Origin: an uncultured virus (IMG/VR IMGVR_UViG_3300023176_003360)
Lineage: Duplodnaviria; Heunggongvirae; Uroviricota; Caudoviricetes
DNA: 64,000 nt
Reading direction: 5' to 3' (one strand)
Virus record (IMG/VR): IMGVR_UViG_3300023176_003360
Shown: piece after piece, positions 1-64,000 of the stretch
How the letters are laid out: the number at the start of each line of letters is the position of its first letter
How positions within the stretch are numbered: the stretch's first letter is position 1
The notes under the pieces: model-generated
Told to the model about the DNA's origin: nothing
Seen by the model: only the letters and a program-made list of their open reading frames with translations
The model's database searches: none
Made by a program: the position numbers and the translations under genes

Positions 1-37
1 AGTGCTACTTAAAATTGCCATTGTCTATTACCCCCTA

Positions 38-1507
38 TTACCATTTTCTACATGACCAGTAACGTGCTTTATGCTTTGGACCTGGAGAGTCGCAATTATG
101 TCTTGCACGGAAACTTCTGCGTCTTGCCGGATTTGACTTTTTAATTTTCATATCCGGATCACCAAAGTTAACTTTAACTACATTACCCTTTGGATTCTTA
201 ACATACACTTTAAACTTCTTAACATCACCACGCATTGGTTTGTTTAGTTTTACTGTGCGTCCTTGATATTCTGCTTCTTCGATGTTTTCATCGTTTTCAC
301 CAATCCAACCAAATGCTTCGTAAAATTCATCACCATTTAGTGTAACATCATGTTGTCCTTGAAACCATTCTTCTTCTACAGTTTCTTCTTCTTTAACTTT
401 TTTCTTTTTCTTTGGATGACCGTGTTCTACTACTACACACTCTTTCATGTTAGCAACAGGAATGTTTCTAACAATAAACTGTGAACCATCTTCTCTTACA
501 AACTTGGCATCATAGTGTGATACTTCGCCCGACTCACTTAGTGTGTGTTCACCGTGTAGTACTTCACCTTCACCGAACTTTTCATGCTTAAATGATTTAA
601 CACATGAGTGATAAATGTTATCACCTTCGTCGACTGATTTTACTGTACCTTCACCAAAGTGACCTAATACTTTGTTAACTTCTTCTGCTTCTTCTTCACC
701 TAAGCCGCCCATGATATCAAATAGGTCATCCATAAAAGCATTTGTAATAGGGAATTCATCTGGGTTATCACGAACAACATCCATACCTAAGTCATAGCCG
801 GCTTGTTCACCGTGTTTTTTGACATAGTTGTCATATTCGCCTGTTTCGATTGAATCACTTGGAATGCCAGTATCCAATTGATATTCTAACCATCCTTCCG
901 GTAATGTGTCACCATTAACGCCGATGTATCTTTCATACTTGTTAGCCCATGCGTGAATTGCGGATTCTTTATCTGCTTCACCTGCTTCTTTTACAGGAGT
1001 TTCAAACTTTTTCCATGGAAGAGAACTTTCCATGCTGTCGTCTTCATCGTCTTTGTATTCTGATTGATCTGGATCTCTTTCAAGTGTCATGCCTTTTAGT
1101 GCTTTTTTGATAACAGCAATAGCAAGTTCTTTTTCTTCGTTGTTTAGAGCACTTAGCATGCCTGTGCCACCTGCGATTTTATCTGACATAGCACCAACGT
1201 GACCGCTTAGGTCCATTTGGGCATCGCTTGATGGTTTAATGCGTGAAGCAATTTCACCTAGTAATCTTGCTGGAGAGGTTTTTAATTCTGCTTGGAATAG
1301 GGCAAGTTTTACCTTAGGATCATTGATATCTTGACCTTTGAAATCTCTGTTGTTAGCACTGCTTTGTTTAATACCACTTGCTGTAGGTGGTGTAAACACT
1401 ATATCTTCTACGTGATTAATAGCGTCCGCAAATGCAAGCCTTTCTGGCTCTTTTTTAGCCTCTGAATTGATTGAATCAATCTTATTAATTAGTTCTCTGA
1501 AATCCAT
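38..1507 (-). CDS. Acidic modular protein, probable head/internal virion protein
   Basis: 489 aa. E-rich linkers and a basic C-terminal module (AEYQGRTVKLNKP...ARYWSCRKW) of a kind seen in T4-like aquatic phages. Upstream TAAATA and GGAG RBS. Confidence 0.55.
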   Translation of the reverse strand: MDFRELINKIDSINSEAKKEPERLAFADAINHVEDIVFTPPTASGIKQSSANNRDFKGQDINDPKVKLALFQAELKTSPARLLGEIASRIKPSSDAQMDLSGHVGAMSDKIAGGTGMLSALNNEEKELAIAVIKKALKGMTLERDPDQSEYKDDEDDSMESSLPWKKFETPVKEAGEADKESAIHAWANKYERYIGVNGDTLPEGWLEYQLDTGIPSDSIETGEYDNYVKKHGEQAGYDLGMDVVRDNPDEFPITNAFMDDLFDIMGGLGEEEAEEVNKVLGHFGEGTVKSVDEGDNIYHSCVKSFKHEKFGEGEVLHGEHTLSESGEVSHYDAKFVREDGSQFIVRNIPVANMKECVVVEHGHPKKKKKVKEEETVEEEWFQGQHDVTLNGDEFYEAFGWIGENDENIEEAEYQGRTVKLNKPMRGDVKKFKVYVKNPKGNVVKVNFGDPDMKIKKSNPARRRSFRARHNCDSPGPKHKARYWSCRKW

Positions 1508-1550
1508 AATTATACTCTCCTATGTGAGTATTTATTACAGAAAGCGTCTT

Positions 1551-1784
1551 TTAACGGTGCTGTTTGAATACTACTATTTCGGGTGCTTGTGCTGTGAATT
1601 CGTAACCAGCCATGTTGCCAACATACACTTTGCCAGTGTAATTCAGCCTTACACGCACTGTATTAATGGTTACGTCTATGTATTTCTTTTCTTGATATCC
1701 CCAAAGATCAGCATCTACTACTTTGTCGTTGTCTGTACATTTAACTTTAACTGTTTTAGGTAATTGTTCGCGATATTGTGACAT
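1551..1784 (-). CDS. Hypothetical protein
   Basis: 77 aa ORF with AGGAG RBS. Confidence 0.7.
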   Translation of the reverse strand: MSQYREQLPKTVKVKCTDNDKVVDADLWGYQEKKYIDVTINTVRVRLNYTGKVYVGNMAGYEFTAQAPEIVVFKQHR

Positions 1785-1800
1785 TTGAGGTTCTCCTGAT

Positions 1801-1827
1801 AAAAAGAAAGACCCCCGAAGGGGTCTT
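1801..1827 (-). terminator. Intrinsic terminator
   Basis: AAGACCCC/GGGGTCTT stem with UUCG loop and U-tract on the minus strand. Confidence 0.85.
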
Positions 1828-1842
1828 CCAGTGTGTTTTAAA

Positions 1843-2100
1843 TTATGCTACTTTTGAAGCAAGTGCTTTGTAACCTGCCGCGATAACTTTACGGCTTGGA
1901 GTACCTAAACGATACTTCTGAGTTACACGACCCTTAGTATCCTTGTGTGTGTTTAGGTAAATTGAGTAACCTGAAAAGCGTAGTGCTTGAATCACTGCCG
2001 CAGGGTTACCAGCACCAAAACGTGCTTTAATTTGCTTAGAAGTCAATGCTTGACCTTCTGTTAGTGCTGAAAGCACCTTTGATTGAATTGTGTTTGACAT
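1843..2100 (-). CDS. Small winged-helix DNA-binding protein
   Basis: 85 aa, basic, wHTH-like pattern. Has its own promoter, RBS and terminator. Confidence 0.6.
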   Translation of the reverse strand: MSNTIQSKVLSALTEGQALTSKQIKARFGAGNPAAVIQALRFSGYSIYLNTHKDTKGRVTQKYRLGTPSRKVIAAGYKALASKVA

Positions 2101-2152
2101 TATTTTCTCCTAGTTGTCTATGTAAAGACCATTTCCTTACATTCACTTGTAT

Positions 2153-2181
2153 ATAATACTATCTTAGAAATTGTTTGTCAA
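2153..2181 (-). promoter_or_regulatory. Sigma70-type promoter
   Basis: TTGACA-17 nt-TATTAT. Confidence 0.75.
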
Positions 2182-2205
2182 GTGTTCTTGACTATTAATG
2201 TTGCC

Positions 2206-2227
2206 AAAAAGGCCCCGAAGGGCCTTT
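2206..2227 (-). terminator. Intrinsic terminator
   Basis: AAAGGCCC/GGGCCTTT stem, UUCG loop, U-tract. Confidence 0.85.
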
Positions 2228-2239
2228 CTGAATACCAAA

Positions 2240-2551
2240 CTACGCCGCGTTGTTAATTACAGTTTTGTTTGTGTTTGATAAAAGATCAATTAAAGATTCT
2301 TTTAATGCTAATGAAGATTGTAAAGAACCTGTTCCTAACACTCTTACATTGAAATCATAACCAGCATCTACTAATTTTTTAGTAGCAGTTGGTCTAGACA
2401 TTTTTAAGTTAGCAAATTTAATTGCACCACCGTTAACTGCACCATCTACCATGTATGAGTTAGCAGGCTCTACGAATACACCAATTTTTGAACTTACGTT
2501 GCCTTTTGTAAATTCTCTAGTGTAAGTAACATATTGCTTAGTTCTAGCCAT
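2240..2551 (-). CDS. Hypothetical protein (start MARTKQ)
   Basis: AAGGAG RBS before the ATG at 2551. The longer ORF-track extension runs through promoter DNA. Confidence 0.7.
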   Translation of the reverse strand: MARTKQYVTYTREFTKGNVSSKIGVFVEPANSYMVDGAVNGGAIKFANLKMSRPTATKKLVDAGYDFNVRVLGTGSLQSSLALKESLIDLLSNTNKTVINNAA

Positions 2552-2671
2552 ATGATTAGTCTCCTTTGTTTTATTATTGTAAAAAAGTTTAAATATTTTT
2601 TTAAACATCTTAGTATTAATATACAACAGATACTTGTAAAAAGCAAGAGCAAATTTTACCAAAATAAATGG

Positions 2672-2700
2672 TTGACAAGAGTGGTAAAACCAACTATAAT
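2672..2700 (+). promoter_or_regulatory. Consensus sigma70 (early) promoter
   Basis: TTGACA-17 nt-TATAAT, perfect match. Confidence 0.9.
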
Positions 2701-2734
2701 ATACACAGTTAGTTAGAAAAGCGGAGAGCATTTT

Positions 2735-2914
2735 ATGGGTTACACAATTCTTCAACCAATTAACCGTGACAAGTATCAGGAACGAGCAGGACTCGAAGGT
2801 CCGTTCCAAACTATGGCAAATAAGGTAGTTTATTATGATCCACGTGAAGGTGCTTATTATGATCCGGATACTGACACGTATTTGACCTACGAAGAATGGA
2901 AGGAGTTAGGCTAA
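2735..2914 (+). CDS. Small hypothetical protein, 59 aa (MGYTILQPINRDKYQERAGLEGPF...)
   Basis: Below the ORF-track cutoff. GGAG RBS, follows the consensus promoter, TAATG overlap with the next gene. Confidence 0.8.
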   Translation: MGYTILQPINRDKYQERAGLEGPFQTMANKVVYYDPREGAYYDPDTDTYLTYEEWKELG

Positions 2915-3609
2915 TGGCTCGCAACACCAAAGAGATTCCAATTAAAGACGCACTCAATCTTGCGGTACAGGCTTACATTAAGAATGGCAGGTATCACAAA
3001 GAAGATCAATATGAGTATGTTGAAACGGATGAAGGCCCTACAGAGCGTATCACTGTAAAAGGTAACAAACATCTTATGCGTCAGGCATTTGAGCGTGACG
3101 AAATTGGATTAGATCCAAAATGCAATGATATGGTTGAAGATATCTATACCCACTATCAGGGATTGATTTTTAAGATTATGGCAAACAATGCCAGTGATTT
3201 TGCTAACAATGTGTATAAAGTTATCAGCAAAGAAACGGTAGGCATTCGTGACTTAGGATATCTTGCTCCGTTGCCTTCGCTTTACGAAGCAGAACTACAA
3301 CGTATTCAGTTTGTTGAAGGTATTGCTAATTCGCAATGGGTAGGCACTATTGGAGAAAAGTGTACGGTTCGTGCTACACTACATGAAGCACGTTACATTC
3401 GTTCACGTGATTTTCATGTGTATACATTTATTAGTGAAGGCGATTTGATCACACACTTTAGCCAAAAAGCAATAAACCAATGGCCAACTGTAGGTGTGCT
3501 ACGTGAAGGTGAAGAATACACTATTACGTTTAAAGTTAAACGTCACAGTACTAGTAGTTTTTATGATTGTAAAGATACAGTTGTAAATTATCTAAAGGTT
3601 AGCGACTAG
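2914..3609 (+). CDS. Hypothetical protein with possible C-terminal OB-fold
   Basis: Start MARNTK with AAGGAG RBS. Beta-rich C-terminus. Confidence 0.6.
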   Translation: MARNTKEIPIKDALNLAVQAYIKNGRYHKEDQYEYVETDEGPTERITVKGNKHLMRQAFERDEIGLDPKCNDMVEDIYTHYQGLIFKIMANNASDFANNVYKVISKETVGIRDLGYLAPLPSLYEAELQRIQFVEGIANSQWVGTIGEKCTVRATLHEARYIRSRDFHVYTFISEGDLITHFSQKAINQWPTVGVLREGEEYTITFKVKRHSTSSFYDCKDTVVNYLKVSD

Positions 3610-3886
3610 AGTCGTCACCACCGCTTACTTCAATTTCGTAATCACCTGGAATGGCAGATGCAATAGTGTTTGCCATTTCTTCTGCTGTAATATCATCTAA
3701 TTCATTGTTAAGTGCTACTTCGTAAACATAATGGCCTTCGTTTGTTTGATAACTTTCAAATACGATACCGCTTTCATCTTCATTTAAATGTGAGTCAATA
3801 GTACTTGCTACTGCACCAGCAAATGTTTTAATAAAGTTATCTGCTTGTGCTTCTTTAAAAATCATTCTTACAAAATGTTCGTTCAT
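3599..3886 (-). CDS. Hypothetical acidic protein
   Basis: 95 aa, translationally coupled to the upstream gene. Confidence 0.65.
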   Translation of the reverse strand: MNEHFVRMIFKEAQADNFIKTFAGAVASTIDSHLNEDESGIVFESYQTNEGHYVYEVALNNELDDITAEEMANTIASAIPGDYEIEVSGGDDSSR

Positions 3887-4269
3887 TAGTAGTTTACCTT
3901 AATTGAATTAATGCGTCCATTTGTGTATGTTGCTACTGCTCTAAGCCATACAAAGTTACCTGTAAAGTTAGCAACAAAGTCTGTATCAGTATCAGGACTT
4001 GTTGTGTATGTAGTTCCAGTGATATCAAACCAATCTGCTGACGCAGGCGAAGTGGCTAACGAAGCCTGCATTTTGATCTCTCCTGAAAAATCTGTGATAG
4101 AATAATGTACGGTATGCAGTCCATCTCCGCCTTTATAATACCCATCACCTTTAACTTTATCTGTGGTTAGTACAGTCTGTGTACTATCCGCTTCTGGTGA
4201 TTGTGCTACGGCCGTGATTGCAGTCCCGTCTTGATCTATGAATTGTAATGTTGTACTGTTCGCTGGCAT
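3886..4269 (-). CDS. Hypothetical beta-rich, possibly structural protein
   Basis: 127 aa. TAAATA-N5-ATG start. Confidence 0.65.
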   Translation of the reverse strand: MPANSTTLQFIDQDGTAITAVAQSPEADSTQTVLTTDKVKGDGYYKGGDGLHTVHYSITDFSGEIKMQASLATSPASADWFDITGTTYTTSPDTDTDFVANFTGNFVWLRAVATYTNGRINSIKVNY

Positions 4270-4280
4270 ACTGTTATTTA

Positions 4281-4559
4281 TTAAATTTTGATTTTATATG
4301 CTTTTGCCATTCTAGCAATATCCATGCCTTCAATATCATGAATATCGCTTAATTTAACTTTGTATTCATGATCTCTACCAGCATAGTCACGTTCCCATGC
4401 AACAATTCCGTTTTCGTCTGCGATTGTTACACTAACGTTTTTGGGTACCTCAACAACTTGACCACCAATGCCGTTTGCACGTACTGTTGCATTAATTGTT
4501 GTTCCTTCTTTAACAATTTTACGTTTAATCATTTCTCTTAGTAGTTTAGTGCTGTTCAT
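4281..4559 (-). CDS. Hypothetical protein
   Basis: 92 aa, overlaps the upstream gene. Confidence 0.65.
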   Translation of the reverse strand: MNSTKLLREMIKRKIVKEGTTINATVRANGIGGQVVEVPKNVSVTIADENGIVAWERDYAGRDHEYKVKLSDIHDIEGMDIARMAKAYKIKI

Positions 4560-5298
4560 CTAGTTCTGCCTCCGTTATGTATTCTTGTATGTTTCTAATT
4601 GCTTCGCCTAAATACAGTTGTAATAATAACATCATTTCTGAATTTGTCGAGTATAAAAATTTTCCATCTGAATAATAATATCCCCGTTTTATACCATCGA
4701 TTAAACTACTAGATGCTTTTAGTTCACCTTTGTAGTTCTTAATCCAATCACCAAATCCTTGTTGCTTAACAACGTTTCCCTTAAGATTAATCTTGTATCG
4801 ATATTTGTCGTATGGCAATCTTTGACATATTATATTATTTGGATTTTCGTCAAAATACCTTTCATGTCGATCATTTTTAGGCCAAATTATTTCACTAATT
4901 TGATTTTTAAACGTACCGCAAAAATTTTCCCATAGATCTTTATCATTGGTGAAAAAAGCAAGTTTATCGCCTTCGTTACGAATTTTATGATGTTTGGTAT
5001 CATAGTTTTCGTTAATCCAATTAAACAGTTTATACAACGTAAATCTGTTATCCCAAACACGCTTATGTTGTTTTTGTTTATAGTCGGATAAACTACCTAA
5101 ACTAAACTTGCTATATCCATATGATAAAGGACTAGTAATACCAGACCATTGCTCTCGCGATTCTGCATTAAACAAACGCTCGATATCTTTTCTGCTGGCG
5201 TATCTAATAAAACTAGTTTGTGGAGTTGTAACTACTGCTTTATATTTGTATTTTTTAAAGAATAGTTTACTCGTGTGTTGCATCTTCAACTTCGGCAT
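4546..5298 (-). CDS. Hypothetical protein
   Basis: 250 aa ORF downstream of clpA. Confidence 0.65.
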   Translation of the reverse strand: MPKLKMQHTSKLFFKKYKYKAVVTTPQTSFIRYASRKDIERLFNAESREQWSGITSPLSYGYSKFSLGSLSDYKQKQHKRVWDNRFTLYKLFNWINENYDTKHHKIRNEGDKLAFFTNDKDLWENFCGTFKNQISEIIWPKNDRHERYFDENPNNIICQRLPYDKYRYKINLKGNVVKQQGFGDWIKNYKGELKASSSLIDGIKRGYYYSDGKFLYSTNSEMMLLLQLYLGEAIRNIQEYITEAELDEQH

Positions 5299-7537
5299 CC
5301 TTCTCTGCTGGCATAAATTCCTTTATGTCTAACTTGATTTCCTCGCCGTTTAAGTCTACAGTTACATGACCGCCATTAACAAGTTTACCAAATAATACTT
5401 CTCTTGACATTGGTTTTTTGATTTTTTCATCAATAACTCTTTGTAATGGTCTTGCTCCCATCTTTCTGTTGAATCCTTTTTTAACTAAAAATTCTTTAAC
5501 TGCATCTGTAAGTTCAATTAAGATACCCTTATCTGCAATCATATCGTTAACTTCTTTAACAAATTTGTCTACAATTAACAACATAGTAGATTTTTCTAGT
5601 TTGTCAAACTTGATAATACCATCTAATCTGTTACGGAATTCTGGAGCAAAGAAGTTGTTTACTGCTGTGTCATCTTCACCTTCTCTTTCAATATTACCAA
5701 ATCCGATTCCGTTTGATTCCATTTCTCTAGCACCAAGGTTACTTGTCATAATAACAATAGCATTACGAGCATCTGCTTTCTTACCATTGCTACCTGTAAC
5801 AAATCCGTTATCCATAAGTCCTAGCAATACATTAGAAACATCTCTATGTGCTTTTTCAATTTCGTCTAATAGTAAAATACAGTTAGGATGTTCTTGTAGT
5901 TTAGTAATAAGTTGACCAGCGTCTTCTTCAAAGCCTACATAGCCTGGAGGAGCACCAATAAACTTAGCAACAGAATGTTTTTCTTGGAATTCACTCATAT
6001 CAAAACGCACAAGTTCAACACCCATTTCTTGTGATAGAACTTTTGCTGTTTCTGTTTTACCACAACCAGTAGGCCCAACAAACAAGAACGAGCCGACAGG
6101 CTTGTTAAGCGATTTTAATCCTGCTTGGGCAATAAAGATCTTATCTAGCAAGTTATCAATTGCTTCGTTTTGACCAAATACACGTTCTTTCATTCCGCCT
6201 TCAAGATCTTTAAGCGTTTCTGTTTCTTTGGCCGCAATTTGTTCTAAAGGTAGGTTGGTCATTTTAGATACTTCAAAAACAATTTCGTCGTGATCTACAA
6301 TGCCGTTCTTTTCATCCTTAACTTTAAATCTAGCACCTGCACGGTCAATAATATCAATTGCTTTGTCAGGAAGTTTTTTATCTGCCATGTATTTTTCTGA
6401 ATACTTAACAGCGTTTTCGATTGCTTTATCCGTAATAGTAATACCATGATGTGCTTCGTAATATTTTTTAAGTCCATGTAAAATATCTACAGTAACTTCT
6501 GCTGTTGGCTCATCGACTGTTACCCGTTGGAATCGACGCATAAGAGCACGATCCTTTTCAAAGTGTTTGCGATATTCTTCCCATGTAGTTGAAGCAACAA
6601 CTTTAATTGTGCCTTTGCCTAGTGCAGGCTTTAACATATTAGCCATGTCGTTTGACTGTCCACTACCACCAGCACCAGCACCGTTCATCATGTGTGCTTC
6701 ATCAATAAACAGAATTGCTTTTTCTTTTTTCTCTAGTGCGTGGATAACCATTTTAAGGCGTTCTTCAAAGTCACCTCTGTATTTGCTACCTGCTACTAGA
6801 GCACCAATGTCTAATGAATAAACTGTGCTACCCTTGATAAACTCTGGTACATTATCATTTGCAATTTCAACCGCAAGTCCTTCAGCAATAGCAGTTTTAC
6901 CTACGCCAGGATCACCAACCAACATTACATTGGCTTTTTGTCTACGTGCTAGGATAAGCACAGTTTCTTCAATTTCATTAGCACGACCAATCACTGGATC
7001 AATCTTGCCACGTTTTGCTTTAATGGAAAGGTTACTACAAAATGCTGAAATAATTTTTTCTAATTGACTTGAATTATATTGTTCGCTAGCCGCTTCGCCT
7101 ACTATCTGCTCTGCCTCAATAAAATTACTAAATTTTTCTGAATCAATACCGTGCTTACGCATACAAAATGCCGCAAATGATTTCTTTTCTTTTAGTAATG
7201 AAAGGAACACATCTGTTGGTTCGATTGTTGTGCGACCACTGAATAATGTTTGCGTAAACGCTCTGTTAAGCATACGTTCTAGTGCTTGTGTTTTTTTAGG
7301 ACGACCTCTTAGATTTGGAACAACTATATCTTGTAATTTGTCACCAATATATTGTGTAAGGTCTTTTTTGATAGCAGTTAGATCAACACCAAACTCATCT
7401 AAAGTTTTTGCAAATCCTTCATCTTGCACTAATGCCATTGCAAAGTGTTCAATGGTAACATATTCGTGCTTGGCAGTTGTTGCCTGCTTAATTGCTTCTT
7501 CAAAAATGCCTTCTAGTTGTTCGTTTGGTTCAAGCAT
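5267..7537 (-). CDS. clpA: ATP-dependent Clp protease ATPase subunit ClpA
   Basis: Clp N-domain, two AAA+ modules (GDPGVGKT, GPTGCGKT), pore loops KYRG and GYVG, ClpP-docking IGF loop (GIGFG). Confidence 0.95.
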   Translation of the reverse strand: MLEPNEQLEGIFEEAIKQATTAKHEYVTIEHFAMALVQDEGFAKTLDEFGVDLTAIKKDLTQYIGDKLQDIVVPNLRGRPKKTQALERMLNRAFTQTLFSGRTTIEPTDVFLSLLKEKKSFAAFCMRKHGIDSEKFSNFIEAEQIVGEAASEQYNSSQLEKIISAFCSNLSIKAKRGKIDPVIGRANEIEETVLILARRQKANVMLVGDPGVGKTAIAEGLAVEIANDNVPEFIKGSTVYSLDIGALVAGSKYRGDFEERLKMVIHALEKKEKAILFIDEAHMMNGAGAGGSGQSNDMANMLKPALGKGTIKVVASTTWEEYRKHFEKDRALMRRFQRVTVDEPTAEVTVDILHGLKKYYEAHHGITITDKAIENAVKYSEKYMADKKLPDKAIDIIDRAGARFKVKDEKNGIVDHDEIVFEVSKMTNLPLEQIAAKETETLKDLEGGMKERVFGQNEAIDNLLDKIFIAQAGLKSLNKPVGSFLFVGPTGCGKTETAKVLSQEMGVELVRFDMSEFQEKHSVAKFIGAPPGYVGFEEDAGQLITKLQEHPNCILLLDEIEKAHRDVSNVLLGLMDNGFVTGSNGKKADARNAIVIMTSNLGAREMESNGIGFGNIEREGEDDTAVNNFFAPEFRNRLDGIIKFDKLEKSTMLLIVDKFVKEVNDMIADKGILIELTDAVKEFLVKKGFNRKMGARPLQRVIDEKIKKPMSREVLFGKLVNGGHVTVDLNGEEIKLDIKEFMPAEKDAEVEDATHE

Positions 7538-8045
7538 GTACTAGTCCTTTTTTATTTTGTTTGTGTGCTCTTTTAACAGCCATATCCCATTTCATTTTTG
7601 AAACACGATCTTTGTATACTATACCGTTTAAGTGATCTGATTCATGTAGATAACAACGTGCATCATATCCTTCAATTTTACCTACTTGTTTTTCACCATT
7701 TTCATCAAAAAATTCTGCAACAATCCAACTAGGTCTATTAATTTTTACAAACACTCCCGGAAAACTTAAACAACCTTCCCAATCAAGAATCATATCTGTA
7801 CTTGCATCTAATACGGTAGGGTTAATAAAAATTTGTGCTTTATCCTTATATTGAAAAGATCCCATCGTAAATGCCGCAGTTTCAATACCAACTTGACATG
7901 CACTAAGACCTACACCATTTCCTGCAAACTGTGCTTCAAGCATTTTTTCTTTAAGTTCTTTAGGATCCATTACTGGATTTTCAAAATCAAATGCTGGCAT
8001 TGATTTATCTAAAATTTCTGCTGGGTATTTTACAATTTCTAACAT
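7530..8045 (-). CDS. def: Peptide deformylase
   Basis: Motifs GVGLSACQ, EGCLS, HESDH. Confidence 0.95.
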   Translation of the reverse strand: MLEIVKYPAEILDKSMPAFDFENPVMDPKELKEKMLEAQFAGNGVGLSACQVGIETAAFTMGSFQYKDKAQIFINPTVLDASTDMILDWEGCLSFPGVFVKINRPSWIVAEFFDENGEKQVGKIEGYDARCYLHESDHLNGIVYKDRVSKMKWDMAVKRAHKQNKKGLVHA

Positions 8046-8054
8046 AATATATAC

Positions 8055-8936
8055 TTATACATCCTTTCTAGTGTTTGTCAAGATTCTTGCTTGCTCAATT
8101 AGGTTTTTATGATTATCATTTATATTTTTAGGAACATTCCCTTTAATAGTTACATACATTGTACCCACTCCGGGAGCATTTATGATTGGCATACCATGCC
8201 CTTTCATACTGAATGTTGTTCCAGGTTGTGTTCCTGCAGGTATGGTTAACATAAAATTCTTGCTAAGTGTTTGAACTTCTATTTTATTTCCCAAAATTAA
8301 ATCGTAAACTGAAACATTTAGATCTTGATACAAATCACATCCATCTCTTTTAAAAATTGGATGCTTTTGAATTTTACAGGTAATCATAATATCACCTGGC
8401 GGAATTGTTCTAATGCTGTCGTCTCCTAAACCACTAAGTCTAATAGTCATACCGTCTTCTATTCCTGCTGGAATCTGTGTATCTATTGTTTGTTTTCTGC
8501 CACTAGGTAACGGAATTTCAAGCATTAAGGCTTTGCCTTTGTATGCTTCTTCTAATGTTAATGTGTAGTTTAGATTTAGTGTTTTATTTCTTTGTTGTGT
8601 GCGTTGTGCTCTACGTCCAAAGATATCTGAGAAACCACTGTGCTGACCAAACATGTCAGCCATAATGTCATCAAAGCCATAACCAAACTGTGAGCCAAAT
8701 TGTTCTCCGTTTCTAAAATCAAAACCACTACCACCGGCATTGTTTTGACCGTAGTTGTCGTAGTATGCTCTTTTCTGTGGATCGTTTAATGTTTCGTATG
8801 CTTCTTTTATCTCTACAAACTTCTTATGATCGCCGCCTTTGTCAGGATGGTGCTTGGCCGCCAATTTACGAAAGGCGGTTTTAATTTCCTTTTCGTTTGC
8901 GTCGCGAGAGATACCTAAAACGTCATAGTAGTTCAT
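8055..8936 (-). CDS. dnaJ: DnaJ/CbpA-type co-chaperone
   Basis: J-domain with HPD, G/F-rich region, C-terminal domains, no zinc finger. Confidence 0.92.
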   Translation of the reverse strand: MNYYDVLGISRDANEKEIKTAFRKLAAKHHPDKGGDHKKFVEIKEAYETLNDPQKRAYYDNYGQNNAGGSGFDFRNGEQFGSQFGYGFDDIMADMFGQHSGFSDIFGRRAQRTQQRNKTLNLNYTLTLEEAYKGKALMLEIPLPSGRKQTIDTQIPAGIEDGMTIRLSGLGDDSIRTIPPGDIMITCKIQKHPIFKRDGCDLYQDLNVSVYDLILGNKIEVQTLSKNFMLTIPAGTQPGTTFSMKGHGMPIINAPGVGTMYVTIKGNVPKNINDNHKNLIEQARILTNTRKDV

Positions 8937-8943
8937 AGTGTTA

Positions 8944-8972
8944 ATTATACGACAGAATTAGGTTTCTGTCAA
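8944..8972 (-). promoter_or_regulatory. Consensus sigma70 promoter with overlapping palindrome; leaderless dnaJ
   Basis: TTGACA-17 nt-TATAAT, 7 nt before the ATG. GACAGAA-N6-TTCTGTC inverted repeat spans the spacer. Confidence 0.8.
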
Positions 8973-8975
8973 TTA

Positions 8976-9320
8976 CTATTTCTTCTTGTCAGAGTAAGCG
9001 TTTGCACCAAAATAGGCCGCTACCAAACCAGCAATAGCAACAAAATAAGTTGGAGCAATATCTCCAATAATGCCTGCGGCTTTTTCCTGTCCTATAAATG
9101 ATGTAAACAAAATAAGAATTGGATATAATAACATTCCGCCTAATGAGAACCAAGTCATCATTCTCATAGCATCACGACGAGCATCGGCATCTTCTAAAGC
9201 CTTGCGTCTAAATTCTAATTCCATTTCATATTCTTCTTTGGTGATATGTCCGTCACCATTGGCATCAGCCGCGGCAACTTCTGCGTCAACTGTTACTGTT
9301 TTCTTTGCTTCATCGCTCAT
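8976..9320 (-). CDS. Holin-like membrane protein with EF-hand
   Basis: DANGDGHITKEE loop followed by 2 TM helices. Lies in the lysis cassette. Confidence 0.6.
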   Translation of the reverse strand: MSDEAKKTVTVDAEVAAADANGDGHITKEEYEMELEFRRKALEDADARRDAMRMMTWFSLGGMLLYPILILFTSFIGQEKAAGIIGDIAPTYFVAIAGLVAAYFGANAYSDKKK

Positions 9321-9601
9321 TTAGATTTCCCCTCTAGTTTATTAAGACGTTGCTCGATTTCGTCTATTTTAGCAGTTATTTTGGGATATTTTGTACGCCA
9401 CGCATTTGGGTCATTTTGTAACCAAGTCCAACCCCAACGTATTGCTAGATATTCTAGTGTGCGATCAAACTTGCCCACTGCCCATATTGCCATTTTTGTA
9501 TCTTTAAACCAAAACAAAAACGCGGCGCCAAATAGCGAACCAGCAATACCTGTGTAAATCCACAGCCTATCGCTAGCCATATTTTGTATCATTTCCCACA
9601 T
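9317..9601 (-). CDS. Membrane protein (possible lysis regulator)
   Basis: N-terminal TM helix and C-terminal coiled coil. Confidence 0.55.
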   Translation of the reverse strand: MWEMIQNMASDRLWIYTGIAGSLFGAAFLFWFKDTKMAIWAVGKFDRTLEYLAIRWGWTWLQNDPNAWRTKYPKITAKIDEIEQRLNKLEGKSK

Positions 9602-9626
9602 AACTTCGCTCCTATTATGTGAGTAT

Positions 9627-10013
9627 TTATTCTGGTTTGGTTGTTTTTTCTTCTGGCTTTACTGCTTCTTCGTAGTACAGTATAATTTGCTTTTGCTGTT
9701 CTATATAGCGTCTTAATTCAGCAAAGTTTAGTGAAAGGTTTTCATAGTCCTTTATAGAGATTGCAATATAAGCATCTGCGCCATTTTTTGCTTCAAACTC
9801 TTTAACAAACTCGTCATAGTTTTCTTTTGAGACCACATAGATCTTAACATCATTTAACTGAACCTGTTTAGGGTGAGCAACAATTGGTACAGTTGTTTTT
9901 ACTGTATTAGTTACTGTTACTATCTTTGGTTCCGGAGTCAGTAGACTGCACCCTGTCGTTAGCATTAGGGTTAGTGATAGACTCAAGATCATCCCATAGT
10001 TTATTAGTCGCAT
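9627..10013 (-). CDS. o-spanin-like lipoprotein
   Basis: Lipobox LTTGC. Overlaps the 3' end of the i-spanin. Confidence 0.75.
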   Translation of the reverse strand: MRLINYGMILSLSLTLMLTTGCSLLTPEPKIVTVTNTVKTTVPIVAHPKQVQLNDVKIYVVSKENYDEFVKEFEAKNGADAYIAISIKDYENLSLNFAELRRYIEQQKQIILYYEEAVKPEEKTTKPE

Positions 10014-10338
10014 TTTGCATCCTCTTTTCAATTAAACCTGGTTTTTTATTAGCCAGGTGTGTTAGATTATGTTTCTGTAAAGTAGCACGAAGTTCATCTC
10101 CGTACTGCTCTGCTTTTTGTAGATCATTGCTTAACTGACTGTTTAGTTCACCTAGTCTCTTTGATTCTGCTCTTTCAAGTTGTAATGATTGCTCACTTGT
10201 TTGAACAGCAATTTCCATTTTAGCAACATTTGCTCTAGCAGTTTCTAGATCACTTTGTAGTTTTTTAACGTACAAAAATCCGCCTCCTGCCGCGGCAAGC
10301 ATTGTTAAAATAATAGCAATTCTAATTGAACTAAACAT
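9907..10338 (-). CDS. i-spanin-like protein
   Basis: N-terminal TM anchor and periplasmic coiled coil. Next to the endolysin. Confidence 0.75.
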   Translation of the reverse strand: MFSSIRIAIILTMLAAAGGGFLYVKKLQSDLETARANVAKMEIAVQTSEQSLQLERAESKRLGELNSQLSNDLQKAEQYGDELRATLQKHNLTHLANKKPGLIEKRMQNATNKLWDDLESITNPNANDRVQSTDSGTKDSNSN

Positions 10339-10339
10339 G

Positions 10340-10450
10340 TTATCTCCCGTGTTTGCAAACTTCAATGACAATGATCTTGCCATCACCGTCTACAAATTCT
10401 TTGTAAAGTGGTCCTTCGTGTTTTTCGTGTCCGCAGTTCTTACAGGTCAT
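10340..10450 (-). CDS. 36-aa Cys/His-rich peptide (MTCKNCGHEKHEG...VCKHGR)
   Basis: Fills the gap between endolysin and spanin with an ATGA overlap. Not in the ORF track. Confidence 0.6.
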   Translation of the reverse strand: MTCKNCGHEKHEGPLYKEFVDGDGKIIVIEVCKHGR

Positions 10451-10959
10451 ACCATTTGTAAAGCAAGTTCGGTAGTTTCGTTAACTCTGCGAGTCCAACC
10501 CCTACCAAAAGTTTCGAATGTGCTTAGGCTTTCGTAGTATGATTGGCGTGCTTCTTGAAAGTTTTTAATTGTTGCTTCAATACCGTGTTCGTCGACATAT
10601 TCAGCAACTTTTTTTAATGTGTTAGGGCCAATCCCTCCGTCAGCAACTGTACCGATCATTGTTTGTAAGTATTTTGCTGAACGTCCTGTACCTGCGTTAA
10701 CACCAAAGTCAAATACACAAAGATCTAAACCTGATGGTAGATCGTCGCCTTTAACTCTATCCCAATAGTTCTTTTTGTAGATTGGAGCAACGTCTTCAAC
10801 CGTTAGGTCTTTCATATCTTTTGTTCCGCCCCAATCTTCGTAAACTCTTTTAGTAACACCTAGGTTGGTTTCCCCGCCTGGGTCTTTTGGATGATTTACA
10901 TATCCGCCTTCGTGATGAAGGATTGTACTTAAACACTTGTCGTAGTTTTCGCTAGCCAT
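10447..10959 (-). CDS. Endolysin, glycoside hydrolase family 108
   Basis: HEGGYVNHPKDPGGETNLGVT motif and C-terminal FGRGW..R peptidoglycan-binding motif. Confidence 0.92.
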   Translation of the reverse strand: MASENYDKCLSTILHHEGGYVNHPKDPGGETNLGVTKRVYEDWGGTKDMKDLTVEDVAPIYKKNYWDRVKGDDLPSGLDLCVFDFGVNAGTGRSAKYLQTMIGTVADGGIGPNTLKKVAEYVDEHGIEATIKNFQEARQSYYESLSTFETFGRGWTRRVNETTELALQMV

Positions 10960-10962
10960 ATA

Positions 10963-11682
10963 TTATATCCTTTTCATAACTTTAGTTCTTGTACCATTGG
11001 TAAAGAACAAGTTTTCTTCAATTTTCTGTATATTATAGTTACCTAAAAATTTAGTTAGGAACAGTACTTCTGACATAGATGTTTCATCTAATTGGATAGC
11101 ACCTGTATATTTGGCAATCATATCAGCAGTATTACCTTCGTCTACCACTTCCATTCTTACCTTCCCAGATGCATGTCTTCCAAATTCTATAACGTTTTCT
11201 TTAACATATTTTTGCTCAGTAACACCTTTGTTAAAGAAACGATCTAATTCTGTTTGATTGTATTCGTTAATCATGCTTTCATAATCGTTGCTATTTAACG
11301 GAATATCGTTTTCTGCTTCCGCAATGCTAAAAGGTTTGCTTTCAACATTTTTATAGTATCTGTATTTCCAATCACCTATTCCTGTTAATTTGGAAACTTC
11401 TTCTAGCAAGTCATTAATTCTTGTTGGTAAATGTCTATCTCTTTCCATTTCAACAAAAACATTGTAATTTCCTTTGCGATTTTCGCCTGTGCTTACATCA
11501 GCATCTAGCACAAAGTCATAACCTTTTTCAATAAAGTTCATTAGGTCTTTTGCTGGTTCTTGTGATTTAACTTCGAACGCAAGCACGGCAATTTCTTTGT
11601 CTTGCCCCATCTTTGACTTATATGAATCTATTGTGAAAATTTCGTTTACGAAGTCTTTTAAATCATTAGGCTGTAGACTCAT
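10963..11682 (-). CDS. Hypothetical phage protein
   Basis: 239 aa ORF. Confidence 0.65.
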   Translation of the reverse strand: MSLQPNDLKDFVNEIFTIDSYKSKMGQDKEIAVLAFEVKSQEPAKDLMNFIEKGYDFVLDADVSTGENRKGNYNVFVEMERDRHLPTRINDLLEEVSKLTGIGDWKYRYYKNVESKPFSIAEAENDIPLNSNDYESMINEYNQTELDRFFNKGVTEQKYVKENVIEFGRHASGKVRMEVVDEGNTADMIAKYTGAIQLDETSMSEVLFLTKFLGNYNIQKIEENLFFTNGTRTKVMKRI

Positions 11683-12196
11683 CTGCTACTCCTGTGTCAA
11701 TATCTGTTTCTGTTTCTGGTACAATTTCTGGCTGTGTATTTGTTGATTGTAATTCAGCCATTACATATTCATCGACGTTTCTCATATAACCTTTATACAT
11801 ATCAAACATTAATTGCTTTGGCATCGAAATGTTTACTACCCAGATAGGTAGTTGATCTAGTTTGCCCTTTTTAGTACCTGGTCGATAATCGTCTGGAGAT
11901 TCAATTTTTCTAGGTTGTACAAAATGGTCCTTTTTATATGTTACTTTACAATCATAATCTAATAGTCTGCGTCCTGCTTGTGGATTTGGCATTTTATCTC
12001 TAGGCCACATAAATGCACACTCTACAGTGTGTCTTTTGACATTAGGCCCTGAAATTAGTTCTCCTTCACTCCAGTTCTCAAACACATACATGTCTAACTC
12101 GTCTAAAACACGCTCAAAATCCTTTAAAACACGCATATGTGTGTTTGATTCGTAGATTGTTTTAACGTTTTCAATGATCTTTACTATATCGTACAT
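11666..12196 (-). CDS. Hypothetical phage protein
   Basis: 176 aa ORF with GGAG RBS and upstream TAAATA. Confidence 0.65.
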   Translation of the reverse strand: MYDIVKIIENVKTIYESNTHMRVLKDFERVLDELDMYVFENWSEGELISGPNVKRHTVECAFMWPRDKMPNPQAGRRLLDYDCKVTYKKDHFVQPRKIESPDDYRPGTKKGKLDQLPIWVVNISMPKQLMFDMYKGYMRNVDEYVMAELQSTNTQPEIVPETETDIDTGVADESTA

Positions 12197-12329
12197 ATTA
12201 TCTTCTCCACTTTTATTTATCGCAAAACAGGAATGATCAAAAAATAAACGTATTAGTTAATGAATATCATTATCTATTAAATACTATTGCAGTCGGACAA
12301 AGAACTTCGTAATAATAAAGGAGGACGAT

Positions 12330-13058
12330 TTGTCAAGAGCAAAACGCAAAGAACGTAATAGGGAGCGTTCGCAAATGGGTAATATAACATATATTAATCC
12401 AATCCCTAATAGAAGACGTCAAGTTGAGGTACTCCCAAGGAACCTTAATCAAGAAACCTACCTTGAAACACTCAAGAATCCAAAAACACACATTACATTT
12501 GCAGTTGGACCTGCAGGAACGGGTAAAACCCTTATTGGTGTTCAAATGGCTATTAAAGCGTTTCAAGAAGGAGAGGTGGATAAAATCGTGATCACTAGAC
12601 CCGCTGTAAGTGTGGATGAGCAACACGGCTTTTTACCAGGAACACTTGAGCAAAAGATGGAGCCTTGGACGAAACCAATCTTTGACGTTTTTGCAGAATA
12701 CTACTACCAAAAAGAAATTAGTGGGATGATACAAGAGGGGGTGATTGAGATATCTCCACTGGCTTTCATGCGTGGTAGAACGTTTAAGAGATCATACATT
12801 ATTGCAGATGAAATGCAAAATGCAACACCGAGTCAAATGAAGATGTTGCTAACTCGCATAGGTGAGCATAGTTGTATGGTAGTCACCGGGGATCTACAAC
12901 AAGCAGACAGAATGAAGTCAAACGGCTTGTTGGATTTTATTAACAAAGTAGAAACAAGAACAAATTTAAAGCATATAGGCATATGCAGATTTGATCTAGG
13001 AGACGTAGAAAGACATGAAGCGGTTAAAGAAATATTAGATATTTACGGCGAAGACTAA
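12330..13058 (+). CDS. phoH: PhoH-like ATPase
   Basis: GPAGTGKT, RGRTF, DEMQN, TGDLQQ motifs. Confidence 0.95.
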   Translation: MSRAKRKERNRERSQMGNITYINPIPNRRRQVEVLPRNLNQETYLETLKNPKTHITFAVGPAGTGKTLIGVQMAIKAFQEGEVDKIVITRPAVSVDEQHGFLPGTLEQKMEPWTKPIFDVFAEYYYQKEISGMIQEGVIEISPLAFMRGRTFKRSYIIADEMQNATPSQMKMLLTRIGEHSCMVVTGDLQQADRMKSNGLLDFINKVETRTNLKHIGICRFDLGDVERHEAVKEILDIYGED

Positions 13059-13393
13059 ATTTCCTTATAAGGTAATTTACTGAAAAGTTTAGTTTTGTCC
13101 GACTGCCCACTGAACTTTTCATATTCCGACATAGGATCTTTAGCGTTTACAATATTAGGCCAATCTGCATTTAAGGCAAAGTATTCGTTGTGCTTGTACC
13201 ACGGATCGTTAACATCGTCTGTTTGATAAATTGCTTCTTCAGGACATTCAGGAACACACACTCCGCAATCAATACATTCTTCAGGATTGATTACTAGCAT
13301 GTTTTCACCTTCGTAAAAACAGTCTACAGGGCAAACATCAACGCAGGTTGTATGCTTACAGTTTATACATTTATCGTTTACTAAATGTGTCAT
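13055..13393 (-). CDS. fdxA: 7Fe/8Fe ferredoxin
   Basis: CINCKHTTCVDVCPVDCF and CIDCGVCVPECP. Confidence 0.92.
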   Translation of the reverse strand: MTHLVNDKCINCKHTTCVDVCPVDCFYEGENMLVINPEECIDCGVCVPECPEEAIYQTDDVNDPWYKHNEYFALNADWPNIVNAKDPMSEYEKFSGQSDKTKLFSKLPYKEI

Positions 13394-13394
13394 A

Positions 13395-13643
13395 TTATTC
13401 TCCTAACCAGTTTATAACGCCTCTAATTGCTAATAACAAATAAAATAATTCCATTAATGCTCGAGGTGTGTCTTTGTCTTTTATTCCCATCCAAATCCAT
13501 ATACTACAACTGAAACAAGCCACTGCCCATCCTACCCATTGAAGTTTTGGATCACCACCACTTAATAAGAAAGCGCCGATCATTGCTAAGACAAATCCTA
13601 ACCAACGCCAGCCGTCTATTTTGTGATAGTAGCGAATTTTCAT
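13395..13643 (-). CDS. Small 3-TM membrane protein
   Basis: Three hydrophobic segments. Confidence 0.6.
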   Translation of the reverse strand: MKIRYYHKIDGWRWLGFVLAMIGAFLLSGGDPKLQWVGWAVACFSCSIWIWMGIKDKDTPRALMELFYLLLAIRGVINWLGE

Positions 13644-14353
13644 TAAAGATTGTTTTTGATCTCCTTAAGGATCTTACCTTTCATATTATATTCTTTAAAG
13701 AATTTGTAAAAATAATCTAGATTTTTATAATCACGTTTATATTCTTTTGTATCTATTCCTATACTAAAATATTGTAATAATTTATCACTCATGTGAAATC
13801 TTTTAAAGTTAATCTTTTTATCTGTATGAAATTGTAAGTAATACAGTATTTCGTTTTCGCTAACTTTAAATGTGTTATTAGCACTAGGTTTAAGATAGCA
13901 AGTAAATTCAAAACCTCTAAACCATTTGCTTATATTAAATTTGCCTGGAATAATCATACAATTATCATTTATATAACTTCTTTCCATAAATGGTTGCATC
14001 TGGCTTACTTCTAAATCTTCTTCGCAAAAGAATATATAAGGTAATTTTAAACTGAGAAGTTGTTCATCTCTATTTCGTAAAACAAATGCAGTATGAAAGA
14101 ATTCTTCATTATGATTTTTTGCTTGTACGCCATTTTGTGTAAATTCTACTTCGTAATCATATATGCTAGGAATAGCATAATAATTTTTTAATGCATTTAC
14201 AACAGCAGGACATTCCTCAAAATTATCAAGCGGAGTTCTGCTAATTAAACTTCTATTACGTTTATCAGCAAGAACAGATTTAGCGACATTGATAGGCTCT
14301 TGTGCCCTAATAATGCCTTTAACTTCTGGTATTACGGACCAGTAGACGTCCAT
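13643..14353 (-). CDS. Hypothetical protein
   Basis: 236 aa ORF, coupled to its neighbours. Confidence 0.6.
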   Translation of the reverse strand: MDVYWSVIPEVKGIIRAQEPINVAKSVLADKRNRSLISRTPLDNFEECPAVVNALKNYYAIPSIYDYEVEFTQNGVQAKNHNEEFFHTAFVLRNRDEQLLSLKLPYIFFCEEDLEVSQMQPFMERSYINDNCMIIPGKFNISKWFRGFEFTCYLKPSANNTFKVSENEILYYLQFHTDKKINFKRFHMSDKLLQYFSIGIDTKEYKRDYKNLDYFYKFFKEYNMKGKILKEIKNNL

Positions 14354-14547
14354 TACTTCTTCCTTTTAGTTTTCTTCTTAGCAGTACCAGCCTTCATTTC
14401 GCGATATTGTTCACCGGTCATGCCTGTAGGTATACGTTCTATTTTACCACCCTTCTCTAAAAATTCTTTTATCATTTGGTCTAGTTCTTCTTGGCGCCTT
14501 CTAGCACCTTCTGGGTCTACTATATCCTTTGTATTGTCTAATGGCAT
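14353..14547 (-). CDS. SutA-like RNA polymerase-binding small protein
   Basis: Core ELDQMIKEFLEKGGKIERIP resembles the SutA EFLxxGGK(I/V) motif. Confidence 0.55.
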   Translation of the reverse strand: MPLDNTKDIVDPEGARRRQEELDQMIKEFLEKGGKIERIPTGMTGEQYREMKAGTAKKKTKRKK

Positions 14548-14548
14548 G

Positions 14549-15478
14549 TTACTCCTTTGTTAAACGTGCTAGTTTTACCAACGTAGCACTCATGTTTATT
14601 TCTGGATCAGCGACAAATGAATGATCTACCAATCCTTGTTTGATTATTAGTATTGCTTGGTCCTGTTTATCTTCTTCTGTGGCAAACACATCCAAGTTAT
14701 CATACATCCAACGGAAGATGTCTTCCATCTCTTCTGGACGAGCCTGATTACAAATTAGTTTACGTGCTTCTGAAATCTTACCTGCTTTAAACAGTTCGAC
14801 CATATCTACTTTGTAGTCAGTTTCACCCGTATCTCCTTTTGCTGGCGGAAGTAGTTTGCCTGTTGTGCTATTCATTTGACACATATTGATACACTTACGC
14901 ATATCAGGATATGTTGCTTTTACAAATGTATCTAGCACATCTAGATCAGGTTCAACACCTTCTTCTAGCAAGATGGTTGCGATACGTGCTGTGAATTCTG
15001 TTTGATCCACGTTGGTAATATGAAAGCCTTGACAACGTGAATGAATTGCTGGAATAATTCTATTAGGATAGTTACAGGTTAAAATAAATCTGCTTGTGGT
15101 ATGGTATTCTTCCATAACGCCACGCAATGCCGCCTGTGCGTTTGGACTCAAGTAGTCTGCCTCATCTAGTAGAACAACCTTGAAGTCACCAAACGGAATC
15201 ATCTGTACAAAGTTTACAATTTTATCTCGTACATCTTCTACACTGTTTGTTCGACTTGCGTTAATCTCAAGCAAATCATATTCACTTACTTCTAGTTCAT
15301 TTAGCAATACTTTAGCAAGTGTTGTCTTACCAATACCAGCGTGTCCGCTGAATAGCAAGTGTGGAATACTTTTGTCTTTTAACCAACCATTAACTTGATC
15401 TTTTTGTGCTTGATCCCTAAACACATAGTCCTTAACTGTTTTAGGACGATACTTTTCTACCCATAATTCTTTAGCCAT
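14549..15478 (-). CDS. Clamp loader (RFC small subunit / gp44-like)
   Basis: LWVEKYRP, GIGKTT, INAS, DEAD, SRC motifs. Confidence 0.93.
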   Translation of the reverse strand: MAKELWVEKYRPKTVKDYVFRDQAQKDQVNGWLKDKSIPHLLFSGHAGIGKTTLAKVLLNELEVSEYDLLEINASRTNSVEDVRDKIVNFVQMIPFGDFKVVLLDEADYLSPNAQAALRGVMEEYHTTSRFILTCNYPNRIIPAIHSRCQGFHITNVDQTEFTARIATILLEEGVEPDLDVLDTFVKATYPDMRKCINMCQMNSTTGKLLPPAKGDTGETDYKVDMVELFKAGKISEARKLICNQARPEEMEDIFRWMYDNLDVFATEEDKQDQAILIIKQGLVDHSFVADPEINMSATLVKLARLTKE

Positions 15479-15716
15479 TTTTTACCTTCTGTGATGATGT
15501 ATATATTTTGTCTAGTGTGTAAAACCATAAACCGTTTACTAATGGTTCTATTATAGCATCAATTGCCGCCAAGTCAAGAGCCGCACCTGTAATTAATCTA
15601 TTACAGATCATAGCAATTACGATATGGCCCGCGGTGTATATGCCCGCCCTAGCCAAACTGCTATGTCCTACCAATCGCTTAGTCAGATTGAATATGCCAA
15701 CACGAAATTCAGTCAT
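15471..15716 (-). CDS. Small membrane protein (DUF2061-like)
   Basis: Two hydrophobic helices. TTGACA-17-TATTAT promoter immediately upstream. Confidence 0.55.
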   Translation of the reverse strand: MTEFRVGIFNLTKRLVGHSSLARAGIYTAGHIVIAMICNRLITGAALDLAAIDAIIEPLVNGLWFYTLDKIYTSSQKVKNG

Positions 15717-15728
15717 AGTAATATAATA

Positions 15729-15896
15729 CTATGCTTTGTCTTCAGTGTCAAGTTTTTTCTTGGTGTGTTTTGCCGTTTCGGAGACCCTGTATTCGTCCGT
15801 ATTGCGTAGATGTGGATATTGATATTCTTTTGGTACTGTTCCCCAACCTACTACACGGTCCCAGTCACGTTGTGTGTAATAATCGTTTTTTGGCAT
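15729..15896 (-). CDS. 55-aa hypothetical protein (MPKNDYYTQRDWDRVVGWG...)
   Basis: Fills the gap, TAAATA upstream. Not in the ORF track. Confidence 0.55.
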   Translation of the reverse strand: MPKNDYYTQRDWDRVVGWGTVPKEYQYPHLRNTDEYRVSETAKHTKKKLDTEDKA

Positions 15897-15907
15897 TGTG
15901 TAGGTAT

Positions 15908-16870
15908 TTATAAACCGTTTGGAATAATAATGTAGTGTATTGAAAGCACAATACCAACCGATGCCATTAGTCCAGCAATCATTTTGATAAAGTCTTTGCC
16001 TATGAGTGGAAACACAGTTTTTAGTTTGCCATTGCCCAGCACTGTTGCCATAGCAAGTTCACGTCCACAAAGCAATCCAACAAACACCCAAGTTGTACTC
16101 ATCGGTATGTCATTTAGTTCCTTAAAGAACCACAGCACCAACCAATAAAAAAGGTCGATTAATGTAGCCGACCTTACGTATCTTGTGTTGTGTTTTTCTA
16201 TCACAATCTTTTGTATCTTGCCTCCGCCTTCACGGAACATAAACGCAAGACCAATCACAAACACAGCACTTACCATCAGCATCATATCAAATGGCACACT
16301 CCTTGGCAAATACACAGCAATGTTGGCCATGTCATGACTTAACCAAGTAAACCATAAGAACGCTGTGGTTATCCATTGTGCCACACGCCAATACTTTTTG
16401 TGTTCCTCTTTGACCGGATCACGTTTTTCATCCACGATCCTAGTGATGAGTAGATAGGCCGCATAGGCCGCAACCGCCGCAACAGCATATCCCATAATGC
16501 TTTTTACTAACATCTTTTCTAGTACAAAGGTAGAAGCAAACGCACTTAATACTAAAAAAGACGTACTAACTGGTACGCCTATCCTTGTAAGTAATAATAA
16601 CAGTCCCGGCGCCGCGGCATGGTACCATTGTATTTCCTGGAATGGTATTTTGTTGAGTCTGCCGTAACTGATGTCTCCACCATTTACTGTCCAGCCATAC
16701 CACAGGGTGTAAAGCAGAACTGCTGAAGCACAGCCCCACATAATTTTCCAATTGAATCTTTCGTTGTTTGAAGCAATCCAAGTACCAAGAGTTTGTACTG
16801 AATCATTTGCGATAACTGAATAGGCCGCTAATAAAAAACCTATCGCCATCCATAGTGTGATATAGTCCAT
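15908..16870 (-). CDS. PiT/PHO4-like inorganic phosphate transporter
   Basis: Multi-TM protein with two internal repeats carrying IANDSVQ/SHDMAN and PVSTS/PMSTT signatures. Confidence 0.65.
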   Translation of the reverse strand: MDYITLWMAIGFLLAAYSVIANDSVQTLGTWIASNNERFNWKIMWGCASAVLLYTLWYGWTVNGGDISYGRLNKIPFQEIQWYHAAAPGLLLLLTRIGVPVSTSFLVLSAFASTFVLEKMLVKSIMGYAVAAVAAYAAYLLITRIVDEKRDPVKEEHKKYWRVAQWITTAFLWFTWLSHDMANIAVYLPRSVPFDMMLMVSAVFVIGLAFMFREGGGKIQKIVIEKHNTRYVRSATLIDLFYWLVLWFFKELNDIPMSTTWVFVGLLCGRELAMATVLGNGKLKTVFPLIGKDFIKMIAGLMASVGIVLSIHYIIIPNGL

Positions 16871-16898
16871 CAATCACCTCTTTTAAAACTAAAACTAT

Positions 16899-17471
16899 TT
16901 AACAAGATGTTACAATATTATAAATTTCTTGCCAGTTGTTTGCTCGTACAACTTCCGGGTGTTCGTAATCACTATTCCATGAATGTGAAACTAGAATAGG
17001 TTTATGCCCAGCACCTAGTCCTGCTTCTGCGTTGGCAGGTTTATCTTCAATCCACCAATGTCCTGGCTCGTATTCTTTTAGTACTTCATCTTTGTCACTG
17101 CCTGTTGCTAGACAACGAACACGATAAAAAGTACCACGACCGAAGAAGCGTTCAAGATTCATTCTGCGTAGTTCACCCGCCCAATAGTCTGTGCTTAAAC
17201 TTGTAATTGCTTCAAAACTGTAGCCTTGTGCTTTTAGTTTTTGTACCCAGTCCACACTGTCACGCAATGGTTTTAGGAAACCCATCCACGCACTTTCGTT
17301 AAACTGTTTTACTAGATCGTCACACTGACGTTTTCTTTGGAAGCCATATCTAACGTATTGGTTGTATACGTCTGGCTTTTTGATTCGAAACCCACGTTCG
17401 GCCATCCACGCATCAAAGGCAGGTTCCCAGTCTAGTAGCACACCGTCTACATCGACAAGTATTTTTTTCAA
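16899..17471 (-). CDS. HAD-family 5'(3')-nucleotidase
   Basis: DVDGVL and WIEDK motifs. Confidence 0.8.
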   Translation of the reverse strand: MKKILVDVDGVLLDWEPAFDAWMAERGFRIKKPDVYNQYVRYGFQRKRQCDDLVKQFNESAWMGFLKPLRDSVDWVQKLKAQGYSFEAITSLSTDYWAGELRRMNLERFFGRGTFYRVRCLATGSDKDEVLKEYEPGHWWIEDKPANAEAGLGAGHKPILVSHSWNSDYEHPEVVRANNWQEIYNIVTSC

Positions 17472-17885
17472 TTATAAATCTCCGTCTTTTCTATTTTCGG
17501 AGTAATATACATCAAACTCTCCGCCTGGATATCTTGCTTTGAGTTTGTTTACGTTTTCTGCTACGACTTCATTAGGATCGAGACCCAATGCACGGCAACT
17601 ATTAATCCAATACCACATGATATCGCCAAGTTCTCGTTTGCAATGAAAGACAGTTTCGTCATCCATTGGTTTGCCTTGAAATACACATTTTTTAACAATT
17701 TCACTAAACTCTCCTCCTTCGGACGCAATACCGATTGCACCTGTTAGCAATAATGCTACATTAACATTTGGGTTATTTGCTTCTATATCTTTTGCCCTAT
17801 AAAACATTTCAGACAATTGATTACTTTCTTTTGATGTGACTTGTTCTACAAATTCTTTGTATTTGTTTAAATCTACGTTGCTCAA
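17472..17885 (-). CDS. mazG: MazG-like NTP pyrophosphohydrolase
   Basis: EGGEFSEIVKK, ELGDIMWY, NKLKARYP. Confidence 0.85.
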   Translation of the reverse strand: MSNVDLNKYKEFVEQVTSKESNQLSEMFYRAKDIEANNPNVNVALLLTGAIGIASEGGEFSEIVKKCVFQGKPMDDETVFHCKRELGDIMWYWINSCRALGLDPNEVVAENVNKLKARYPGGEFDVYYSENRKDGDL

Positions 17886-17896
17886 TTTAACCTCTT

Positions 17897-18331
17897 TTAT
17901 CTTGCGCCAAAGTCTTCGGCTTTTGCTTTGTCGGGTGAAGTATCTATTTCTTCACCTATTTGTATGTCATTTGGTTTTTCGTTTGATACTGCTAGTATTT
18001 CATTAATGTCAATTTTTCTAATTTCAACTTCAGTACCATCTTCTTGTTCAAGTATAAAACTACGACTCCAACGACCGTGTGATACAAGAATCCAATCACC
18101 TACCTCGTAGTCGTCTTTATTTTCGTGTCCTTTTGCATATACTTGACACCAGCGAGGATAGATGCCATGTGATTTACCGTCATCATTAGCAATAATAATA
18201 CCGCCTCTGGTTTTTTGTTCACCAAAGTGCATATTATATCCAAGGACATCGTCGTGAATGGGAGTTACTTTTCCTTTAACTCTCATTTTAAGACCCGTAG
18301 GTCCGCCCATCATCTTTTTAGCATCTAACAT
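17897..18331 (-). CDS. groES: GroES-like co-chaperonin
   Basis: PIHDDVL, KTRGGII, VGDWIL, EILAV. Confidence 0.75.
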   Translation of the reverse strand: MLDAKKMMGGPTGLKMRVKGKVTPIHDDVLGYNMHFGEQKTRGGIIIANDDGKSHGIYPRWCQVYAKGHENKDDYEVGDWILVSHGRWSRSFILEQEDGTEVEIRKIDINEILAVSNEKPNDIQIGEEIDTSPDKAKAEDFGAR

Positions 18332-18334
18332 TGC

Positions 18335-18769
18335 TTATTCCTTTGTTGCATCTGCAATACCACGTCTACGCGATCTTGCTTTTTTAACTGCTTCAATGCC
18401 TTTGTCTAAAACTTCTTCTTCGGCAGGTGCTTCTTGAGTTTTTACAACATCTTCAGCAGGTGCTTCTTGAACAACTTCACTCACAGGAGTATCTTCAATT
18501 CTCATTGTTTGCGAAGGTGGATTTTGTGTTCTAGTTTGAACATTAACAGTTGAACTAGGAACATCTGTGTCTGGTGTTGCTTTTGGATTGTTATCGTAGT
18601 ATGTACTTACAATTTGTTCACGTGTACGAAGTATTTTTCCACCAGGACCAATTTCATCACCCCTAGCATTAACTTTCATATTTCCTACTGCTGGAGTAAG
18701 TTCATTTTGACTACGCAATTTGTCCATATCAATTTGCCGACCTTGCATTGTTCTATATGTTCTTCCCAT
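18335..18769 (-). CDS. Hypothetical phage protein
   Basis: 144 aa with GNMKVNARGDEIG core and a disordered tail. Confidence 0.65.
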   Translation of the reverse strand: MGRTYRTMQGRQIDMDKLRSQNELTPAVGNMKVNARGDEIGPGGKILRTREQIVSTYYDNNPKATPDTDVPSSTVNVQTRTQNPPSQTMRIEDTPVSEVVQEAPAEDVVKTQEAPAEEEVLDKGIEAVKKARSRRRGIADATKE

Positions 18770-18792
18770 TTTAATCTCCTTTGTATAGGTAG

Positions 18793-19368
18793 TTATCTTA
18801 AAAATTCTGTGGGATCTAAATTATATTTGATCGAATCTACTTTGTGTACTCCCAACAAATATAACACGTAACTTGCTACACTTGACCCACGTCCAACACC
18901 CCATACAATGTTGTTCTTTCTCAGTGTATCTACCATGTATTTAAGAAATTGTAAAACGTCCATCATAGCATGTGACTTAAACAAGTTTAGTTCATAATTA
19001 ACACGCTCAGTTTCTGCAGGTGTTTTACAAAGACTTAAAACATAATTTTCAATATCAAATTGCTTATACTCTTCTGGCATAAACCAGTTAATTCTATTAT
19101 TTTGATCAAATAAATCCTGTCCAATAGTATCTTCGTTGCTAATATTCAAAAACTCAAAAGGATCTTTGTTTAGTTTTATTTGTTCATTGTATTGCGTAGA
19201 AAACTTTTCGTTTGGTATAATACAATTATTGATATTATTTGATTTGTTTTGATATAGTAATTCGATGATATTGTTTTCTGTTAGAATAGATTGGCCAATG
19301 CTACTTTTCTCTACCACCGTCGATGACTGTTGGTTTAAATGATTTGGCTTTTGTGTTGTCTGTGTCAT
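18793..19368 (-). CDS. Stand-alone fragment of DNA polymerase III alpha (DnaE-like)
   Basis: RVNYEL...GVGRGSSVASYVLYLLGVHKVDSIKYNL..EFL matches the DnaE GPGRGS region. True start may be a GTG near 19317. Confidence 0.75.
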   Translation of the reverse strand: MTQTTQKPNHLNQQSSTVVEKSSIGQSILTENNIIELLYQNKSNNINNCIIPNEKFSTQYNEQIKLNKDPFEFLNISNEDTIGQDLFDQNNRINWFMPEEYKQFDIENYVLSLCKTPAETERVNYELNLFKSHAMMDVLQFLKYMVDTLRKNNIVWGVGRGSSVASYVLYLLGVHKVDSIKYNLDPTEFLR

Positions 19369-19936
19369 AACCTAAATCTTTCCAAGTTGTTGCGCCATTC
19401 CAAATTGTGTTAGCATCAATTCTTTGATCAAATGTTGCTGTATCATTTCTATTCCACCATGGGTCAATGTTGCTGTCAACCCATTCTGTAACATTAAGAT
19501 GTTTGTTTTCAAAACTGTCATTATCTACTGTATATTTTACACGATCACCTAGTTTGCTGTCAACCGATAAATGACCAAAATGGAAGAATTCTCCAGCAAT
19601 ACTTTGTATTTTTCTGTATAAACACACACCTAACAGTTGATCATAAGGTGATCCCGGCAATAATATTTTATTAACCGGCATGGTAAACCATATCTTTTGT
19701 GTTTTATCTTTTGGATTGAAAATAACTGCGTTTTCACATAATCTGTTAAGCAGGTATTTGATTCTTTCAAAACCAATATTTTGCGTTTTAATATTATTGC
19801 TTTTTGGAATAAAACTTATGCTAACTTGATAGTTGTTTGGGTATATAACATCATCAATTAAAACAGTTGCATCAAAGTTTGTATTCCAACTAAAAAAGTT
19901 TAAAACGTCTTCGTTGTCTTTTTCTTTATTGAACAT
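19301..19936 (-). CDS. Hypothetical phage protein
   Basis: 211 aa ORF. Confidence 0.65.
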   Translation of the reverse strand: MFNKEKDNEDVLNFFSWNTNFDATVLIDDVIYPNNYQVSISFIPKSNNIKTQNIGFERIKYLLNRLCENAVIFNPKDKTQKIWFTMPVNKILLPGSPYDQLLGVCLYRKIQSIAGEFFHFGHLSVDSKLGDRVKYTVDNDSFENKHLNVTEWVDSNIDPWWNRNDTATFDQRIDANTIWNGATTWKDLGYDTDNTKAKSFKPTVIDGGREK

Positions 19937-20177
19937 TTATTAGATCACCTAAGTCCTTACCATCTTCTTTGCTTTGTTGTTGCATCTGACGTAACTTTTC
20001 TCTGCTACGCTTTTGCTGTTCGTCAACATACATAGTTATTGATTGTTGTAACTGAACTAACAGAGTCTGACTAGAAAGTCTACTTGCAGTTATATATTTT
20101 TTTTGCAAGGCAGAGATTTTCTGCTGTAGTTCATCGTCGGTAAGGCTAGACGGATCTTTTACTAACGGATTATACAT
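19926..20177 (-). CDS. Hypothetical coiled-coil protein
   Basis: 83 aa ORF. Confidence 0.65.
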   Translation of the reverse strand: MYNPLVKDPSSLTDDELQQKISALQKKYITASRLSSQTLLVQLQQSITMYVDEQQKRSREKLRQMQQQSKEDGKDLGDLINVQ

Positions 20178-20183
20178 AACCTA

Positions 20184-20768
20184 TTATGCAAATTCGCCCA
20201 CATAATATATAAAGATGTTAGCACCTTGATCAGGTGACCAAACCTCAAAGATATATTTTGCATTTGCATTTGTCATATCAAAATCTGATGATAGGTTTAA
20301 GTTATTAGCGTCAGTTAAAATGTTTCCAGAAGGTGTTGAGAAGTTTAAGAACTTCTGGTTTGTGTTATTAGATCTTACTTCAAGGACCATATGGCCTAAT
20401 CCTTCAGCAGGTGCCCAATTTGTAATAACCACTGTGTTTGTGTCTGATTTCTCTGTGGTTAGAATTAGTCTACGATAGTGTCCTGATTGATAATCAACAT
20501 TAGTTTCACCAGTTACTGTTTCAGCACTTGGTGCACTCCAAGCAGTGTCTCTAAAAATTGCTTTGGATATAACATTGTCATTAAAATCGTTTGACGCTTG
20601 TGTTGTAGGTGCTGTACTTTCAATAGTTGAAATAGCACTTTTAGCATTATCTAATGCTTGTTTAATATTAGAGAAGTTATCTCTAAAGCCTTGTGAGTCA
20701 TTATCTTGACCCGCCACAGGATATGCTGTGTCTATACTACCTGTGTTAATATCATTACTTGTTGCCAT
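20184..20768 (-). CDS. Putative baseplate/tail structural protein
   Basis: N-terminal YPVAGQDNDSQGFRDNF motif. Lies in the tail cluster. Confidence 0.6.
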   Translation of the reverse strand: MATSNDINTGSIDTAYPVAGQDNDSQGFRDNFSNIKQALDNAKSAISTIESTAPTTQASNDFNDNVISKAIFRDTAWSAPSAETVTGETNVDYQSGHYRRLILTTEKSDTNTVVITNWAPAEGLGHMVLEVRSNNTNQKFLNFSTPSGNILTDANNLNLSSDFDMTNANAKYIFEVWSPDQGANIFIYYVGEFA

Positions 20769-20769
20769 A

Positions 20770-23022
20770 TTATGTTACCTTCCTTTTTGGAAACGCAATG
20801 TATTTATCGCCAAATTGGCCTTCTACACTGTCTATTATTAACCTATCGATTTCAAACTCGATATTTTTAAAATCAAAACCACTGTCTTGAATATTTTCCA
20901 GTATTTGTGAACCAAATCCTGGTTTTACATATGCAATAGGCACTGCTTTAGTGTATCCTAACGCTGTACCAGTTGCTTCCTGTGTACTACTCATCCACAG
21001 TGGTAAAAATCTCTCATTAATATTTATGATTGTACTATCACCACGAGGAAAAATCTCTTTTAATTTCTCTTGCATATTTGTTACTGAGTTTGGATACAAG
21101 AATTTTTTGAGCAATTGATCTATGGTGATTTTATCACTACTGGCTTTGTATGTATCTTGGTCAACACTAATAGGTATATTTGCATTGGTAATATTAACCC
21201 TACTGTTTACACTTCCTTTGGCGTTTTCAAATTCATCTAATAAATCAACATAGATAATTTCGTATATTACACTATTGCTCGAGTCGCTTGCTGTTGCTAT
21301 TTTTATATCACCAAAACGGAAAGTTTTTCTGTTAAAGTTTGTAGCCAATGCAGGAACATATTCTTCAATCTTTAATGTTTCGATGCCATGCTGTAATAAC
21401 ATTCTAATGGTATTTTGTACACCAAACGACGGATCATTTGATCTGTATAAAATATCTTCAGGAAATATTTTATTATCTGTTATAAAATCATAATAATATT
21501 GACGTTTAGATTTAGGTAATAATGGTTGCAAGTATATATTACTATACTGTGTTGTTGTATCTGCTGTAACAGCAATTCTAAATTGTTTTTCTACTGCACT
21601 TTGTTGATAGTAATCTCTTGCTTGTACTGTAAAACGGAACTCTCTATCAATTGTAGTTGTACCGCCATCTAAAATAAAACTGTTTAGTCCAAAATTAGAT
21701 AGATCAATTGTTAACAATCCGTCTGCCGCACCAGCAGTAGTTTCAAACTGATTAACCTTGCCAATTAGTTCCCCACCGCCTGATAAGATCAAACCTGGAG
21801 GCAACACTCCGTCTACAAAACTATATCTTATGTCCGCATTTGTTAGAATTGTGGTTGCATAAACTTGTAGAGTGGATGTTTGGTTAGGTGATAATATGCC
21901 AAGCAGTTCTGGACTTGTAAATGTAATTGTACTATCGACTTCGCCTTGTATTTTTAAAATAAATTGTCTATCATTAACAACCGTTTCTGCAGAATTAGGA
22001 TCATCTCTTTCGACCCTAACTGTAAAAGTATAAGTTTGTGTAACTGCTGGTTGATAAGGTACCTTACCAAACAATACACCGTTGGTAGAATCAATAGACA
22101 TGCCTTCTGGCAATACACTTACCGTTGAGTCAGCATTATTAATCAAACTGTAGGTTACAGCACCACTAAATTTATTAGGATCATAAACCTCTAATGGTAT
22201 TGTAACATAATTGTTTGCTCTTTTTATTCCTAGGTTACCTGTTGTTAACCAAATTGGTGCACGTAGATATGTAGCACTTGAAATAAAGGTTTCTGTATCA
22301 GCACTAATACTTAACGTATCTGATCTAAAGTTTTGTTCATTAACAACAAAAATTCTAAAACGTCTTCTTGCACGAGTAACACCATCTGAAACAGTTACAA
22401 AGAATTCATAGTATCTATTTAAATATTTTGGAGCACCGCTTCCGTCATCGCCTCCGCCATAATCATACGGGAATAAATCAAATTGCTGTCTATCATAATT
22501 GGTACTTGATGCTTTATAATCTACAGTTAGTTCAGCATCAATAATACCTGTGATTCTACCGTTAATGTCTATTGTTAGACCTGGTGGCAATTCACCAAAT
22601 AAATCATCTAAATAAAATTCTAACTTATCACCCGCTACTAAATCTGAGTCGTCGGCACTTAATTGATAATCAACAACGCTTCTATTTAAAATAAAATATT
22701 CACCTTGTGGTCCAACAGGTAGTGTTCCTGCAGGAGTCAACCAAAATGGAGCATCTTCGCCTTCAATTGTAATAGTAAATGTTCTATCTATAGAACCTTC
22801 GCTGTTAGATGCACGGATAACAAATTCTGATGTTGTTGTGTCTGCAACTTCAAAAGGAGTACCAACAATATTATTGCTTGACAGACGCAAACCTCCCGGA
22901 AGAGATCCGCTTATTATTGAAAATGATGTAGCATTGGTAGCGGAAAGAGTTAATGATTGTGTTGTTCTTTCCTGGATAGTTCCTAAACTACCTGCTGTTG
23001 TGTTCCATACTGGTTTAGCCAT
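20770..23022 (-). CDS. Putative baseplate wedge protein with Ig-like repeats
   Basis: Repeated G.LP.GL.I...G.I.G Ig/cadherin-like units. Confidence 0.7.
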   Translation of the reverse strand: MAKPVWNTTAGSLGTIQERTTQSLTLSATNATSFSIISGSLPGGLRLSSNNIVGTPFEVADTTTSEFVIRASNSEGSIDRTFTITIEGEDAPFWLTPAGTLPVGPQGEYFILNRSVVDYQLSADDSDLVAGDKLEFYLDDLFGELPPGLTIDINGRITGIIDAELTVDYKASSTNYDRQQFDLFPYDYGGGDDGSGAPKYLNRYYEFFVTVSDGVTRARRRFRIFVVNEQNFRSDTLSISADTETFISSATYLRAPIWLTTGNLGIKRANNYVTIPLEVYDPNKFSGAVTYSLINNADSTVSVLPEGMSIDSTNGVLFGKVPYQPAVTQTYTFTVRVERDDPNSAETVVNDRQFILKIQGEVDSTITFTSPELLGILSPNQTSTLQVYATTILTNADIRYSFVDGVLPPGLILSGGGELIGKVNQFETTAGAADGLLTIDLSNFGLNSFILDGGTTTIDREFRFTVQARDYYQQSAVEKQFRIAVTADTTTQYSNIYLQPLLPKSKRQYYYDFITDNKIFPEDILYRSNDPSFGVQNTIRMLLQHGIETLKIEEYVPALATNFNRKTFRFGDIKIATASDSSNSVIYEIIYVDLLDEFENAKGSVNSRVNITNANIPISVDQDTYKASSDKITIDQLLKKFLYPNSVTNMQEKLKEIFPRGDSTIININERFLPLWMSSTQEATGTALGYTKAVPIAYVKPGFGSQILENIQDSGFDFKNIEFEIDRLIIDSVEGQFGDKYIAFPKRKVT

Positions 23023-23048
23023 TTGTAATCCTCTTACCAGTATTTACC

Positions 23049-25760
23049 TTAACTATCAAACTGACTTAGTATCCACCAACTGCTGTTATGCCATACCAGT
23101 GTCACAGCACCGTATTCCGAATTTTGTGAAACATTCAACGTACTAACAGCACCGTTGATTGTTAAGTTAACTACCAAATATCTATCTGTAAATGTAGCAC
23201 CGCCGTTTGTACTAAACTGGCCTCTGTTTACTACTTTAATAATTTTAACTTGCCCGTCATATGTACCATCACCTAAATTTGCATACGCAAAATCAGCACC
23301 AACTGCGGTCCAGTTTCCTGTGGTAATAAAACTAATATTATTAGATGTACTTAAAACTGAAGGAGTTGCTGTTCCACCAATGGTAATATCTTCGTTTGCC
23401 GCATAACTTATTGTTCCTGCAACATTAACATTTCCGTCTAATTCAATAACACCAGTACCTAAAGATGCAATTCTTATGTTTTCGTTTGAGTTTGCTGTTT
23501 CGATGCTGTTACCTTCAATTCGAATGTTACCAACGTCAGCATAATCAACATCGATGTTTGATCCTGATAGGTTACCAGTTACATTACCTGTAAGTGGACC
23601 TGCAAAATTTGTGTTAGCAGTAATTACAGTACCAGTAACAGCCGCAGGAGTACTACCTCCAACGATACCATCAACATTACCTGTTACATTGCCTGAAACA
23701 TTTCCAGTTACATTACCTGTAAGATCGCCGGTAAACTCATCTGAATAAACATTTTGCCATTTAAAACTTGCACTTCCTAGGTTAATAGTTCCGTCTCCAG
23801 TTGGAACCAATGGAGCATTTGTGCTTAATTGTCCTACAGCACTAAAATTAATATCACTACCAGAAGTAAATGAAGGAGCACCACTTCCACTAAGTTGGAA
23901 ATTATCTGCTGTTAGTGTTCCGTTTACATTTGCGTTACCTGTAATTGTAGCATCGTTTGTTACTGTTAAGTTTTTAGTAGTTGTTGTATCTAGTACATTT
24001 AAACTACTTTCGACTGTTAGATAACTTTCTAATTTCAATCCAGGAGTTACTGTAATTTCACTTGAGTCTGCGGTATCTATGTTGCTTACATTTATGTTAG
24101 TTGTTGTAACTGTTGTTGCACCTGTTACATCACCGTTATGTGTACCGTTAAATGTTGTTGCACTAATAGCATTACCGTTTGTGATATTATTTGTTCCTAG
24201 GTTAATATCACCTGCCATTGTACCGCCTGCTTTTAACAAGCCACCATTGGTATCAATGTATGTGCTATCAACAACACTTGTTAGTGTTACAAATTCTAAT
24301 GCTGTACCACTTGCCGCGACACGTACTATTTTAAGAGCATCACCTGCACCTCCTGCGTATGATCCTGGAGTATCTGAAAGTCCTACGAAAGTTGAACTTC
24401 CACCACCACCACCACCGCCGGCACCCCATTCTAATACAGTACCTGAAAGTGGAACAGTTAATACTTCACCTGCGTTACCAATTGTTCTTGGAAACTGATA
24501 TGCTCCGTAGAAATCAACGTATCCTGTTCCTGAAGCATCTAACTTTAAATTTTTATTTGAAACTAATGTACTGATTGTTGCGTTACCGCCGTCAAACCCA
24601 ATATCATCAATTTGAGCAAATCCATCACTTTGAAAAATAAATTTTGCCGGTGTAGCAACACCTTGTGCTGGATCATAAGGTGTAATGATTACAGCATTTA
24701 AAGGATCACTAACTTTAATAGCACTAATACTACCTAGTAATCTTCTATCCTGTGAAACACTTGTTGAATCAACGGCAAACTGTATAGCACTACCTGCTCC
24801 ATTGTTATATTGTGTTGCTGGAAAATTAACAGTATCAACAACGTGTTCGATAATCAACGGAACCTGAGGAATGCTGTCTACTTGTCCTCTAGAAATAAAC
24901 TCAACTGGTCTGTTTTCGTTTGTTTGTATTGTTAGTGGAGGAATTCCTAAACTATAATCTCTATATGTTAATCCTGCAGGTGTACCAACAACAGTTGGTT
25001 GTGATTGGTTTGTAAGTGATGCGTCGATTTCTATTCTTGCACCACCGCTTAGTGTTTGTTGGTTAAAGTCTATAGCACCACTAAATGATCCTTGAAAATT
25101 TCCATCTACAGTTCCTTGTAGTGTTTGTCCGCCTGCAACAACTATTCCATTAGCGGCTGTAAGAACTCCGTTAAACTGTGCATTGCCTGTAAATGTTGAA
25201 GTTGTATTAACTAATAAAGTATCTGTGTCTAATGCTGTTGTGTCAATACTGCTAATAGCAACTAAGTTACCTGGACCTGTGATGTTATGATTTAATAATT
25301 CTAAGTTGCCAGCAAGTTGTGGTGATGTATCGTTAACGACATCAAACACACCTGTAATTACTACATCATTCCCGCTTTTGGTTACGTCAATATTTGTGTT
25401 TCCACTTTTAATTCCAAAAGTAGCACTAGAACTTGTTGCTGTAATTAAGTCTCCGTTATCAACTTGAATGCTACCAAAGTCGTTATCTGCTAGGTTGTTT
25501 GTGTTTAGGTAGATGCTGTTAGAGTCGGAAGTTATGACAATTTTTCCATCGTTATTTCTAAGTGTTTTAAACTCTAAATCTTGATCTGCTTTTTGTTTAA
25601 AGACCCCCTCACCTATACCTAAGTTGGAAGCAGTATTGGTTTCACCACCAACAGCAAGCAATTCAGCAAAGTTATCATTAACTTTATCAAACGCCGTTCT
25701 TAGATCGTCACCTGTACCATCATTTGGATTAGTACCTATGTTAATTGTTTGTATTGCCAT
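23049..25760 (-). CDS. Baseplate-attached tail fibre (gp9/gp10-like N-terminus)
   Basis: INIGTNPNDGTGDDLRTAFDKVNDNF N-terminus, poly-Gly hinge, GNVT repeats. Confidence 0.75.
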   Translation of the reverse strand: MAIQTINIGTNPNDGTGDDLRTAFDKVNDNFAELLAVGGETNTASNLGIGEGVFKQKADQDLEFKTLRNNDGKIVITSDSNSIYLNTNNLADNDFGSIQVDNGDLITATSSSATFGIKSGNTNIDVTKSGNDVVITGVFDVVNDTSPQLAGNLELLNHNITGPGNLVAISSIDTTALDTDTLLVNTTSTFTGNAQFNGVLTAANGIVVAGGQTLQGTVDGNFQGSFSGAIDFNQQTLSGGARIEIDASLTNQSQPTVVGTPAGLTYRDYSLGIPPLTIQTNENRPVEFISRGQVDSIPQVPLIIEHVVDTVNFPATQYNNGAGSAIQFAVDSTSVSQDRRLLGSISAIKVSDPLNAVIITPYDPAQGVATPAKFIFQSDGFAQIDDIGFDGGNATISTLVSNKNLKLDASGTGYVDFYGAYQFPRTIGNAGEVLTVPLSGTVLEWGAGGGGGGGSSTFVGLSDTPGSYAGGAGDALKIVRVAASGTALEFVTLTSVVDSTYIDTNGGLLKAGGTMAGDINLGTNNITNGNAISATTFNGTHNGDVTGATTVTTTNINVSNIDTADSSEITVTPGLKLESYLTVESSLNVLDTTTTKNLTVTNDATITGNANVNGTLTADNFQLSGSGAPSFTSGSDINFSAVGQLSTNAPLVPTGDGTINLGSASFKWQNVYSDEFTGDLTGNVTGNVSGNVTGNVDGIVGGSTPAAVTGTVITANTNFAGPLTGNVTGNLSGSNIDVDYADVGNIRIEGNSIETANSNENIRIASLGTGVIELDGNVNVAGTISYAANEDITIGGTATPSVLSTSNNISFITTGNWTAVGADFAYANLGDGTYDGQVKIIKVVNRGQFSTNGGATFTDRYLVVNLTINGAVSTLNVSQNSEYGAVTLVWHNSSWWILSQFDS

Positions 25761-25781
25761 AATAGTTTCCTACACCCTTAT

Positions 25782-28700
25782 TTACAGTCTACCCACCACA
25801 ACTTCGATGGTTCCCACTTCTGTTGAATTATCATAATTTTCCAACGCTTTACCAATTACTGAACCTAGTTTTGGATTGTCGCTTGCAACACCAACACCTG
25901 GTACGTCACTTGCTACAATCATATCACCTTTGTTAACTTTACCTAAAACCTTACATGGTACACGACCTTGCAATGCTACAGTAACAACAAAGTCTCCTGC
26001 TAAATCTGAATTCATCAAGTGTGCAGGATTGGTTGATACAACACCAGCAATCTTGGTTGTCATATAATCTTGTGAAACGGTAACTTCGTTTTGTCCACCA
26101 AACACAATAACTGTACCTGGCTCATAGGTATTATCACCTAAATAATTCTCAGCCAAGTCAGCAAATCTTGCACTTGTAGCAGTACCTTGGAATGTTGTTG
26201 CCCAAACATTGGCATATTTGTTTCCGCTTGTACCTAAATCGTATGTGTTATTACCGTCCGGTCTAATAGCACGACTGATCAAAGTACCAGTCATTGTGTC
26301 ACCACCGACATTTACATAATCAGCATCGTGATTGTGATTAACACTTGTTGAAATTGTTATGTTAGCACTACCGTCGAAGTTAATAGCACTTGATGTTACA
26401 GCACCACTTAGTGTGATCGATCTTGCTGTTGTTAATTTTGCAGAACTACCTGCAAAGGTAGAGTTTGCTACTGTTTCAGCGATTGTTAAAGCAGTAGTAC
26501 CTGCATTATTTTGAATTGTTAAATTAGTACCGCTTGCTTTCTTTTTAATAATTTCTGCATTTAAAGTTGTACCGTAAATGTCATTCCAATATTTTGTACT
26601 GCTACCTAAATCTCTTTGATTGTCTGTTTTTGGTTCTAGGTCATAAACTTTAAGAACTGTGCTGTCATTCATTGACACAGTACCATCTTTCATGATAGCA
26701 CCAGCAGTTTTAACGTTGGTATAATCTGTTACATCGGCACCATCTTCAACATTAAGAATTGTTCTAACAGCAGATGGAATCAATGGCTGTACAACTGCCG
26801 CCGAGCCAGCACCTGCAGGTACACCTAATATACTAGATGCCGCCTGTTGCTGTAGTTTTGTTAGCGGTAAGCCTGTTGTTATGCTTGTTGATGTTCTGTG
26901 AGTAACCCAACCATTATCTAGTGTAAACTCGTCATCGTCAAAACTTGCTAAACCACTTGCTTCCTGTAACAATCTAGAGTTGGTTACCGTACCGCCTGAA
27001 ACATAAGCACTGAATCCACTACCACCATTTACTGTTGCGGTTAGTGCTGAATCGGTGTATAAATCAACGTTGGTTGCATTAATAACCTGTACGTAATATT
27101 GATTTCCATTTAATTCTACTGTTCCAAGAACATCTTTAATTGTAATCCGATCACCCGGAACCAAATCGTGATTTGTGGAAGTTTGTACCCTAATAGGATT
27201 GTTTAATAAGATTGTGCTTATTATTCTACCGCCGCCATTTGCTGTTGTTCTTGTTGTTGCTAGATTTAAAGAAAGTTTACTTTGTGCTATTGCGGCTTCG
27301 TTGCTTACATCGGCATTTTTAACAGCACCTGTTGCTAATCCAATTTGAATTGAATTACCTGCTCTAATAAGCCTTACATCCGAACCTGTTCCTGATGGTT
27401 CACCAAACAATCTTGAATTAGCATCTGAATTTGTTGTAGTATCTAGTCCAACGTTGACCATTCCGACGATAGGATTACCTAAGCCATCAACGGTATTTGT
27501 TCCTGTGAACATCAACAAGTCCGTGTTACTAGGATTACCAGTAATTGTTGTGCCTTCTAATCCACCAATACTGTTTTGTGAATCAACATATTGTTTTGTA
27601 ACTGCATCACTTCCATCTACAGGATCACGTAGTGATTTAATTCTGTTACCATTCATATCGATAGTGCCGCTATCGAGTGTACTATCGTTTAACATTGTAA
27701 ATGCTTTTACATCTGTTCTTAAACTATCAGTAAAATCACCTTTGAACACATTGTCTGCATAAAGTTTATTGATTGCATCTGTATTGTTTGTTCCTTGGAA
27801 TATGTTAGTAATTTTATTACTATTCATATTCAATTCACCATTCATTCTATTCCAAGCAAGATTAGTTCCATTGTAACCTGCTCTGTTTAACAAGCCATAA
27901 GTGCCGCCTGTTTGTGAACCTGTTGTTGTTGGTTCAGGAAAATCACTGCCATCTTCGTGTTGGCCAATTATTGAACTGTTAATGTATTCAGCAATAGTTC
28001 CTTCTGTAGGCACAGCATCATCTGATAGTCCTTGCATCTTTCTATCAGTTGAAAATTCGTCAATTGAAGTACCTTTTGTAAATTTTAAACTGTCAACGTT
28101 TGTTAGACCAATGTTAGCATTAAGTTCAACAGAACCATCACCTTGGTTAACACGGAAGAATGATCCAACGCGGAAGTTACCATCTTGGTCAGTACTTGCG
28201 TAGAACACTCTACCTGATCCAACTTCAACCGCTTCGTTTGATTGTACTGAACTGTAATCTGGTTTGCCGGCAGGAGCACCAAAAACGTTATTTGGATAAT
28301 TTGAATCAGCATAGTTACCCCAACCAATGTTTAGGAAGTCATGTCCTGTTGCTCTCATGGTTGAGATTCTAGTTGTAACAATACTTGTTACATCTGCTGT
28401 TAAATTAGGTGGAACACGTAAATCTAATAGATGTTCTTGAATATTGGAAACTGTTCCGCTTGGTTCTAGTACATCAAAACGTTCAACGTTTAGAATTCTA
28501 AATACTTGTCCATCAATACCAACTCCGGCAAATTGTAATGCACTACTTGGAAGAACTCTAGGAGCATCTATAATATTTTTAAGTAGGACTTTTTTACCTA
28601 CAGTAAGGGTCATAACTCCGTCGTTTGGAATTTGTGTTGCAACACCTAGGTTTAGCGAACTTCCTAAACTTAATGTTGCTCGACCACCGTATAATGCCGA

Positions 28701-31700
28701 ACCGCCTGATCCACTATATGCTCCATCTTGAACAGCACTACTATCAAATCCTGTTGTTAAACCTGAATCAGTATATAAGAAAAATTCCGTAGTACCATTA
28801 CCACTGTTAACATCTATGTAGTAAGCACCGTCAATTGTTGTAAATCCATTACCATTTAGTCCTGTAAGTTCAACAACAGATCCGTGTCTAAAATAGTGTT
28901 GTGAACTTGTTGTAACTTTACAAGGATTACCAATTGTTATTGATGCAATGTCTAAATTAGCAGGAATGATTTCGTTAACAACATATTCTGTTGTGTCATT
29001 ATTAGATGAAAATTGTGTTAAAACAACTCTTGAATCTTCAAAAGGTAGATAATCAAAATCTTTAATTATTAATGCAGTGTTTCCAGTAATGTTATCACCA
29101 CTATCGATAGTGTGTGCTTTTACTGTTTGTGTATAGTCCACATCTGGAGATCCAGTTGCTGTTGCATTAACTTGTCTAAAGAATGTTTGACCACTTTGTA
29201 GGTTTTCGTTTGGATCTGAACCTTCTGCCTGAATACCAATACGTCCATAACCGTTAGAACCGTTTAGTGATCTAATCTGTCCACCGTTACGTGCCCAATA
29301 AGCAACATCACAGTAATATGTAAACACTGATACCGCTTCAATTAAACCTGCGTTTGTTGCAACCAATCCATAACCATCACTGTTAATTTGTGTGTAGTCG
29401 TTTGCAGTCATAGACTTGTTACCAGCAGTTTCAACTCTAATTTCTGTGCCTTGTGGAATATCACCTGCTAAGTTTGATCTTGTTCTTGATTGTATTAGTG
29501 TATCTGAAGCAAGAGTAAGTGTTTGTTTGTAAGTACCAGCACCTAACCCATCATCAACAGGTGCAGTTGCACCGATAACTCTATATGTGAACTTTTCAAA
29601 GTCGCTTACACCTGAAACAAAGTTTCTTGAATCTTGATAAAGGAATGTGGTTGGTAATTGAATACGTCTTGTTAATCCTTGTAGTGTAATTGTGCTACCT
29701 GAAGCAGGATTGTCAACCACAGTACCATACTGAACACCAGCATTACCGTCAACATATTGACCACCACCGCCTTGTGCAGAGAATGATGAACAAGTTTGAA
29801 CATAAGGTGATTTGGTTAAAATTTGTCCTTCAGGATCTAATACGTTTACATACCCTTGATGTCTACGAACTGATAGATTACGCAAAATAGTTGCATTGTT
29901 CATTAAGAAACAGTCCATGTGTTGGTTTAGTTTCTTAAGTTCGATAACAGTATTATTGTTAATTGTGTTTGCTAGTGTTGTGCCTGTTGTTGTGTTAATA
30001 TCACTGTAAAGATTACCTCTCCATCTTGTGCTATCTCCAACACTGTCTGGATCGCTCGCCCAATCTTTAACGTAATATGTTACACCGTTGTTTACAAAGT
30101 ATACGCCGTTGACTGGAGGGTACGCACAATCTTTTAATGTAATCTGTGTATTACCTGCTTGGTTTACTGACCCGCTAAAAGTATCCGCTCTTGAATATTG
30201 GCTATCATAGTGATTTCTATATCTTGATTCTTTTGGTAGCGATGTTCCATTATATCGTAATAAGTCGCCTCTTTCAAAAATCATATCCAAAGATCTTTGT
30301 GGAGGTCTAACACCAATTAATGGTTGAATTGTTGTACGTCTAAATTCGTCACCTTTTAATGAAACGTTTTCAGGAATAACAATAGGGAAGTATTCTTCAT
30401 ATACTCCCGATTCAACAAAAATTGTTACTTCAGGTAATGGAATATTTGTTTCTCTTCCATTGCCACCTGTTTTAGCCGGAGCCGATCCTGTTCCATTTGT
30501 TATTACATCTGTAATAATTCCCATTAACGATGATATTGTTGCAGATGCTCCGCTTTCAGCAATAACACTACTATCAATAAATTGTTCATAACCGCTTTGA
30601 TTGCTAAATGTTCCTTGGTATGCTGGAACGGCACTTAATCCTGTGTTAATAACAGAAGTAATGCTGTTCATTAATGTTGTTACTTTTGTAATTGCCGCCG
30701 CTTCACCATTTAATGAATTTGTAAACTGTGTTGATGATATTTGTTTTGCAGTAAATGGTGTATTGGTTAAAATATAATTGTTAACAAGATCTCTAGCATA
30801 ATCTAAAGAATCAATTGTTTGTGGTTGTTGTCCAGCAACCTGACTAGTTGCACCATCCCAATAACTTTGTGCATTTGTTCTTGACTTAGTATTACCGCCG
30901 TATCTTAAATCAAAAGCAACACCTTCTAGGATAAGTTTTGTATCTCTTCGACATTTTACAGAGTCATAAACAAACCCTGAGTAAATTCCAGTGCCTGTGC
31001 TTATTGCATCATCAATATAAGCAATAACTTCATCAGCAATAAAGTCTAAGTTATTTGTAAGCAATGTGTAAGCATTTGGATTTTGCAAATTGCTTGGAGC
31101 CACGTAAGGTGTGTTTGTTAAAACATTGTTTAAAATAAGATCTTTTGCAAAATTAATTGCCGCAACTGTTTCTGCTTGTTGTCCAGCAACTTTTGATGTA
31201 GCACCGTTCCAATAACTTAATGCGGCATCTACAGTTTTTGAATTTCCTACGTAGGTTAAGTCAAAACTTATAGCATCAATAATTAATCCAATGTCTCTAT
31301 AACAGTAATCTCTATCAAATGTAAATGTGCTTGCAAAATCATCAGTGTTATCGCCGTCGTTAATCTCTGCTTCAATGTATGCAAGTGTTTCCTCTTGAAC
31401 AAATCTTCTGTTATCAACAAGTAATTTGTTTGCAAGAACATTTGTTAAATCTTCTGTACCATCTGCCGCAAGGTTGATTGTATATTCACCCGGCTTTTTA
31501 CCTGGAACTTTCCAAAAAACATCTCCTGTGTAAAGTCCTTGTTTCTTAAGTTCGATATCACCTTTCATGATACGTTCTGCATAGAAACATGCTTCTCTAA
31601 CAGTATCAAATGCGTATGCTTGTGAACGTCCTATTTGTGATTGGTCAACACCTCTTGCTTTCATCTGTGCTTCTGTTCTACCAGATTTACTTACAAAGAT

Positions 31701-32372
31701 ATTATTTGTACTTACAAAACTATTTTTGTCTACATAATCTTTTGTTGCGGCAGTTAATCCGTTGTCACCAAACTGCGGAGTTCCTGACAACAATAACGGT
31801 CCAGTCATGGAATCACCGGCTAGTGCTACCTTGCTGTCTACATATTGTTTGTTTGCCGCTTCGTCATTTAAACTTGGTGTTCTTGGATTTCCACTACCGT
31901 CTTGTAATAAAATTTGTCCTGTTGCTGTATCACCTGCGCCGTCAATAAATTTATCATCAGCATATTGTTTTGTTACAGCGTCTTGTGTTTTGGTTGGAGT
32001 ACCTAAGTTTTCAATTAAAAAGTTTTGTGCGTCTAAGTTTCCGCCAAGTTGTGGCGTTGTATCACGAACAACTTCTGTACCAGTGTTTCTAATAATAATT
32101 TTAGTAGGATCAGCGGCGTTATCAATTGTTAAACCATCGCCTTCGATTGTTTTTTCAACAATAGCATCACCTGTTGCGTTTGTTGCAATAACTTTATTGC
32201 TAGTAATTGTCGCTGGTGTGTTATCTAGGTTTTGAAAGTTTAATCCACCACCTAGTCCTAGTGCCGCGTAAATTTCAACAAAGTTTTGATTTACTTTATT
32301 AAAACCCGTTCTGATACTATCACCAGTAGCGTCATTACCCGTAGTACCAATATTAACTTCTTGACGTGCCAT
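25782..32372 (-). CDS. Very large tail fibre / receptor-binding protein (2196 aa)
   Basis: gp9-like N-terminus, DAxTKxYxD repeats, beta-helix-like middle, C-terminal ADLAENY...GRVPCKV chaperone/autocleavage-type domain. Confidence 0.8.
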   Translation of the reverse strand: MARQEVNIGTTGNDATGDSIRTGFNKVNQNFVEIYAALGLGGGLNFQNLDNTPATITSNKVIATNATGDAIVEKTIEGDGLTIDNAADPTKIIIRNTGTEVVRDTTPQLGGNLDAQNFLIENLGTPTKTQDAVTKQYADDKFIDGAGDTATGQILLQDGSGNPRTPSLNDEAANKQYVDSKVALAGDSMTGPLLLSGTPQFGDNGLTAATKDYVDKNSFVSTNNIFVSKSGRTEAQMKARGVDQSQIGRSQAYAFDTVREACFYAERIMKGDIELKKQGLYTGDVFWKVPGKKPGEYTINLAADGTEDLTNVLANKLLVDNRRFVQEETLAYIEAEINDGDNTDDFASTFTFDRDYCYRDIGLIIDAISFDLTYVGNSKTVDAALSYWNGATSKVAGQQAETVAAINFAKDLILNNVLTNTPYVAPSNLQNPNAYTLLTNNLDFIADEVIAYIDDAISTGTGIYSGFVYDSVKCRRDTKLILEGVAFDLRYGGNTKSRTNAQSYWDGATSQVAGQQPQTIDSLDYARDLVNNYILTNTPFTAKQISSTQFTNSLNGEAAAITKVTTLMNSITSVINTGLSAVPAYQGTFSNQSGYEQFIDSSVIAESGASATISSLMGIITDVITNGTGSAPAKTGGNGRETNIPLPEVTIFVESGVYEEYFPIVIPENVSLKGDEFRRTTIQPLIGVRPPQRSLDMIFERGDLLRYNGTSLPKESRYRNHYDSQYSRADTFSGSVNQAGNTQITLKDCAYPPVNGVYFVNNGVTYYVKDWASDPDSVGDSTRWRGNLYSDINTTTGTTLANTINNNTVIELKKLNQHMDCFLMNNATILRNLSVRRHQGYVNVLDPEGQILTKSPYVQTCSSFSAQGGGGQYVDGNAGVQYGTVVDNPASGSTITLQGLTRRIQLPTTFLYQDSRNFVSGVSDFEKFTYRVIGATAPVDDGLGAGTYKQTLTLASDTLIQSRTRSNLAGDIPQGTEIRVETAGNKSMTANDYTQINSDGYGLVATNAGLIEAVSVFTYYCDVAYWARNGGQIRSLNGSNGYGRIGIQAEGSDPNENLQSGQTFFRQVNATATGSPDVDYTQTVKAHTIDSGDNITGNTALIIKDFDYLPFEDSRVVLTQFSSNNDTTEYVVNEIIPANLDIASITIGNPCKVTTSSQHYFRHGSVVELTGLNGNGFTTIDGAYYIDVNSGNGTTEFFLYTDSGLTTGFDSSAVQDGAYSGSGGSALYGGRATLSLGSSLNLGVATQIPNDGVMTLTVGKKVLLKNIIDAPRVLPSSALQFAGVGIDGQVFRILNVERFDVLEPSGTVSNIQEHLLDLRVPPNLTADVTSIVTTRISTMRATGHDFLNIGWGNYADSNYPNNVFGAPAGKPDYSSVQSNEAVEVGSGRVFYASTDQDGNFRVGSFFRVNQGDGSVELNANIGLTNVDSLKFTKGTSIDEFSTDRKMQGLSDDAVPTEGTIAEYINSSIIGQHEDGSDFPEPTTTGSQTGGTYGLLNRAGYNGTNLAWNRMNGELNMNSNKITNIFQGTNNTDAINKLYADNVFKGDFTDSLRTDVKAFTMLNDSTLDSGTIDMNGNRIKSLRDPVDGSDAVTKQYVDSQNSIGGLEGTTITGNPSNTDLLMFTGTNTVDGLGNPIVGMVNVGLDTTTNSDANSRLFGEPSGTGSDVRLIRAGNSIQIGLATGAVKNADVSNEAAIAQSKLSLNLATTRTTANGGGRIISTILLNNPIRVQTSTNHDLVPGDRITIKDVLGTVELNGNQYYVQVINATNVDLYTDSALTATVNGGSGFSAYVSGGTVTNSRLLQEASGLASFDDDEFTLDNGWVTHRTSTSITTGLPLTKLQQQAASSILGVPAGAGSAAVVQPLIPSAVRTILNVEDGADVTDYTNVKTAGAIMKDGTVSMNDSTVLKVYDLEPKTDNQRDLGSSTKYWNDIYGTTLNAEIIKKKASGTNLTIQNNAGTTALTIAETVANSTFAGSSAKLTTARSITLSGAVTSSAINFDGSANITISTSVNHNHDADYVNVGGDTMTGTLISRAIRPDGNNTYDLGTSGNKYANVWATTFQGTATSARFADLAENYLGDNTYEPGTVIVFGGQNEVTVSQDYMTTKIAGVVSTNPAHLMNSDLAGDFVVTVALQGRVPCKVLGKVNKGDMIVASDVPGVGVASDNPKLGSVIGKALENYDNSTEVGTIEVVVGRL

Positions 32373-32375
32373 ATT

Positions 32376-32699
32376 TTAAACTCCGAAACTTTCTCCACAT
32401 CCGCAACTTGATGTAGCATTAGGGTTGCTTATGTTCATATAAGAACCAAAAACTTCTTTCTTAAAGTCTATTGTAGTACCCGCTACATACAATAAACCTG
32501 CTCCATCAATAGCAAAATTGCCATTGCTTAATTCAAATACTTCATCGTCATCTGCTACTTCGTCTACAGCCTTCCACTCATACGTAAAACCAGCACATCC
32601 GCCGCCCTTAACGCTTAATTTAACGTACTTTTTGCCTTCTTTAGCAAGTACGCCTTCCATGTGTTCTTTTGCTGAATCTGTTACAGTTACGATGCTCAT
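32376..32699 (-). CDS. iscA: A-type Fe-S cluster carrier (IscA/HesB)
   Basis: GGGCAG and CGCGESF motifs. Confidence 0.92.
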   Translation of the reverse strand: MSIVTVTDSAKEHMEGVLAKEGKKYVKLSVKGGGCAGFTYEWKAVDEVADDDEVFELSNGNFAIDGAGLLYVAGTTIDFKKEVFGSYMNISNPNATSSCGCGESFGV

Positions 32700-32745
32700 G
32701 ACAATATTTATGTTATTATTTTATAATCCGAATGTAAATAGCATT

Positions 32746-33033
32746 ATGTTCGTAAGAATAGAAAACAGTATTACACACTATTATCGTAAGAGCAAAAAGG
32801 GCAAAATACACCCCTACAAACGCATGAAACAGGTTGCAGTGTTTATCTGTGATGAGTGCGAAACAGAATTCAAACGTGAGAAAGGCAAGGTTGATCCTAA
32901 ACGGTTAAGCGACAATTATTTTCACGTATGCGAGAAGTGTGATCCTAAGAGATTTGCACAAAAGAAGGGTGTACAGAAACGTTTAGTATGGAATATGCCC
33001 GCAGGCAGTGAAATAGATATTAGTAAGATTTAA
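32746..33033 (+). CDS. Basic zinc-ribbon protein (start MFVRIE)
   Basis: CxxC...CxxC. TAAATA-N5-ATG start. Confidence 0.7.
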   Translation: MFVRIENSITHYYRKSKKGKIHPYKRMKQVAVFICDECETEFKREKGKVDPKRLSDNYFHVCEKCDPKRFAQKKGVQKRLVWNMPAGSEIDISKI

Positions 33034-33395
33034 AAAGGCATTAGATCGCGGTATTCTTCCGCTATCTTATCTTTGCCCCATTGTGGTAACATGGTTGTAA
33101 CCACTTCAACTTTGTGTATTTTACTGTGTGATTCTAGTGTTAGGTTTCTAACTTGTTTTAGCAATTCGTCAGCAAAAGGACACCAAGCACTAGTAAACGT
33201 CATAAGCACATATAACGTGCCATTTTCAGTAATCTTTAGATCATAAATTAATCCAAGATCGTAAACGTTTAAAGAAATTTCAGGATCAAAGATGCCCTTC
33301 AAACAATCTATAACAGCAGGTCCAACTTGTTCCCAAAGTTGAGAATCATTTTGTACTGTGTCTAGTGTTTTATGAAAGGCATCATGTGAATCCAT
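33030..33395 (-). CDS. SufT/PaaD-like (DUF59) Fe-S assembly protein
   Basis: DPEISLNVYDLGLIY and MTFTSAWCP motifs. Confidence 0.85.
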   Translation of the reverse strand: MDSHDAFHKTLDTVQNDSQLWEQVGPAVIDCLKGIFDPEISLNVYDLGLIYDLKITENGTLYVLMTFTSAWCPFADELLKQVRNLTLESHSKIHKVEVVTTMLPQWGKDKIAEEYRDLMPF

Positions 33396-33399
33396 TTAA

Positions 33400-33564
33400 T
33401 TACTCAGACTTCCAAATAGTCCAAGCACCGTATGCGATAGCACCGTATGCAAATAGCGCCGCAATTGGTTTGAAAATTAAAAACGCAATACCAGCGGCAA
33501 CTAATACTGCACCGTCAAGTGTTGTACGTTCTTTTAATCGAGCGTTAATCCATTTTTGTAACAT
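33400..33564 (-). CDS. 54-aa membrane protein
   Basis: MLQKWINARLKERTTLDGAVLV..., AAGGAG RBS, hydrophobic. Not in the ORF track. Confidence 0.7.
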   Translation of the reverse strand: MLQKWINARLKERTTLDGAVLVAAGIAFLIFKPIAALFAYGAIAYGAWTIWKSE

Positions 33565-33567
33565 GAT

Positions 33568-33741
33568 TTACTCCTTTTTAGTTTTTGGTCTGCCACGTTT
33601 TGCTCCTTTGTTAGGTGCTTTTTTAGTGGTAGTTTTTTTAACCGCAGGTTTCTTTGTTGCGGCTGGCTTTTTTGCTGGTTCCTTCTCTTCAGGAGCAGAT
33701 GGAAAAAGCCAATTGGTTAGGTTTTTAAGCCATACAAACAT
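33568..33741 (-). CDS. 57-aa Lys/Ala/Pro-rich histone-like peptide with AT-hook
   Basis: PAKKPAATKKPAVKK...KRGRPK, AGGAG RBS. Not in the ORF track. Confidence 0.7.
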   Translation of the reverse strand: MFVWLKNLTNWLFPSAPEEKEPAKKPAATKKPAVKKTTTKKAPNKGAKRGRPKTKKE

Positions 33742-33750
33742 TGTATTCTC

Positions 33751-34305
33751 CTATTTGTCTGTTAATATAATTACCCCGCAAGCAAGTCGTTCGCCTGCGT
33801 TTCCGGTTTTAAGCGATTCTTCATCTCCGCCTTTGCCAAGATCATCCTCGTTAGAATGAATAACAATAGCACGACCTATAACACTGCGTTCTCCAATAAG
33901 GTCAACACGTTTTGCTATAATGGTAAAGTCGGCTATGCCGTTTGTGTTCGCTGTGACATTTCCTAAATCACCTATGTGTCCATTATCTAAATCACCATGA
34001 TCTACATCATCGGGATTATAATGACCACCGGCGCTTTCACAGCCATTTGTCAAATCACCAAACTCGTGTATATGAAATCCATGTTCGCCTGGTTCAAGTC
34101 CTGTAATACGTCCTACAATAACAGTACCTGTACCTTGTTTGAGTTGTCTTAACAGAATTGTGCCTTTAACAGTTTCACTTTGTTCAAGTTCGCAAAGAGC
34201 AGTTACCTGTTCTTTTGCTTCATTAAGCGAATTCAGTTGCGAGCATTGACATTCTTGTGCCCGTGTTCTCGGACAACTCTTGTCTGCTATTTCCGTTAGT
34301 TTCAT
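33751..34305 (-). CDS. sodC: Cu/Zn superoxide dismutase
   Basis: HGFHIH, GGHYNP, HIGDLGN, IVIH, GNAGERLACGVI. Confidence 0.95.
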   Translation of the reverse strand: MKLTEIADKSCPRTRAQECQCSQLNSLNEAKEQVTALCELEQSETVKGTILLRQLKQGTGTVIVGRITGLEPGEHGFHIHEFGDLTNGCESAGGHYNPDDVDHGDLDNGHIGDLGNVTANTNGIADFTIIAKRVDLIGERSVIGRAIVIHSNEDDLGKGGDEESLKTGNAGERLACGVIILTDK

Positions 34306-35323
34306 GATAATATTTATGCAATTTTTGGCTGGCTAAGTTCTTTGCTTTACTTTCGACCATAATATCTGCATAATCCCAGAATGATAATGCCCAGTCATTT
34401 ACTGCGTTATTCCACATGTAATCACTGTGAGCACGAAGTTTTTGTTTCTTGTAACCTGATTCTAATAATACAGGCATGCTAGGTTTAACATGTGTAGGAA
34501 AGTTTACAAGAACATCTTCACGTGATACCGAATAGTGAATAACAGGACGTACACCACGCCAACTATCTACTATGCGAGCAAATCTATCATCGGTTGGTAG
34601 AATGTATTCTCCACTATTGACCCAGTGGTGGTGTATGTCAAGAACGAGTGCGACGTGTTTTTCAAGTTCGAGGCTTGCGTCGATTCCCCACGACATTTCG
34701 TCGTTTTCAATAGTAAGTGTGTTTCGTGCTTCTGGAGACAGTCTTGGAAGGACGTTGATGATACCGGCTGGACCTTGTCTACCGGAGATGTGGACATTAC
34801 ACTTGAAGTCCTGCCAATCTTTACCGTAACCCATCCACCTGGCGATGTCAATGTGATACTCAAATTCTTCTATGCTCCGTTCAACGATATCAGGATTATC
34901 TGACGCAAGTACAGTAAACTGACCAGGATGCATAGAAAGCCTAACATCCAGTTCACGAGCCTTTGCGCCGACGTGAGCCAAGTTCCTTTCACAATATTGT
35001 CGTACATCAGGCTTGCGCCAGAAGTAAGACCAAGTAGGCTCAGTATAAACAGGTAGGACGTCACTTCCCAACCTAACCATACGTAATTCATTCGGTAGTC
35101 CTCCTACATAGTTAACAAGGTTCCAATAACTTTGTATGTTATGAACCATAATGTCCCATAGACGCTGTTCAGCAACTTCACGTGTTTGTCTATTCAACCA
35201 AGCAACAGTTGTTGATCGTGTGTTTAGTGGTCGCTGTATTTCCTCTAGTAATTTTTTCTTTTGTGTTTGATTTGGATGCATGTACTTACATGCGAAGCCT
35301 ATACGTTTAGATTGAGAATTCAT
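34223..35323 (-). CDS. uvsE: UV damage endonuclease (UVDE)
   Basis: RLSMHPGQF, IENDE, LDIHHH, HYS, AHSD, MVESK. Confidence 0.92.
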   Translation of the reverse strand: MNSQSKRIGFACKYMHPNQTQKKKLLEEIQRPLNTRSTTVAWLNRQTREVAEQRLWDIMVHNIQSYWNLVNYVGGLPNELRMVRLGSDVLPVYTEPTWSYFWRKPDVRQYCERNLAHVGAKARELDVRLSMHPGQFTVLASDNPDIVERSIEEFEYHIDIARWMGYGKDWQDFKCNVHISGRQGPAGIINVLPRLSPEARNTLTIENDEMSWGIDASLELEKHVALVLDIHHHWVNSGEYILPTDDRFARIVDSWRGVRPVIHYSVSREDVLVNFPTHVKPSMPVLLESGYKKQKLRAHSDYMWNNAVNDWALSFWDYADIMVESKAKNLASQKLHKYYHETNGNSRQELSENTGTRMSMLATEFA

Positions 35324-36035
35324 CTTGTAATATTTTCCAAGTTTCTTTGTAGTCTTTTATATTATAGCAAAAACCAAGATCATTGTCAAGTATGACCTTT
35401 TTCAAAGGATAGTCATTGCCCGCTATATCCATTCTATCACCAAAAAATTGCAGTATATCATTAACAGGATCAAAGTCTTCTACTATTTGACTTTTATCAC
35501 TGCCTTTTGGAGCAATGTCTATACCAGTTTCGCCTCCGGGCCTTGCTTCAATATTAGGAAATAATTCATTAAACTGTCTAGCGATTATATTGCGTTCGTT
35601 TTTGTGTTCGTCCCATTCCTTGTACATAGCACGTTCTTCTAAGTTAGCATTGCGACCAACAATGCTAAAATTTACCATACCAGGTCTGTGTTCAAAATGT
35701 AATCCTGTTTTCCTATAGAATTTACTTTCGGCTAACATTTCACTTAACCAACCATGTGCTGTTTCAGGTAGTGTCCAATTATTTGTAAGAATATTTTCGC
35801 CTTTTTTCCAAACATCATTGCCTGAACAGTTGTAAACACATTCTACTTTTTCACAAATAGTTTTACCTAGTTGTTCTACAGTTTTTGGATAGTCACTACC
35901 TGTAATTAGATATACATAGTTTTCATCGCAAAACTTTGTAAAGAACTTTTGGAATTCTTTGTCAATAGTTCTACGGCTAGGTGTTAGTGTGCCGTCAACA
36001 TCAAATATAAATCTATTGCTTACTGTCATGTCCAA
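35307..36035 (-). CDS. HAD-IIB phosphomannomutase (eukaryotic-type PMM)
   Basis: FDVDGTLTP, NFSIVGR, FFGD...GNDY. Confidence 0.85.
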   Translation of the reverse strand: MDMTVSNRFIFDVDGTLTPSRRTIDKEFQKFFTKFCDENYVYLITGSDYPKTVEQLGKTICEKVECVYNCSGNDVWKKGENILTNNWTLPETAHGWLSEMLAESKFYRKTGLHFEHRPGMVNFSIVGRNANLEERAMYKEWDEHKNERNIIARQFNELFPNIEARPGGETGIDIAPKGSDKSQIVEDFDPVNDILQFFGDRMDIAGNDYPLKKVILDNDLGFCYNIKDYKETWKILQDEFSI

Positions 36036-36904
36036 TTATTCCTTACCCAAGGGTCATCGCAGTTATGAGGATTAGGATCACCATGAAATACACAAATACA
36101 GCATTCGCTAGGCGGAACAACATCTTCTATTTTATGAAACTTTCTGCTTCCTTTTGGTCCACTTTGTAATGCTCTATCATTTCTAATTTCCCATTTCCAA
36201 CTTCTTATCCATTCGTCTGGCCAACACTTTGCAGTATCTTTTGCAACGGTGTACAACCAGTCTTGATCTCCAAAATGACTTCTTATAACTTTTTGAGGAT
36301 CTTCGATAAACCTTGACCAAACATGATCTAATTGACCTAGTTTAAATCTAATAACAGAACTATTGTATTTTTGCCAGTTAGGTTGCATAGCACGGGTGAA
36401 ATCTCGAATAACGCACCAATCATTAGGTTCATAATCAAATAATTTATTCAAGTTACCACTAATAACAACGTCCAGATCCATATACAAAATTGTGCTGTCT
36501 TTTGCTAAAGGTAAATCTGCTGAATACATATAAGGTTTGCACCACCAACCTGTAAGTTCTTTAGGTAAGTTTAAGCACATAATATCTTTATCAATTCCGT
36601 CTATATTATCGGTTAAACAAACCATAGTAAACGGTATTGTAAGATTACGTTTTACCATGCTGTACAGTGTGTTTACATATTTTGCCGAATACTTGTCACC
36701 ATGTTTTAAACATAGAACATAATTTTGTCGTTTAACTAAAGGATTATGAGGATGATAATTTTCACTAGACTCTATTTTTTGGCCTATCTGACTAAGTTCC
36801 TGTAAGGCTTGTTGCTGACGTTTTTTCTCTTTTTCACGCCTGCGTTGTTCCTTTAAAATTTTAAATTGTTCTTTAGTGTATTTGCTTTTATCAATTTTTG
36901 CCAT
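36026..36904 (-). CDS. Glycosyltransferase (GT-A)
   Basis: KYSAKYVN, WWCK, DLD, NSS, GDQ, FHGDPNP. Confidence 0.8.
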   Translation of the reverse strand: MAKIDKSKYTKEQFKILKEQRRREKEKKRQQQALQELSQIGQKIESSENYHPHNPLVKRQNYVLCLKHGDKYSAKYVNTLYSMVKRNLTIPFTMVCLTDNIDGIDKDIMCLNLPKELTGWWCKPYMYSADLPLAKDSTILYMDLDVVISGNLNKLFDYEPNDWCVIRDFTRAMQPNWQKYNSSVIRFKLGQLDHVWSRFIEDPQKVIRSHFGDQDWLYTVAKDTAKCWPDEWIRSWKWEIRNDRALQSGPKGSRKFHKIEDVVPPSECCICVFHGDPNPHNCDDPWVRNNWT

Positions 36905-37682
36905 CGGTACGCACCACTTTGTTAATAGAAGAAATACTTTTTAAAATATCTTCTAGGTCATCTAACTTTACCATATTAGGACCGTCGCTGGGTGCGTTAT
37001 CAGGATCAGGATGGACTTCCATAAAGAAATTTTCTATGCCCAACCCTGCACCTGCACGAGCCAACCCAGGCACATACCCGCGATTACCGCCACTGCTAGA
37101 GCCCATACCTCCGGGTTTTTGAACGGAGTGCGTAAGGTCAAAAACAATGGGAACGTTATAATTGTCAAGCATAAACTGAAGGCCAGTGAAGTCAGTGACC
37201 AAAGTATTATATCCAAAACTTGTTCCCCTTTCTGTAATCCATATTTCTCGAGCACCTTCTGTCTTTGATAGTATACCTGCTACATCCCATGGTGCTAAAA
37301 ACTGACCTTTCTTGATGTTTATAATTTTTCCTGTTTCAATTGCTCTACGAATTAGGTCCGTTTGTCTACACAAAAATGCAGGAATTTGTATTACATCAAC
37401 AGCATCTTCATAAGACATTACTGCTTGAATCTGATTAATATCATGAACATCTGTGAGTATTTTTAATCCTGGTATTTCTTCTTTCATATCCTGAAAGTCA
37501 GACAGGGTTTTAGCCAACCCCAATCCGCGTTTACCGTTTATGCTTGTTCGATTTGCTTTATCGTAACTTGCTTTAAAAAAGTAATCAAATCCATACTTTG
37601 AAGCAGTTCTTGCACACACGCCTGCAATTTCTAAACTCTGTTCTATGCTTTCGTGTTGACACGGTCCTGCTATAATTCTCAT
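36891..37682 (-). CDS. kdsA: KDO-8-phosphate synthase
   Basis: IAGPC, KASYDKANRTS, QIPAFLCRQT, KKGQF, ERG, DLTHS, SDG. Confidence 0.95.
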   Translation of the reverse strand: MRIIAGPCQHESIEQSLEIAGVCARTASKYGFDYFFKASYDKANRTSINGKRGLGLAKTLSDFQDMKEEIPGLKILTDVHDINQIQAVMSYEDAVDVIQIPAFLCRQTDLIRRAIETGKIINIKKGQFLAPWDVAGILSKTEGAREIWITERGTSFGYNTLVTDFTGLQFMLDNYNVPIVFDLTHSVQKPGGMGSSSGGNRGYVPGLARAGAGLGIENFFMEVHPDPDNAPSDGPNMVKLDDLEDILKSISSINKVVRTDGKN

Positions 37683-37764
37683 CTTAACCTCTTCCAACCA
37701 TTTGCAATTTTACAAGGACCCCATTTACAAGAAGGATCTAATTTCTTTTTACAAATTACACAGA

Positions 37765-38091
37765 TCATGTGGTCCTTTCACCTTGAAATACGCAAATGAA
37801 ATATAATTCACTATCACCCGCATGTACACGGTGAAATACTCCGTCTTTAATTAAAACAGTATCTCCTGGATATACACTAAATGTTTCATCATCTAGTTGC
37901 ATATTACCTGTTCCTTCTAAGAACAAATATACTTCTTCTTGTCCTTCGTGCTTATGACCGCTTGTGCTTTTGTTAGGATTTAATCGTGTTGAACTTACTA
38001 CTAGATTGTTTAGTTCTGTATTATCTTTAACAACATAACGATCATCAGATTTAACAACAGTTCCACCAATGTCCCAGGCTCCGTATTTCAT
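37765..38091 (-). CDS. Cupin domain protein
   Basis: GHKHEGQEEVY and FHRV motifs. Confidence 0.85.
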   Translation of the reverse strand: MKYGAWDIGGTVVKSDDRYVVKDNTELNNLVVSSTRLNPNKSTSGHKHEGQEEVYLFLEGTGNMQLDDETFSVYPGDTVLIKDGVFHRVHAGDSELYFICVFQGERTT

Positions 38092-38094
38092 TTT

Positions 38095-38544
38095 TTATCC
38101 TTCGTAGATTGCTGAGTTAGCACCGTGCTCGGCACACTCGACTTTAACACAATAGCAACGATTGTCCGTTGCTTCTCTAATAAGTTTATCCGCAAAATTA
38201 AATGCGTGTTCCGCAAACTTCTCTGCGCCTACACCATCAAACACTCTAATCTCTGCTAGACCTTTTTCTTCTAGTTCACGTAGTGTTTCCAAGTGTGGAT
38301 CTGCAATGTCCACTGCTACTTTGTGATCAAAGTTATCTTCGAGCCAAGCCTTCAAAGGTTTAAGTCCTCCAAAGTCTACTGCCCAGTTCTTGTTGTCTAA
38401 ATGGTCACATCCAAATGTAAATGTAAATGCTAGACTGTAACCATGTAGCAGATGACAGTGTGAATGATCTGCGTTAGGTTGACGGAATACTGCCGATAAG
38501 CCAATGTTGTGTCCGTAATGTTTTGTACTGTAATGTTTACCCAT
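38095..38544 (-). CDS. queD: 6-carboxytetrahydropterin synthase QueD/PTPS
   Basis: CHLLHGY, VDFG, FDH, EH motifs. Confidence 0.88.
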   Translation of the reverse strand: MGKHYSTKHYGHNIGLSAVFRQPNADHSHCHLLHGYSLAFTFTFGCDHLDNKNWAVDFGGLKPLKAWLEDNFDHKVAVDIADPHLETLRELEEKGLAEIRVFDGVGAEKFAEHAFNFADKLIREATDNRCYCVKVECAEHGANSAIYEG

Positions 38545-38550
38545 TATTAT

Positions 38551-38600
38551 CTCCTTGCTTTAATAATGGCGGCAGAATTAGAAGGGGTGACGCCAAGTCC
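38551..38600 (-). promoter_or_regulatory. Candidate cis-regulatory RNA (hairpin/pseudoknot) at the queD RBS
   Basis: TGGCGTCA/TGCCGCCA stem. The loop CCCCTTCT is partly complementary to the downstream AAGGAG. Confidence 0.4.
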
Positions 38601-38601
38601 T

Positions 38602-38814
38602 TTATATTTGTTTATCATTTTCCAGTTTCTTAAGTTCTATAATTAGATCTAAAAATCTATCAAACATTTCATCTTGTCGATCTAATCTTCCAACTTCTTC
38701 TTCAGTGTATACTTCATCATAATGATTATGATCTTTATGTGTATGCAACTGATACGATAAACATAATACAGAAGCGATTAAGAATCCTAGTAATATGTTT
38801 TTAAACTGTTCCAT
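38602..38814 (-). CDS. Small membrane-anchored protein
   Basis: N-terminal hydrophobic helix and a His-rich stretch. Confidence 0.6.
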   Translation of the reverse strand: MEQFKNILLGFLIASVLCLSYQLHTHKDHNHYDEVYTEEEVGRLDRQDEMFDRFLDLIIELKKLENDKQI

Positions 38815-38844
38815 GCTTTTATTATAACAGATTTAACGTGTAAG

Positions 38845-39546
38845 TCAATAATTATTTTTAGAAAATTGACTTTTTCTTACCAATCTGCAAAACAATTTTC
38901 TAATTGCTTCTAACTTTAGAAAGTATGTCCATTTTTTATTTTTGGTTGGTTTTATACCACAAGCAACTCTATGTACATCGATTAGAAAAATTACCCTATC
39001 TTGATCTGTGTTATTCCAAACATGATGCCAACCTTGATTATCAAAACCAAATGACTTTTCCCAGTTGATTTCTTCACCCATTATTTCCATTCCTAATTTT
39101 TTTGTATCATTAGTTGGAACAACCAATGGAATATGAAATCTTAAGTATTTAGAGTCTAAGTTTACATCTGATCCAAAATGCAATCTTATTTTGCTGTTTG
39201 CTTTAATATAACTGTACATAGCAATAGGACAATCATGACCAAATGTTTCCATTAATTGCCAAGCAGTAGGATAATTGTCTTTTAATTTCTGTGTTGGTTC
39301 TAACCATTCATGTTGATATTTTAAACCTTTTGTTTTCCAGTTACCATTATGTAATTTGTAGCCATATTCTTGACCATCTAGATTAGCAAATATATTTGTG
39401 TGTTCAGGATGATTAGCAATGTAATCTTTAAGCAATGCGTCTTTGATTTCATCCATGTGTTTTAGGAAAGGTATATCCTGTGTTCTATAGATATATTTTT
39501 CAGACATAGCATAATCTATAATTTTTTGTTTTAATTTTTTAAGCAT
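38845..39546 (-). CDS. Asp/Asn beta-hydroxylase (AspH/LpxO-like) 2OG dioxygenase
   Basis: LH..., LRFHIPL, FDNQGWHHVWN, RVIFLID. Confidence 0.8.
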   Translation of the reverse strand: MLKKLKQKIIDYAMSEKYIYRTQDIPFLKHMDEIKDALLKDYIANHPEHTNIFANLDGQEYGYKLHNGNWKTKGLKYQHEWLEPTQKLKDNYPTAWQLMETFGHDCPIAMYSYIKANSKIRLHFGSDVNLDSKYLRFHIPLVVPTNDTKKLGMEIMGEEINWEKSFGFDNQGWHHVWNNTDQDRVIFLIDVHRVACGIKPTKNKKWTYFLKLEAIRKLFCRLVRKSQFSKNNY

Positions 39547-40294
39547 TTTTATTTTTTCCTGTAATATTATACCACCACCATCTAATGTTCCTTACAAGTA
39601 AGTATATTTTTGCTTCTATATCTTTATCTTTAATATGAGGAATATTACTAGGCGGTACTCCGGCAATACTTCTATGAATATCAATAATAAAAATTAATCT
39701 ATGCTTGTCTGTTTTATTCCATGCGGTGTGCATACCTTGATTATCAAATGCCCAAACATCGCTCCAGTCTATAAGTTCACCCATGCACTCAAAACCTAAT
39801 TTATCATAATCTCCTTCAGGAATAATTAAAGGAATATGATATCTTAAATATTCACTGTATCGATTTTCAATACCGTTGTGAACTGTAATTTCACCACCCG
39901 GTTCTAATATGCTATATTCAGCAATAGGACAATATTCTTCTAACATTTTTATCATCTGAATTGCTGTAGGATAATTTTTTTCAAATTCTGGTTCAAGCAT
40001 CCACTTGTGAATATACCTAAAGGCTACTACCTTCCATTTATCACCACCTACTGCTAGATGAACATCACCGTTAGGATTGTCTACTGTTTCTGCCTTAAGT
40101 CCTGTAAAATCAGGGTGTGCTGTTAAAAATTCTTTAATTAATAATGGTGTAAGTTCTTTAAATTGATCGGAAAATTTTAATTCGTGTGAACGCCATATAT
40201 ACTTTCCTGTAAAAATTTTATAGGATCTAGCCAACAAACTTATTGTTTGCCATATTCTGCTGGGGAGGAATTTTAATTCTTTGCGTTTAAACAT
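39539..40294 (-). CDS. Asp/Asn beta-hydroxylase (AspH/LpxO-like), paralogue
   Basis: YSILEPG, VH, LRYHIPL, FDNQGMHTAWN, RLIFIID. Confidence 0.8.
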   Translation of the reverse strand: MFKRKELKFLPSRIWQTISLLARSYKIFTGKYIWRSHELKFSDQFKELTPLLIKEFLTAHPDFTGLKAETVDNPNGDVHLAVGGDKWKVVAFRYIHKWMLEPEFEKNYPTAIQMIKMLEEYCPIAEYSILEPGGEITVHNGIENRYSEYLRYHIPLIIPEGDYDKLGFECMGELIDWSDVWAFDNQGMHTAWNKTDKHRLIFIIDIHRSIAGVPPSNIPHIKDKDIEAKIYLLVRNIRWWWYNITGKNKNA

Positions 40295-40303
40295 CAACGA
40301 TAT

Positions 40304-40921
40304 TTACTTATTTTTATCTATGAGAGATTGTAAAGCGGTATAATCGTCGATATAGAAGTTATCGTATTTTTCCCATTCTTCTGGAGGATCCCAATCATCA
40401 GGTTGTATTTGTATAAACTTTATATTAGGATAGCATTCAAATATTTTAGCAGTTTGATGTATCCAGTATGACGGATCGGTTGGTGGTTTAGTTGCTTCGT
40501 TGTAATTCTCTGTGCTTTTGTATACGTTGTTAAACTTATCGTCAGTACCCCATAGGTCAAAGCCAATCATCACAACATATTCGGGTTCCATTGTGCAAGC
40601 CAAATTTAGTGCGTGTCCTCCACTTCCCCAATGCCATGGATCGTCTTGTCTTTTAGTACCTTCATAAGGTAGTTCAGGCAAACATAAAACATTACGCCAA
40701 AAACTAAACTGCTTGTACCAATTGCTTCTAGTGTATACAGGATTTTCGTAACTGTTGTTTACGGCTTCTTGTACCATGCGTCTATCACAGCATACCAAAT
40801 GGTCAGGGTGAAAATCTCTATGCACTGCATTTGTACCAATAGTTGCACCTAGCCATTCTAGTTGATAAAGGTCAAATGTTTTTCGACTTTCGCCATTTCC
40901 TATGACAGTAACATACTTCAT
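40304..40921 (-). CDS. Rossmann-like putative glycosyltransferase/MptE-like protein
   Basis: VIGNGESR, SGGHAL, MIGFD motifs. Confidence 0.55.
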   Translation of the reverse strand: MKYVTVIGNGESRKTFDLYQLEWLGATIGTNAVHRDFHPDHLVCCDRRMVQEAVNNSYENPVYTRSNWYKQFSFWRNVLCLPELPYEGTKRQDDPWHWGSGGHALNLACTMEPEYVVMIGFDLWGTDDKFNNVYKSTENYNEATKPPTDPSYWIHQTAKIFECYPNIKFIQIQPDDWDPPEEWEKYDNFYIDDYTALQSLIDKNK

Positions 40922-40929
40922 AAGTGTAT

Positions 40930-41265
40930 TTAAGACTTGCGGATTTGTCTGACTATATCTTTTATGTCACGAATATCGTGTAGCACTTCGTGAACAGTGC
41001 TTTCTGCTCGATATGTTCGATCAGCAATTTCACCTATAGTATGGACAGTCCAGAACCACCAAGTAACTGCGGTCATAGCAAATACACCAGCACCTATTCC
41101 TGCTATCAAGTGCCAGTCATATATTTCGTTATGCCACAACAAAAAACCTACTATTAAGTAGGCGATTGGAGAAAGTTTAGCATACAAGTCCCACCATCGC
41201 ACTTCTCGCTTTATTTTATCAGGTATTTCTTTGTTGAGAAATATTACGTTTTTCATCTTGCCCAT
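40930..41265 (-). CDS. 2-TM membrane protein
   Basis: Two TM helices and a coiled tail. Confidence 0.65.
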   Translation of the reverse strand: MGKMKNVIFLNKEIPDKIKREVRWWDLYAKLSPIAYLIVGFLLWHNEIYDWHLIAGIGAGVFAMTAVTWWFWTVHTIGEIADRTYRAESTVHEVLHDIRDIKDIVRQIRKS

Positions 41266-41295
41266 ACTAATATTTATCGTATGGGTTAATTAGAA

Positions 41296-42405
41296 TTATG
41301 TTGTGGTATTATTTCCGATGAATCCCCACGGAGACCAATTACCGGGCGTACCACTTGCTGTACATATCCAACCAATGGGTGCTGTGTTTTTAGGATTTTC
41401 ATTCCACACAGTATCGCCTTTGTTCCAGTGTCCGCTGGTAGGTGGTTTATCTGCTACCATGAATAAACGATTTTGAAAACGTATATTGCCTGCTACTTCT
41501 AAATCTTCTGTGGGGTTTTTAACACCAACACCTAGTTTACCATAAATCCTGTGTGTGTTTGAAGTATTGCCTTCTTGTCCTATAGTAACATCGCCTTTAA
41601 ATGACACTTTAATACGTGCTTGATCATCTGTAACGATGCGTAAATTTTTATTATTGTATGTGCCTATTTTAGCATCACCATCTTCAGCATCTATAATTGT
41701 ATGCGTATCGTTGGCAAAGTTATAAACTGCTAGGTCGCCCGCGGGTTTGTCTGTACCAATACCTAGCCTATCCAAGTTAGGATCAAAGAACAGTGTTTCA
41801 GCAACACTGAATCTTCCTGCTACATTTAGATTGCGTAGTGTTCCTACTTCTTGTAAACTGCTCTTTTTAACTGTGCCGCCGAGCGTATCAAACGACAATA
41901 CATCATTGCCGTCTATCATGTAGGTTTTATCTTTGTGGATATCAATTGGCTCTGTACTCCAAAATCTATCTGGATTGTTTTTATAGATGAACTGTTTGCT
42001 GTACTTGCCGCCACTCCATAAAAAACCTGTACCTACGTTTGTTTTACGTTTGTTTTTGTGTGTAAATTCTATAAACTGACGTTCTGTTTTTTCGTCAGCA
42101 ACTAGTTCTTTGGTTACCAAACTGTCTACTTCAAGTGTACCTTTTACATAAACATTTCCACCAAAATCAGCATTACCTGATATTGTTAAATCACCTAACA
42201 GTTGATTTGTTTTTACTTTATCAACAACAATACAGTCATCTAGTACGGTTAATACTGTGGCAGAGGCTTTGTCTAGTATGCCTGTAGAACTAAACTGCTG
42301 TAAAGGACCACCCTTGATCCAGGCCCCGTTAAACTCACCGGATTTAATATCCAGTTGTTCAACTCTAATCCCTTCGGGTCTATCACCAAAAGTGGCTACT
42401 GGCAT
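41296..42405 (-). CDS. Fibre-like structural protein
   Basis: LGIGT..P and LEV.GNI repeats. C-terminal PxSGxWxKGD...GWIC module. Confidence 0.65.
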   Translation of the reverse strand: MPVATFGDRPEGIRVEQLDIKSGEFNGAWIKGGPLQQFSSTGILDKASATVLTVLDDCIVVDKVKTNQLLGDLTISGNADFGGNVYVKGTLEVDSLVTKELVADEKTERQFIEFTHKNKRKTNVGTGFLWSGGKYSKQFIYKNNPDRFWSTEPIDIHKDKTYMIDGNDVLSFDTLGGTVKKSSLQEVGTLRNLNVAGRFSVAETLFFDPNLDRLGIGTDKPAGDLAVYNFANDTHTIIDAEDGDAKIGTYNNKNLRIVTDDQARIKVSFKGDVTIGQEGNTSNTHRIYGKLGVGVKNPTEDLEVAGNIRFQNRLFMVADKPPTSGHWNKGDTVWNENPKNTAPIGWICTASGTPGNWSPWGFIGNNTTT

Positions 42406-42566
42406 TAGAACTCCTCTGCAATACCTAATAGTTCTGCGGCTAAAAATGCTAGTGCAAATACACCAATATCACGCCAACCTAGCAATGCTACACAACCGCC
42501 AATACGCAATCCGCTTTTTGCTAGGCTAATATAAAAATGTTTTTTACTTGGATCTTTTGGTTCCAT
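42405..42566 (-). CDS. 53-aa membrane protein
   Basis: [22 protein letters not shown]..., TAATG overlaps at both ends. Confidence 0.7.
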   Translation of the reverse strand: MEPKDPSKKHFYISLAKSGLRIGGCVALLGWRDIGVFALAFLAAELLGIAEEF

Positions 42567-43159
42567 TAATCTCTCCTTTCGAAGATTTCGTCAATAAGTC
42601 CATACTCAAGTGCTTCTTGGGCAGTCATGAACTTGTCACGTTCCATGTCGTTGCTTAGTTCTTCAAAAGTTTTTCCTTTTGAATTATGCTTAACATATAC
42701 GTTAGTTAGTTCTTTTTTAAGTTTGATAATTTCTTCTGCATGAATTTGAATATCAGTTGCTTGACCACTAGCACCTCCACTTGGTTGGTGAATCATGTGT
42801 CTAGCATGTGGTAGCATGTAGCGTTTGCCCGGCTCGCCCGCTTGTGCAAGCAATGACCCCATAGAGCAAGCCTGACCCATTACATAAGTGTAAACAGGAG
42901 ATTTGATGTATTGCATGGTGTCATAGATAGCAAGTCCGGAACTTACTACACCACCTGGTGAGTTAATATAAAAGTGAATTGGTTTATCACGGTTTTGTGA
43001 TTCCAATAAAATAAGTTGTGCTGTTACCGTATGTGCTACAGCATCGTGAACCGGACCGTTTAGAAAAACGATTCGTTCTTTTAGCAGTCGACTAAAAATA
43101 TCATAGGCTCTTTCGCCATCGTGATTTTTCTCAACTACCATTGGGATTAGATTGCTCAT
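42566..43159 (-). CDS. clpP: ClpP protease
   Basis: [32 protein letters not shown]. Confidence 0.95.
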
Positions 43160-44412
43160 TAATATACTCCTATTAGTACTGTTTCTGGGTTTATTCTACC
43201 ATTCATTTTGGTAGGGGTTGTTGTAAGTTTCTCAATCCAGTTTTCAAATTTCTTACGTGTATTGAGTGCTTTAACTTCTTGTAATTGATCCATAGGTTTG
43301 CGTAGCGTCCACCAAACACTTTTTTCTTCATTGTATCTTTGTAGTGTTTGTCCTTTAAGGTTAAGTCCACTGCCTTCTCTACCTGTACCTGTAGGATCTT
43401 CAACTGACGTGTAGTATATACCAAGTTTTCTGTTTTTGCTGTTAAACACAACAAGACAGTTTGCGCCAATCATTTTGTGTGCTGGTACACTTGATACATT
43501 ATACTTGTCATCTGAAATTTTGTATTTTAATTTTTCAACAACTTTTTCTGGTGATTTTTTGCTTATCTTACGTGGCTTTCTATTTGCTTTGCTTTCTGCA
43601 ACAATAGCATCGCAAGCACTAATAACACTTACAAGAAAATCATGTAATTTTTTAATTTGACGTTTGTCGTAGTGCGAATATGCTTCTTTAAGTTGTTGTG
43701 CATAATCCTTTTGTTCGTCATTCATCTTTTTTGTATCAAGCGGATTTAAAAGTTCGTGATATTCTTTTATTTGATCTTCATAAAACGTAGCAATTAATCG
43801 TGCATGTGGTTGTTTGCACTGTAATTGTCTAAGTTTTTGCAAAGGCTTAAATTCCTTAAAGTCTGTTATCTTGCCTTCAACAAAATCATCAAGTGCTTGT
43901 TCAAAGTCCTGCACCATTATAGATGTTGCTTCACGTATTCTATCCTGAATGCTTGGAACATAAACATTATCGTTTTTCTTTTCTTCTTCTTTCTTTTCTT
44001 CAACTACTTGTTCGCCTAAATCAAGTAATTCCTTTAGCCATTTTTCGATGTATTCTGAATGAGGTTTTGGAGTTCCCATTGTGCCCGGCAAACTGTGCCA
44101 CCATTCGTTATATTTAGGATGCACATCGGGCATTCCTTGCATTGTAAGATTACATATCGTTGCTAATGTCGAATTAAATCTCCAATCCGGTGCTTTGTTT
44201 AATGTGTCAATGTGTTCTTTCCACTTGTCACTAGTTTTTGCCCAATCCAATACATATTTTTTATAATCAGAATTTTTCTTTTCCATGCGGAAGTATTGAA
44301 AAGCCGCATCTTTTGCTCTGCTAAATGTTTGCCCATCCCACTCAGCACTATCCGTAAAATTAGGTACGTTAGTGTTCTTAGGCGACCTAGCACGAACTTT
44401 TGTTTTTGCCAT
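43159..44412 (-). CDS. Hypothetical phage protein
   Basis: 417 aa, K-rich, with TLRKP and NGRIN C-terminal motifs. Confidence 0.7.
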
Positions 44413-44489
44413 TGTTATAAAACTCCAAATAAATTATTCTTAAATTATATATATTCTTTTCAGAAAAAGCAAGAGGTTTATTTCTGAAT

Positions 44490-44969
44490 TTATCCAACAT
44501 ACCTACAATCGAAAGCCAAAATGCTTTTTGGTAATATTGCTTCTTCTGTCCAATGGACTTCACCACCATTAAATAGAACAATGTCACCTTGTGTCATTTG
44601 TAATTTTCTATTTTTAAAACACAATGCACCCGACTTTTTATCTCCAATTAAACAAACTATACCACTAAAATCAACATCGCCTTCTTGATGCAAATGAGGT
44701 GTTTGTTTTCCACCTTTGTCGTAACTAACAAACCAACTCATTGTAAAAACGTATTTTTGATTAATGTATTTGTTTATAATCTTTTCAACTTCGTTTTTTA
44801 AATCCTGAAACTGATCCCACAATATAGGATTATCCATTAGCGGTTGGAATCCTACTTTGGTTGTGGATTGCTTGTTTTCACTTTGACTTCTAAAACTGTC
44901 TTTAAAAAACTCAACAGTTCCTAAAGGTGCCATGCATGTCCACGGATCTATGCTATCTTGATAAAACAT
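44490..44969 (-). CDS. 2OG-Fe(II) oxygenase
   Basis: PHLH, FSGIV, GDIVLF...H. Start trimmed so it does not overlap the tRNA. Confidence 0.75.
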   Translation of the reverse strand: MFYQDSIDPWTCMAPLGTVEFFKDSFRSQSENKQSTTKVGFQPLMDNPILWDQFQDLKNEVEKIINKYINQKYVFTMSWFVSYDKGGKQTPHLHQEGDVDFSGIVCLIGDKKSGALCFKNRKLQMTQGDIVLFNGGEVHWTEEAILPKSILAFDCRYVG

Positions 44970-44989
44970 AATTTTACTTATACAACAAA

Positions 44990-45063
44990 TGGAGCGGCTG
45001 AGGAGAATCGAACTCCCATACATGGCTTGGAAGGCCAGTGCATTACCATTATGCTACAGCCGC
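44990..45063 (-). tRNA. tRNA-Gly(TCC)
   Basis: Cloverleaf, anticodon loop CTTCCAA, encoded CCA. Confidence 0.92.
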
Positions 45064-45067
45064 TAAA

Positions 45068-45307
45068 TTACTTGTCGAAATGGAATTTATCACCCCAACG
45101 CTGTTTTACTTTGTTGAGATTGTAGGGATTGCAACCAATAACTTTTTGTTGTGAATTGTAGTCAATACGCATTTCGTACTTAATCCAGGTCCAAAATTGC
45201 ACATTGTCTGCTTCGGTTGTGTCAGTTTTTGCTACTACTCGATATCTGTTAATAACAGGAACATCAATAGTTAAACCACCGTTTTTTGTTTGAAATGTTG
45301 CTTTCAT
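45068..45307 (-). CDS. Hypothetical protein
   Basis: TAAATA-N5-ATG start. Confidence 0.6.
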   Translation of the reverse strand: MKATFQTKNGGLTIDVPVINRYRVVAKTDTTEADNVQFWTWIKYEMRIDYNSQQKVIGCNPYNLNKVKQRWGDKFHFDK

Positions 45308-45318
45308 AACTGTATTTA

Positions 45319-45663
45319 TTATGTTCTTTCGCCTTTAGTATACGGACCAAAGTCATTTCCTGGAAACGCCAAACAAGCAAAATTTTCTGTTGGCTGTATT
45401 ACTATAGATATCGTAAAATCTGTTGGGTGAGCAAAAATAGTCATAGGACCTTTTATAAACTCTCCCGAAGGTAAACGCCATACTACCGATGCTGATGCTA
45501 TCGGAACCTCTTCGTACTCTACAAGCATTTCTGCTATTTTTTCAACAGGTCCGCAGTCCAACAGTATTGGCAATTGAATTAGATCTTTCTTTTCTTGGGC
45601 AAACGCCGTTATAGATATTGCGACCCAAAAAAGAAGTCCTGCTATAAGGGCCGCTTTTCTCAT
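45319..45663 (-). CDS. Exported hypothetical protein
   Basis: Signal peptide (AFA-Q). TAAATA-N5-ATG start. Confidence 0.65.
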   Translation of the reverse strand: MRKAALIAGLLFWVAISITAFAQEKKDLIQLPILLDCGPVEKIAEMLVEYEEVPIASASVVWRLPSGEFIKGPMTIFAHPTDFTISIVIQPTENFACLAFPGNDFGPYTKGERT

Positions 45664-45675
45664 ATAAGTATTTAT

Positions 45676-45765
45676 TGGCGGAGAGTGTGGGATTCGAACC
45701 CACGAAAGGTATGATCCTTTAACGGTTTAGTAGACCGCCGCCTTCAACCACTCGGCCAACTCTCC
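45676..45765 (-). tRNA. tRNA-Ser(ACT), rare anticodon
   Basis: Long variable arm, G73, anticodon stem-loop GCGGT-CTACTAA-ACCGT, CCA. Confidence 0.9.
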
Positions 45766-45986
45766 TATTTGTTAACTTCTTCTTTATAGACTGTAAAGCG
45801 TTCGATATCTGTAATCTTTTCTAAGATACCATATTCGTTTACACGAAAAATATCTCCAGGTTTATATAGGTAGTTATTCTTTTGTGTACCATCTTTAGCA
45901 ACACCCATTACTTCTCCTGGCCATTCTCCTTGGACAGCAAAACTGCCATCTGGAAAACTTTCTATATTATAATCCATCCACATCAT
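45765..45986 (-). CDS. Hypothetical protein
   Basis: Likely start MMWMDY, coupled to the upstream stop. Confidence 0.55.
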   Translation of the reverse strand: MMWMDYNIESFPDGSFAVQGEWPGEVMGVAKDGTQKNNYLYKPGDIFRVNEYGILEKITDIERFTVYKEEVNK

Positions 45987-46177
45987 AAGCCTATTAATCC
46001 CCAACCGTGATTTGCTATTGCGTTCAAGATAATAGCAAGGCAAGTAAGAATGTGCAACACCACCCACCCAGTACGAATGATTGCAACTCTGTCAGCCTTA
46101 TTGTCATCTTCATATGCTTTACTCCCTATTGCTTTACACCAATATTCCCAAAGATTAAATTTATTCTTTATTAACAT
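45983..46177 (-). CDS. Small membrane protein
   Basis: WEYWCKAIGSKA motif and a TM helix. Confidence 0.6.
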   Translation of the reverse strand: MLIKNKFNLWEYWCKAIGSKAYEDDNKADRVAIIRTGWVVLHILTCLAIILNAIANHGWGLIGL

Positions 46178-46318
46178 TTTTCTTTTCAAATTGTTTGTTA
46201 ATACTATCAACAAGTAATTTTGCTTTTTTTGGGAATCTATCAACGATATCTCTAGCATACACTTCAATATCTTCTGCTGTTTCTTTAGACATTATATCAG
46301 CAAAGTCTGTTTGATATT

Positions 46319-46480
46319 TCACGCAACTTCCTTAGTTTGGTTAATCATACCATACACTTCAATAAGATTTTTAATTTGTTCAGCAAGATGCGGCCATTTA
46401 TATGTAAGCATTTCGGCAAACTCGTTGCGTTCTTGTACGGTCATTCTTGCGAACATCTCGACTAATTGATTAATATCCAT
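46319..46480 (-). CDS. 53-aa hypothetical protein
   Basis: MDINQLVEMF..., GAGGAG RBS. Confidence 0.55.
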   Translation of the reverse strand: MDINQLVEMFARMTVQERNEFAEMLTYKWPHLAEQIKNLIEVYGMINQTKEVA

Positions 46481-46492
46481 TTTACTGCTCCT

Positions 46493-46972
46493 CTAATTTT
46501 TATTATTGTATAACGATTCTCGTTCTTTGTCAACCGAATAAGTTTCTATTAGGTCAGGAAGATCTGCTGGATGAAATTCACCATTCTTTACATACATCAT
46601 GATAGCACCGTGACTGCTACGAACATATGCTCTGCCGCCGTCAATAACCTGTCCGTTATCTAAAACTTTGTAATCATGATGACTCTGTGAGTAGTAATAT
46701 CGTTTGTCAGGACCTACTACCATACCAAACTCTAGTTCTTCTACTATGTCAGCGTTTATAATCATCATGTGTCCGCGATGATAATCTTGATACAAACCAA
46801 AGTAGCGATTACCAAACTCGGGGTGAGGTGTTTCTCTATAGTAAACATCTACAGGTACATCGCTTGCCTTAAGATCAGTTGTACAAACATACTGCACAGG
46901 TACACCGTCTTTTTCAGTGTAGTGTTTAGTAACCTTTTCAATGTCAAACTGCGGACTATGATGAATGTTCAT
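46493..46972 (-). CDS. Hypothetical phage protein
   Basis: SQSHHDY...IDGGRAY motif. Confidence 0.65.
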   Translation of the reverse strand: MNIHHSPQFDIEKVTKHYTEKDGVPVQYVCTTDLKASDVPVDVYYRETPHPEFGNRYFGLYQDYHRGHMMIINADIVEELEFGMVVGPDKRYYYSQSHHDYKVLDNGQVIDGGRAYVRSSHGAIMMYVKNGEFHPADLPDLIETYSVDKERESLYNNKN

Positions 46973-46975
46973 TTT

Positions 46976-47437
46976 TTAATCCCATAAGTTTTCGTAGTAT
47001 TTGCCAAACAGCCGGAAGCCATTTGAAATGCGTTCTTGTTCTCTGTTCATATCTAAAGCATCATCAAACCGCATATACACTTCGTCCTTGTTTGCTTTGC
47101 AATCAAATGCGTATATCATTTCGTCCATTACCCAATCCCAACGTACAAAAAAGTTTTCGTCAGTAGTGCCGTCTTTGTTGTATGCATCTATTTCTTTTTT
47201 AGACGGACGCAGTTCTTTGGGCACGTCTTCATAGTCTACACACGGTGCACCATGCTTTTCTGCTTTTAGTTGTATCAACATCGGCAGTATAATAGGAGCA
47301 AGAGTATGATCCATACTCCAAGTGTCCCACTTATCAATGTGTACTTTTACTTTTTGTTCTGGACTGTATCCAAACTTGTCATAAAGCCAATTGCTCCACG
47401 GCCAGTGTCCTGGGAACTTTCCAATCTTAACCTTCAT
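46976..47437 (-). CDS. Hypothetical phage protein
   Basis: DTWSMDHTLA and GFRLFGKYYENLWD motifs. Confidence 0.7.
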   Translation of the reverse strand: MKVKIGKFPGHWPWSNWLYDKFGYSPEQKVKVHIDKWDTWSMDHTLAPIILPMLIQLKAEKHGAPCVDYEDVPKELRPSKKEIDAYNKDGTTDENFFVRWDWVMDEMIYAFDCKANKDEVYMRFDDALDMNREQERISNGFRLFGKYYENLWD

Positions 47438-47649
47438 TTGTAAAACTCCGGATTCCATTCTCCGAACACTGTGGGTGCTTGTTCACTTGCCATTTCCATA
47501 TCATACTTGCTTGGAAAATGTTTTAGGCAACGCCAAGCACGTTGACGCACTGCTAGTGGAACACGAGGTGTTGCTTTAGGGTCCATTAGGTCCCGCAAAA
47601 ATTGTTCTGCGTTTAGCACAGCATGTTTTCTTTCAACTGGCAGTGTCAT
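47434..47649 (-). CDS. Hypothetical protein
   Basis: TPRVP...CLKHFP motif. ATGA-coupled. Confidence 0.65.
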   Translation of the reverse strand: MTLPVERKHAVLNAEQFLRDLMDPKATPRVPLAVRQRAWRCLKHFPSKYDMEMASEQAPTVFGEWNPEFYK

Positions 47650-48026
47650 GATAAACCACACATTGTCTGATATTGATCCCAGGCCTTTTGCTGTGACGGA
47701 TTCATTTCATCCGCCGGCACAACACAGTCTAGCCAGTAGTAAGGCAGGCGCGGTACGTGGCTACCAAACCGTCGTGGCTGATGAATCTTACCACCGTCAT
47801 ACAGTTGTATAACCACATTGCGATAAACTTCTTCGCCTTCTGTGTTGCCTGCCCATTCGGGATTGCTCATACCACCATAGTTGTATCCATCCCAAATTTG
47901 ATTCCAATGTGCGTCATTGTGCGGATCGAAATCTGTTCGTGCGATAATACACAGAATGTCTTCATACAATACCCGTGCTTCTACAACGTCTCGAACGCAT
48001 CTACTTAAACTTAACCCTACCTTCAT
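47646..48026 (-). CDS. Hypothetical phage protein
   Basis: GLSLSRCVRD and GKIHQPR motifs. Confidence 0.65.
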   Translation of the reverse strand: MKVGLSLSRCVRDVVEARVLYEDILCIIARTDFDPHNDAHWNQIWDGYNYGGMSNPEWAGNTEGEEVYRNVVIQLYDGGKIHQPRRFGSHVPRLPYYWLDCVVPADEMNPSQQKAWDQYQTMCGLS

Positions 48027-48029
48027 ACA

Positions 48030-48329
48030 TTACACCTGCTCTGGCAACTTGCCTGTAATTAGATACATTTTTTTAAGGATACCATTTACATCCTCTTCGG
48101 ACAGAAACCCTTTTACAGTATCACCCGGTTGTGTAACACCAGGCAATTCGTGCTGTTGGTTTCCTTTAAACACAGCAATTTCATACAAACCTTGCTTGTT
48201 ACCATATGAACTTTCGTTCTGTACAATGCTTAGTTCGTAATCGCCAAAATCAAGTATTGCCTGAACACCCTTGGGCATTTCTGTGGGCATCATTTTAAAG
48301 TCGCTCATCTTCATCGTCATCTTCCTCAT
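48030..48329 (-). CDS. Hypothetical phage protein
   Basis: SYG..GLYEIAV motif. Confidence 0.65.
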   Translation of the reverse strand: MRKMTMKMSDFKMMPTEMPKGVQAILDFGDYELSIVQNESSYGNKQGLYEIAVFKGNQQHELPGVTQPGDTVKGFLSEEDVNGILKKMYLITGKLPEQV

Positions 48330-48708
48330 CTAAGTATTCACGTATATCAAATTCTTCGTTTGCTTCTTGTGCCTTTTTCATTAATGCTACTGCTTCGGGA
48401 TGATCAGCATACACTCCGCCTTTTTCAAAGTCACGCTCATCTAGAATAGGACCCCTGCTATCAGTATCACGCATCATCTGTGTGTATTGCTCAACAAGGC
48501 TTTCTTTTACATAAGTTTCTAGTTCAAATTCTTCTTCAGCAACATCTGATTCAATTTCTAATTCCATGTGGGTAACTGCTGGTTGCGTAGCAGTACTCCA
48601 CATCATTGGAACTCCATCTTCTCCATAGTAAACTTCTACAATTTCATACCAATAAGTCTCCGGGGATTCTGGTTGATATCGACGCATAATTCTGTAGTTC
48701 CAAGTCAT
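48295..48708 (-). CDS. Hypothetical acidic protein (start MTWNYR)
   Basis: WNYRI...EVYY motif. Confidence 0.6.
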   Translation of the reverse strand: MTWNYRIMRRYQPESPETYWYEIVEVYYGEDGVPMMWSTATQPAVTHMELEIESDVAEEEFELETYVKESLVEQYTQMMRDTDSRGPILDERDFEKGGVYADHPEAVALMKKAQEANEEFDIREYLDEEDDDEDERL

Positions 48709-49084
48709 CTTCGTTCTCACTATAATAAACATTTCTAATACCAAAACTTGCTATTGCTTTGGTACAACCCTTGCATGGCTTTGCTAAACCATAGATATAA
48801 CTTTTTGATTTATAGTTTGGTCTTTTCACCCTTACAACATATAAATCGCATTTTGCTAATTGTTCTACGTCAATTAGTTTTAGTGCATTTTTTATAGCAT
48901 CCATTTCTGCATGAAGGAAAACCTGTCCGTCTTTATATCCTTCGCCGTTCATTAATGGATGTGTTTTATAACTGTTCACTCCTGTTGCAATTACGTATTT
49001 TTTGTATACAACAGCACTGGCAAGTTTAAACCTGCCCTGAACACCTTCGTTTGCTATCGCTAGTTTACGAAGGTATTCAAACAT
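48644..49084 (-). CDS. Zn-dependent nucleoside/nucleotide deaminase (CDA/TadA-like)
   Basis: HAE and PCxxC motifs. ATG lies 5 nt after the tRNA-Leu CCA. Confidence 0.85.
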   Translation of the reverse strand: MFEYLRKLAIANEGVQGRFKLASAVVYKKYVIATGVNSYKTHPLMNGEGYKDGQVFLHAEMDAIKNALKLIDVEQLAKCDLYVVRVKRPNYKSKSYIYGLAKPCKGCTKAIASFGIRNVYYSENEDDLELQNYASISTRIPGDLLV

Positions 49085-49089
49085 ACGAT

Positions 49090-49174
49090 TGGTGCGGACA
49101 CCCGGACTCGAACCGGGACGGGATAACCCGAGAGATTTTAAGTCTCTTGTGTCTACCAATTCCACCATGCCCGC
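49090..49174 (-). tRNA. tRNA-Leu(TAA)
   Basis: Loop CTTAAAA, long variable arm, CCA. Confidence 0.93.
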
Positions 49175-49198
49175 ATTATTCATCGTACTTTCCAATCA

Positions 49199-49289
49199 TG
49201 GTGCCAGGACCAGGATTCGAACCTGGATCAGCCAATTATCTGTTGCTACGGAGTATAAGCCCGCTGTTTTACCGTTAAACTATCCTGGC
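49199..49289 (-). tRNA. tRNA-Ile(TAT) with long variable arm
   Basis: GCGGG-CTTATAC-TCCGT anticodon arm, extra stem-loop, canonical T-arm, A73-CCA. Confidence 0.8.
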
Positions 49290-49360
49290 GATGTATTTGT
49301 GATTGCTCCTCTATGGAATGTCTTACTGTCTATTAACTATACTACCGAATGGTATCTCTG

Positions 49361-50047
49361 TCAACTGTTTTGTATGTAATTATAGACTTTTTTGAGCAAT
49401 TTTTTTATTACTGGATGCCTTGTGTTAAAGTCCCAAGCACGTAGGTATCCTACTAGGTTAGGTGAAAGTAAATTACCTAGTTTATCTCTTAGTTCTGTTG
49501 TGTTGTTTACAGAACGTAACATATCTATAGCACGTTCTTTATCTGCGTGTCGTAATAGTTCACTTGAAATGTTTTTTGCAAACGCTTCTATTTCGTCTTG
49601 GTTACCTAGATATTCTTGTTCTGTATTTTTAGAACGATAATCTCTTTGTGTTTTAAAGTCTCTTTTTTGATACTGTATACTGTGAATCATTTCGTGTTCA
49701 AGAGCATCAACTAATCTGTGTTTGATTTCTTCTAGTGTGTCTTGTGAAAACTTAATACCTCTTTTATCTTTAGGATTAAAAAGTAATTCAATACGATAAG
49801 GATCCAATTCTTCTTCGTCGTCCCATGGATCATATGTTGCATTGAGATTCATATCACCTTGATCAACCTGTTCTACATAATCAACCGTAACTTCACCTAC
49901 ACCTAAGTGTTCTAGTGTTTGCTGTAATTGTAATGCAATGTATTTAGGTTTAAGAACATCTTCCATAGATAGATATGTTAGAAAAGCCTGTACGGATTTT
50001 TCTAGATCCTGTCTGTTTTTAGGTTGCTGAAGTTCGAACAAATGCAT
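49361..50047 (-). CDS. HExxH zincin-like protein, possibly virion-internal
   Basis: HEMIH and downstream EIEAFA. TAAATA-N5-ATG start. Confidence 0.6.
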   Translation of the reverse strand: MHLFELQQPKNRQDLEKSVQAFLTYLSMEDVLKPKYIALQLQQTLEHLGVGEVTVDYVEQVDQGDMNLNATYDPWDDEEELDPYRIELLFNPKDKRGIKFSQDTLEEIKHRLVDALEHEMIHSIQYQKRDFKTQRDYRSKNTEQEYLGNQDEIEAFAKNISSELLRHADKERAIDMLRSVNNTTELRDKLGNLLSPNLVGYLRAWDFNTRHPVIKKLLKKVYNYIQNS

Positions 50048-50055
50048 ACGTGTAT

Positions 50056-50496
50056 TTACTTGTATTCAAAGTTTTGACAATCCATATGTTTAGCAATAAA
50101 TTTAGCACCATTTTTTATATGGAATTTTCGTGCCATTTCAGTAAGAGGTGATAGTGTAACAAACCTTGTACAGGGGGTTTCTTTTTCTAAAAGTTTTTTA
50201 GTTTTTAAAACTATTTCTCTACCAGCACCCTTTTCGTAACTCCACACTGTATAAAAAACAGCAATGCGTCCATGCTGACCGTCTTGAATTGCCTGTTGAG
50301 AGAATATTTTTAAATCAAGTTCATTTGTGGGGATTTCGTTGCAATATGCTACACAAATAACAGAACGAATTTTATCTTTATTGCTTAATACAAAGATATC
50401 TTTGCCTGCACCAACACGATTCTGAAAAGGAATATGCGGACGAACAGGATCATTGGCTATTAAATGTTCTTCACCATTTCTAATCTTGCGTAGCAT
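50056..50496 (-). CDS. Hypothetical protein (GNAT-like fold possible)
   Basis: FYTVWSY.KGAGR, TLSP, FH.KNGA. Confidence 0.55.
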   Translation of the reverse strand: MLRKIRNGEEHLIANDPVRPHIPFQNRVGAGKDIFVLSNKDKIRSVICVAYCNEIPTNELDLKIFSQQAIQDGQHGRIAVFYTVWSYEKGAGREIVLKTKKLLEKETPCTRFVTLSPLTEMARKFHIKNGAKFIAKHMDCQNFEYK

Positions 50497-50677
50497 CTTT
50501 TTTCCTAATGCTCCACGAGCCGCTGTCTAGTTCTTCCCAGATAAGATCATCTCCGATATCCCAACCAACTTGTGCTAGTGCTTCGGGCGGTAGTTCTATG
50601 AAAAGTTCTTTTGTTTTGCCATCCTCTTGAACTTGAATAGTCCAACTATTTAGGCCTGTTTGTTTAGGATAGGACAT
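50480..50677 (-). CDS. AbrB/MazE-like DNA-binding protein
   Basis: IELP.E.L..VGW..GD.L pattern. Confidence 0.65.
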   Translation of the reverse strand: MSYPKQTGLNSWTIQVQEDGKTKELFIELPPEALAQVGWDIGDDLIWEELDSGSWSIRKKDATQD

Positions 50678-50687
50678 CCTTCACCTC

Positions 50688-51254
50688 CTACAGTATATGG
50701 TCTGCTACACCAAGATCAATCATCTGTTTAGCGGTGTAGTATTGGTCGCTTGGGTTTTTGATAAACTTATTACGCACCTCTTGAATGGTCATACCCGAAG
50801 CATCTTTTAATATATTTAAGCATCGCAGTTCACAGTTTTGATTTTCTTTCATCTGTGCTCTCATGTCGTGCATTTTAGATTCCATAGAATCTGTATGCTG
50901 ATGATTCATGCTACCTGCGTTCTTACCAATGTACCGTTCACCTTGTTTACCACTAGCGAAAATTAAAAATCCAGCACTCATAACAGCACCAATACCTATT
51001 GTGCTAATAGGATGATAACTGTTCTTCATGACATCAATAAGAGCAAACGCTTCGTACAAATCTCCACCATATGTGTTGATGTATAATTTAAGTGTGCGTT
51101 TTGGCTTCTTAACCAAATTGGCTGAAAGAATCCATTTAATTGCTTCACTTACATTGTCATCAGAAATATCACCACTTAGGTAGTGTATGTCATTATCCAG
51201 AAGACTTTTGTCTATTGCGTCGCTGGCTGTCCAATTTTCGTATTTTGCTGGCAT
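50688..51254 (-). CDS. clpP: Second, divergent ClpP-family protease
   Basis: YINTYGG, AVMSAG, HQ, DQYYTA...G.AD. Confidence 0.82.
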   Translation of the reverse strand: MPAKYENWTASDAIDKSLLDNDIHYLSGDISDDNVSEAIKWILSANLVKKPKRTLKLYINTYGGDLYEAFALIDVMKNSYHPISTIGIGAVMSAGFLIFASGKQGERYIGKNAGSMNHQHTDSMESKMHDMRAQMKENQNCELRCLNILKDASGMTIQEVRNKFIKNPSDQYYTAKQMIDLGVADHIL

Positions 51255-51299
51255 AATTATAATATACGCATATTTAGTTCATTTGTCAATCTTTTCATT

Positions 51300-51425
51300 T
51301 TCCAAGTACGGCCCCCATCCCGCCTACTTAGTGATCTGGCTCATTATGAACACGGAGTACCTACCAAACTACGCTCACGGATCCCCAGATCTTACCTAAT
51401 TTGCAATACATTCGTGTATTGCGGT
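51300..51425 (-). ncRNA. Candidate structured RNA downstream of tRNA-Arg
   Basis: GC-rich gap with three stems (GCAATAC/GTATTGC, GATCTGG/CCAGATC, AAGTAGGC/GCCGTACTT). No credible ORF. Confidence 0.4.
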
Positions 51426-51426
51426 T

Positions 51427-51503
51427 TGGCCTGCCCGGAGGGATTCGAACCCCCGACCCACGGCTTAGAAGGCCGTTGTTCTATCCTGCTGAACTACGGG
51501 CAG
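51427..51503 (-). tRNA. tRNA-Arg(TCT)
   Basis: Loop CTTCTAA, CCA. Confidence 0.93.
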
Positions 51504-51512
51504 ATTCTTATA

Positions 51513-51719
51513 TTACTGTAGCACTAAACTCCCTTCATGTGTTTGGTTCTTTGCGGCAATAATATCAAATAATTGATCCTGAAATGCTTCCATTTCTTCG
51601 TCTGAAATCCACTCGTAATCTAATTCATCATTTAAAACAGCCACCAAACGATTTACGTCACTTTCACGCAATTTTAGTGGATGATTTGTTTTACCGGGTT
51701 TAACGTACTTGATTCCCAA
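51513..51719 (-). CDS. Hypothetical protein
   Basis: TTG start, GAGG RBS, TTGACA-17-TATTAT promoter upstream. Confidence 0.55.
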   Translation of the reverse strand: MGIKYVKPGKTNHPLKLRESDVNRLVAVLNDELDYEWISDEEMEAFQDQLFDIIAAKNQTHEGSLVLQ

Positions 51720-51859
51720 TTTGAACGCCCTCTGTGCTGTTTCCTAACTATGTTTATATAATAACACCAACCGGACATGCTGTCAACTGGTTTTTAAAAT
51801 TTTATGGTAGTTTTTTTCCAAAACAACAATAAATACATTTGAGCGAGGATGTGTACAGT

Positions 51860-52138
51860 ATGGATTTTATGACGTTAGTGAGCGAGGTTGGGTTCCCTAT
51901 AGCAGGAGCAATAGCCGCTGGCGTCTTTGTATACCTTACACTAAAATTCATACTTGAGGGAGTTACAGGTAGTGTTACTACCCTCAAGAACATCATAGCA
52001 CAATTAGACAATCGTGTTCAAACCATGAACAATGATCTAGTCAAAATTGATGCTCTATTATCTTATACGCTAGGTGTTAAACCAAATGTTGATCGTATTG
52101 CGGCCAATGAAGGAAAAGAGGACGCAAGGAGAGATTAA
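51860..52138 (+). CDS. Small membrane protein, paralogue A
   Basis: GFPI..A...G.F TM helix and coiled coil. Confidence 0.7.
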   Translation: MDFMTLVSEVGFPIAGAIAAGVFVYLTLKFILEGVTGSVTTLKNIIAQLDNRVQTMNNDLVKIDALLSYTLGVKPNVDRIAANEGKEDARRD

Positions 52139-52485
52139 TGGAAGAACTTGATCTAGCAAACACTATCAAAGAACTAGGATTTCCAATAGTTGCCGCTGGA
52201 GGTATGGGTTACTTTATCTACTTTATTTGGAAGTGGGTAACAGAAACTATAGATCCTATCATAGGTCAAACAATGGGCACACTTATTAAACTTGTTGACC
52301 GTGTGCGTATGTTAGACAACGACATGATTCGTATGAACATGAAACTGTCAATGGTACTAGAACACAAACATCTGTTAGATAAAAATCTCACACAAGAACA
52401 AGCAAAAGAACTAGAAGAACTAGTTAACAAATATCAAAGTCGTAGCCAACAATTTAATAGCACAGGAGAAGAAGTTGAGAAGTAA
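52138..52485 (+). CDS. Small membrane protein, paralogue B
   Basis: Same GFPI TM motif and DRV..L.NDM/L core. Confidence 0.7.
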   Translation: MEELDLANTIKELGFPIVAAGGMGYFIYFIWKWVTETIDPIIGQTMGTLIKLVDRVRMLDNDMIRMNMKLSMVLEHKHLLDKNLTQEQAKELEELVNKYQSRSQQFNSTGEEVEK

Positions 52486-52608
52486 ACATGAACAAGAAGC
52501 ATGGGATCGAGCAATGGACTCAATCGGACCTGGCATATGGACATCGTGGGATTTGGCTAAGTACTTGGCACTAGGTTTAATACTAGGAACCTGTGTAGGA
52601 GTACTAGT

Positions 52609-52977
52609 TTGTCAAGCACTATCTTAATATTTTTATTTTTATTATTTGTAAAACACACGCTGGTTGATCTAGCAATACAACATCTATTTCCTAGCAACAA
52701 GGAAAATTATTTTAATCCAAACGCTCACACACATTACTTTCAACACGGAGCGTTAACCTTTTTGATTGCTATATTTTTTACAAGCATGCCGTTTGCGTTT
52801 ATGTTAGGATTTTTAGATTACGTTGTACACTGGCACGTTGATTATACTAAAACGAAAATTAGAATTAGTTTTAAATTAACAAACAAAGACGAGGCTTTTT
52901 GGTTTTTACAAGCACTTGATCAATCGCTACACTATGCTACTTATTTTGCGTTAGCAATAATTCTTACTTCTCTGTAG
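52609..52977 (+). CDS. DUF3307-like membrane protein
   Basis: KH...D...Q, HW.VD..K, DQ.LH motifs. Confidence 0.7.
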   Translation: MSSTILIFLFLLFVKHTLVDLAIQHLFPSNKENYFNPNAHTHYFQHGALTFLIAIFFTSMPFAFMLGFLDYVVHWHVDYTKTKIRISFKLTNKDEAFWFLQALDQSLHYATYFALAIILTSL

Positions 52978-55036
52978 CGACAAACGCACCGTTCCAATCC
53001 TTAGGAAGTTTCTGAGTTTTCATTAGTTCACAACGTTCAACCCAAATATCATAATACTTGTCCATTTGTCCACCAAAGTTGCCTTTCATACTCTTACACA
53101 TTTTAATCGCTTGATCAAACTTCTGTGCTTTATACAACTCGTGCATCTTTTCGTGTTCTACTCTATGATCATCATACTCTGTAGCATCAGCACATTTAAC
53201 ACGCAGAGCAGTCCAAATAAAGTCTGGAGTGCTTTTGCCTTTAGGTTGTAAGTTGTCTAAGAACAAGTAGAAGAAATCGTCTTTAGTACGTTTATATGTT
53301 TCGTTACCAATAATACATAACATACCGTATGCTTTACAACGTGCTTCAAGACGAGCCGCTACACTAACCATATCACCTAAGATATCGTAACTGTGTCTTG
53401 CACTTGATCCCATCTCACCAATAAATCCTTTACCCGAGTTTACACCAAATCCCATAGCGGCTGGTGGTAAACCTTTTGCTTCTGCTTCCTTAGTATAAGC
53501 ATCAACAGCGTCTAACATTTTTAATCCTACTTCAACAATAGTGTGTGCGTGATTAGGATCATCGATAGGAGCACCATGTATGTGCATACTTGCGTCACCT
53601 ACATATTTGATAACCATACCGTTCTTTTCAAGAATAGGTTTAGTAATACTATCCATATAGCCATTCATATAATCGCCTAAGCCTTTTACGTCATCGCCAT
53701 AGTGATCACCAATTGGAGTAAAGCCACGCAAGTCACTAAACATAACACTCACGTCTTTCTTAACACCCTTCTTGATTAGATCTGGATCTTCCTGTAGCAT
53801 TTTAACAACTTCTGGAGAGCAGTATCCTGCGAACTGTTTTTTGATTGCTTGCTTCTCTAAAAACTCACGCACAAATTTTATACCATAAACTTGAAGTGCG
53901 ATTAATACCAAAGTGATAACTGGTGCTGTAACATCTACTAGTAGTTTTTCAGTTTGGAAAAGATACATCGAAGCAGGTATGGTTCCTCCAATTAGAACAA
54001 CTGTTGCACCTAGTCCAACCAACATCCATCTGCTGAGTAATATCAGCAATAATCCGCCTGCTAAGAGCCCTAAGACTTCGTATAACGCTATCTCTGCAGG
54101 TCTTTGTATGTTTGTACCATTAATCATAGTTCCAAGCATAGCGGCTTGTACAGTGCCCGCAAATTCGCCACCTGTTGCTGTTGCTACCGGATTGGCTACA
54201 CCTCTTGCTGTAACATCTACAATTACAATTTTACCTTCCAAACTGTCTGGCAAATTGGATACACTTACTGTTTCATTTTTCTGTGCCCAATCTATCCAAG
54301 TGCGGCCTTCTGAATCAACAGGAATATAATAAAACTCTCTTGTGCGGAAATCTTTTAACATACGGAACATTGTAACACCATAAGGCGATATTTGTACGTC
54401 TATGCTTTTGGCGTTTGAATCTACCCTTAGTGCTTCAAGTGCTAAACTTGGAAAAACAAAACCTTCAAAAGGTTGTATGATAGCAATATTTGGAATACGT
54501 CTTACTACACCATCTACTTCTGGTTCCACTCCAACAATACCACTACCAGCGGCATTGTCTTCTACTTCTGGTATGTTATTGATTAGTCCTGGATAGGCTT
54601 GTAGTATTCCTGCGTTTTCTACACCTACCACGTTTACCTTTGGAGCCAATGGAGGATTGACTACTGTAAAGTCCGGACGTAACGGAACAACCACACGGTG
54701 TTTGCTCATTGTTTCTGCTAGAGCATCATCCTTGCCAAAACGATCTGTTTCTGGCATCATGACATTGAATACTATGGTTGATGCTTTTTTGTCTGCTATG
54801 CTTTGTATGATTTCAGCATATAAATCTCTTGGGAAAGGATACTGTCCATACTTTTGTAATGTAGCATCATCAATTTCTGCGACAACAATATTATTTTGTA
54901 CAGGTTCTTGATTAACAATTAAACTGTCAAAATAACGAAGTTTGATGCTTTCGATAAAAGCAGGATTTTGTAAGAATGTGTAGGCTAAAAAGCCAAGTGT
55001 GATCAGTGCCCACCAAGGCGATAATAATTTTTTCAT
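52964..55036 (-). CDS. CHASE2-domain class III adenylate/guanylate cyclase
   Basis: N-terminal TM, CHASE2 (GQYPFPR, DGVVRRIP), 3 TM, then FSDLRGFT, KYVGDA, GDMVSVAARLE. Confidence 0.92.
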   Translation of the reverse strand: MKKLLSPWWALITLGFLAYTFLQNPAFIESIKLRYFDSLIVNQEPVQNNIVVAEIDDATLQKYGQYPFPRDLYAEIIQSIADKKASTIVFNVMMPETDRFGKDDALAETMSKHRVVVPLRPDFTVVNPPLAPKVNVVGVENAGILQAYPGLINNIPEVEDNAAGSGIVGVEPEVDGVVRRIPNIAIIQPFEGFVFPSLALEALRVDSNAKSIDVQISPYGVTMFRMLKDFRTREFYYIPVDSEGRTWIDWAQKNETVSVSNLPDSLEGKIVIVDVTARGVANPVATATGGEFAGTVQAAMLGTMINGTNIQRPAEIALYEVLGLLAGGLLLILLSRWMLVGLGATVVLIGGTIPASMYLFQTEKLLVDVTAPVITLVLIALQVYGIKFVREFLEKQAIKKQFAGYCSPEVVKMLQEDPDLIKKGVKKDVSVMFSDLRGFTPIGDHYGDDVKGLGDYMNGYMDSITKPILEKNGMVIKYVGDASMHIHGAPIDDPNHAHTIVEVGLKMLDAVDAYTKEAEAKGLPPAAMGFGVNSGKGFIGEMGSSARHSYDILGDMVSVAARLEARCKAYGMLCIIGNETYKRTKDDFFYLFLDNLQPKGKSTPDFIWTALRVKCADATEYDDHRVEHEKMHELYKAQKFDQAIKMCKSMKGNFGGQMDKYYDIWVERCELMKTQKLPKDWNGAFVATEK

Positions 55037-55050
55037 ACTGGTATTTAATC

Positions 55051-55125
55051 AAAAAGAAAGGATAGGTGCTACAGTTCTGTCAACTTAGTGAGGGTTTTCA
55101 GAAACTGGTGTGTAGCACCTATCCC
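55051..55125 (-). terminator. Extended hairpin/terminator whose loop is antisense to the upstream gene's RBS
   Basis: 14-bp outer stem GGATAGGTGCTACA/TGTAGCACCTATCC, inner stem, 19-nt loop, U-rich tail. Confidence 0.8.
55076..55095. repeat. 20-bp inverted repeat, left copy
   Basis: TCTGTCAACTTAGTGAGGGT, exact reverse complement of 57044-57063. Confidence 0.95.
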
Positions 55126-55136
55126 TATTGTAGTTA

Positions 55137-57038
55137 TTAGAATTTAATTACGAGTCCCGCAGAAATGGCGTTTGTATTGCCTAGATCTGTCATGCTTCTT
55201 GTTGCTCCAACTCTCCAAGTAACTTTGTCTGTTTGTTTTTCAATACCAAGTGAAATATCATTTGTACCATCTGTGTGATGTAGTGCTGTAAAGTCAACCA
55301 GTCCTAGATCTCCACGCAATCCTACAGTACCATAACCGTACATTTCGCTTGTAGCATCTACTGTTCTAGCACTTTGTATCGAACCTGCTTCTGTATAACC
55401 ATCCACAGACCTTTTGCCACGTGTGTAACCGATCACAGGATTAACTTTTCCTGTGTCTGGTGAATACATGATTCTAGCACTGGTATCTTTACCTTTGGTT
55501 TCACTACCATTAGCAAAGTCACCGATTGTTCTTGAAACTGTGTAGTCAGTCATTGCGTGTCTAATTTCCAATGAAACATTGTTCTTTTCAACACCAAGGC
55601 CGATCATGTCAGTGTCTGCTTTTACAGTGTCATTGTTGCCTGATAAGTCAGCACCTAATCTTATAAAACCACCTGACACTGTTACACCGTTTTCTAGTTC
55701 TTTTGAACCTCCTACTACAGCACCTGTTGTTTTACCTGTCATGCCGTTTTTCATTTTGTGATCCATTCTTATACCTTGAATGTTGTCAAAGTCTAGATTT
55801 CTAAGTGTGCTTGAAACTGCGTCCTGTACAGTTGCAATTTGATCAACACGCCCTGTAAACGAACCCGGATCACTTACAGTTGTTACTGCAACACTGTCAG
55901 TTGATGTTCTTGCAGTTTCTACACCGTCTGTATATGTAATAATTTCCATTGGTGTTGTAACAATAGTTGTAGTTTCTCTATCGATAGTTTGTACAGTTGT
56001 GGTTTCACTTGCATCATGTGTAGTTTGTGTTTGTGTAAGCACAGGTAAGTCTGTGTCTACAACAGGGTCACTGTATGTAATGACTGGTTCGCTCGCTCCG
56101 TCTGCCGCATCAGTTGCCGAACCTACATCTTCAAATTCACCAGTTAAGATGTCTGCACCACCGCCTGCGCCACCTTCAATTGCATCATCAGCCGCGGCAA
56201 ACGCACTAGGCCCAAAGATGTAAGCATAACTTGCTGTTAAGATATCACCACTCGATACTGAACTCCAGTGCCAACTTAAACCAATAGTGTTATCGCCTGT
56301 GTTGGTTAAACTGCCGTCACCATCTACAGTGTTTTCAGTATAACCATCTGCTTCACTGCTCCATCTACTTATACCTGCATCAACATTAGAATCTGTCGAG
56401 TACAAACCTAGTGCATAACGACTCACAGTTGCTTCTGAGAACGCAACGTTTGAATCTGGAATAGCACCGTAGCCAAGCACGTTGTCAGTTGCCGAACTAT
56501 CGCCATCTGCCGCTCTAGCATCTGGATCGATAAAGCGTCCAAAGTAAACATCAGTAGCCGCTGTACCCATTGTGATTTGTGAACTAATGTCAATGTAAGG
56601 ACTAGTTGCTCCTAGGCTATAGGTATTAGTAATATCAAAAATACTATCAACACCGCCCGTCCAACTTAGAGTGTTATCTCCGTTAGTAAGTCCATTACCG
56701 TCACCTGCGATAGCAGTTCCGCCACCGTTGTTGTTTGTATAGTTTGTGCCATCAATCTTAACACTAAATCCGTCAAATGGTGATCCCGGTGTTAGATAGT
56801 CGTATGCTGTATTAAATGTTCCTGTTCCTGTGCTGTCAAACAGCAACCCTGGTGATGTATTGCCACCAGAACCAAAAGTACCTGTTGTACCATTTACACC
56901 TGCACGAACATAATCGTTTTCAAGTATGCCCATACCTGTTACGCTTGAATTCATGCTTGATGTGTCAGCAATGGCTACAGATAATGCCCCTGCCATTAGA
57001 GATACCGAGACGATGCCCGTTATAAAAAGTTTTTTCAT
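55137..57038 (-). CDS. Autotransporter-like outer-membrane beta-barrel protein
   Basis: Signal peptide, G/S/T/D-rich passenger, T-rich linker, amphipathic beta-strands ending in terminal Phe (GLVIKF). Confidence 0.75.
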   Translation of the reverse strand: MKKLFITGIVSVSLMAGALSVAIADTSSMNSSVTGMGILENDYVRAGVNGTTGTFGSGGNTSPGLLFDSTGTGTFNTAYDYLTPGSPFDGFSVKIDGTNYTNNNGGGTAIAGDGNGLTNGDNTLSWTGGVDSIFDITNTYSLGATSPYIDISSQITMGTAATDVYFGRFIDPDARAADGDSSATDNVLGYGAIPDSNVAFSEATVSRYALGLYSTDSNVDAGISRWSSEADGYTENTVDGDGSLTNTGDNTIGLSWHWSSVSSGDILTASYAYIFGPSAFAAADDAIEGGAGGGADILTGEFEDVGSATDAADGASEPVITYSDPVVDTDLPVLTQTQTTHDASETTTVQTIDRETTTIVTTPMEIITYTDGVETARTSTDSVAVTTVSDPGSFTGRVDQIATVQDAVSSTLRNLDFDNIQGIRMDHKMKNGMTGKTTGAVVGGSKELENGVTVSGGFIRLGADLSGNNDTVKADTDMIGLGVEKNNVSLEIRHAMTDYTVSRTIGDFANGSETKGKDTSARIMYSPDTGKVNPVIGYTRGKRSVDGYTEAGSIQSARTVDATSEMYGYGTVGLRGDLGLVDFTALHHTDGTNDISLGIEKQTDKVTWRVGATRSMTDLGNTNAISAGLVIKF

Positions 57039-57043
57039 GTTGT

Positions 57044-57063
57044 ACCCTCACTAAGTTGACAGA
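57044..57063. repeat. 20-bp inverted repeat, right copy, containing the RBS of the beta-barrel gene
   Basis: ACCCTCACTAAGTTGACAGA. On the minus strand it ends GAGGGT, 5 nt before the ATG. Confidence 0.95.
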
Positions 57064-57117
57064 TCCTCTTCTGTCTATATTATTTAAATCTTTTTGTTGT
57101 ATATTAATCAGACAGTA

Positions 57118-57549
57118 TTAATGTAGATCTCTGTTGTCCCAAGGTGCTGTTTCATAGCAACCTGCTGGTATAGTATCCTTGTAGTTTACCCAAGCACGGT
57201 ATCCGCCCTCGCCATCAAATTCAATGCCTGAACTTTCAAACGGTTGTACCCTCGGTTTACCCCAACACTTATTGTTGCTTTGCCCTGGATATCTATAACG
57301 TGGATTGTGTTTTAGGAAGTCACGCATTTCTGCGTATTCCTTTTTCATTTCTCCAACCTTCCATTGCGAATAACAAGCACTGGCTTTTGTCCAATCAACA
57401 CTATTAACATCAGATCCTGTTCTGTAATGCTGAACACAATCTTTTATCATTTTGTTGTTTAGGTTTTCTTCTGCTTGTGCTGTTGTTACCCATAACCACG
57501 ACAGTGCCGCCGCGGTGAGTAATCCGAATCCTATTATCCAATCTTTCAT
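57118..57549 (-). CDS. Exported Cys-containing hypothetical protein
   Basis: Signal peptide, 4 Cys, GAGGAG RBS. Confidence 0.7.
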   Translation of the reverse strand: MKDWIIGFGLLTAAALSWLWVTTAQAEENLNNKMIKDCVQHYRTGSDVNSVDWTKASACYSQWKVGEMKKEYAEMRDFLKHNPRYRYPGQSNNKCWGKPRVQPFESSGIEFDGEGGYRAWVNYKDTIPAGCYETAPWDNRDLH

Positions 57550-57561
57550 TTTCTCGCTCCT

Positions 57562-58887
57562 CTAATCGTCTTGGATGACTGTTAATGAACAGCCTGCGGC
57601 AACGTAACACGTACCGCTTGTGGTGCTACCATCGCTCATCGAATGTGGTAGACTGTATTCTTTGTCTGTAGTGCCTTTTTGATTTAAATTAAAATCCCAA
57701 GCACCCCCTCCGTTTTCTAACTCTATAGTTGCGTCATGACTGCCACTACCCTCTTGTACGATTGTAGCATTATGACCGTCACCTATTAGGTCAAGTTGTA
57801 GATAGTGCTGTCCACTATCTTTTTGTATTACATCAACCGTGTTTGAATTACCATCAACACCTATAAATGCTGTTTTGCTTCCACTGCCTGTTTGTAGTAA
57901 ATCCAGTGTGTTTGAATTACCGTCAATCACCACATCGCCAAAATGTGTTCCAACACCTGCTGTATCATTTTGATCAATATCAACTGTGTTGCTGTTTCCT
58001 ACAATAGTAAGTTCTAAGTAATGTTCAGCATCGTGTTGGTCAATATCTATTACGTTACTGTTACCTGTAACATTGACATGTGCTTCCATACCGTGTGCGG
58101 CTGTATCGCTTAGTTTACTAGAACGCTTTGTGCTTTGTGCGCCTGTTATACCTGATGAATACACAGGTGTTACACTTGAACTACTAGATGTATACAGGCC
58201 TTCTTCTTCTGCCACCGTTGTGAGGAACACGGTCATATTAGAAGTGTTTTGTATATTGGTTTGAAACTGATCATATCCCATAGCAACTATTATGCTACCA
58301 CCGTTGGAGCCATAGTCCCATTTGTACCAAGTGTGCCAACTACTGCCTGAGGAGTTGGATGCCATTGCTGTTCCGCCCGTGGCGTTAAACACTTGCCCTG
58401 CTCCTGGTAATACTTCTTGAGATGCTGTGGCGTAATCTCCCACTGACATACTATAGTAACACAGATCAGTGCTACAGGTGCCGGTGTGGTAGGACATGGT
58501 TCCCACGTTCATCTTGCTTTCAATCAGTGTCTCGATGTTGCTCTGTCTGTTGGAGGCTCCTTGTGGTGCGGCTATGATTAGTTTGCCACCACCACTAACA
58601 TATGAGTCATACACTGAACGACAGGTGCTACCACAGTTGGAGTTGCCTGCTATGTCAATCACCAGTTCCTTGCCTGACACATCACTTGAACTCACTGTTG
58701 TCGAGGTGCTACCCGTAACTGTGAAACCTAATCCTTCATAATGCGACTTTAGACGACTGTATTCAGCACCAGTGTCTGTTGAGTTATAGTAGATGAATAG
58801 ATCATTGGCCCACACAGGTGTAGCAAATAGCAAGAACAATACGCTACTGATTTTGAATAATGTTGATCTCAACACTTGATCCTCCAT
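57562..58887 (-). CDS. Secreted protein with C-terminal curlin-like repeats
   Basis: Signal peptide, globular N-domain, repeated GNSN.(V/L)D(I/L/V).Q units. Exact start uncertain. Confidence 0.75.
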   Translation of the reverse strand: MEDQVLRSTLFKISSVLFLLFATPVWANDLFIYYNSTDTGAEYSRLKSHYEGLGFTVTGSTSTTVSSSDVSGKELVIDIAGNSNCGSTCRSVYDSYVSGGGKLIIAAPQGASNRQSNIETLIESKMNVGTMSYHTGTCSTDLCYYSMSVGDYATASQEVLPGAGQVFNATGGTAMASNSSGSSWHTWYKWDYGSNGGSIIVAMGYDQFQTNIQNTSNMTVFLTTVAEEEGLYTSSSSSVTPVYSSGITGAQSTKRSSKLSDTAAHGMEAHVNVTGNSNVIDIDQHDAEHYLELTIVGNSNTVDIDQNDTAGVGTHFGDVVIDGNSNTLDLLQTGSGSKTAFIGVDGNSNTVDVIQKDSGQHYLQLDLIGDGHNATIVQEGSGSHDATIELENGGGAWDFNLNQKGTTDKEYSLPHSMSDGSTTSGTCYVAAGCSLTVIQDD

Positions 58888-59959
58888 TAATTATTATTTC
58901 AGCAGGTACGTTGTCCTGTGTTATGTTTAGATTCACATTGCCGTCACGCTCTGTATTAATATCTGCTATGTGTGGAACACGTTCCGAACGAACAAAGACG
59001 CCTTGTTCGTTGTAGTAACTTTGATTTTTAATCCAAGGATACTTGTTGATTGTAGGAAGTACACCATCAAATTCTTCCATAGCATCACCAAGATCACCTT
59101 TGGTTAAGTCTAGCAAGTTATCTAAGAAATCACCACCATATTGATCTCTATCTAGTTCATTTTTTTCTAATTCGTCATTTGCTAACAGGTCTTTCATTAG
59201 TTCGTCAAATTCTAACAAGTCTATATCTAAAAAACTTGATGTAGTTTGTTCTTCGTCACTGGTTTGAAATCCTTTTGGAAACTGATAAGGTGGACTAATA
59301 ATAAGCAGATTGCTCAGTGTTGGCTTGTCAGTAAGTATTTTTGGTTTTGAAGGACGAGCAAAGGCGCTGGATACGACAGTACTTTCGTAAGGGCGATTCA
59401 TAATAACGTATCCAGCACCAGTGCTGACCATGATTTCACCTACGGGGCAATTATTTTCGTCGTCTTTGTTTTCTATAAGACCAAAGTCGGGGCATGAAGG
59501 GAGGAGCGTAACCATACTTTGTCCTATTTCATTTACAACCATTGCGAAGTCAGTACCACGTACTGACACGGTTGCTGTAGGTGTTCTAAGACGAACGTTT
59601 TCGGGGTTATTTTTAGCGACACCACCACTCGCATAACGCACAGTTCCCATCGCAACAGTCATAGCCAATTTACCCGTTTGAGCATTTGGGTTATAAGCAA
59701 ATTCGTCGATGATAAACTGTGATCCTTCTATCACTGCTACCTTTGTGTTGTCTTCAAAGGTTAGTGCTAGTTTTGTGTTTTTAGTTTCAATAGCATCATT
59801 CATTTCAAGGCCCACACCCTTTTTGGCCGTAAGGGTATCCTTGTCCCGATACAATGAGGCGTCAGGACCTTGTTGCTCTGTGATAGAGCCAATCTCTGCA
59901 AAAGCAGAGGTTATGAACAGTAGACTACAGACCGTCGCCCTGAGTAATGTTGATCTCAT
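58844..59959 (-). CDS. FecR-domain periplasmic protein
   Basis: D.I.T, F.D.T, G.VRYASG, TPTATVSVRGTDF. Confidence 0.85.
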   Translation of the reverse strand: MRSTLLRATVCSLLFITSAFAEIGSITEQQGPDASLYRDKDTLTAKKGVGLEMNDAIETKNTKLALTFEDNTKVAVIEGSQFIIDEFAYNPNAQTGKLAMTVAMGTVRYASGGVAKNNPENVRLRTPTATVSVRGTDFAMVVNEIGQSMVTLLPSCPDFGLIENKDDENNCPVGEIMVSTGAGYVIMNRPYESTVVSSAFARPSKPKILTDKPTLSNLLIISPPYQFPKGFQTSDEEQTTSSFLDIDLLEFDELMKDLLANDELEKNELDRDQYGGDFLDNLLDLTKGDLGDAMEEFDGVLPTINKYPWIKNQSYYNEQGVFVRSERVPHIADINTERDGNVNLNITQDNVPAEIIINGGSSVEINIIQNQ

Positions 59960-60608
59960 TGCCTGTACCGTCTATTGTTAGGTCCACTACTCCTGATTCC
60001 GTTGTACTATCTTGTGTTATGTTAACTATGTTGCTGTCACTGCCTGCTGTGGTTCCACCGATGCTTACTTTAACTTCTGTAGTTCCATCAGTACCTGTGA
60101 TACCGCTTCTGCCAATAGCAATTTTGTTACTGTCAGATGAGTTAGCAATGTCAATGTCTACGCCAATGTAGTCCTGACTCATATCAGTTCCACACACAGC
60201 ATCTGTTACACTGCTTGCCGCTGTTGTTACTGTTCCACAAACATCTACTTTGTTACTAGAACCAACCACGTTTACATCAATTGCTGGGTCACTAACTGAA
60301 CCTAAATCAATATTAAGTTCGTTGCTAGAACCATCTTGTACAACATCAATGTCTGGTGCTGTTGTTGATGATCCTGTTTCGATGTCAACGGTGTTGCTTG
60401 ATCCGTCTTGTGAAATGTCGATATCGGCGCTAGATCCGTTAATGGTTGTTCTTTCACTTGAACTACCTACACGGTTTCCATCACCTTGTTGTGTTATGTC
60501 AATAGTCGAAGATGAACCTGCTTGATCAAGATATACATCAGCCGCTTTAGCCGTTGTTACTCCTATCATTAATGTTATCATCGCTATCCAAGTTATCTTG
60601 TTTAGCAT
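59925..60608 (-). CDS. Curlin-like (CsgA/CsgB-type) repeat protein
   Basis: Signal peptide (AKA-A), repeats I.I.Q.G..N. AAGGAG RBS before the ATG at 60608. Confidence 0.75.
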   Translation of the reverse strand: MLNKITWIAMITLMIGVTTAKAADVYLDQAGSSSTIDITQQGDGNRVGSSSERTTINGSSADIDISQDGSSNTVDIETGSSTTAPDIDVVQDGSSNELNIDLGSVSDPAIDVNVVGSSNKVDVCGTVTTAASSVTDAVCGTDMSQDYIGVDIDIANSSDSNKIAIGRSGITGTDGTTEVKVSIGGTTAGSDSNIVNITQDSTTESGVVDLTIDGTGNEINITQGDGL

Positions 60609-61515
60609 TTTCTCGCTCCTTTTGATCTGCCCCTTGCACGACAGACGTTTGTTTAAATTCGAAAGGCTCACTCAATTTCCAGTAACCCTTTCGTTCCCCC
60701 TCTTTGATCACTTCTACTACCGCTTGATCAATTGCCGCCCTCACAGCATAACCAACCGGTTCATTAATAGTGTGACCTGCTTCTATTTCTGCCGCCTGTG
60801 TACCCATATCAAAGAATCTAAAGAACGTAAAACTATTACCTGTGCTTAGTATTGTTTTGGTAGTGCTTACTGTTATTATTACTTCTCCTGTGGTAACTGC
60901 GACAACTCGCATACTAACTGTCACAACATCTTGTCTATATTGTGTACTAGGACCAATACCTAGGTATCTTGCTCCGGCCCCGCCTGTTAGTATATTGCTA
61001 TCATAGCCTGTGATGCCTCCCTCCACTATCATACCTGCCTGCATCAATGGCGGTAGTGGTTTATCCTTACACTGTATCGTATCAGGATTAATGCCCTTCT
61101 CTTGGGCTAGTTTTGCTTTTTCTTTTTCACAAGCATCTTCAGCAAACTGCTGTCTTGCTTGTCTTATAATCTGTCTTTCTTTAGTAAGACTGTCGAGGTT
61201 TACACGTTCAACAACTGTGAACCACTCGCCTTTTCCTACATCTTGTAGTGCGTTTATCACCCAAGCATCTGCGCCTTGTGTAACTGCGTAACTGATATTA
61301 CTGAACTTTTCACCTGGTTTACGCTGTCCTGTTAGATCCTTAAAACTGTAAACAGCAACCACAACTTTTCCACGTTCTGGTTTTGGAACAGCATCAAAGT
61401 CGCTTACCATGCTGGGCTCAATTGCTTTAGGCAGTTCAGGTTTATGTACAGGTTGCATGGTAGCACACCCTGTAACCAAGGCAAGTGTTAATAATAAAGT
61501 TGCTATAAGTTTCAT
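60547..61515 (-). CDS. csgG: Curli secretion channel CsgG
   Basis: Lipobox VTGC, VAVYSFKDLTGQRK, AVTQGA, WFTVVER..L..L.KERQII, GGAGARYLGIG, NEPV. Confidence 0.93.
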   Translation of the reverse strand: MKLIATLLLTLALVTGCATMQPVHKPELPKAIEPSMVSDFDAVPKPERGKVVVAVYSFKDLTGQRKPGEKFSNISYAVTQGADAWVINALQDVGKGEWFTVVERVNLDSLTKERQIIRQARQQFAEDACEKEKAKLAQEKGINPDTIQCKDKPLPPLMQAGMIVEGGITGYDSNILTGGAGARYLGIGPSTQYRQDVVTVSMRVVAVTTGEVIITVSTTKTILSTGNSFTFFRFFDMGTQAAEIEAGHTINEPVGYAVRAAIDQAVVEVIKEGERKGYWKLSEPFEFKQTSVVQGADQKERENAKQDNLDSDDNINDRSNNG

Positions 61516-61977
61516 TTAAAAAGCAAAGTCCCCAACAGGTGTTTCAAACTCACTTGCTAGATTTCCATTACTGTCGTAGATCTCAACATAGATTACACCA
61601 TTCTCTCTTTTCCATTTGATAGTATCACCAAATGGTGTTTCACTTTCTGCCCATTGACCGTCTACTATATCGCCGCCTTCGCCAAACAGGCTATCAGCAA
61701 TATTCTTAGATAATTGAGCATAAATTCTTGATTCTAGGTTGTTTTTGAACTTGTACATATTGGTGCTCTTTTCTTCACGCTCTGCTTTGTCAATTGCGGC
61801 TTGAGCATCCTCTTTGTTTTTGTCTTTTCTTTGTTGTTCAAGTTGATGTATTGTAAGAACGTGTGTGCTATATCCTTGTCCACTGAAACTCGGGCTCTTA
61901 AAATCGTGTGTCAATTCGCCAGAGAAAGCGGTTGTAGCAAACATCATGGTTACAATAATTGTGCTAATTTTATACAT
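61516..61977 (-). CDS. csgF: Curli assembly protein CsgF
   Basis: Signal peptide then ELTHDFKSPSFSG, and F..NLESRIYAQLS. Confidence 0.85.
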   Translation of the reverse strand: MYKISTIIVTMMFATTAFSGELTHDFKSPSFSGQGYSTHVLTIHQLEQQRKDKNKEDAQAAIDKAEREEKSTNMYKFKNNLESRIYAQLSKNIADSLFGEGGDIVDGQWAESETPFGDTIKWKRENGVIYVEIYDSNGNLASEFETPVGDFAF

Positions 61978-62062
61978 TCCTCGCTCCTATTCGCATGTAT
62001 TTACCGTTAAATCAGACGAACTGACACTAATATACTATTATTTACGGGAGGAGAAAATATAA

Positions 62063-62452
62063 TTAAATTGGAGTATTATGAACTTGTAGTTCTTCTAAAC
62101 CGTGTTCACGATCGATATATTTGGTATCAACCTTGATAGGTTTGTACTGCTGTAACCATGCTAACACTATTTGTGGATCAAAAGGTCCACAGGTATAAAC
62201 GTCAAGTTGAATTATAGCAGGATCGCATTCGTCCCACGTGTGCATTACAATGTGTGAAGTTTCTATGATTGCGGCAACTGTTAGTCCTCTGTTACCGGGC
62301 ATGGTCACATACTTTGCATATGGACCCATAAGCAGTTTCATGCCTATGCGATCTATCAGATCTTTAACGTGTTCGCTTGCTAGTTTTTCTACTGTGGGCG
62401 GATTTAGCACTTCCGCTCTAATAATAACATGTTTGTGCACCAACGGCTCCAT
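62063..62452 (-). CDS. speD: S-adenosylmethionine decarboxylase proenzyme
   Basis: IIETSHI..HTW, LDVYTCG. Confidence 0.85.
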   Translation of the reverse strand: MEPLVHKHVIIRAEVLNPPTVEKLASEHVKDLIDRIGMKLLMGPYAKYVTMPGNRGLTVAAIIETSHIVMHTWDECDPAIIQLDVYTCGPFDPQIVLAWLQQYKPIKVDTKYIDREHGLEELQVHNTPI

Positions 62453-62495
62453 TAACAAGTACCAGATCTATTTATGATCAAGGTCATAAAATAGA

Positions 62496-62579
62496 TGGTG
62501 CTCTAGGAGAGATTCGAACTCTCACGCCTTGCGGCACTGGTTCCTAAGACCAGCGTGTCTACCGTTCCACCACCAGAGC
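62496..62579 (-). tRNA. tRNA-Leu(TAG)
   Basis: Loop CTTAGGA, long variable arm, CCA. Confidence 0.93.
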
Positions 62580-62580
62580 A

Positions 62581-62656
62581 TGGTAGTCCGTAGGGGAATC
62601 GAACCCCTCTTTCCGCCGTGAAAGGGCGGTGTCCTAAACCGATAGACGAACGGACC
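62581..62656 (-). tRNA. tRNA-Glu(TTC)
   Basis: Loop CTTTCAC, CCA. Confidence 0.93.
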
Positions 62657-62660
62657 ATAA

Positions 62661-62722
62661 TCTAGTGCTTTAGAACTTGACAGGTAAACCATGAATCGCT
62701 GTTCTACAGTTTTAGCACTAGA
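62661..62722 (-). ncRNA. Candidate hairpin small RNA in the tRNA-Glu 5' leader
   Basis: Outer stem TCTAGTGCT/AGCACTAGA, inner stem TAGAAC/GTTCTA, 24-nt loop. Confidence 0.5.
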
Positions 62723-62763
62723 ATAATAGTTAACAGTACACTCTTTCGAGCATACTGTCAACC

Positions 62764-63285
62764 TTATTTTATCCTCAACTCCTCTATGTTTATAGGAGTA
62801 AAGTTAATTTGTTCCACACAAACACACCTGTGATTTGGTGTAGGACTAGGGTTAGTGTGTATGTGTCCATGCACGTTAACCATTTTGGTGTCCTTGAACC
62901 TACCTTCACCCAATGTGCTGTTGTGTACAGGAACGTGTGTTAAAAGCAATCCAAACTCTGGAAACATTCTCCACACGTCAATTTTAGCAACCAACTCGTG
63001 TTTAGCAAAGAACTTGGCATCATCGTGGTTGCCCAATATCAAACGCTTTTGACCGTTAAGTCTTTTCCAAAGCGTCTTGAATGTGTCCTTGTTGCCAAAG
63101 AACACGTCACCCAAGTGATACACTTTGTCGCCAGGTTTCACAACACTGTTCCAGTTGTCCACCATGGTTTCATCCATGTGTTCTACACTGTCAAACGCAC
63201 GAACAGGCTTGCCATCACTATCCTTAAAGGTCAAGATATTGCTGTGCTGAAAGTGCGTGTCGCTTATTACCCATATGTTTCTCAT
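62764..63285 (-). CDS. Calcineurin-like metallophosphoesterase
   Basis: SDTH, GD, GNHD, H, HGHIH. Confidence 0.9.
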   Translation of the reverse strand: MRNIWVISDTHFQHSNILTFKDSDGKPVRAFDSVEHMDETMVDNWNSVVKPGDKVYHLGDVFFGNKDTFKTLWKRLNGQKRLILGNHDDAKFFAKHELVAKIDVWRMFPEFGLLLTHVPVHNSTLGEGRFKDTKMVNVHGHIHTNPSPTPNHRCVCVEQINFTPINIEELRIK

Positions 63286-63303
63286 GTATCACCTCTTATA
63301 AAT

Positions 63304-63377
63304 TGGAGTGGACGACAGGAATCGAACCTGTATGGATGGATTTGCAATCCACTGCGTAACCATTCCGCCACGCCCAC
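63304..63377 (-). tRNA. tRNA-Cys(GCA)
   Basis: Loop TTGCAAA, U73, CCA. Confidence 0.92.
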
Positions 63378-63380
63378 AAA

Positions 63381-63450
63381 GTGGAGACCTTTCTCGAGGG
63401 CGCCTCCTATTCCCGCCTGATCTTATATGTAGGGGCTCAGGCCTAACCAC
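63381..63450 (-). ncRNA. Candidate structured spacer RNA between tRNA-Trp and tRNA-Cys
   Basis: GC-rich. GCCTGA/TCAGGC hairpin and GGAGGC...GTCTCC hairpin. Confidence 0.35.
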
Positions 63451-63470
63451 GTTTATACTCGTACCCTATT

Positions 63471-63544
63471 TGGCACCGGAACAAGGAATCGAACCTCAGT
63501 TTGCGGTTTTGGAGACCGTCGTGTTACCACTACACCATTCCGGC
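63471..63544 (-). tRNA. tRNA-Trp(CCA)
   Basis: Loop CTCCAAA, CCA. Confidence 0.93.
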
Positions 63545-63546
63545 TT

Positions 63547-63586
63547 AAAAACAAAAAACCCCCGTAAGCATTTCTACTTCGGGGGT
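63547..63586 (-). terminator. Attenuator terminator directly upstream of tRNA-Trp
   Basis: ACCCCCG/CGGGGGT stem followed by TTTTTGTTTTT. Confidence 0.85.
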
Positions 63587-63611
63587 CTAAATCTTGTTGT
63601 TGAAACAATTC

Positions 63612-63680
63612 CTACAAGATACCCCCTGGTGGTTCATAGCACCAAATACAAATGTCATTATGTAGAGTCTGTGTATTCAT
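63612..63680 (-). CDS. Putative attenuation leader peptide MNTQTLHNDICIWCYEPPGGIL
   Basis: 22 codons, TAAGGA RBS. Its 3' end can pair with the 5' strand of the terminator. Confidence 0.7.
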   Translation of the reverse strand: MNTQTLHNDICIWCYEPPGGIL

Positions 63681-63708
63681 TGTTTCGCTTTCCTTATTAA
63701 CTATATTT

Positions 63709-63737
63709 ATAATACTATCTGTTTGTGGTCTTGTCAA
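63709..63737 (-). promoter_or_regulatory. Sigma70 promoter of the leader-tRNA operon
   Basis: TTGACA-17 nt-TATTAT, overlapping TATAAATA. Confidence 0.8.
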
Positions 63738-63975
63738 CCAGAAAAGACTTAATTTTTTCAAAATTTTTCGCAGTCTGTTCTTTACCTGACTGCCAGTTTG
63801 TTTTTTGAAACTGTTTAATGTCTTCCCATTCGTTTGTTGCCCAGTTACCTATTGCTTGAGGTCTTTCGTTTAACCAAGTCCCAAACGAATTTAGTTTTGT
63901 TTGTAACTGTATGCTTACAGGTTTCTTTTCTGGTAACACTGTATTTGTTTCATTAGCCACAGCATTATTATTCAA
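63715..63975 (-). CDS. Hypothetical protein (start probably beyond the window)
   Basis: Open frame that appears to continue to the window edge. Confidence 0.5.
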   Translation of the reverse strand: MNNNAVANETNTVLPEKKPVSIQLQTKLNSFGTWLNERPQAIGNWATNEWEDIKQFQKTNWQSGKEQTAKNFEKIKSFLVDKTTNR

Positions 63976-64000
63976 TACAATACCTATTAGTACACCTATC

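Follow-up and report, generated by a model that had tools for sequence, protein, structure and literature searches.

A putative anti-RBS hairpin at the 3' end of an autotransporter gene in a large marine phage

Results

The autotransporter gene and its surroundings

The window, ie the whole 64,000-nt stretch of DNA analysed here, comes from a large marine phage. Its minus strand carries an ORF at 55137-57038 encoding a protein of 633 amino acids, made up of a signal peptide, a passenger without an assigned function, and a helix that leads into a C-terminal 12-strand barrel. The signal peptide and a C-terminal Phe were read from the sequence by eye, and a Pfam scan of the protein gave no family. 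In the structure model, residues from about 400 to 633 have a pLDDT of 80-94 and form a helix (400-414) and then the 12 strands. The best Foldseek matches were EstA, NalP, AaaA, EspP, AIDA-I, Hbp and BrkA; for the translocators among them (EstA, NalP, EspP, AIDA-I, Hbp and BrkA) the TM on the target was 0.53-0.64, with E down to 1e-7. Having a signal peptide, a threaded helix and a 12-strand barrel, the product as modelled is a type Va autotransporter. A first-pass annotation, made from the DNA letters, had described a beta-barrel gene; the barrel is there, and in view of the translocator matches autotransporter is the more exact name.

The gene lies within a phage curli-FecR-cyclase cassette. 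The viral T8SS (curli)-FecR-adenylate cyclase cassette is a published feature of pelagiphages (Wittmers et al. 2022, PMC9599517), and the context shared with the window comprises CsgF, CsgG, a curlin-repeat protein, FecR, a second curlin-repeat protein and the adenylate cyclase, whereas the window has in addition a 143-aa gene and the autotransporter before the cyclase. In the main text of PMC9599517 the terms 'autotransporter' and 'late promoter' occur zero times each, and no passage on RNA regulation was found there. The next gene downstream in the window (52964-55036, minus strand) encodes a CHASE2 adenylate cyclase. A TAAATA box at 55042..55047 on the same strand, 5 nt before the cyclase ATG, forms the downstream boundary of the autotransporter unit, and this arrangement of box and ATG recurs in relatives. 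There is no Shine-Dalgarno (SD) sequence at the cyclase ATG, so the cyclase mRNA may be leaderless.

Of all 6-mers, TAAATA shows the strongest enrichment in front of the genes in the window; it is present in 20 of 78 upstream regions where 1.8 would be expected, and this enrichment suggests that it is a promoter element. The autotransporter gene has such a box at 57081..57086 (minus strand), at -48..-43 from the ATG. From the spacing in genes of the form TAAATA-N5-ATG, the transcript is predicted to start at -37. A 5' hairpin, GACAGA-agagga-UCUGUC (57058..57075, minus strand), begins at this predicted start; its fold was taken from row L019 of the comparison set described below, which is identical to the window. 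Comparison of 54900-57300 with named phage records by blastn gave no match, and the nearest virus record, G001 (14 kb), contained no match to the 633-aa protein.

The inverted repeat and the 3' hairpin

The two ends of the gene are marked by a perfect 20-nt inverted repeat at 55076-55095 and 57044-57063, 100% complementary and with 1948 nt between the arms. The 64 kb contain no other perfect inverted repeat of at least 20 nt, and when the arm pattern was searched with up to three mismatches only these two sites were found in the window. The expectation by chance is 0.01, and two matches arose in 0 of 100 shuffles. The 5' arm, UCUGUCAACUUAGUGAGGGU (57044..57063, minus strand), is the translation-initiation region. 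On the mRNA it runs from 57063 to 57044, contains the SD sequence GAGGGU (57044-57049; GAGGGT in the DNA) and ends 5 nt before the ATG, and it includes the 3' arm of the 5' hairpin. The 3' arm (55076..55095, minus strand) reads ACCCUCACUAAGUUGACAGA on RNA and is the putative anti-RBS. A sequence after the stop codon is thus complementary to the SD of its own gene over 20 of 20 nt, GAGGGT included.

Most of the 3' arm is located in the loop of a hairpin at 55060..55124 (minus strand), which begins 12 nt after the autotransporter stop codon. The hairpin consists of a perfect 14-bp outer stem (55060-55073 with 55111-55124), an inner stem with bulges and, at its apex, a 19-nt loop, AAAACCCUCACUAAGUUGA; approximately 15 of the 20 arm bases are in the loop and five in the inner stem. 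Its fold energy is -29.7 kcal/mol (z = -4.5), 0 of 200 shuffles folded equally well, and no other hairpin in the window has a perfect stem of 12 bp or longer. The loop has one strong target in the 64 kb, at -38 kcal/mol against -24 kcal/mol for the runner-up. An Rfam cmscan of 54000-58000 (E <= 1) placed no family on the 3' hairpin; STnc280 alone was reported, at 57017-57101, scoring 23.8 bits where the gathering score is 80. The three descriptive claims of the first-pass annotation, ie exact reverse-complement arms around the gene, one of them in the translation-initiation region and the other mostly in a hairpin loop, are all borne out.

The annotation had also taken the hairpin for a terminator. 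In the window this fits, since the GC-containing 14-bp stem is directly followed by a U-tract, UUUCUUUUU (55051..55059, minus strand), and the whole resembles an intrinsic terminator. It does not hold as a general rule, since among the 16 related lineages that carry the feature only two have a U-tract after the hairpin, and terminator character is therefore not defining for the element as a whole.

Conservation in related loci

The comparison set comprised 99 records (98 related loci, taken with flanks of 3.5-4 kb, and the window); both sides were complete in 72 of them, and 55 of these were distinct. Complementarity is kept in 16 of the 55 distinct loci, where the gene's own -30..+3 region pairs with the downstream hairpin at -29 to -51 kcal/mol; the median for non-cognate combinations of 5' region and hairpin is about -18 kcal/mol. 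The helices are 14-23 bp long and are built from at least five very different arm sequences, of which UCUGUCAACUUAGUGAGGGU, UCCAUAACGAGGGUAAC, CUACUUCAGUGAGGGUGACA, GUUCGCAGAGAGGGUAAC and UGUUGUUUAUUUGGUGAGGAUA are examples, the last with a different SD from the others. The 16 lineages share ancestry and are not independent, and represent about 5 to 10 independent arm types. All 16 have a TAAATA box no more than 75 nt upstream of the autotransporter ATG, and the stems of the 5' hairpin vary in sequence from lineage to lineage with pairing retained.

Among the 55 distinct loci, 37 are without the complementary feature, which is therefore dispensable for the gene. On a tree made by a quick method, at least three changes of feature state are needed. 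Ten cassettes that lack the autotransporter have either a plain small-loop terminator or nothing at the position before the cyclase, which links the element to the autotransporter gene. Two further loci, L059 and L052, gave strong duplex scores (-32.9 and -30.7) and were rejected by eye as carriers of the feature: their targets lie 220 and 620 nt downstream, within coding sequence and outside a hairpin loop, and the scores stem from a GC-rich 5' hairpin.

In every carrier the anti-RBS is apical in a hairpin, and the outer stem differs between lineages yet pairs. Compensatory changes were found at eight of 12 outer-stem pairs in nine relatives aligned in register; L019, L025, L024, L075, L001, L021 and L022 were left out of this count, and each folds into a hairpin of its own. 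RNAalifold gave no consensus for the 16 hairpins, because MAFFT set the divergent stems out of register.

Evidence for pairing as RNA

The SD is paired in 15-16 of the 16 lineages, and of the helix parts it alone is constant throughout. Of the 180 cognate cells in the 12 columns preceding the SD core, 139 are paired, compared with a mean of 6.6 out of 12 for non-cognate combinations; in a permutation test on these columns 0 of 20,000 permutations reached the observed total, a figure which is inflated by the relatedness of the lineages. The non-Watson-Crick pairs within the helices are mostly G-U, with 13 G-U cells at about nine distinct positions and no A-C cells, and L080, L081 and L010 form a series from C-G through U-G to U-A. 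The presence of G-U without A-C points to pairing of RNA on the mRNA (sense) strand and argues against a DNA repeat. After the cost of opening both sites, the net pairing energy is -7 to -20 kcal/mol in 15 of the 16 lineages; the remaining one, L025, has -2.6 kcal/mol, a value in which only part of its bulged helix is counted. The co-variation of RBS and loop that the annotation had proposed to look for in homologues is thus found, in 16 of 55 distinct loci, and lends strong support to its suggestion that the 3' loop pairs as RNA with the gene's own RBS.

The same data bear on the possibility of a functionless match, arising by chance or by a single duplication of the RBS segment into a terminator, which absence of the feature from so many loci might suggest, but which at 0.01 expected matches, and with retention in at least five arm types of different sequence, is on the covariation already refuted.

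Discussion

We consider that the 3' hairpin, which closes the autotransporter transcription unit, is probably an anti-RBS RNA element that limits translation of the autotransporter. Its exposed loop would pair with the SD region of the autotransporter mRNA and would also invade the 3' arm of that mRNA's 5' hairpin. Binding of the 30S subunit would be blocked and less of the outer-membrane protein made, and the 14-23 bp duplex may also be a site for cutting by RNase III. We infer from the sequences the existence of RNAs with these ends, their pairing in vivo and the resulting repression. That the effect would be repression is suggested by the covering of the SD, and limitation of dose would be the biological purpose.

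The hairpin may act in cis or in trans. With its U-tract, and without a promoter box of its own (the sequence before the hairpin is TAATAAC in place of TAAATA), the window hairpin most likely belongs to the autotransporter mRNA as its 3' end; a separate small RNA, or one released by processing, is a close contender. A U-tract hairpin 12 nt past the stop codon, with no promoter box between, suggests that both arms are on one transcript in the window. After transcription has finished, the hairpin would then target the 5' end of the same molecule, or sister molecules. If the outer stem stays intact, pairing in cis would form a pseudoknot, which is beyond scoring by the folding programs used. Coupling of transcription and translation would permit ribosomes to load before the 3' end exists, and this counts against the proposal.

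It is possible, but clearly less probable than the scheme above, that the active species is a separate RNA which silences the autotransporter mRNA in trans. Candidates are a small hairpin RNA transcribed from a TAAATA promoter of its own, a piece cut from the 3' end and, where the U-tract is absent, the 5' leader of a longer cyclase mRNA; the c4 RNA of P1/P7 and the sRNAs derived from 3' UTRs would be the models. A TAAATA box (once TAAATG) is found 2-13 nt before the hairpin in 11 of the 16 lineages, with motif and spacing the same as those in front of the gene's 5' hairpin and of genes that look leaderless. The autotransporter gene of L024 ends in an intrinsic terminator of its own (a stem and T8, at +39..+66), after which come the box and then the anti-RBS hairpin. 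The order in L025 is box, 5 nt, hairpin and U-tract, resembling a complete small-RNA gene, and in L001 and L075 a 108-codon ORF stands between gene and hairpin; that this ORF is the 143-aa neighbour gene relocated was ruled out by tblastn. Where the anti-SD is displayed in a 7-nt loop (mostly UUACCCU) on a short inner stem, the arrangement is typical of antisense kissing loops. However, the window phage itself has the U-tract and no box before the hairpin, the promoter role of TAAATA is an extrapolation from its enrichment, and regions after stop codons are AT-rich and contain TAA, which would favour chance boxes in some lineages.

Taken by lineage, the box in 11 of 16 and the upstream terminator of L024 favour a separate trans-acting RNA in those lineages. 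Of the interpretation in the first-pass annotation, the RNA pairing is strongly supported and action strictly in cis across 1.9 kb less so: the U-tract and missing box of the window speak for it, the boxes of the 11 lineages and the L024 terminator against. As a tentative extension, the hairpin may be an antisense RNA that acts in trans and whose address is private to each lineage. A late-type TAAATA promoter of its own would drive it, giving either a small RNA or the leader segment of a cyclase mRNA, and it would turn the autotransporter off when the cyclase end of the cassette is turned on.

An unlikely variant accepts the pairing and places its main effect on the fate of the mRNA, as an RNase III site or as protection of the ends in a circular mRNA, rather than on the ribosome. 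Helices of 14-23 bp approach the size of RNase III substrates. The icaR interaction combines a block to initiation with an RNase III substrate (PMC3868564), and an interaction between the 5' and 3' UTRs of hbs bears on mRNA stability (PMC5737220). The constant part of the helix is nevertheless the SD, which an element acting purely on stability would not need.

The annotation had offered an invertible, phase-variable segment as an alternative. The arms would then be sites of recombination, and inversion would turn the gene round with respect to its promoter. Perfect inverted repeats do flank the whole coding region, and matching arms could likewise be maintained if recombination sites evolve in concert. 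Against this, four sequencing runs (two DNA and two RNA), examined as contigs, which drop rare variants, contained no strand-changing joint; contigs bridged each arm in the reference orientation, and of 80 flank-gene matches in related loci none was inverted. As the annotation had noted for the window, no recombinase is visible: scans of window proteins (10 and 59 with Pfam, 30 with PHROGs) revealed no family of recombinases, integrases or invertases. Of the features of an invertible segment the locus thus has the flanking inverted repeats, without both orientations and without a recombinase nearby in the window. The helix mismatches, G-U and never A-C, and the constant display of one arm in a hairpin loop are also at odds with inversion, which we regard as very improbable.

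Other ideas were discarded as well. An anti-termination switch, with the 5' region invading the terminator, was rejected since the pairing does not involve the 14-bp outer stem, and distant operator half-sites of a DNA-binding protein because of the G-U pattern and the loop display. Contig ends at 57060 were rejected as transcript ends; the same ends occur in the DNA runs.

The proposed element has several relatives among known systems. In icaR of Staphylococcus aureus, UCCCCUG in the 3' UTR pairs with the gene's own SD, blocking initiation and yielding an RNase III substrate, with the choice between cis and trans left open (Ruiz de los Mozos et al. 2013, PMC3868564). As described there, icaR shares with the phage locus an anti-SD motif 3' of the coding region that is complementary to the gene's own SD region. 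Its motif is, however, in a long 3' UTR (>100 nt), whereas the phage anti-RBS is in the apical loop of a terminal hairpin 12 nt past the stop. The phage case, which is derived from sequence, differs further in its perfect 20-bp helix, its lineage-specific co-varying arms and its outer-membrane protein gene.

In the hok mRNA of plasmid R1, the tac/fbi fold-back of 5' and 3' ends keeps the full-length mRNA inactive, and whether it is translated depends on the state of its 3' end (PMC9841398). The likeness would be a long-distance 5'-3' interaction that holds a full-length mRNA translationally inactive. In the hok account, however, the 5'-3' stem stabilises the closed fold and the ucb box sequesters the SD, whereas the phage 3' element would contact the SD directly. 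No small toxin ORF, Sok-like antisense gene or sign of 3' trimming was found at the autotransporter locus, and it is not a type I toxin-antitoxin system.

A further parallel is T7 gene 1.2, reportedly studied with RNase III by Saito and Richardson in 1981. If left unprocessed, 3' sequence of that mRNA can base-pair with the ribosome-binding region, which inhibits translation, and an RNase III cut relieves the block; the phage hairpin, in contrast, has no known processing site. The c4 antisense RNA of phages P1 and P7 is said to have been described by Citron and Schuster in 1990. It is a phage RNA from the same operon as its target, its exposed loops pair with the target's ribosome-binding region, and regulator and target show matched changes between related phages. 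It precedes its target and is released from the transcript by processing, whereas the present hairpin is downstream, in a locus without a lysogeny or immunity context. Full repression of ant requires the C4 antisense RNA, for which a binding site is named (PMC8198154). The c4 antisense RNA family (Rfam RF01695) gave no covariance-model match in 54000-58000 at E <= 1.

The phage element may be read as an icaR-, hok- or P1 c4-like anti-RBS RNA that limits translation. In the open-access literature searched no description of such a phage element was found. Very few cases are known in which the 3' end of a bacterial-type mRNA pairs directly with its RBS, icaR being one and hok, less directly, another. 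Evidence for such pairing usually comes from mutagenesis; at the present locus nature itself provides a series of compensatory variants, with at least five very different arm sequences.

The cassette of viral curli, FecR and cyclase is abundant in marine phages, and the hairpin would be its first proposed regulatory element. If the tentative trans-acting scheme is true, a lineage-private antisense hairpin would constitute a wire from one mRNA to another inside an auxiliary gene cassette. In mixed infections c4 of P1/P7 acts specifically on its own phage, and a co-evolving address would likewise confine the action of the hairpin RNA to the phage that makes it.

Results

The inverted repeat and the terminal hairpin

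A repeat search of the window gave a perfect inverted repeat of 20 nt (55076-55095 and 57044-57063), and no further one of at least 20 nt was present across the 64 kb. With up to three mismatches allowed, the arm pattern occurred within the window at these two sites only; the chance expectation is 0.01, and none of 100 shuffles gave two. The arms flank a minus-strand gene (55137-57038) with an ORF of 633 aa. Read as mRNA, the 5' arm (57063-57044) is UCUGUCAACUUAGUGAGGGU; it ends 5 nt before the AUG and therefore contains the Shine-Dalgarno (SD) sequence GAGGGU. The 3' arm lies within a hairpin, 12 nt past the stop codon. This hairpin combines a perfect outer stem of 14 bp with a bulged inner stem, carries an apical loop of 19 nt, and is followed directly by UUUCUUUUU. 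Its fold energy is -29.7 kcal/mol (z = -4.5), and it is the sole case of a perfect stem of at least 12 bp among the hairpins of the window. The arms and hairpin had been described accurately in the first-pass annotation. The loop region has one strong target in the 64 kb, ie the start region of the same gene at -38 kcal/mol, the next best being -24.

Two other elements of the window were noted. The 21-nt inverted match (95%) between 42561-42581 and 52123-52143 is simply the common start region of two opposite-strand genes (..AAGGAGAGAUUAAUGGAA). In a local hairpin at 38541-38569 the loop contains the RBS AAGGAGA of the gene at 38095-38544, and the start codon is part of the stem; this hairpin may control translation locally.

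The gene and its setting

No Pfam family matched the 633-aa protein. A structure model built on eight homologues had a mean pLDDT of 65, with values of 80-94 for residues about 400-633, and has a helix that leads into a 12-strand barrel; the passenger half was poorly modelled. The top structural matches were all autotransporter translocator domains (EstA, NalP, AaaA, EspP, AIDA-I, Hbp and BrkA).

The source of the window is a large phage. Phage families encoded include tail fibre, head protease, clamp loader and endolysin, together with numerous auxiliary genes (eg PhoH, Fe-S assembly, SOD, DnaJ and MazG), and the minus strand carries nearly all genes. Nine tRNA genes span 44990-63544, among them two with unusual anticodon calls, a tRNA-Ser with ACT and a tRNA-Ile with TAT. 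The 5' neighbours of the autotransporter gene encode CsgF, CsgG, a curlin-repeat protein, a FecR-domain protein, a second curlin-repeat protein and a 143-aa protein, and the 3' neighbour encodes a CHASE2 adenylate cyclase. The set corresponds to a published pelagiphage cassette, the viral T8SS (curli)-FecR-adenylate cyclase cassette (PMC9599517). Here, at 55137-61977, the cassette has two extra genes before the cyclase, for the 143-aa exported protein and the 633-aa autotransporter; the word 'autotransporter' is absent from the main text of that paper. Three cassette start regions (57118-57139, 60609-60630 and 61978-61999) are near-identical, (A)GGAGCGAG(A/G)AA(A)ATG. The autotransporter's own start site in relatives reads ..AGCGAGGGUAAC.., and anti-RBS loops of that type therefore share 6-7 nt with the three regions.

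Conservation and covariation

Protein-guided scans provided 18 viral and 80 metagenome loci, the latter being the best 80 of 231 confirmed relatives. With the window this made 99 records; flanks of 45 nt or more upstream of the gene and of 100 nt or more downstream were available in 72 of them, and 55 of these were distinct. The -30 to +3 region of each gene was paired with its own 700 nt downstream. Scores were bimodal across the 55 distinct records: 16 formed a strong group (-29 to -51 kcal/mol) with the target at a hairpin, and 37 fell within the non-cognate control range (median about -18). Strong scores at L059 and L052 were rejected as spurious. The sixteen positives were L019 (identical to the window), L025, L024, L090, L023, L097, L096, L002, L044, L075, L001, L010, L080, L081, L021 and L022.

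Complementarity was retained while the arm sequences varied across lineages. The helices were 14-23 bp long, that of L025 being bulged, and the SD was base-paired in 15-16 of the 16 lineages. In L021 and L022 the SD itself is altered (GGUGAGGAUA) and the loop is changed to match. Over the 12 columns 5' of the SD core, pairing was seen in 139 of the 180 cells of cognate combinations, compared to a non-cognate mean of 6.6 out of 12; in 20,000 permutations, a control that ignores relatedness, the observed total was never attained. Divergent lineages matched their own hairpin best; members of the core clade, which are closely related, had similar arms that cross-matched. The first-pass annotation had proposed fold-back silencing of the RBS, with co-variation of RBS and loop in homologues as the check; such co-variation is found at these 16 of 55 distinct loci, whose arms fall by eye into five or more very different types and some ten subtypes. 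The anti-RBS feature is real and conserved. On a quick protein tree it is found in a nine-member core clade and on four more distant branches; five state changes are needed, at least three of them forced, which points to an old trait with several losses, or to gain on more than one occasion.

RNA helix or DNA repeat

A DNA repeat kept by recombination should give A-C mismatches as often as G-T, whereas a sense-strand RNA helix should not. The helices contained 13 G-U or U-G cells at about nine distinct positions, one C-C, one A-G position and no A-C, which favours pairing of the arms as RNA on the sense strand. At one position L010, L081 and L080 form the series C-G, U-G, U-A, and adjacent positions switch between G-U and A-U. 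The placement of the arms is also asymmetric, one invariably occupying the apical portion of a hairpin with a variable yet paired outer stem. In the nine sequences aligning in register, 8 of 12 outer-stem pairs were changed on both sides and 91% of cells were paired, compared to 33-51% with the partner slid; the covariation score was reached by none of 500 shuffles. The feature is very probably functional as RNA. That the arms are instead the ends of an invertible DNA segment, the alternative raised at first pass, is most improbable, as no strand-changing joint was found in four runs (two DNA, two labelled RNA) of contigs, which can miss rare forms, contigs spanned each arm in the reference orientation in these runs, no flank gene was inverted in 80 related-locus matches (cyclase 56, 143-aa gene 24, all on the autotransporter strand), and no recombinase family turned up among the window proteins that were scanned, in line with the first reading.

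Link of the hairpin to the autotransporter gene

Twelve loci were collected via the cyclase protein. Ten of them, without the autotransporter, had a plain small-loop terminator or nothing before the cyclase gene. L102 has the autotransporter and a plain terminator only, and L100 has both the 3' part of the gene and the anti-RBS hairpin. At L001 and L075 a 108-codon ORF separates gene from hairpin, and the loop is still complementary to the autotransporter start region. That ORF (L001 5846-6170), which is conserved between the two loci, overlaps the stop codon of the autotransporter gene (TAATATG); its identification as the 143-aa neighbour gene was rejected on comparison.

Promoter-like boxes and the carrier of the hairpin

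The top enriched hexamer upstream of genes was TAAATA (20 of 78 upstream regions, 1.8 expected). Nine SD-less minus-strand genes (3886-4269, 32376-32699, 33751-34305, 39539-40294, 40304-40921, 40930-41265, 45319-45663, 49361-50047 and 52964-55036, the last being the cyclase gene) have it 5 nt, once 6 nt, before the ATG, often as ..TAAATAnnnTATG. This spacing suggests a promoter element of the -10 type with a start about 6 nt downstream, and the nine look like leaderless mRNAs from a late-type promoter. By the same rule, the autotransporter mRNA is predicted to start at -37, where a 5' hairpin begins. The 20-nt complementary arm includes the 3' arm of this hairpin, so long-range pairing would compete with the 5' hairpin. 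Lineages lacking the anti-RBS hairpin (L003, L007, L038, L040, L052 and relatives) have a GC-rich 5' hairpin, ..CCGCGGCG-UGAGGG-CGCAACCGG.., whose loop displays a second SD-like GAGGG. GAGGG is also frequent in the 5' hairpin loops of positive lineages, and such hairpins could serve as standby or decoy ribosome sites.

The anti-RBS hairpin may be carried in cis, on the autotransporter mRNA itself, or in trans, on a separate RNA. A TAAATA box lies 2-13 nt before it in 11 of the 16 lineages. In L025 the arrangement is box, 5 nt, hairpin, U-tract, and in L024 the autotransporter's own stem and T8 terminator precede the box; lineages of this type appear to produce the hairpin as an RNA of its own. 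The U-tract after the hairpin is missing in 14 of 16 lineages, and a hairpin of this form could instead be the leader of the cyclase transcript. In the window phage the hairpin is most simply read as the mRNA's own terminator, because the box is missing (TAATAAC stands in its place) and a U-tract is there. After opening both sites, the net energy for the exact cores alone lay between -7 and -20 kcal/mol for 15 of the 16 lineages; for L025 the value was -2.6, since the count took in just part of its bulged helix.

Discussion

The sequence relations, their conservation and the display in a hairpin are observed; everything on the expression and effect of the anti-RBS element we infer. The c4 RNA of P1/P7 reportedly has loops, and matched changes between regulator and target. 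Read in trans, the hairpin would work like this RNA, which is cited in PMC8198154. Neither the hok nor the c4 family includes the element: a toxin ORF is absent, and the hairpin matched no Rfam family. In icaR, a 3'-UTR anti-SD prevents initiation and generates a substrate for RNase III, and that study likewise left cis and trans undecided (PMC3868564); the present element is proposed to work alike, with an anti-SD downstream of the gene meeting the SD. The hok fold-back, a long-distance 5'-3' contact holding the mRNA untranslatable (PMC9841398), is similar in that contact and differs in its toxin ORF. No description of a phage terminal hairpin whose loop mirrors its own gene's RBS was found in the open-access literature.

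The anti-RBS hairpin would be regulation of a known kind in a variant form that is new, and the mechanism proposed for it is as follows. The loop would touch the exposed SD region and the helix would extend into the 5' hairpin. The SD would thereby be occluded and the duplex perhaps cleaved, and the outcome would be less synthesis of an outer-membrane protein that needs Sec and Bam passage.

Follow-up and report, generated by a model that had tools for sequence, protein, structure and literature searches.

The 64,000-nucleotide stretch of salt-marsh phage DNA analysed here (IMG/VR record IMGVR_UViG_3300023176_003360; hereafter the window) raises a question of gene control: why should a group of phage tRNA genes lie directly behind an intrinsic terminator, itself preceded by a promoter and a very short reading frame? 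Leader-peptide attenuation is the textbook means by which bacteria match amino-acid synthesis to demand, and the preliminary description of the locus had proposed an attenuator of that kind for the tRNAs. All leader-region parts first described on this DNA were found again in the sequence at the positions originally given for them, namely the promoter, the ribosome-binding site, the 22-codon leader, the terminator, and the tRNA-Trp gene starting 2 nt past the end of the U-tract (Table 1). From their arrangement and from the relatives described below, we consider it likely that a leader-peptide (ribosome-mediated) transcription attenuator gates the phage tRNA operon. The gated genes would be those of tRNA-Trp and tRNA-Cys. 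The metallophosphoesterase gene is probably co-transcribed with them, and the genes of tRNA-Glu(ttc) and tRNA-Leu(tag) (62496..62656) probably lie at the distal end of that transcription unit, under the same control.

Table 1. Features of the attenuator locus, with positions counted in the window
Feature	Position	Strand	Basis or remark
Sigma-70-type promoter, TTGACA-17-TATTAT	63709..63737	-	11/12 consensus positions
Shine-Dalgarno-like AAGGAAAG	63688..63695	-	ribosome-binding site upstream of leader ORF
Region 1, 5' arm of anti-antiterminator: GAAACAAU (with the A and U of the start codon), UACA, ACUCU	63664..63686	-	minimum-energy fold
22-codon leader ORF, product MNTQTLHNDICIWCYEPPGGIL, then stop	63612..63680	-	homologous leaders in WIN-type contigs
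Regulatory codon cluster TGT ATT TGG TGC TAT GAA, codons 11-16	63633..63650	-	stall-geometry model and family profile
Region 2: last leader codons, stop codon, AUUGUUUC	63602..63626	-	folds; partner is region 1 or region 3
Region 3: ACAAGAT...ACCCCC	63581..63597	-	3' arm of antiterminator and 5' arm of terminator
Intrinsic terminator: hairpin 63558-63586 with arms ACCCCCGAAG/CTTaCGGGGGT, then U-tract TTTTTTGTTTTT on to 63547	63547..63586	-	-16.8 kcal/mol
tRNA-Trp(cca), predicted first gated gene	63471..63544	-	tRNA call; Rfam 60.2 bits
tRNA-Cys(gca)	63304..63377	-	tRNA call; Rfam 62.4 bits
Metallophosphoesterase gene	62764..63285	-	ORF
tRNA-Glu(ttc)	62581..62656	-	tRNA call
tRNA-Leu(tag)	62496..62579	-	tRNA call

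Some local details complete the map. The stop codon of the upstream ORF (63717-63715) falls inside the promoter spacer. The terminator of the window has a bulged stem and does not figure in the list produced by a simple terminator scan. No unusual structure was detected in the 93 nt that separate tRNA-Trp from tRNA-Cys (z = +0.81). Metatranscriptome contigs covering the locus end at different places in different runs (63547, 63528 and 63638); their depth is a per-contig mean that cannot rank the leader against the tRNAs, and DNA carry-over is possible.

For the 161-nt leader the folding energy is -43.5 kcal/mol (z = -3.57), a value equalled by none of 200 shuffled sequences, and a search for alternative folds, which the preliminary description had called for, recovered three structures: 1:2, 2:3 and 3:4. 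An antiterminator made of the leader end and the 5' strand of the terminator had been predicted. It is found in the window, where GGGGGTATCTTGT (63626-63614) pairs with ACAAGAT (63597-63591) and ACCCCC (63586-63581) at -18.8 kcal/mol, an energy computed with the 3' arm of the terminator omitted from the fold, and 77 of 78 distinct family sequences can form one as well (mean -20.3 kcal/mol, z = -3.7). The trp/his-type layout initially put forward was borne out for its conserved promoter, ribosome-binding site, frame and terminator; its account nevertheless lacked a third covarying helix, formed between the start-codon region and the leader end.

Taken as predicted pairings, 1:2, 2:3 and 3:4 are the classical attenuator design. 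The strong promoter would start an RNA able to adopt three mutually exclusive folds: the start-codon region with the leader end (1:2), the leader end with the 5' arm of the terminator (2:3, the antiterminator), and the terminator itself (3:4). On an untranslated leader, 1:2 would form, then 3:4, and transcription would end; the presence of the 1:2 helix thus implies that untranslated RNA terminates, as in trp. With smooth translation, the ribosome reaching the last codons would cover region 2, and 3:4 would again end transcription. A ribosome stalled near the Trp codon (in the window, at the Cys, Trp, Cys, Tyr and Glu codons) would instead leave region 2 free to pair with region 3, and polymerase would read through to the tRNAs. 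Because the stall codons are those decoded by the tRNAs behind the terminator, such a device would amount to a negative-feedback control of supply, slow decoding of these codons giving more of exactly those tRNAs. Both the translation of the leader and the regulated read-through are inferred from sequence, and we conclude that the phage probably makes the gated tRNAs when ribosomes read the codons of the leader slowly.

The preliminary description had asked for related phages to be examined for a conserved leader and terminator, covariation, and leader codons tracking the tRNA content. All of these were found. Retrieval based on the phosphoesterase yielded the leader, terminator and tRNA chain at 31 of 80 loci, and retrieval based on an RNA pattern at 117 of 120; the WIN-type relatives were gathered by separate pattern scans and then read individually. 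The full set of leader, terminator and tRNA chain, with tRNAs called by aragorn, is present at 149 loci, so that the family counts at least 149 members. The window leader has homologues in the WIN-type contigs L201, L202, L232, L237, L239, L240 and L003. Among distinct relatives, a promoter of the form TTGACN-17-TANNNT precedes the leader in 71/79 and a purine-rich Shine-Dalgarno-like motif lies 5' of the start codon in 78/79, the start codon being ATG in 62 and GTG in 17. The reading frame is preserved at the 149 loci, and the ends of the peptide are conserved (MFKT-like start, RGMS-like end).

The terminator is specific to clusters headed by tRNA-Trp. In 55 of 57 distinct cases the first tRNA is tRNA-Trp, and a terminator precedes 145 of 146 Trp-led clusters, versus 5 of 132 tRNAs that are first in other clusters. 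No promoter was found between the terminator and the first tRNA; in 29 of the 57 distinct relatives the U-tract adjoins the tRNA with a gap of 0 nt, which leaves no space for a separate promoter. Several pattern scans returned candidates that were discarded: 9 of 10 matches in bacterial genomes were chance occurrences, with neither tRNA nor leader, 6 of 10 in one further scan lay inside unrelated coding DNA, and 7 of 10 in another were unrelated terminators. Against cultured phages, blastn with the window element gave matches at the level of tRNAs only, in 31 records that each cover less than 80% of the query, and with a type-A leader a single, unrelated match. Compared with cultured phages, the phosphoesterase shows no more than 62% identity, to that of the DSS3 phages.

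The leader was also said to contain codons read by all four downstream tRNAs. TGT, TGG, TGC, GAA and CTA are indeed present, but the agreement between CTA and tRNA-Leu is probably incidental, since codon 6 stands well apart from the matched cluster. The probability that 21 codons drawn from the codon usage of the window include one for each of the four tRNAs is P = 0.0096. Within the window the match is suggestive, and the weight is carried by the comparison of the family. In WIN-type leaders with a tRNA-Glu after the phosphoesterase, GAA sits 1-4 codons from the Trp codon.

Across the family, a cognate leader codon is present for 105 of 125 non-Trp tRNAs, versus 70.0±4.0 in shuffles that reassign the chains to other loci (0/5000), and in the subset of loci retrieved without any RNA pattern for 59 of 63, versus 39.0±3.5 (0/5000), although these shuffles treat related sequences as independent and therefore overstate independence. 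Counted by codon, 228 of the 821 in the leaders match a tRNA of the chain behind them, when 69.1 are expected from the codon usage of long ORFs at the same loci. A Cys codon is found in 33/33 leaders with tRNA-Cys downstream versus 14/24 without, a Pro codon in 24/24 versus 24/33, a Ser(tga) codon in 8/8 versus 17/49, a Tyr codon in 6/6 versus 18/51, and an Ile(tat) codon in 7/7 leaders followed by the corresponding tRNA. In the L005 leader, up to ten codon types track its tRNAs. Cognate codons are scarce for some other tRNAs (Met(cat) 3/8, Arg(acg) 2/5, Arg(gcg) 0/4, Glu 1/4, Gly(tcc) 0/2), and the tracking is one-directional: many leaders retain Cys or Pro codons with tRNA-Trp alone downstream, two such leader types accounting for 11 and 10 loci. 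Relatedness was controlled for by independent pairs, on a DNA tree of ~250 nt built by a quick search with the sensing codons masked. This tree replaced one of the phosphoesterase protein, whose gene lies directly after the tRNA chain in 24 relatives, and hence in 24 rows only. The pairs changed in the same direction 17.9 times and in the opposite direction 1.7 times, with a further 30.4 showing no difference (median sign-test p = 2e-4).

The matched codons are also placed where the mechanism would need them. Relative to the Trp codon, the cognate fraction is 0.44 at -1, 0.98 at 0, 0.53 at +1, 0.45 at +2, 0.20 at +3 and 0.07 at +4, and tRNA-matched codons concentrate at -3 to +2. In a co-transcriptional model, a stall at 0, +1, +2, +3 or +4 spares the antiterminator in 100%, 96%, 58%, 33% and 7% of sequences, respectively. 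In the window it withstands a stall through codon 16 (GAA) and is lost from codon 17: with the A-site on codons 11-16, 5-7 nt of the terminator 5' arm are sequestered, and from codon 17 onward 0 nt. According to this model, the matched codons are thus the last positions at which a stalled ribosome spares the antiterminator. The model superseded an equilibrium stall scan. At equilibrium the terminator state is favoured in 78/78 full-length folds, and almost everywhere when a ribosome mask is added with the whole terminator present; the switch must therefore be kinetic. A ribosome stalled at the Trp codon leaves region 1 uncovered, so something else must block the re-forming of 1:2, perhaps steric hindrance or a second, initiating ribosome.

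The same geometry could serve a less specific sensor, in which read-through reports the overall availability or speed of ribosomes, for example after host shut-off, and codon identity is secondary. The window antiterminator withstands a stall at any of codons 1-16, many leaders have Cys or Pro codons without the matching tRNA downstream, and Pro-Pro motifs, which are intrinsically slow to translate, are frequent. Codon identity nevertheless follows tRNA content beyond what shuffles give, also under phylogenetic control, and the matches cluster at -3 to +2 around Trp. We regard it as unlikely that the element works in this way.

The attenuator interpretation finds further support in the helices. 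In the type-A relatives, the helix equivalent to the region 1 pairing of the window covaries: 87.4% of cells are paired, and 0/500 shuffles do as well. The first base of the start codon follows its partner (pair 15-93), with A-U in 42 sequences, G-C in 17 and none unpaired. Of 84 full-length folds, 77 contain this 1:2 helix, which the WIN-type relatives build from different sequences. A hairpin inside the leader (P1) has 31 cells changed on both sides, a result that 0/500 shuffles equal. Pairing in the type-A terminator reaches 98.6%, with covariation above that of all 500 shuffles. For the antiterminator, two-sided covariation among type-A sequences does not exceed that of shuffles, many of its columns being fixed by the search pattern. 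The attenuator interpretation survived every comparative test run and, at the level of sequence comparison, is supported.

These helices also bear on the idea that the small ORF is a gene for a functional micro-protein, with the hairpin as its leaky terminator and the tRNAs arising from constitutive read-through. A frame kept in 149 loci and peptide ends that are conserved would suit such a protein. But the codons conserved at the N- and C-terminal ends form the paired strands of the covarying 1:2 helix, and RNA pairing thus accounts for their conservation. The central part of the peptide varies with the tRNA set, and the overlap of antiterminator and stop codon, found in 77 of 78 sequences, would be left unexplained; we hold this explanation to be very improbable. 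Finally, an RNA device independent of translation, whether the terminated transcript of about 130 nt acts as an sRNA or a protein or tRNA binds the leader directly as in a T-box, would fit the strong structure and the three covarying helices but not the conservation of the ribosome-binding site, the start codon and an in-frame stop inside the switch, nor the many tracking codon types of L005, for which a single specifier is insufficient, nor the absence from the window of any T-box or other non-tRNA Rfam family at threshold, and it has very little chance of being correct.

One of the closest known systems is the trpL attenuator of enterobacteria, with its relatives hisL, pheL and leuL, in which three exclusive helices are found and untranslated RNA terminates. 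The window element and trpL have in common a promoter, a short translated leader (translation being predicted here), regulatory codons including Trp, and an intrinsic terminator. They differ in that trpL gates enzymes of amino-acid biosynthesis, whereas the element would gate phage tRNA genes; that its leader has single codons for several amino acids where trpL has a run of one; and that region 1 is the translation start region, not the regulatory codons as in trpL. In an Rfam search of the window only tRNA reached its gathering score. The trpB motif (21.4 versus 59) and His_leader (17.9 versus 49) were so far below threshold that they were judged chance matches, and Trp_leader gave no match. 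Since the regulated genes are tRNAs and no curated family matches, we do not place the element in the classical family of amino-acid operon leaders.

Leaders that answer to more than one amino acid are known: the thr leader senses Thr and Ile, and those of ilvGMEDA and ilvBN sense Ile, Leu and Val. There too, one leader reports several amino-acid codons. In the phage family, by contrast, the set of codons is rewritten from phage to phage to match the downstream tRNAs, up to ten kinds, and the product is a decoder, not an amino acid. Attenuation of pheST through the pheM leader, and T-box control of aminoacyl-tRNA synthetase genes, let the state of charging or decoding act via premature termination. 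They resemble the window element in placing a component of the translation apparatus under decoding-linked termination control, but they act on synthetase genes. A T-box binds uncharged tRNA directly and needs no ribosome; no T-box matched in the window in Rfam at E ≤ 10, and with several codon types tracking tRNAs in a single leader we rejected this assignment. A full-text literature search, in which subscription journals were scarcely covered, found no published description of such an element.

What would slow the ribosome is a matter on which we can offer a guess, an anticodon nuclease or starvation. One may go further and see in the leader a re-programmable panel of test codons, into which each lineage writes the codons of the tRNAs it carries. 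It would sense the loss of those host tRNAs, through anticodon nucleases, other tRNA-targeting defences, or decay after host shut-off, and would supply replacements when needed, along with the phosphoesterase and the genes that follow it. The element would then be a counter-defence sensor rather than a simple governor of supply, a view that we put forward tentatively and with more doubt than confidence.

The attenuation logic of bacterial biosynthetic operons thus appears to govern viral tRNA genes as well, with sensor codons rewritten to fit the tRNA cargo. If true, this would explain how phages set the levels of their own tRNAs, an open question. The leaders would also offer an indicator, readable from sequence, of the decoding steps that limit a phage in its host, and a compact natural part reporting how fast chosen codons are decoded. 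The family is large and varied, and its members are ready-made natural mutants on which these possibilities may be tested.

The preliminary description had read this part of the window as a ribosome-mediated attenuator preceding phage tRNA genes. Inspection of the sequence, tRNA calls and folding gave the same promoter, leader ORF, terminator and tRNA order. The terminator hairpin, whose stem is bulged, was not listed by a simple terminator scan of the window, and is clear on folding (−16.8 kcal/mol). The 161-nt window leader folds with z = −3.57, none of 200 shuffles being equally stable. The leader end had been proposed to form an antiterminator with the terminator 5' arm. In a fold without the terminator 3' arm, ACAAGAT and ACCCCC are indeed bound by GGGGGTATCTTGT, which comprises the last leader codons and the T of the stop; the energy is −18.8 kcal/mol.

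Features of the window, all on the minus strand, in the direction of transcription
Feature	Position	Remarks
Promoter TTGACA-17-TATTAT	63737-63709	near-consensus, 11/12 consensus positions
Shine-Dalgarno-like motif AAGGAAAG	63695-63688	sequence read
Leader ORF, 22 codons	63680-63612	ORF reading; peptide MNTQTLHNDICIWCYEPPGGIL, then stop
Terminator	63586-63558, then TTTTTTGTTTTT to 63547	GC-rich hairpin; sequence and folding
tRNA-Trp	start 63544	2 nt past U-tract; tRNA call
Trp-Cys spacer	63378-63470	93 nt
tRNA-Cys
Metallophosphoesterase gene
Hairpin	62728-62763	16 pairs, directly behind phosphoesterase stop codon
tRNA-Glu(ttc)
tRNA-Leu(tag)
S-adenosylmethionine decarboxylase homologue	62063-62458	PF02675; directly behind tRNA-Leu
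Curli-type secretion genes	59925-61977	CsgG (PF03783, E = 1.7e-51), CsgF (PF10614, E = 3e-12), curlin-repeat protein (PF07012)
tRNA-Ile(tat)	49199-49289	long call
tRNA-Ser(ACT)	45676-45765	aragorn; A at position 34

The window, a large phage genome, encodes a clamp loader, an ATP-dependent protease, an endonuclease and a 2196-aa ORF, and has all its large ORFs on one strand. Near-identical DNA is present in salt-marsh metagenomes and metatranscriptomes; the element was not found in any cultured phage of the collection searched. The curli-type genes lie close downstream on the same strand, and the decarboxylase homologue is possibly in the same transcription unit as tRNA-Leu. Across the window's leader subtype the Trp-Cys spacer measures about 95-105 nt; at this position, locus L240 has tRNA-Ile(tat) and loci of another subtype, type A, have tRNA-Pro. 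The spacer shows no unusual structure on folding (z = +0.81) and may be a decayed tRNA. The hairpin ahead of tRNA-Glu has no good U-tract and may serve in processing or in weak termination. The unusual tRNA-Ser(ACT) call is repeated in the related contigs L052, L054, L058 and L066-L068. The tRNA-Ile(tat) calls in the window and in L063 (2823-2916) span 91-94 nt, long for tRNA-Ile, which may reflect an insertion or mis-set ends.

Related loci were collected by two main routes. Fetching through the neighbouring phosphoesterase gene yielded 80 viral contigs, 35 of them with tRNA-Trp upstream of that gene and 31 with leader, terminator and tRNA chain. An RNA pattern derived from these leaders retrieved at least 120 further stretches, and 117 of 120 have the full arrangement. 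Members of the window's own subtype (L201, L202, L232, L237, L239, L240, L003, and copies identical to the window) came from two more scans and one of metagenomes; L005, L022 and L029 form a divergent subtype B. One of ten matches in bacterial genome bins is a true family member, on a 335-kb contig binned as Neomarinimicrobiota, possibly a mis-binned phage. In all, 149 loci were collected, in which leader and tRNA chain are combined in 76 distinct ways; tRNA-Trp leads the chain in 55 of 57 distinct untruncated cases. Of 79 distinct sequences, 71 have a promoter, whose spacer is invariably 17 nt, and 78 have a Shine-Dalgarno-like motif; leaders start with ATG (62) or GTG (17). The terminator is specific to the Trp-led cluster: it precedes 145 of 146 such clusters versus 5 of 132 other first-of-cluster tRNAs, a contrast inflated by the choice of most loci by pattern. 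The U-tract abuts the tRNA (0 nt) in 29 of 57 cases, so the tRNAs would be made only via terminator read-through.

Some loci carry additions. In L003, a second mini-ORF (MCYNDVSEYWKWMKSNFQ, then stop, ~1440-1494) with its own Shine-Dalgarno-like motif lies between terminator and tRNA-Tyr. L029, L052 and L064 have an extra element of ~77-129 nt between attenuator and tRNA-Trp, a long hairpin ACTACACTA...TAGTGTAGT followed by TTTTAAAAAA.

We call region 1 the start-codon region, region 2 the leader end with the stop codon, and regions 3 and 4 the terminator 5' and 3' arms. In 59 type-A sequences, 98.6% of terminator cells (3:4) are paired and covariation exceeds that of all 500 shuffles, with one pair going from C-G to U-A in 17 cells. 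For the antiterminator (2:3), each sequence was folded without the terminator 3' arm, at least 4 nt of the 5' arm having to pair with the leader 3' end. It formed in 77 of 78 distinct sequences, at a mean energy of −20.3 kcal/mol versus −16.8 for the terminator, and with a mean z of −3.7 against shuffled upstream parts. In type A, 81.4% of cells in its columns are paired, a share that falls to 57% once the partner is shifted by a column; its two-sided covariation within type A, where many columns are fixed by the search pattern, was not above shuffles. Its arms differ between subtypes, yet they pair: GGGAGTGTGT with ACACACCCC in subtype B, GGGGGTCT with AGACCCCC in L003.

In full-length folds, the terminator is present in 78 of 78 sequences, and the leader end is found paired to the region where translation starts instead. 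This third helix (1:2), absent from the preliminary description, has 11 pairs in type A, with 87.4% of cells paired and covariation above all 500 shuffles. The start codon's first base has as its partner the base 5 nt past the stop codon (A-U in 42, G-C in 17, unpaired in none), and the stop codon's middle base covaries with codon 2 (C-G in 33, U-A in 7; a further 19 count as unpaired in their column, mainly because the alignment is offset there by one column). The 1:2 pairing is found in 77 of 84 full-length folds, and the window's subtype builds it from unrelated sequences (window, GAAACAAU with AUUGUUUC; L239, AUGCAAA with UUUGCAU). Inside the leader, a hairpin (P1) has as its 3' arm the codon before Trp plus TGG and covaries as well; 31 of its cells are changed on both sides, which none of 500 shuffles equalled. 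The layout is therefore the classical 1:2, 2:3, 3:4 one.

Leader codons were compared with the downstream tRNAs, excluding the start codon and, at the leader end, the final four codons, which are structural. The chain behind the leader reads 228 of 821 codons, where 69.1 are expected from long-ORF codon usage in the same loci (z = 20.6); without Trp, 176 of 768 are cognate versus 51.8 expected. A cognate leader codon exists for 105 of 125 non-Trp tRNAs, compared with 70.0±4.0 when chains are shuffled among loci (0/5000 shuffles reach 105), and for 59 of 63 versus 39.0±3.5 (0/5000) in the 22 distinct loci fetched without the RNA pattern. For the window alone, 21 randomly drawn codons would cover all four downstream tRNAs with a chance of 0.0096.

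Leaders containing a given codon, by presence of the tRNA downstream
Codon	tRNA present	tRNA absent
Cys	33/33	14/24
Pro	24/24	24/33
Ser(tga)	8/8	17/49
Gln	8/8	27/49
Tyr	6/6	18/51
Ile(tat)	7/7	12/50
Phe	4/4	14/53
His	2/2	6/55

Leader MTTMMKHIQQYCIRWFSEGGSVS of L005 precedes the chain Trp, Ile, Tyr, Lys, Gln, Cys, Met, Arg, Phe, His, and ..QRWCPEQ.. of L096 the chain Trp, Pro, Cys, Glu, Arg. L089 (..IIGWPS..) has neither Cys codon nor tRNA-Cys (Trp, Pro, Gly, Ser, Met, Ile), and L240, of the window's subtype (..LSIIWC.., with AGT and ATA ATA), is followed by Trp, Ile(tat), Cys, Ser(gct), Gly. However, tracking is one-way only: Cys and Pro codons persist in two common leaders that are followed by a lone tRNA-Trp (11 and 10 loci). 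Distal tRNAs are also poorly matched (Met(cat) 3/8, Arg(acg) 2/5, Arg(gcg) 0/4, Glu 1/4, Gly(tcc) 0/2). Relatedness was controlled on a DNA tree with sensing codons masked, using phylogenetically independent pairs pooled over 18 anticodons. Codon and tRNA changed the same way in 17.9 pairs and opposite ways in 1.7, with no difference in 30.4 (sign test on the pool, median p 2e-4, maximum 0.021); no anticodon was significant by itself.

In 55 sequences, cognate codons cluster around the Trp codon. Stalls were modelled co-transcriptionally: the ribosome masks RNA as far as 9 nt beyond the A-site codon's first base, at a stage when the terminator 3' arm is still unmade.

Cognate codons and modelled antiterminator by position relative to the Trp codon
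Position	Cognate fraction	Antiterminator retaining terminator arm (model)
-1	0.44	100%
0 (Trp)	0.98	100%
+1	0.53	96%
+2	0.45	58%
+3	0.20	33%
+4	0.07	7%

In the window, the modelled antiterminator survives stalls up to codon 16 (GAA) and is lost from codon 17 (first CCA). Of the leader codons that the preliminary description matched to the four tRNAs, TGT, TGG, TGC and GAA therefore occupy the last productive positions; the match of CTA to tRNA-Leu may be incidental, because codon 6 is distant from the cluster. The two Pro codons fall just past the productive positions, and the window has no tRNA-Pro.

The element would operate as follows. Untranslated RNA would form 1:2, then 3:4, and terminate. 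Under smooth translation, a ribosome at the ORF end would cover region 2, leaving 3:4 to form and terminate transcription. A ribosome slowed at codons around Trp would leave region 2 uncovered, regions 2 and 3 would pair, and polymerase would enter the tRNA genes, whose products would relieve the stall in a self-limiting loop. In 33 of 55 sequences Trp is codon 12 (range 10-16), about one ribosome length from the leader start, so a second ribosome could initiate behind the stalled one and cover region 1. The leaders of L145 and L167 stop early (..CWPPG, ..CWPPS), short of region 2; they may be variants with altered set-points, because less of the switch would lie under a ribosome that terminates there. 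Equilibrium folds favour the terminator state, and the choice must therefore be kinetic, as is usual for attenuators.

Among contigs of the window's subtype that have tRNA-Glu behind the phosphoesterase, the leader has GAA at a distance of 1-4 codons from Trp, which suggests that the gated transcript runs through this gene. Contigs from four salt-marsh RNA libraries bridge leader, terminator and tRNA-Trp (X15, 62400-63638; X18, 63524-63686; X2, 63348-63836); DNA carry-over being possible, these contigs are taken only as compatible with read-through molecules.

Comparative evidence thus supports the attenuator reading of the preliminary description, and on sequence grounds the element probably gates phage tRNA genes through the ribosome. 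It shows every structural feature of the leader-peptide attenuator class that was tested. Its action would resemble that of the trp and his attenuators and of multivalent leaders such as thr and ilv, from which it differs in the genes regulated, here phage tRNA genes. Only tRNA reached threshold in an Rfam search, which places the element outside the curated leader families. No account of phage tRNA genes under attenuation came up in a full-text literature search, with subscription journals largely outside it, and the passages of PMC2965389 matching the search terms hold nothing on tRNA genes or phages. Candidate triggers are supply homeostasis, host shut-off or tRNA-targeting defence.
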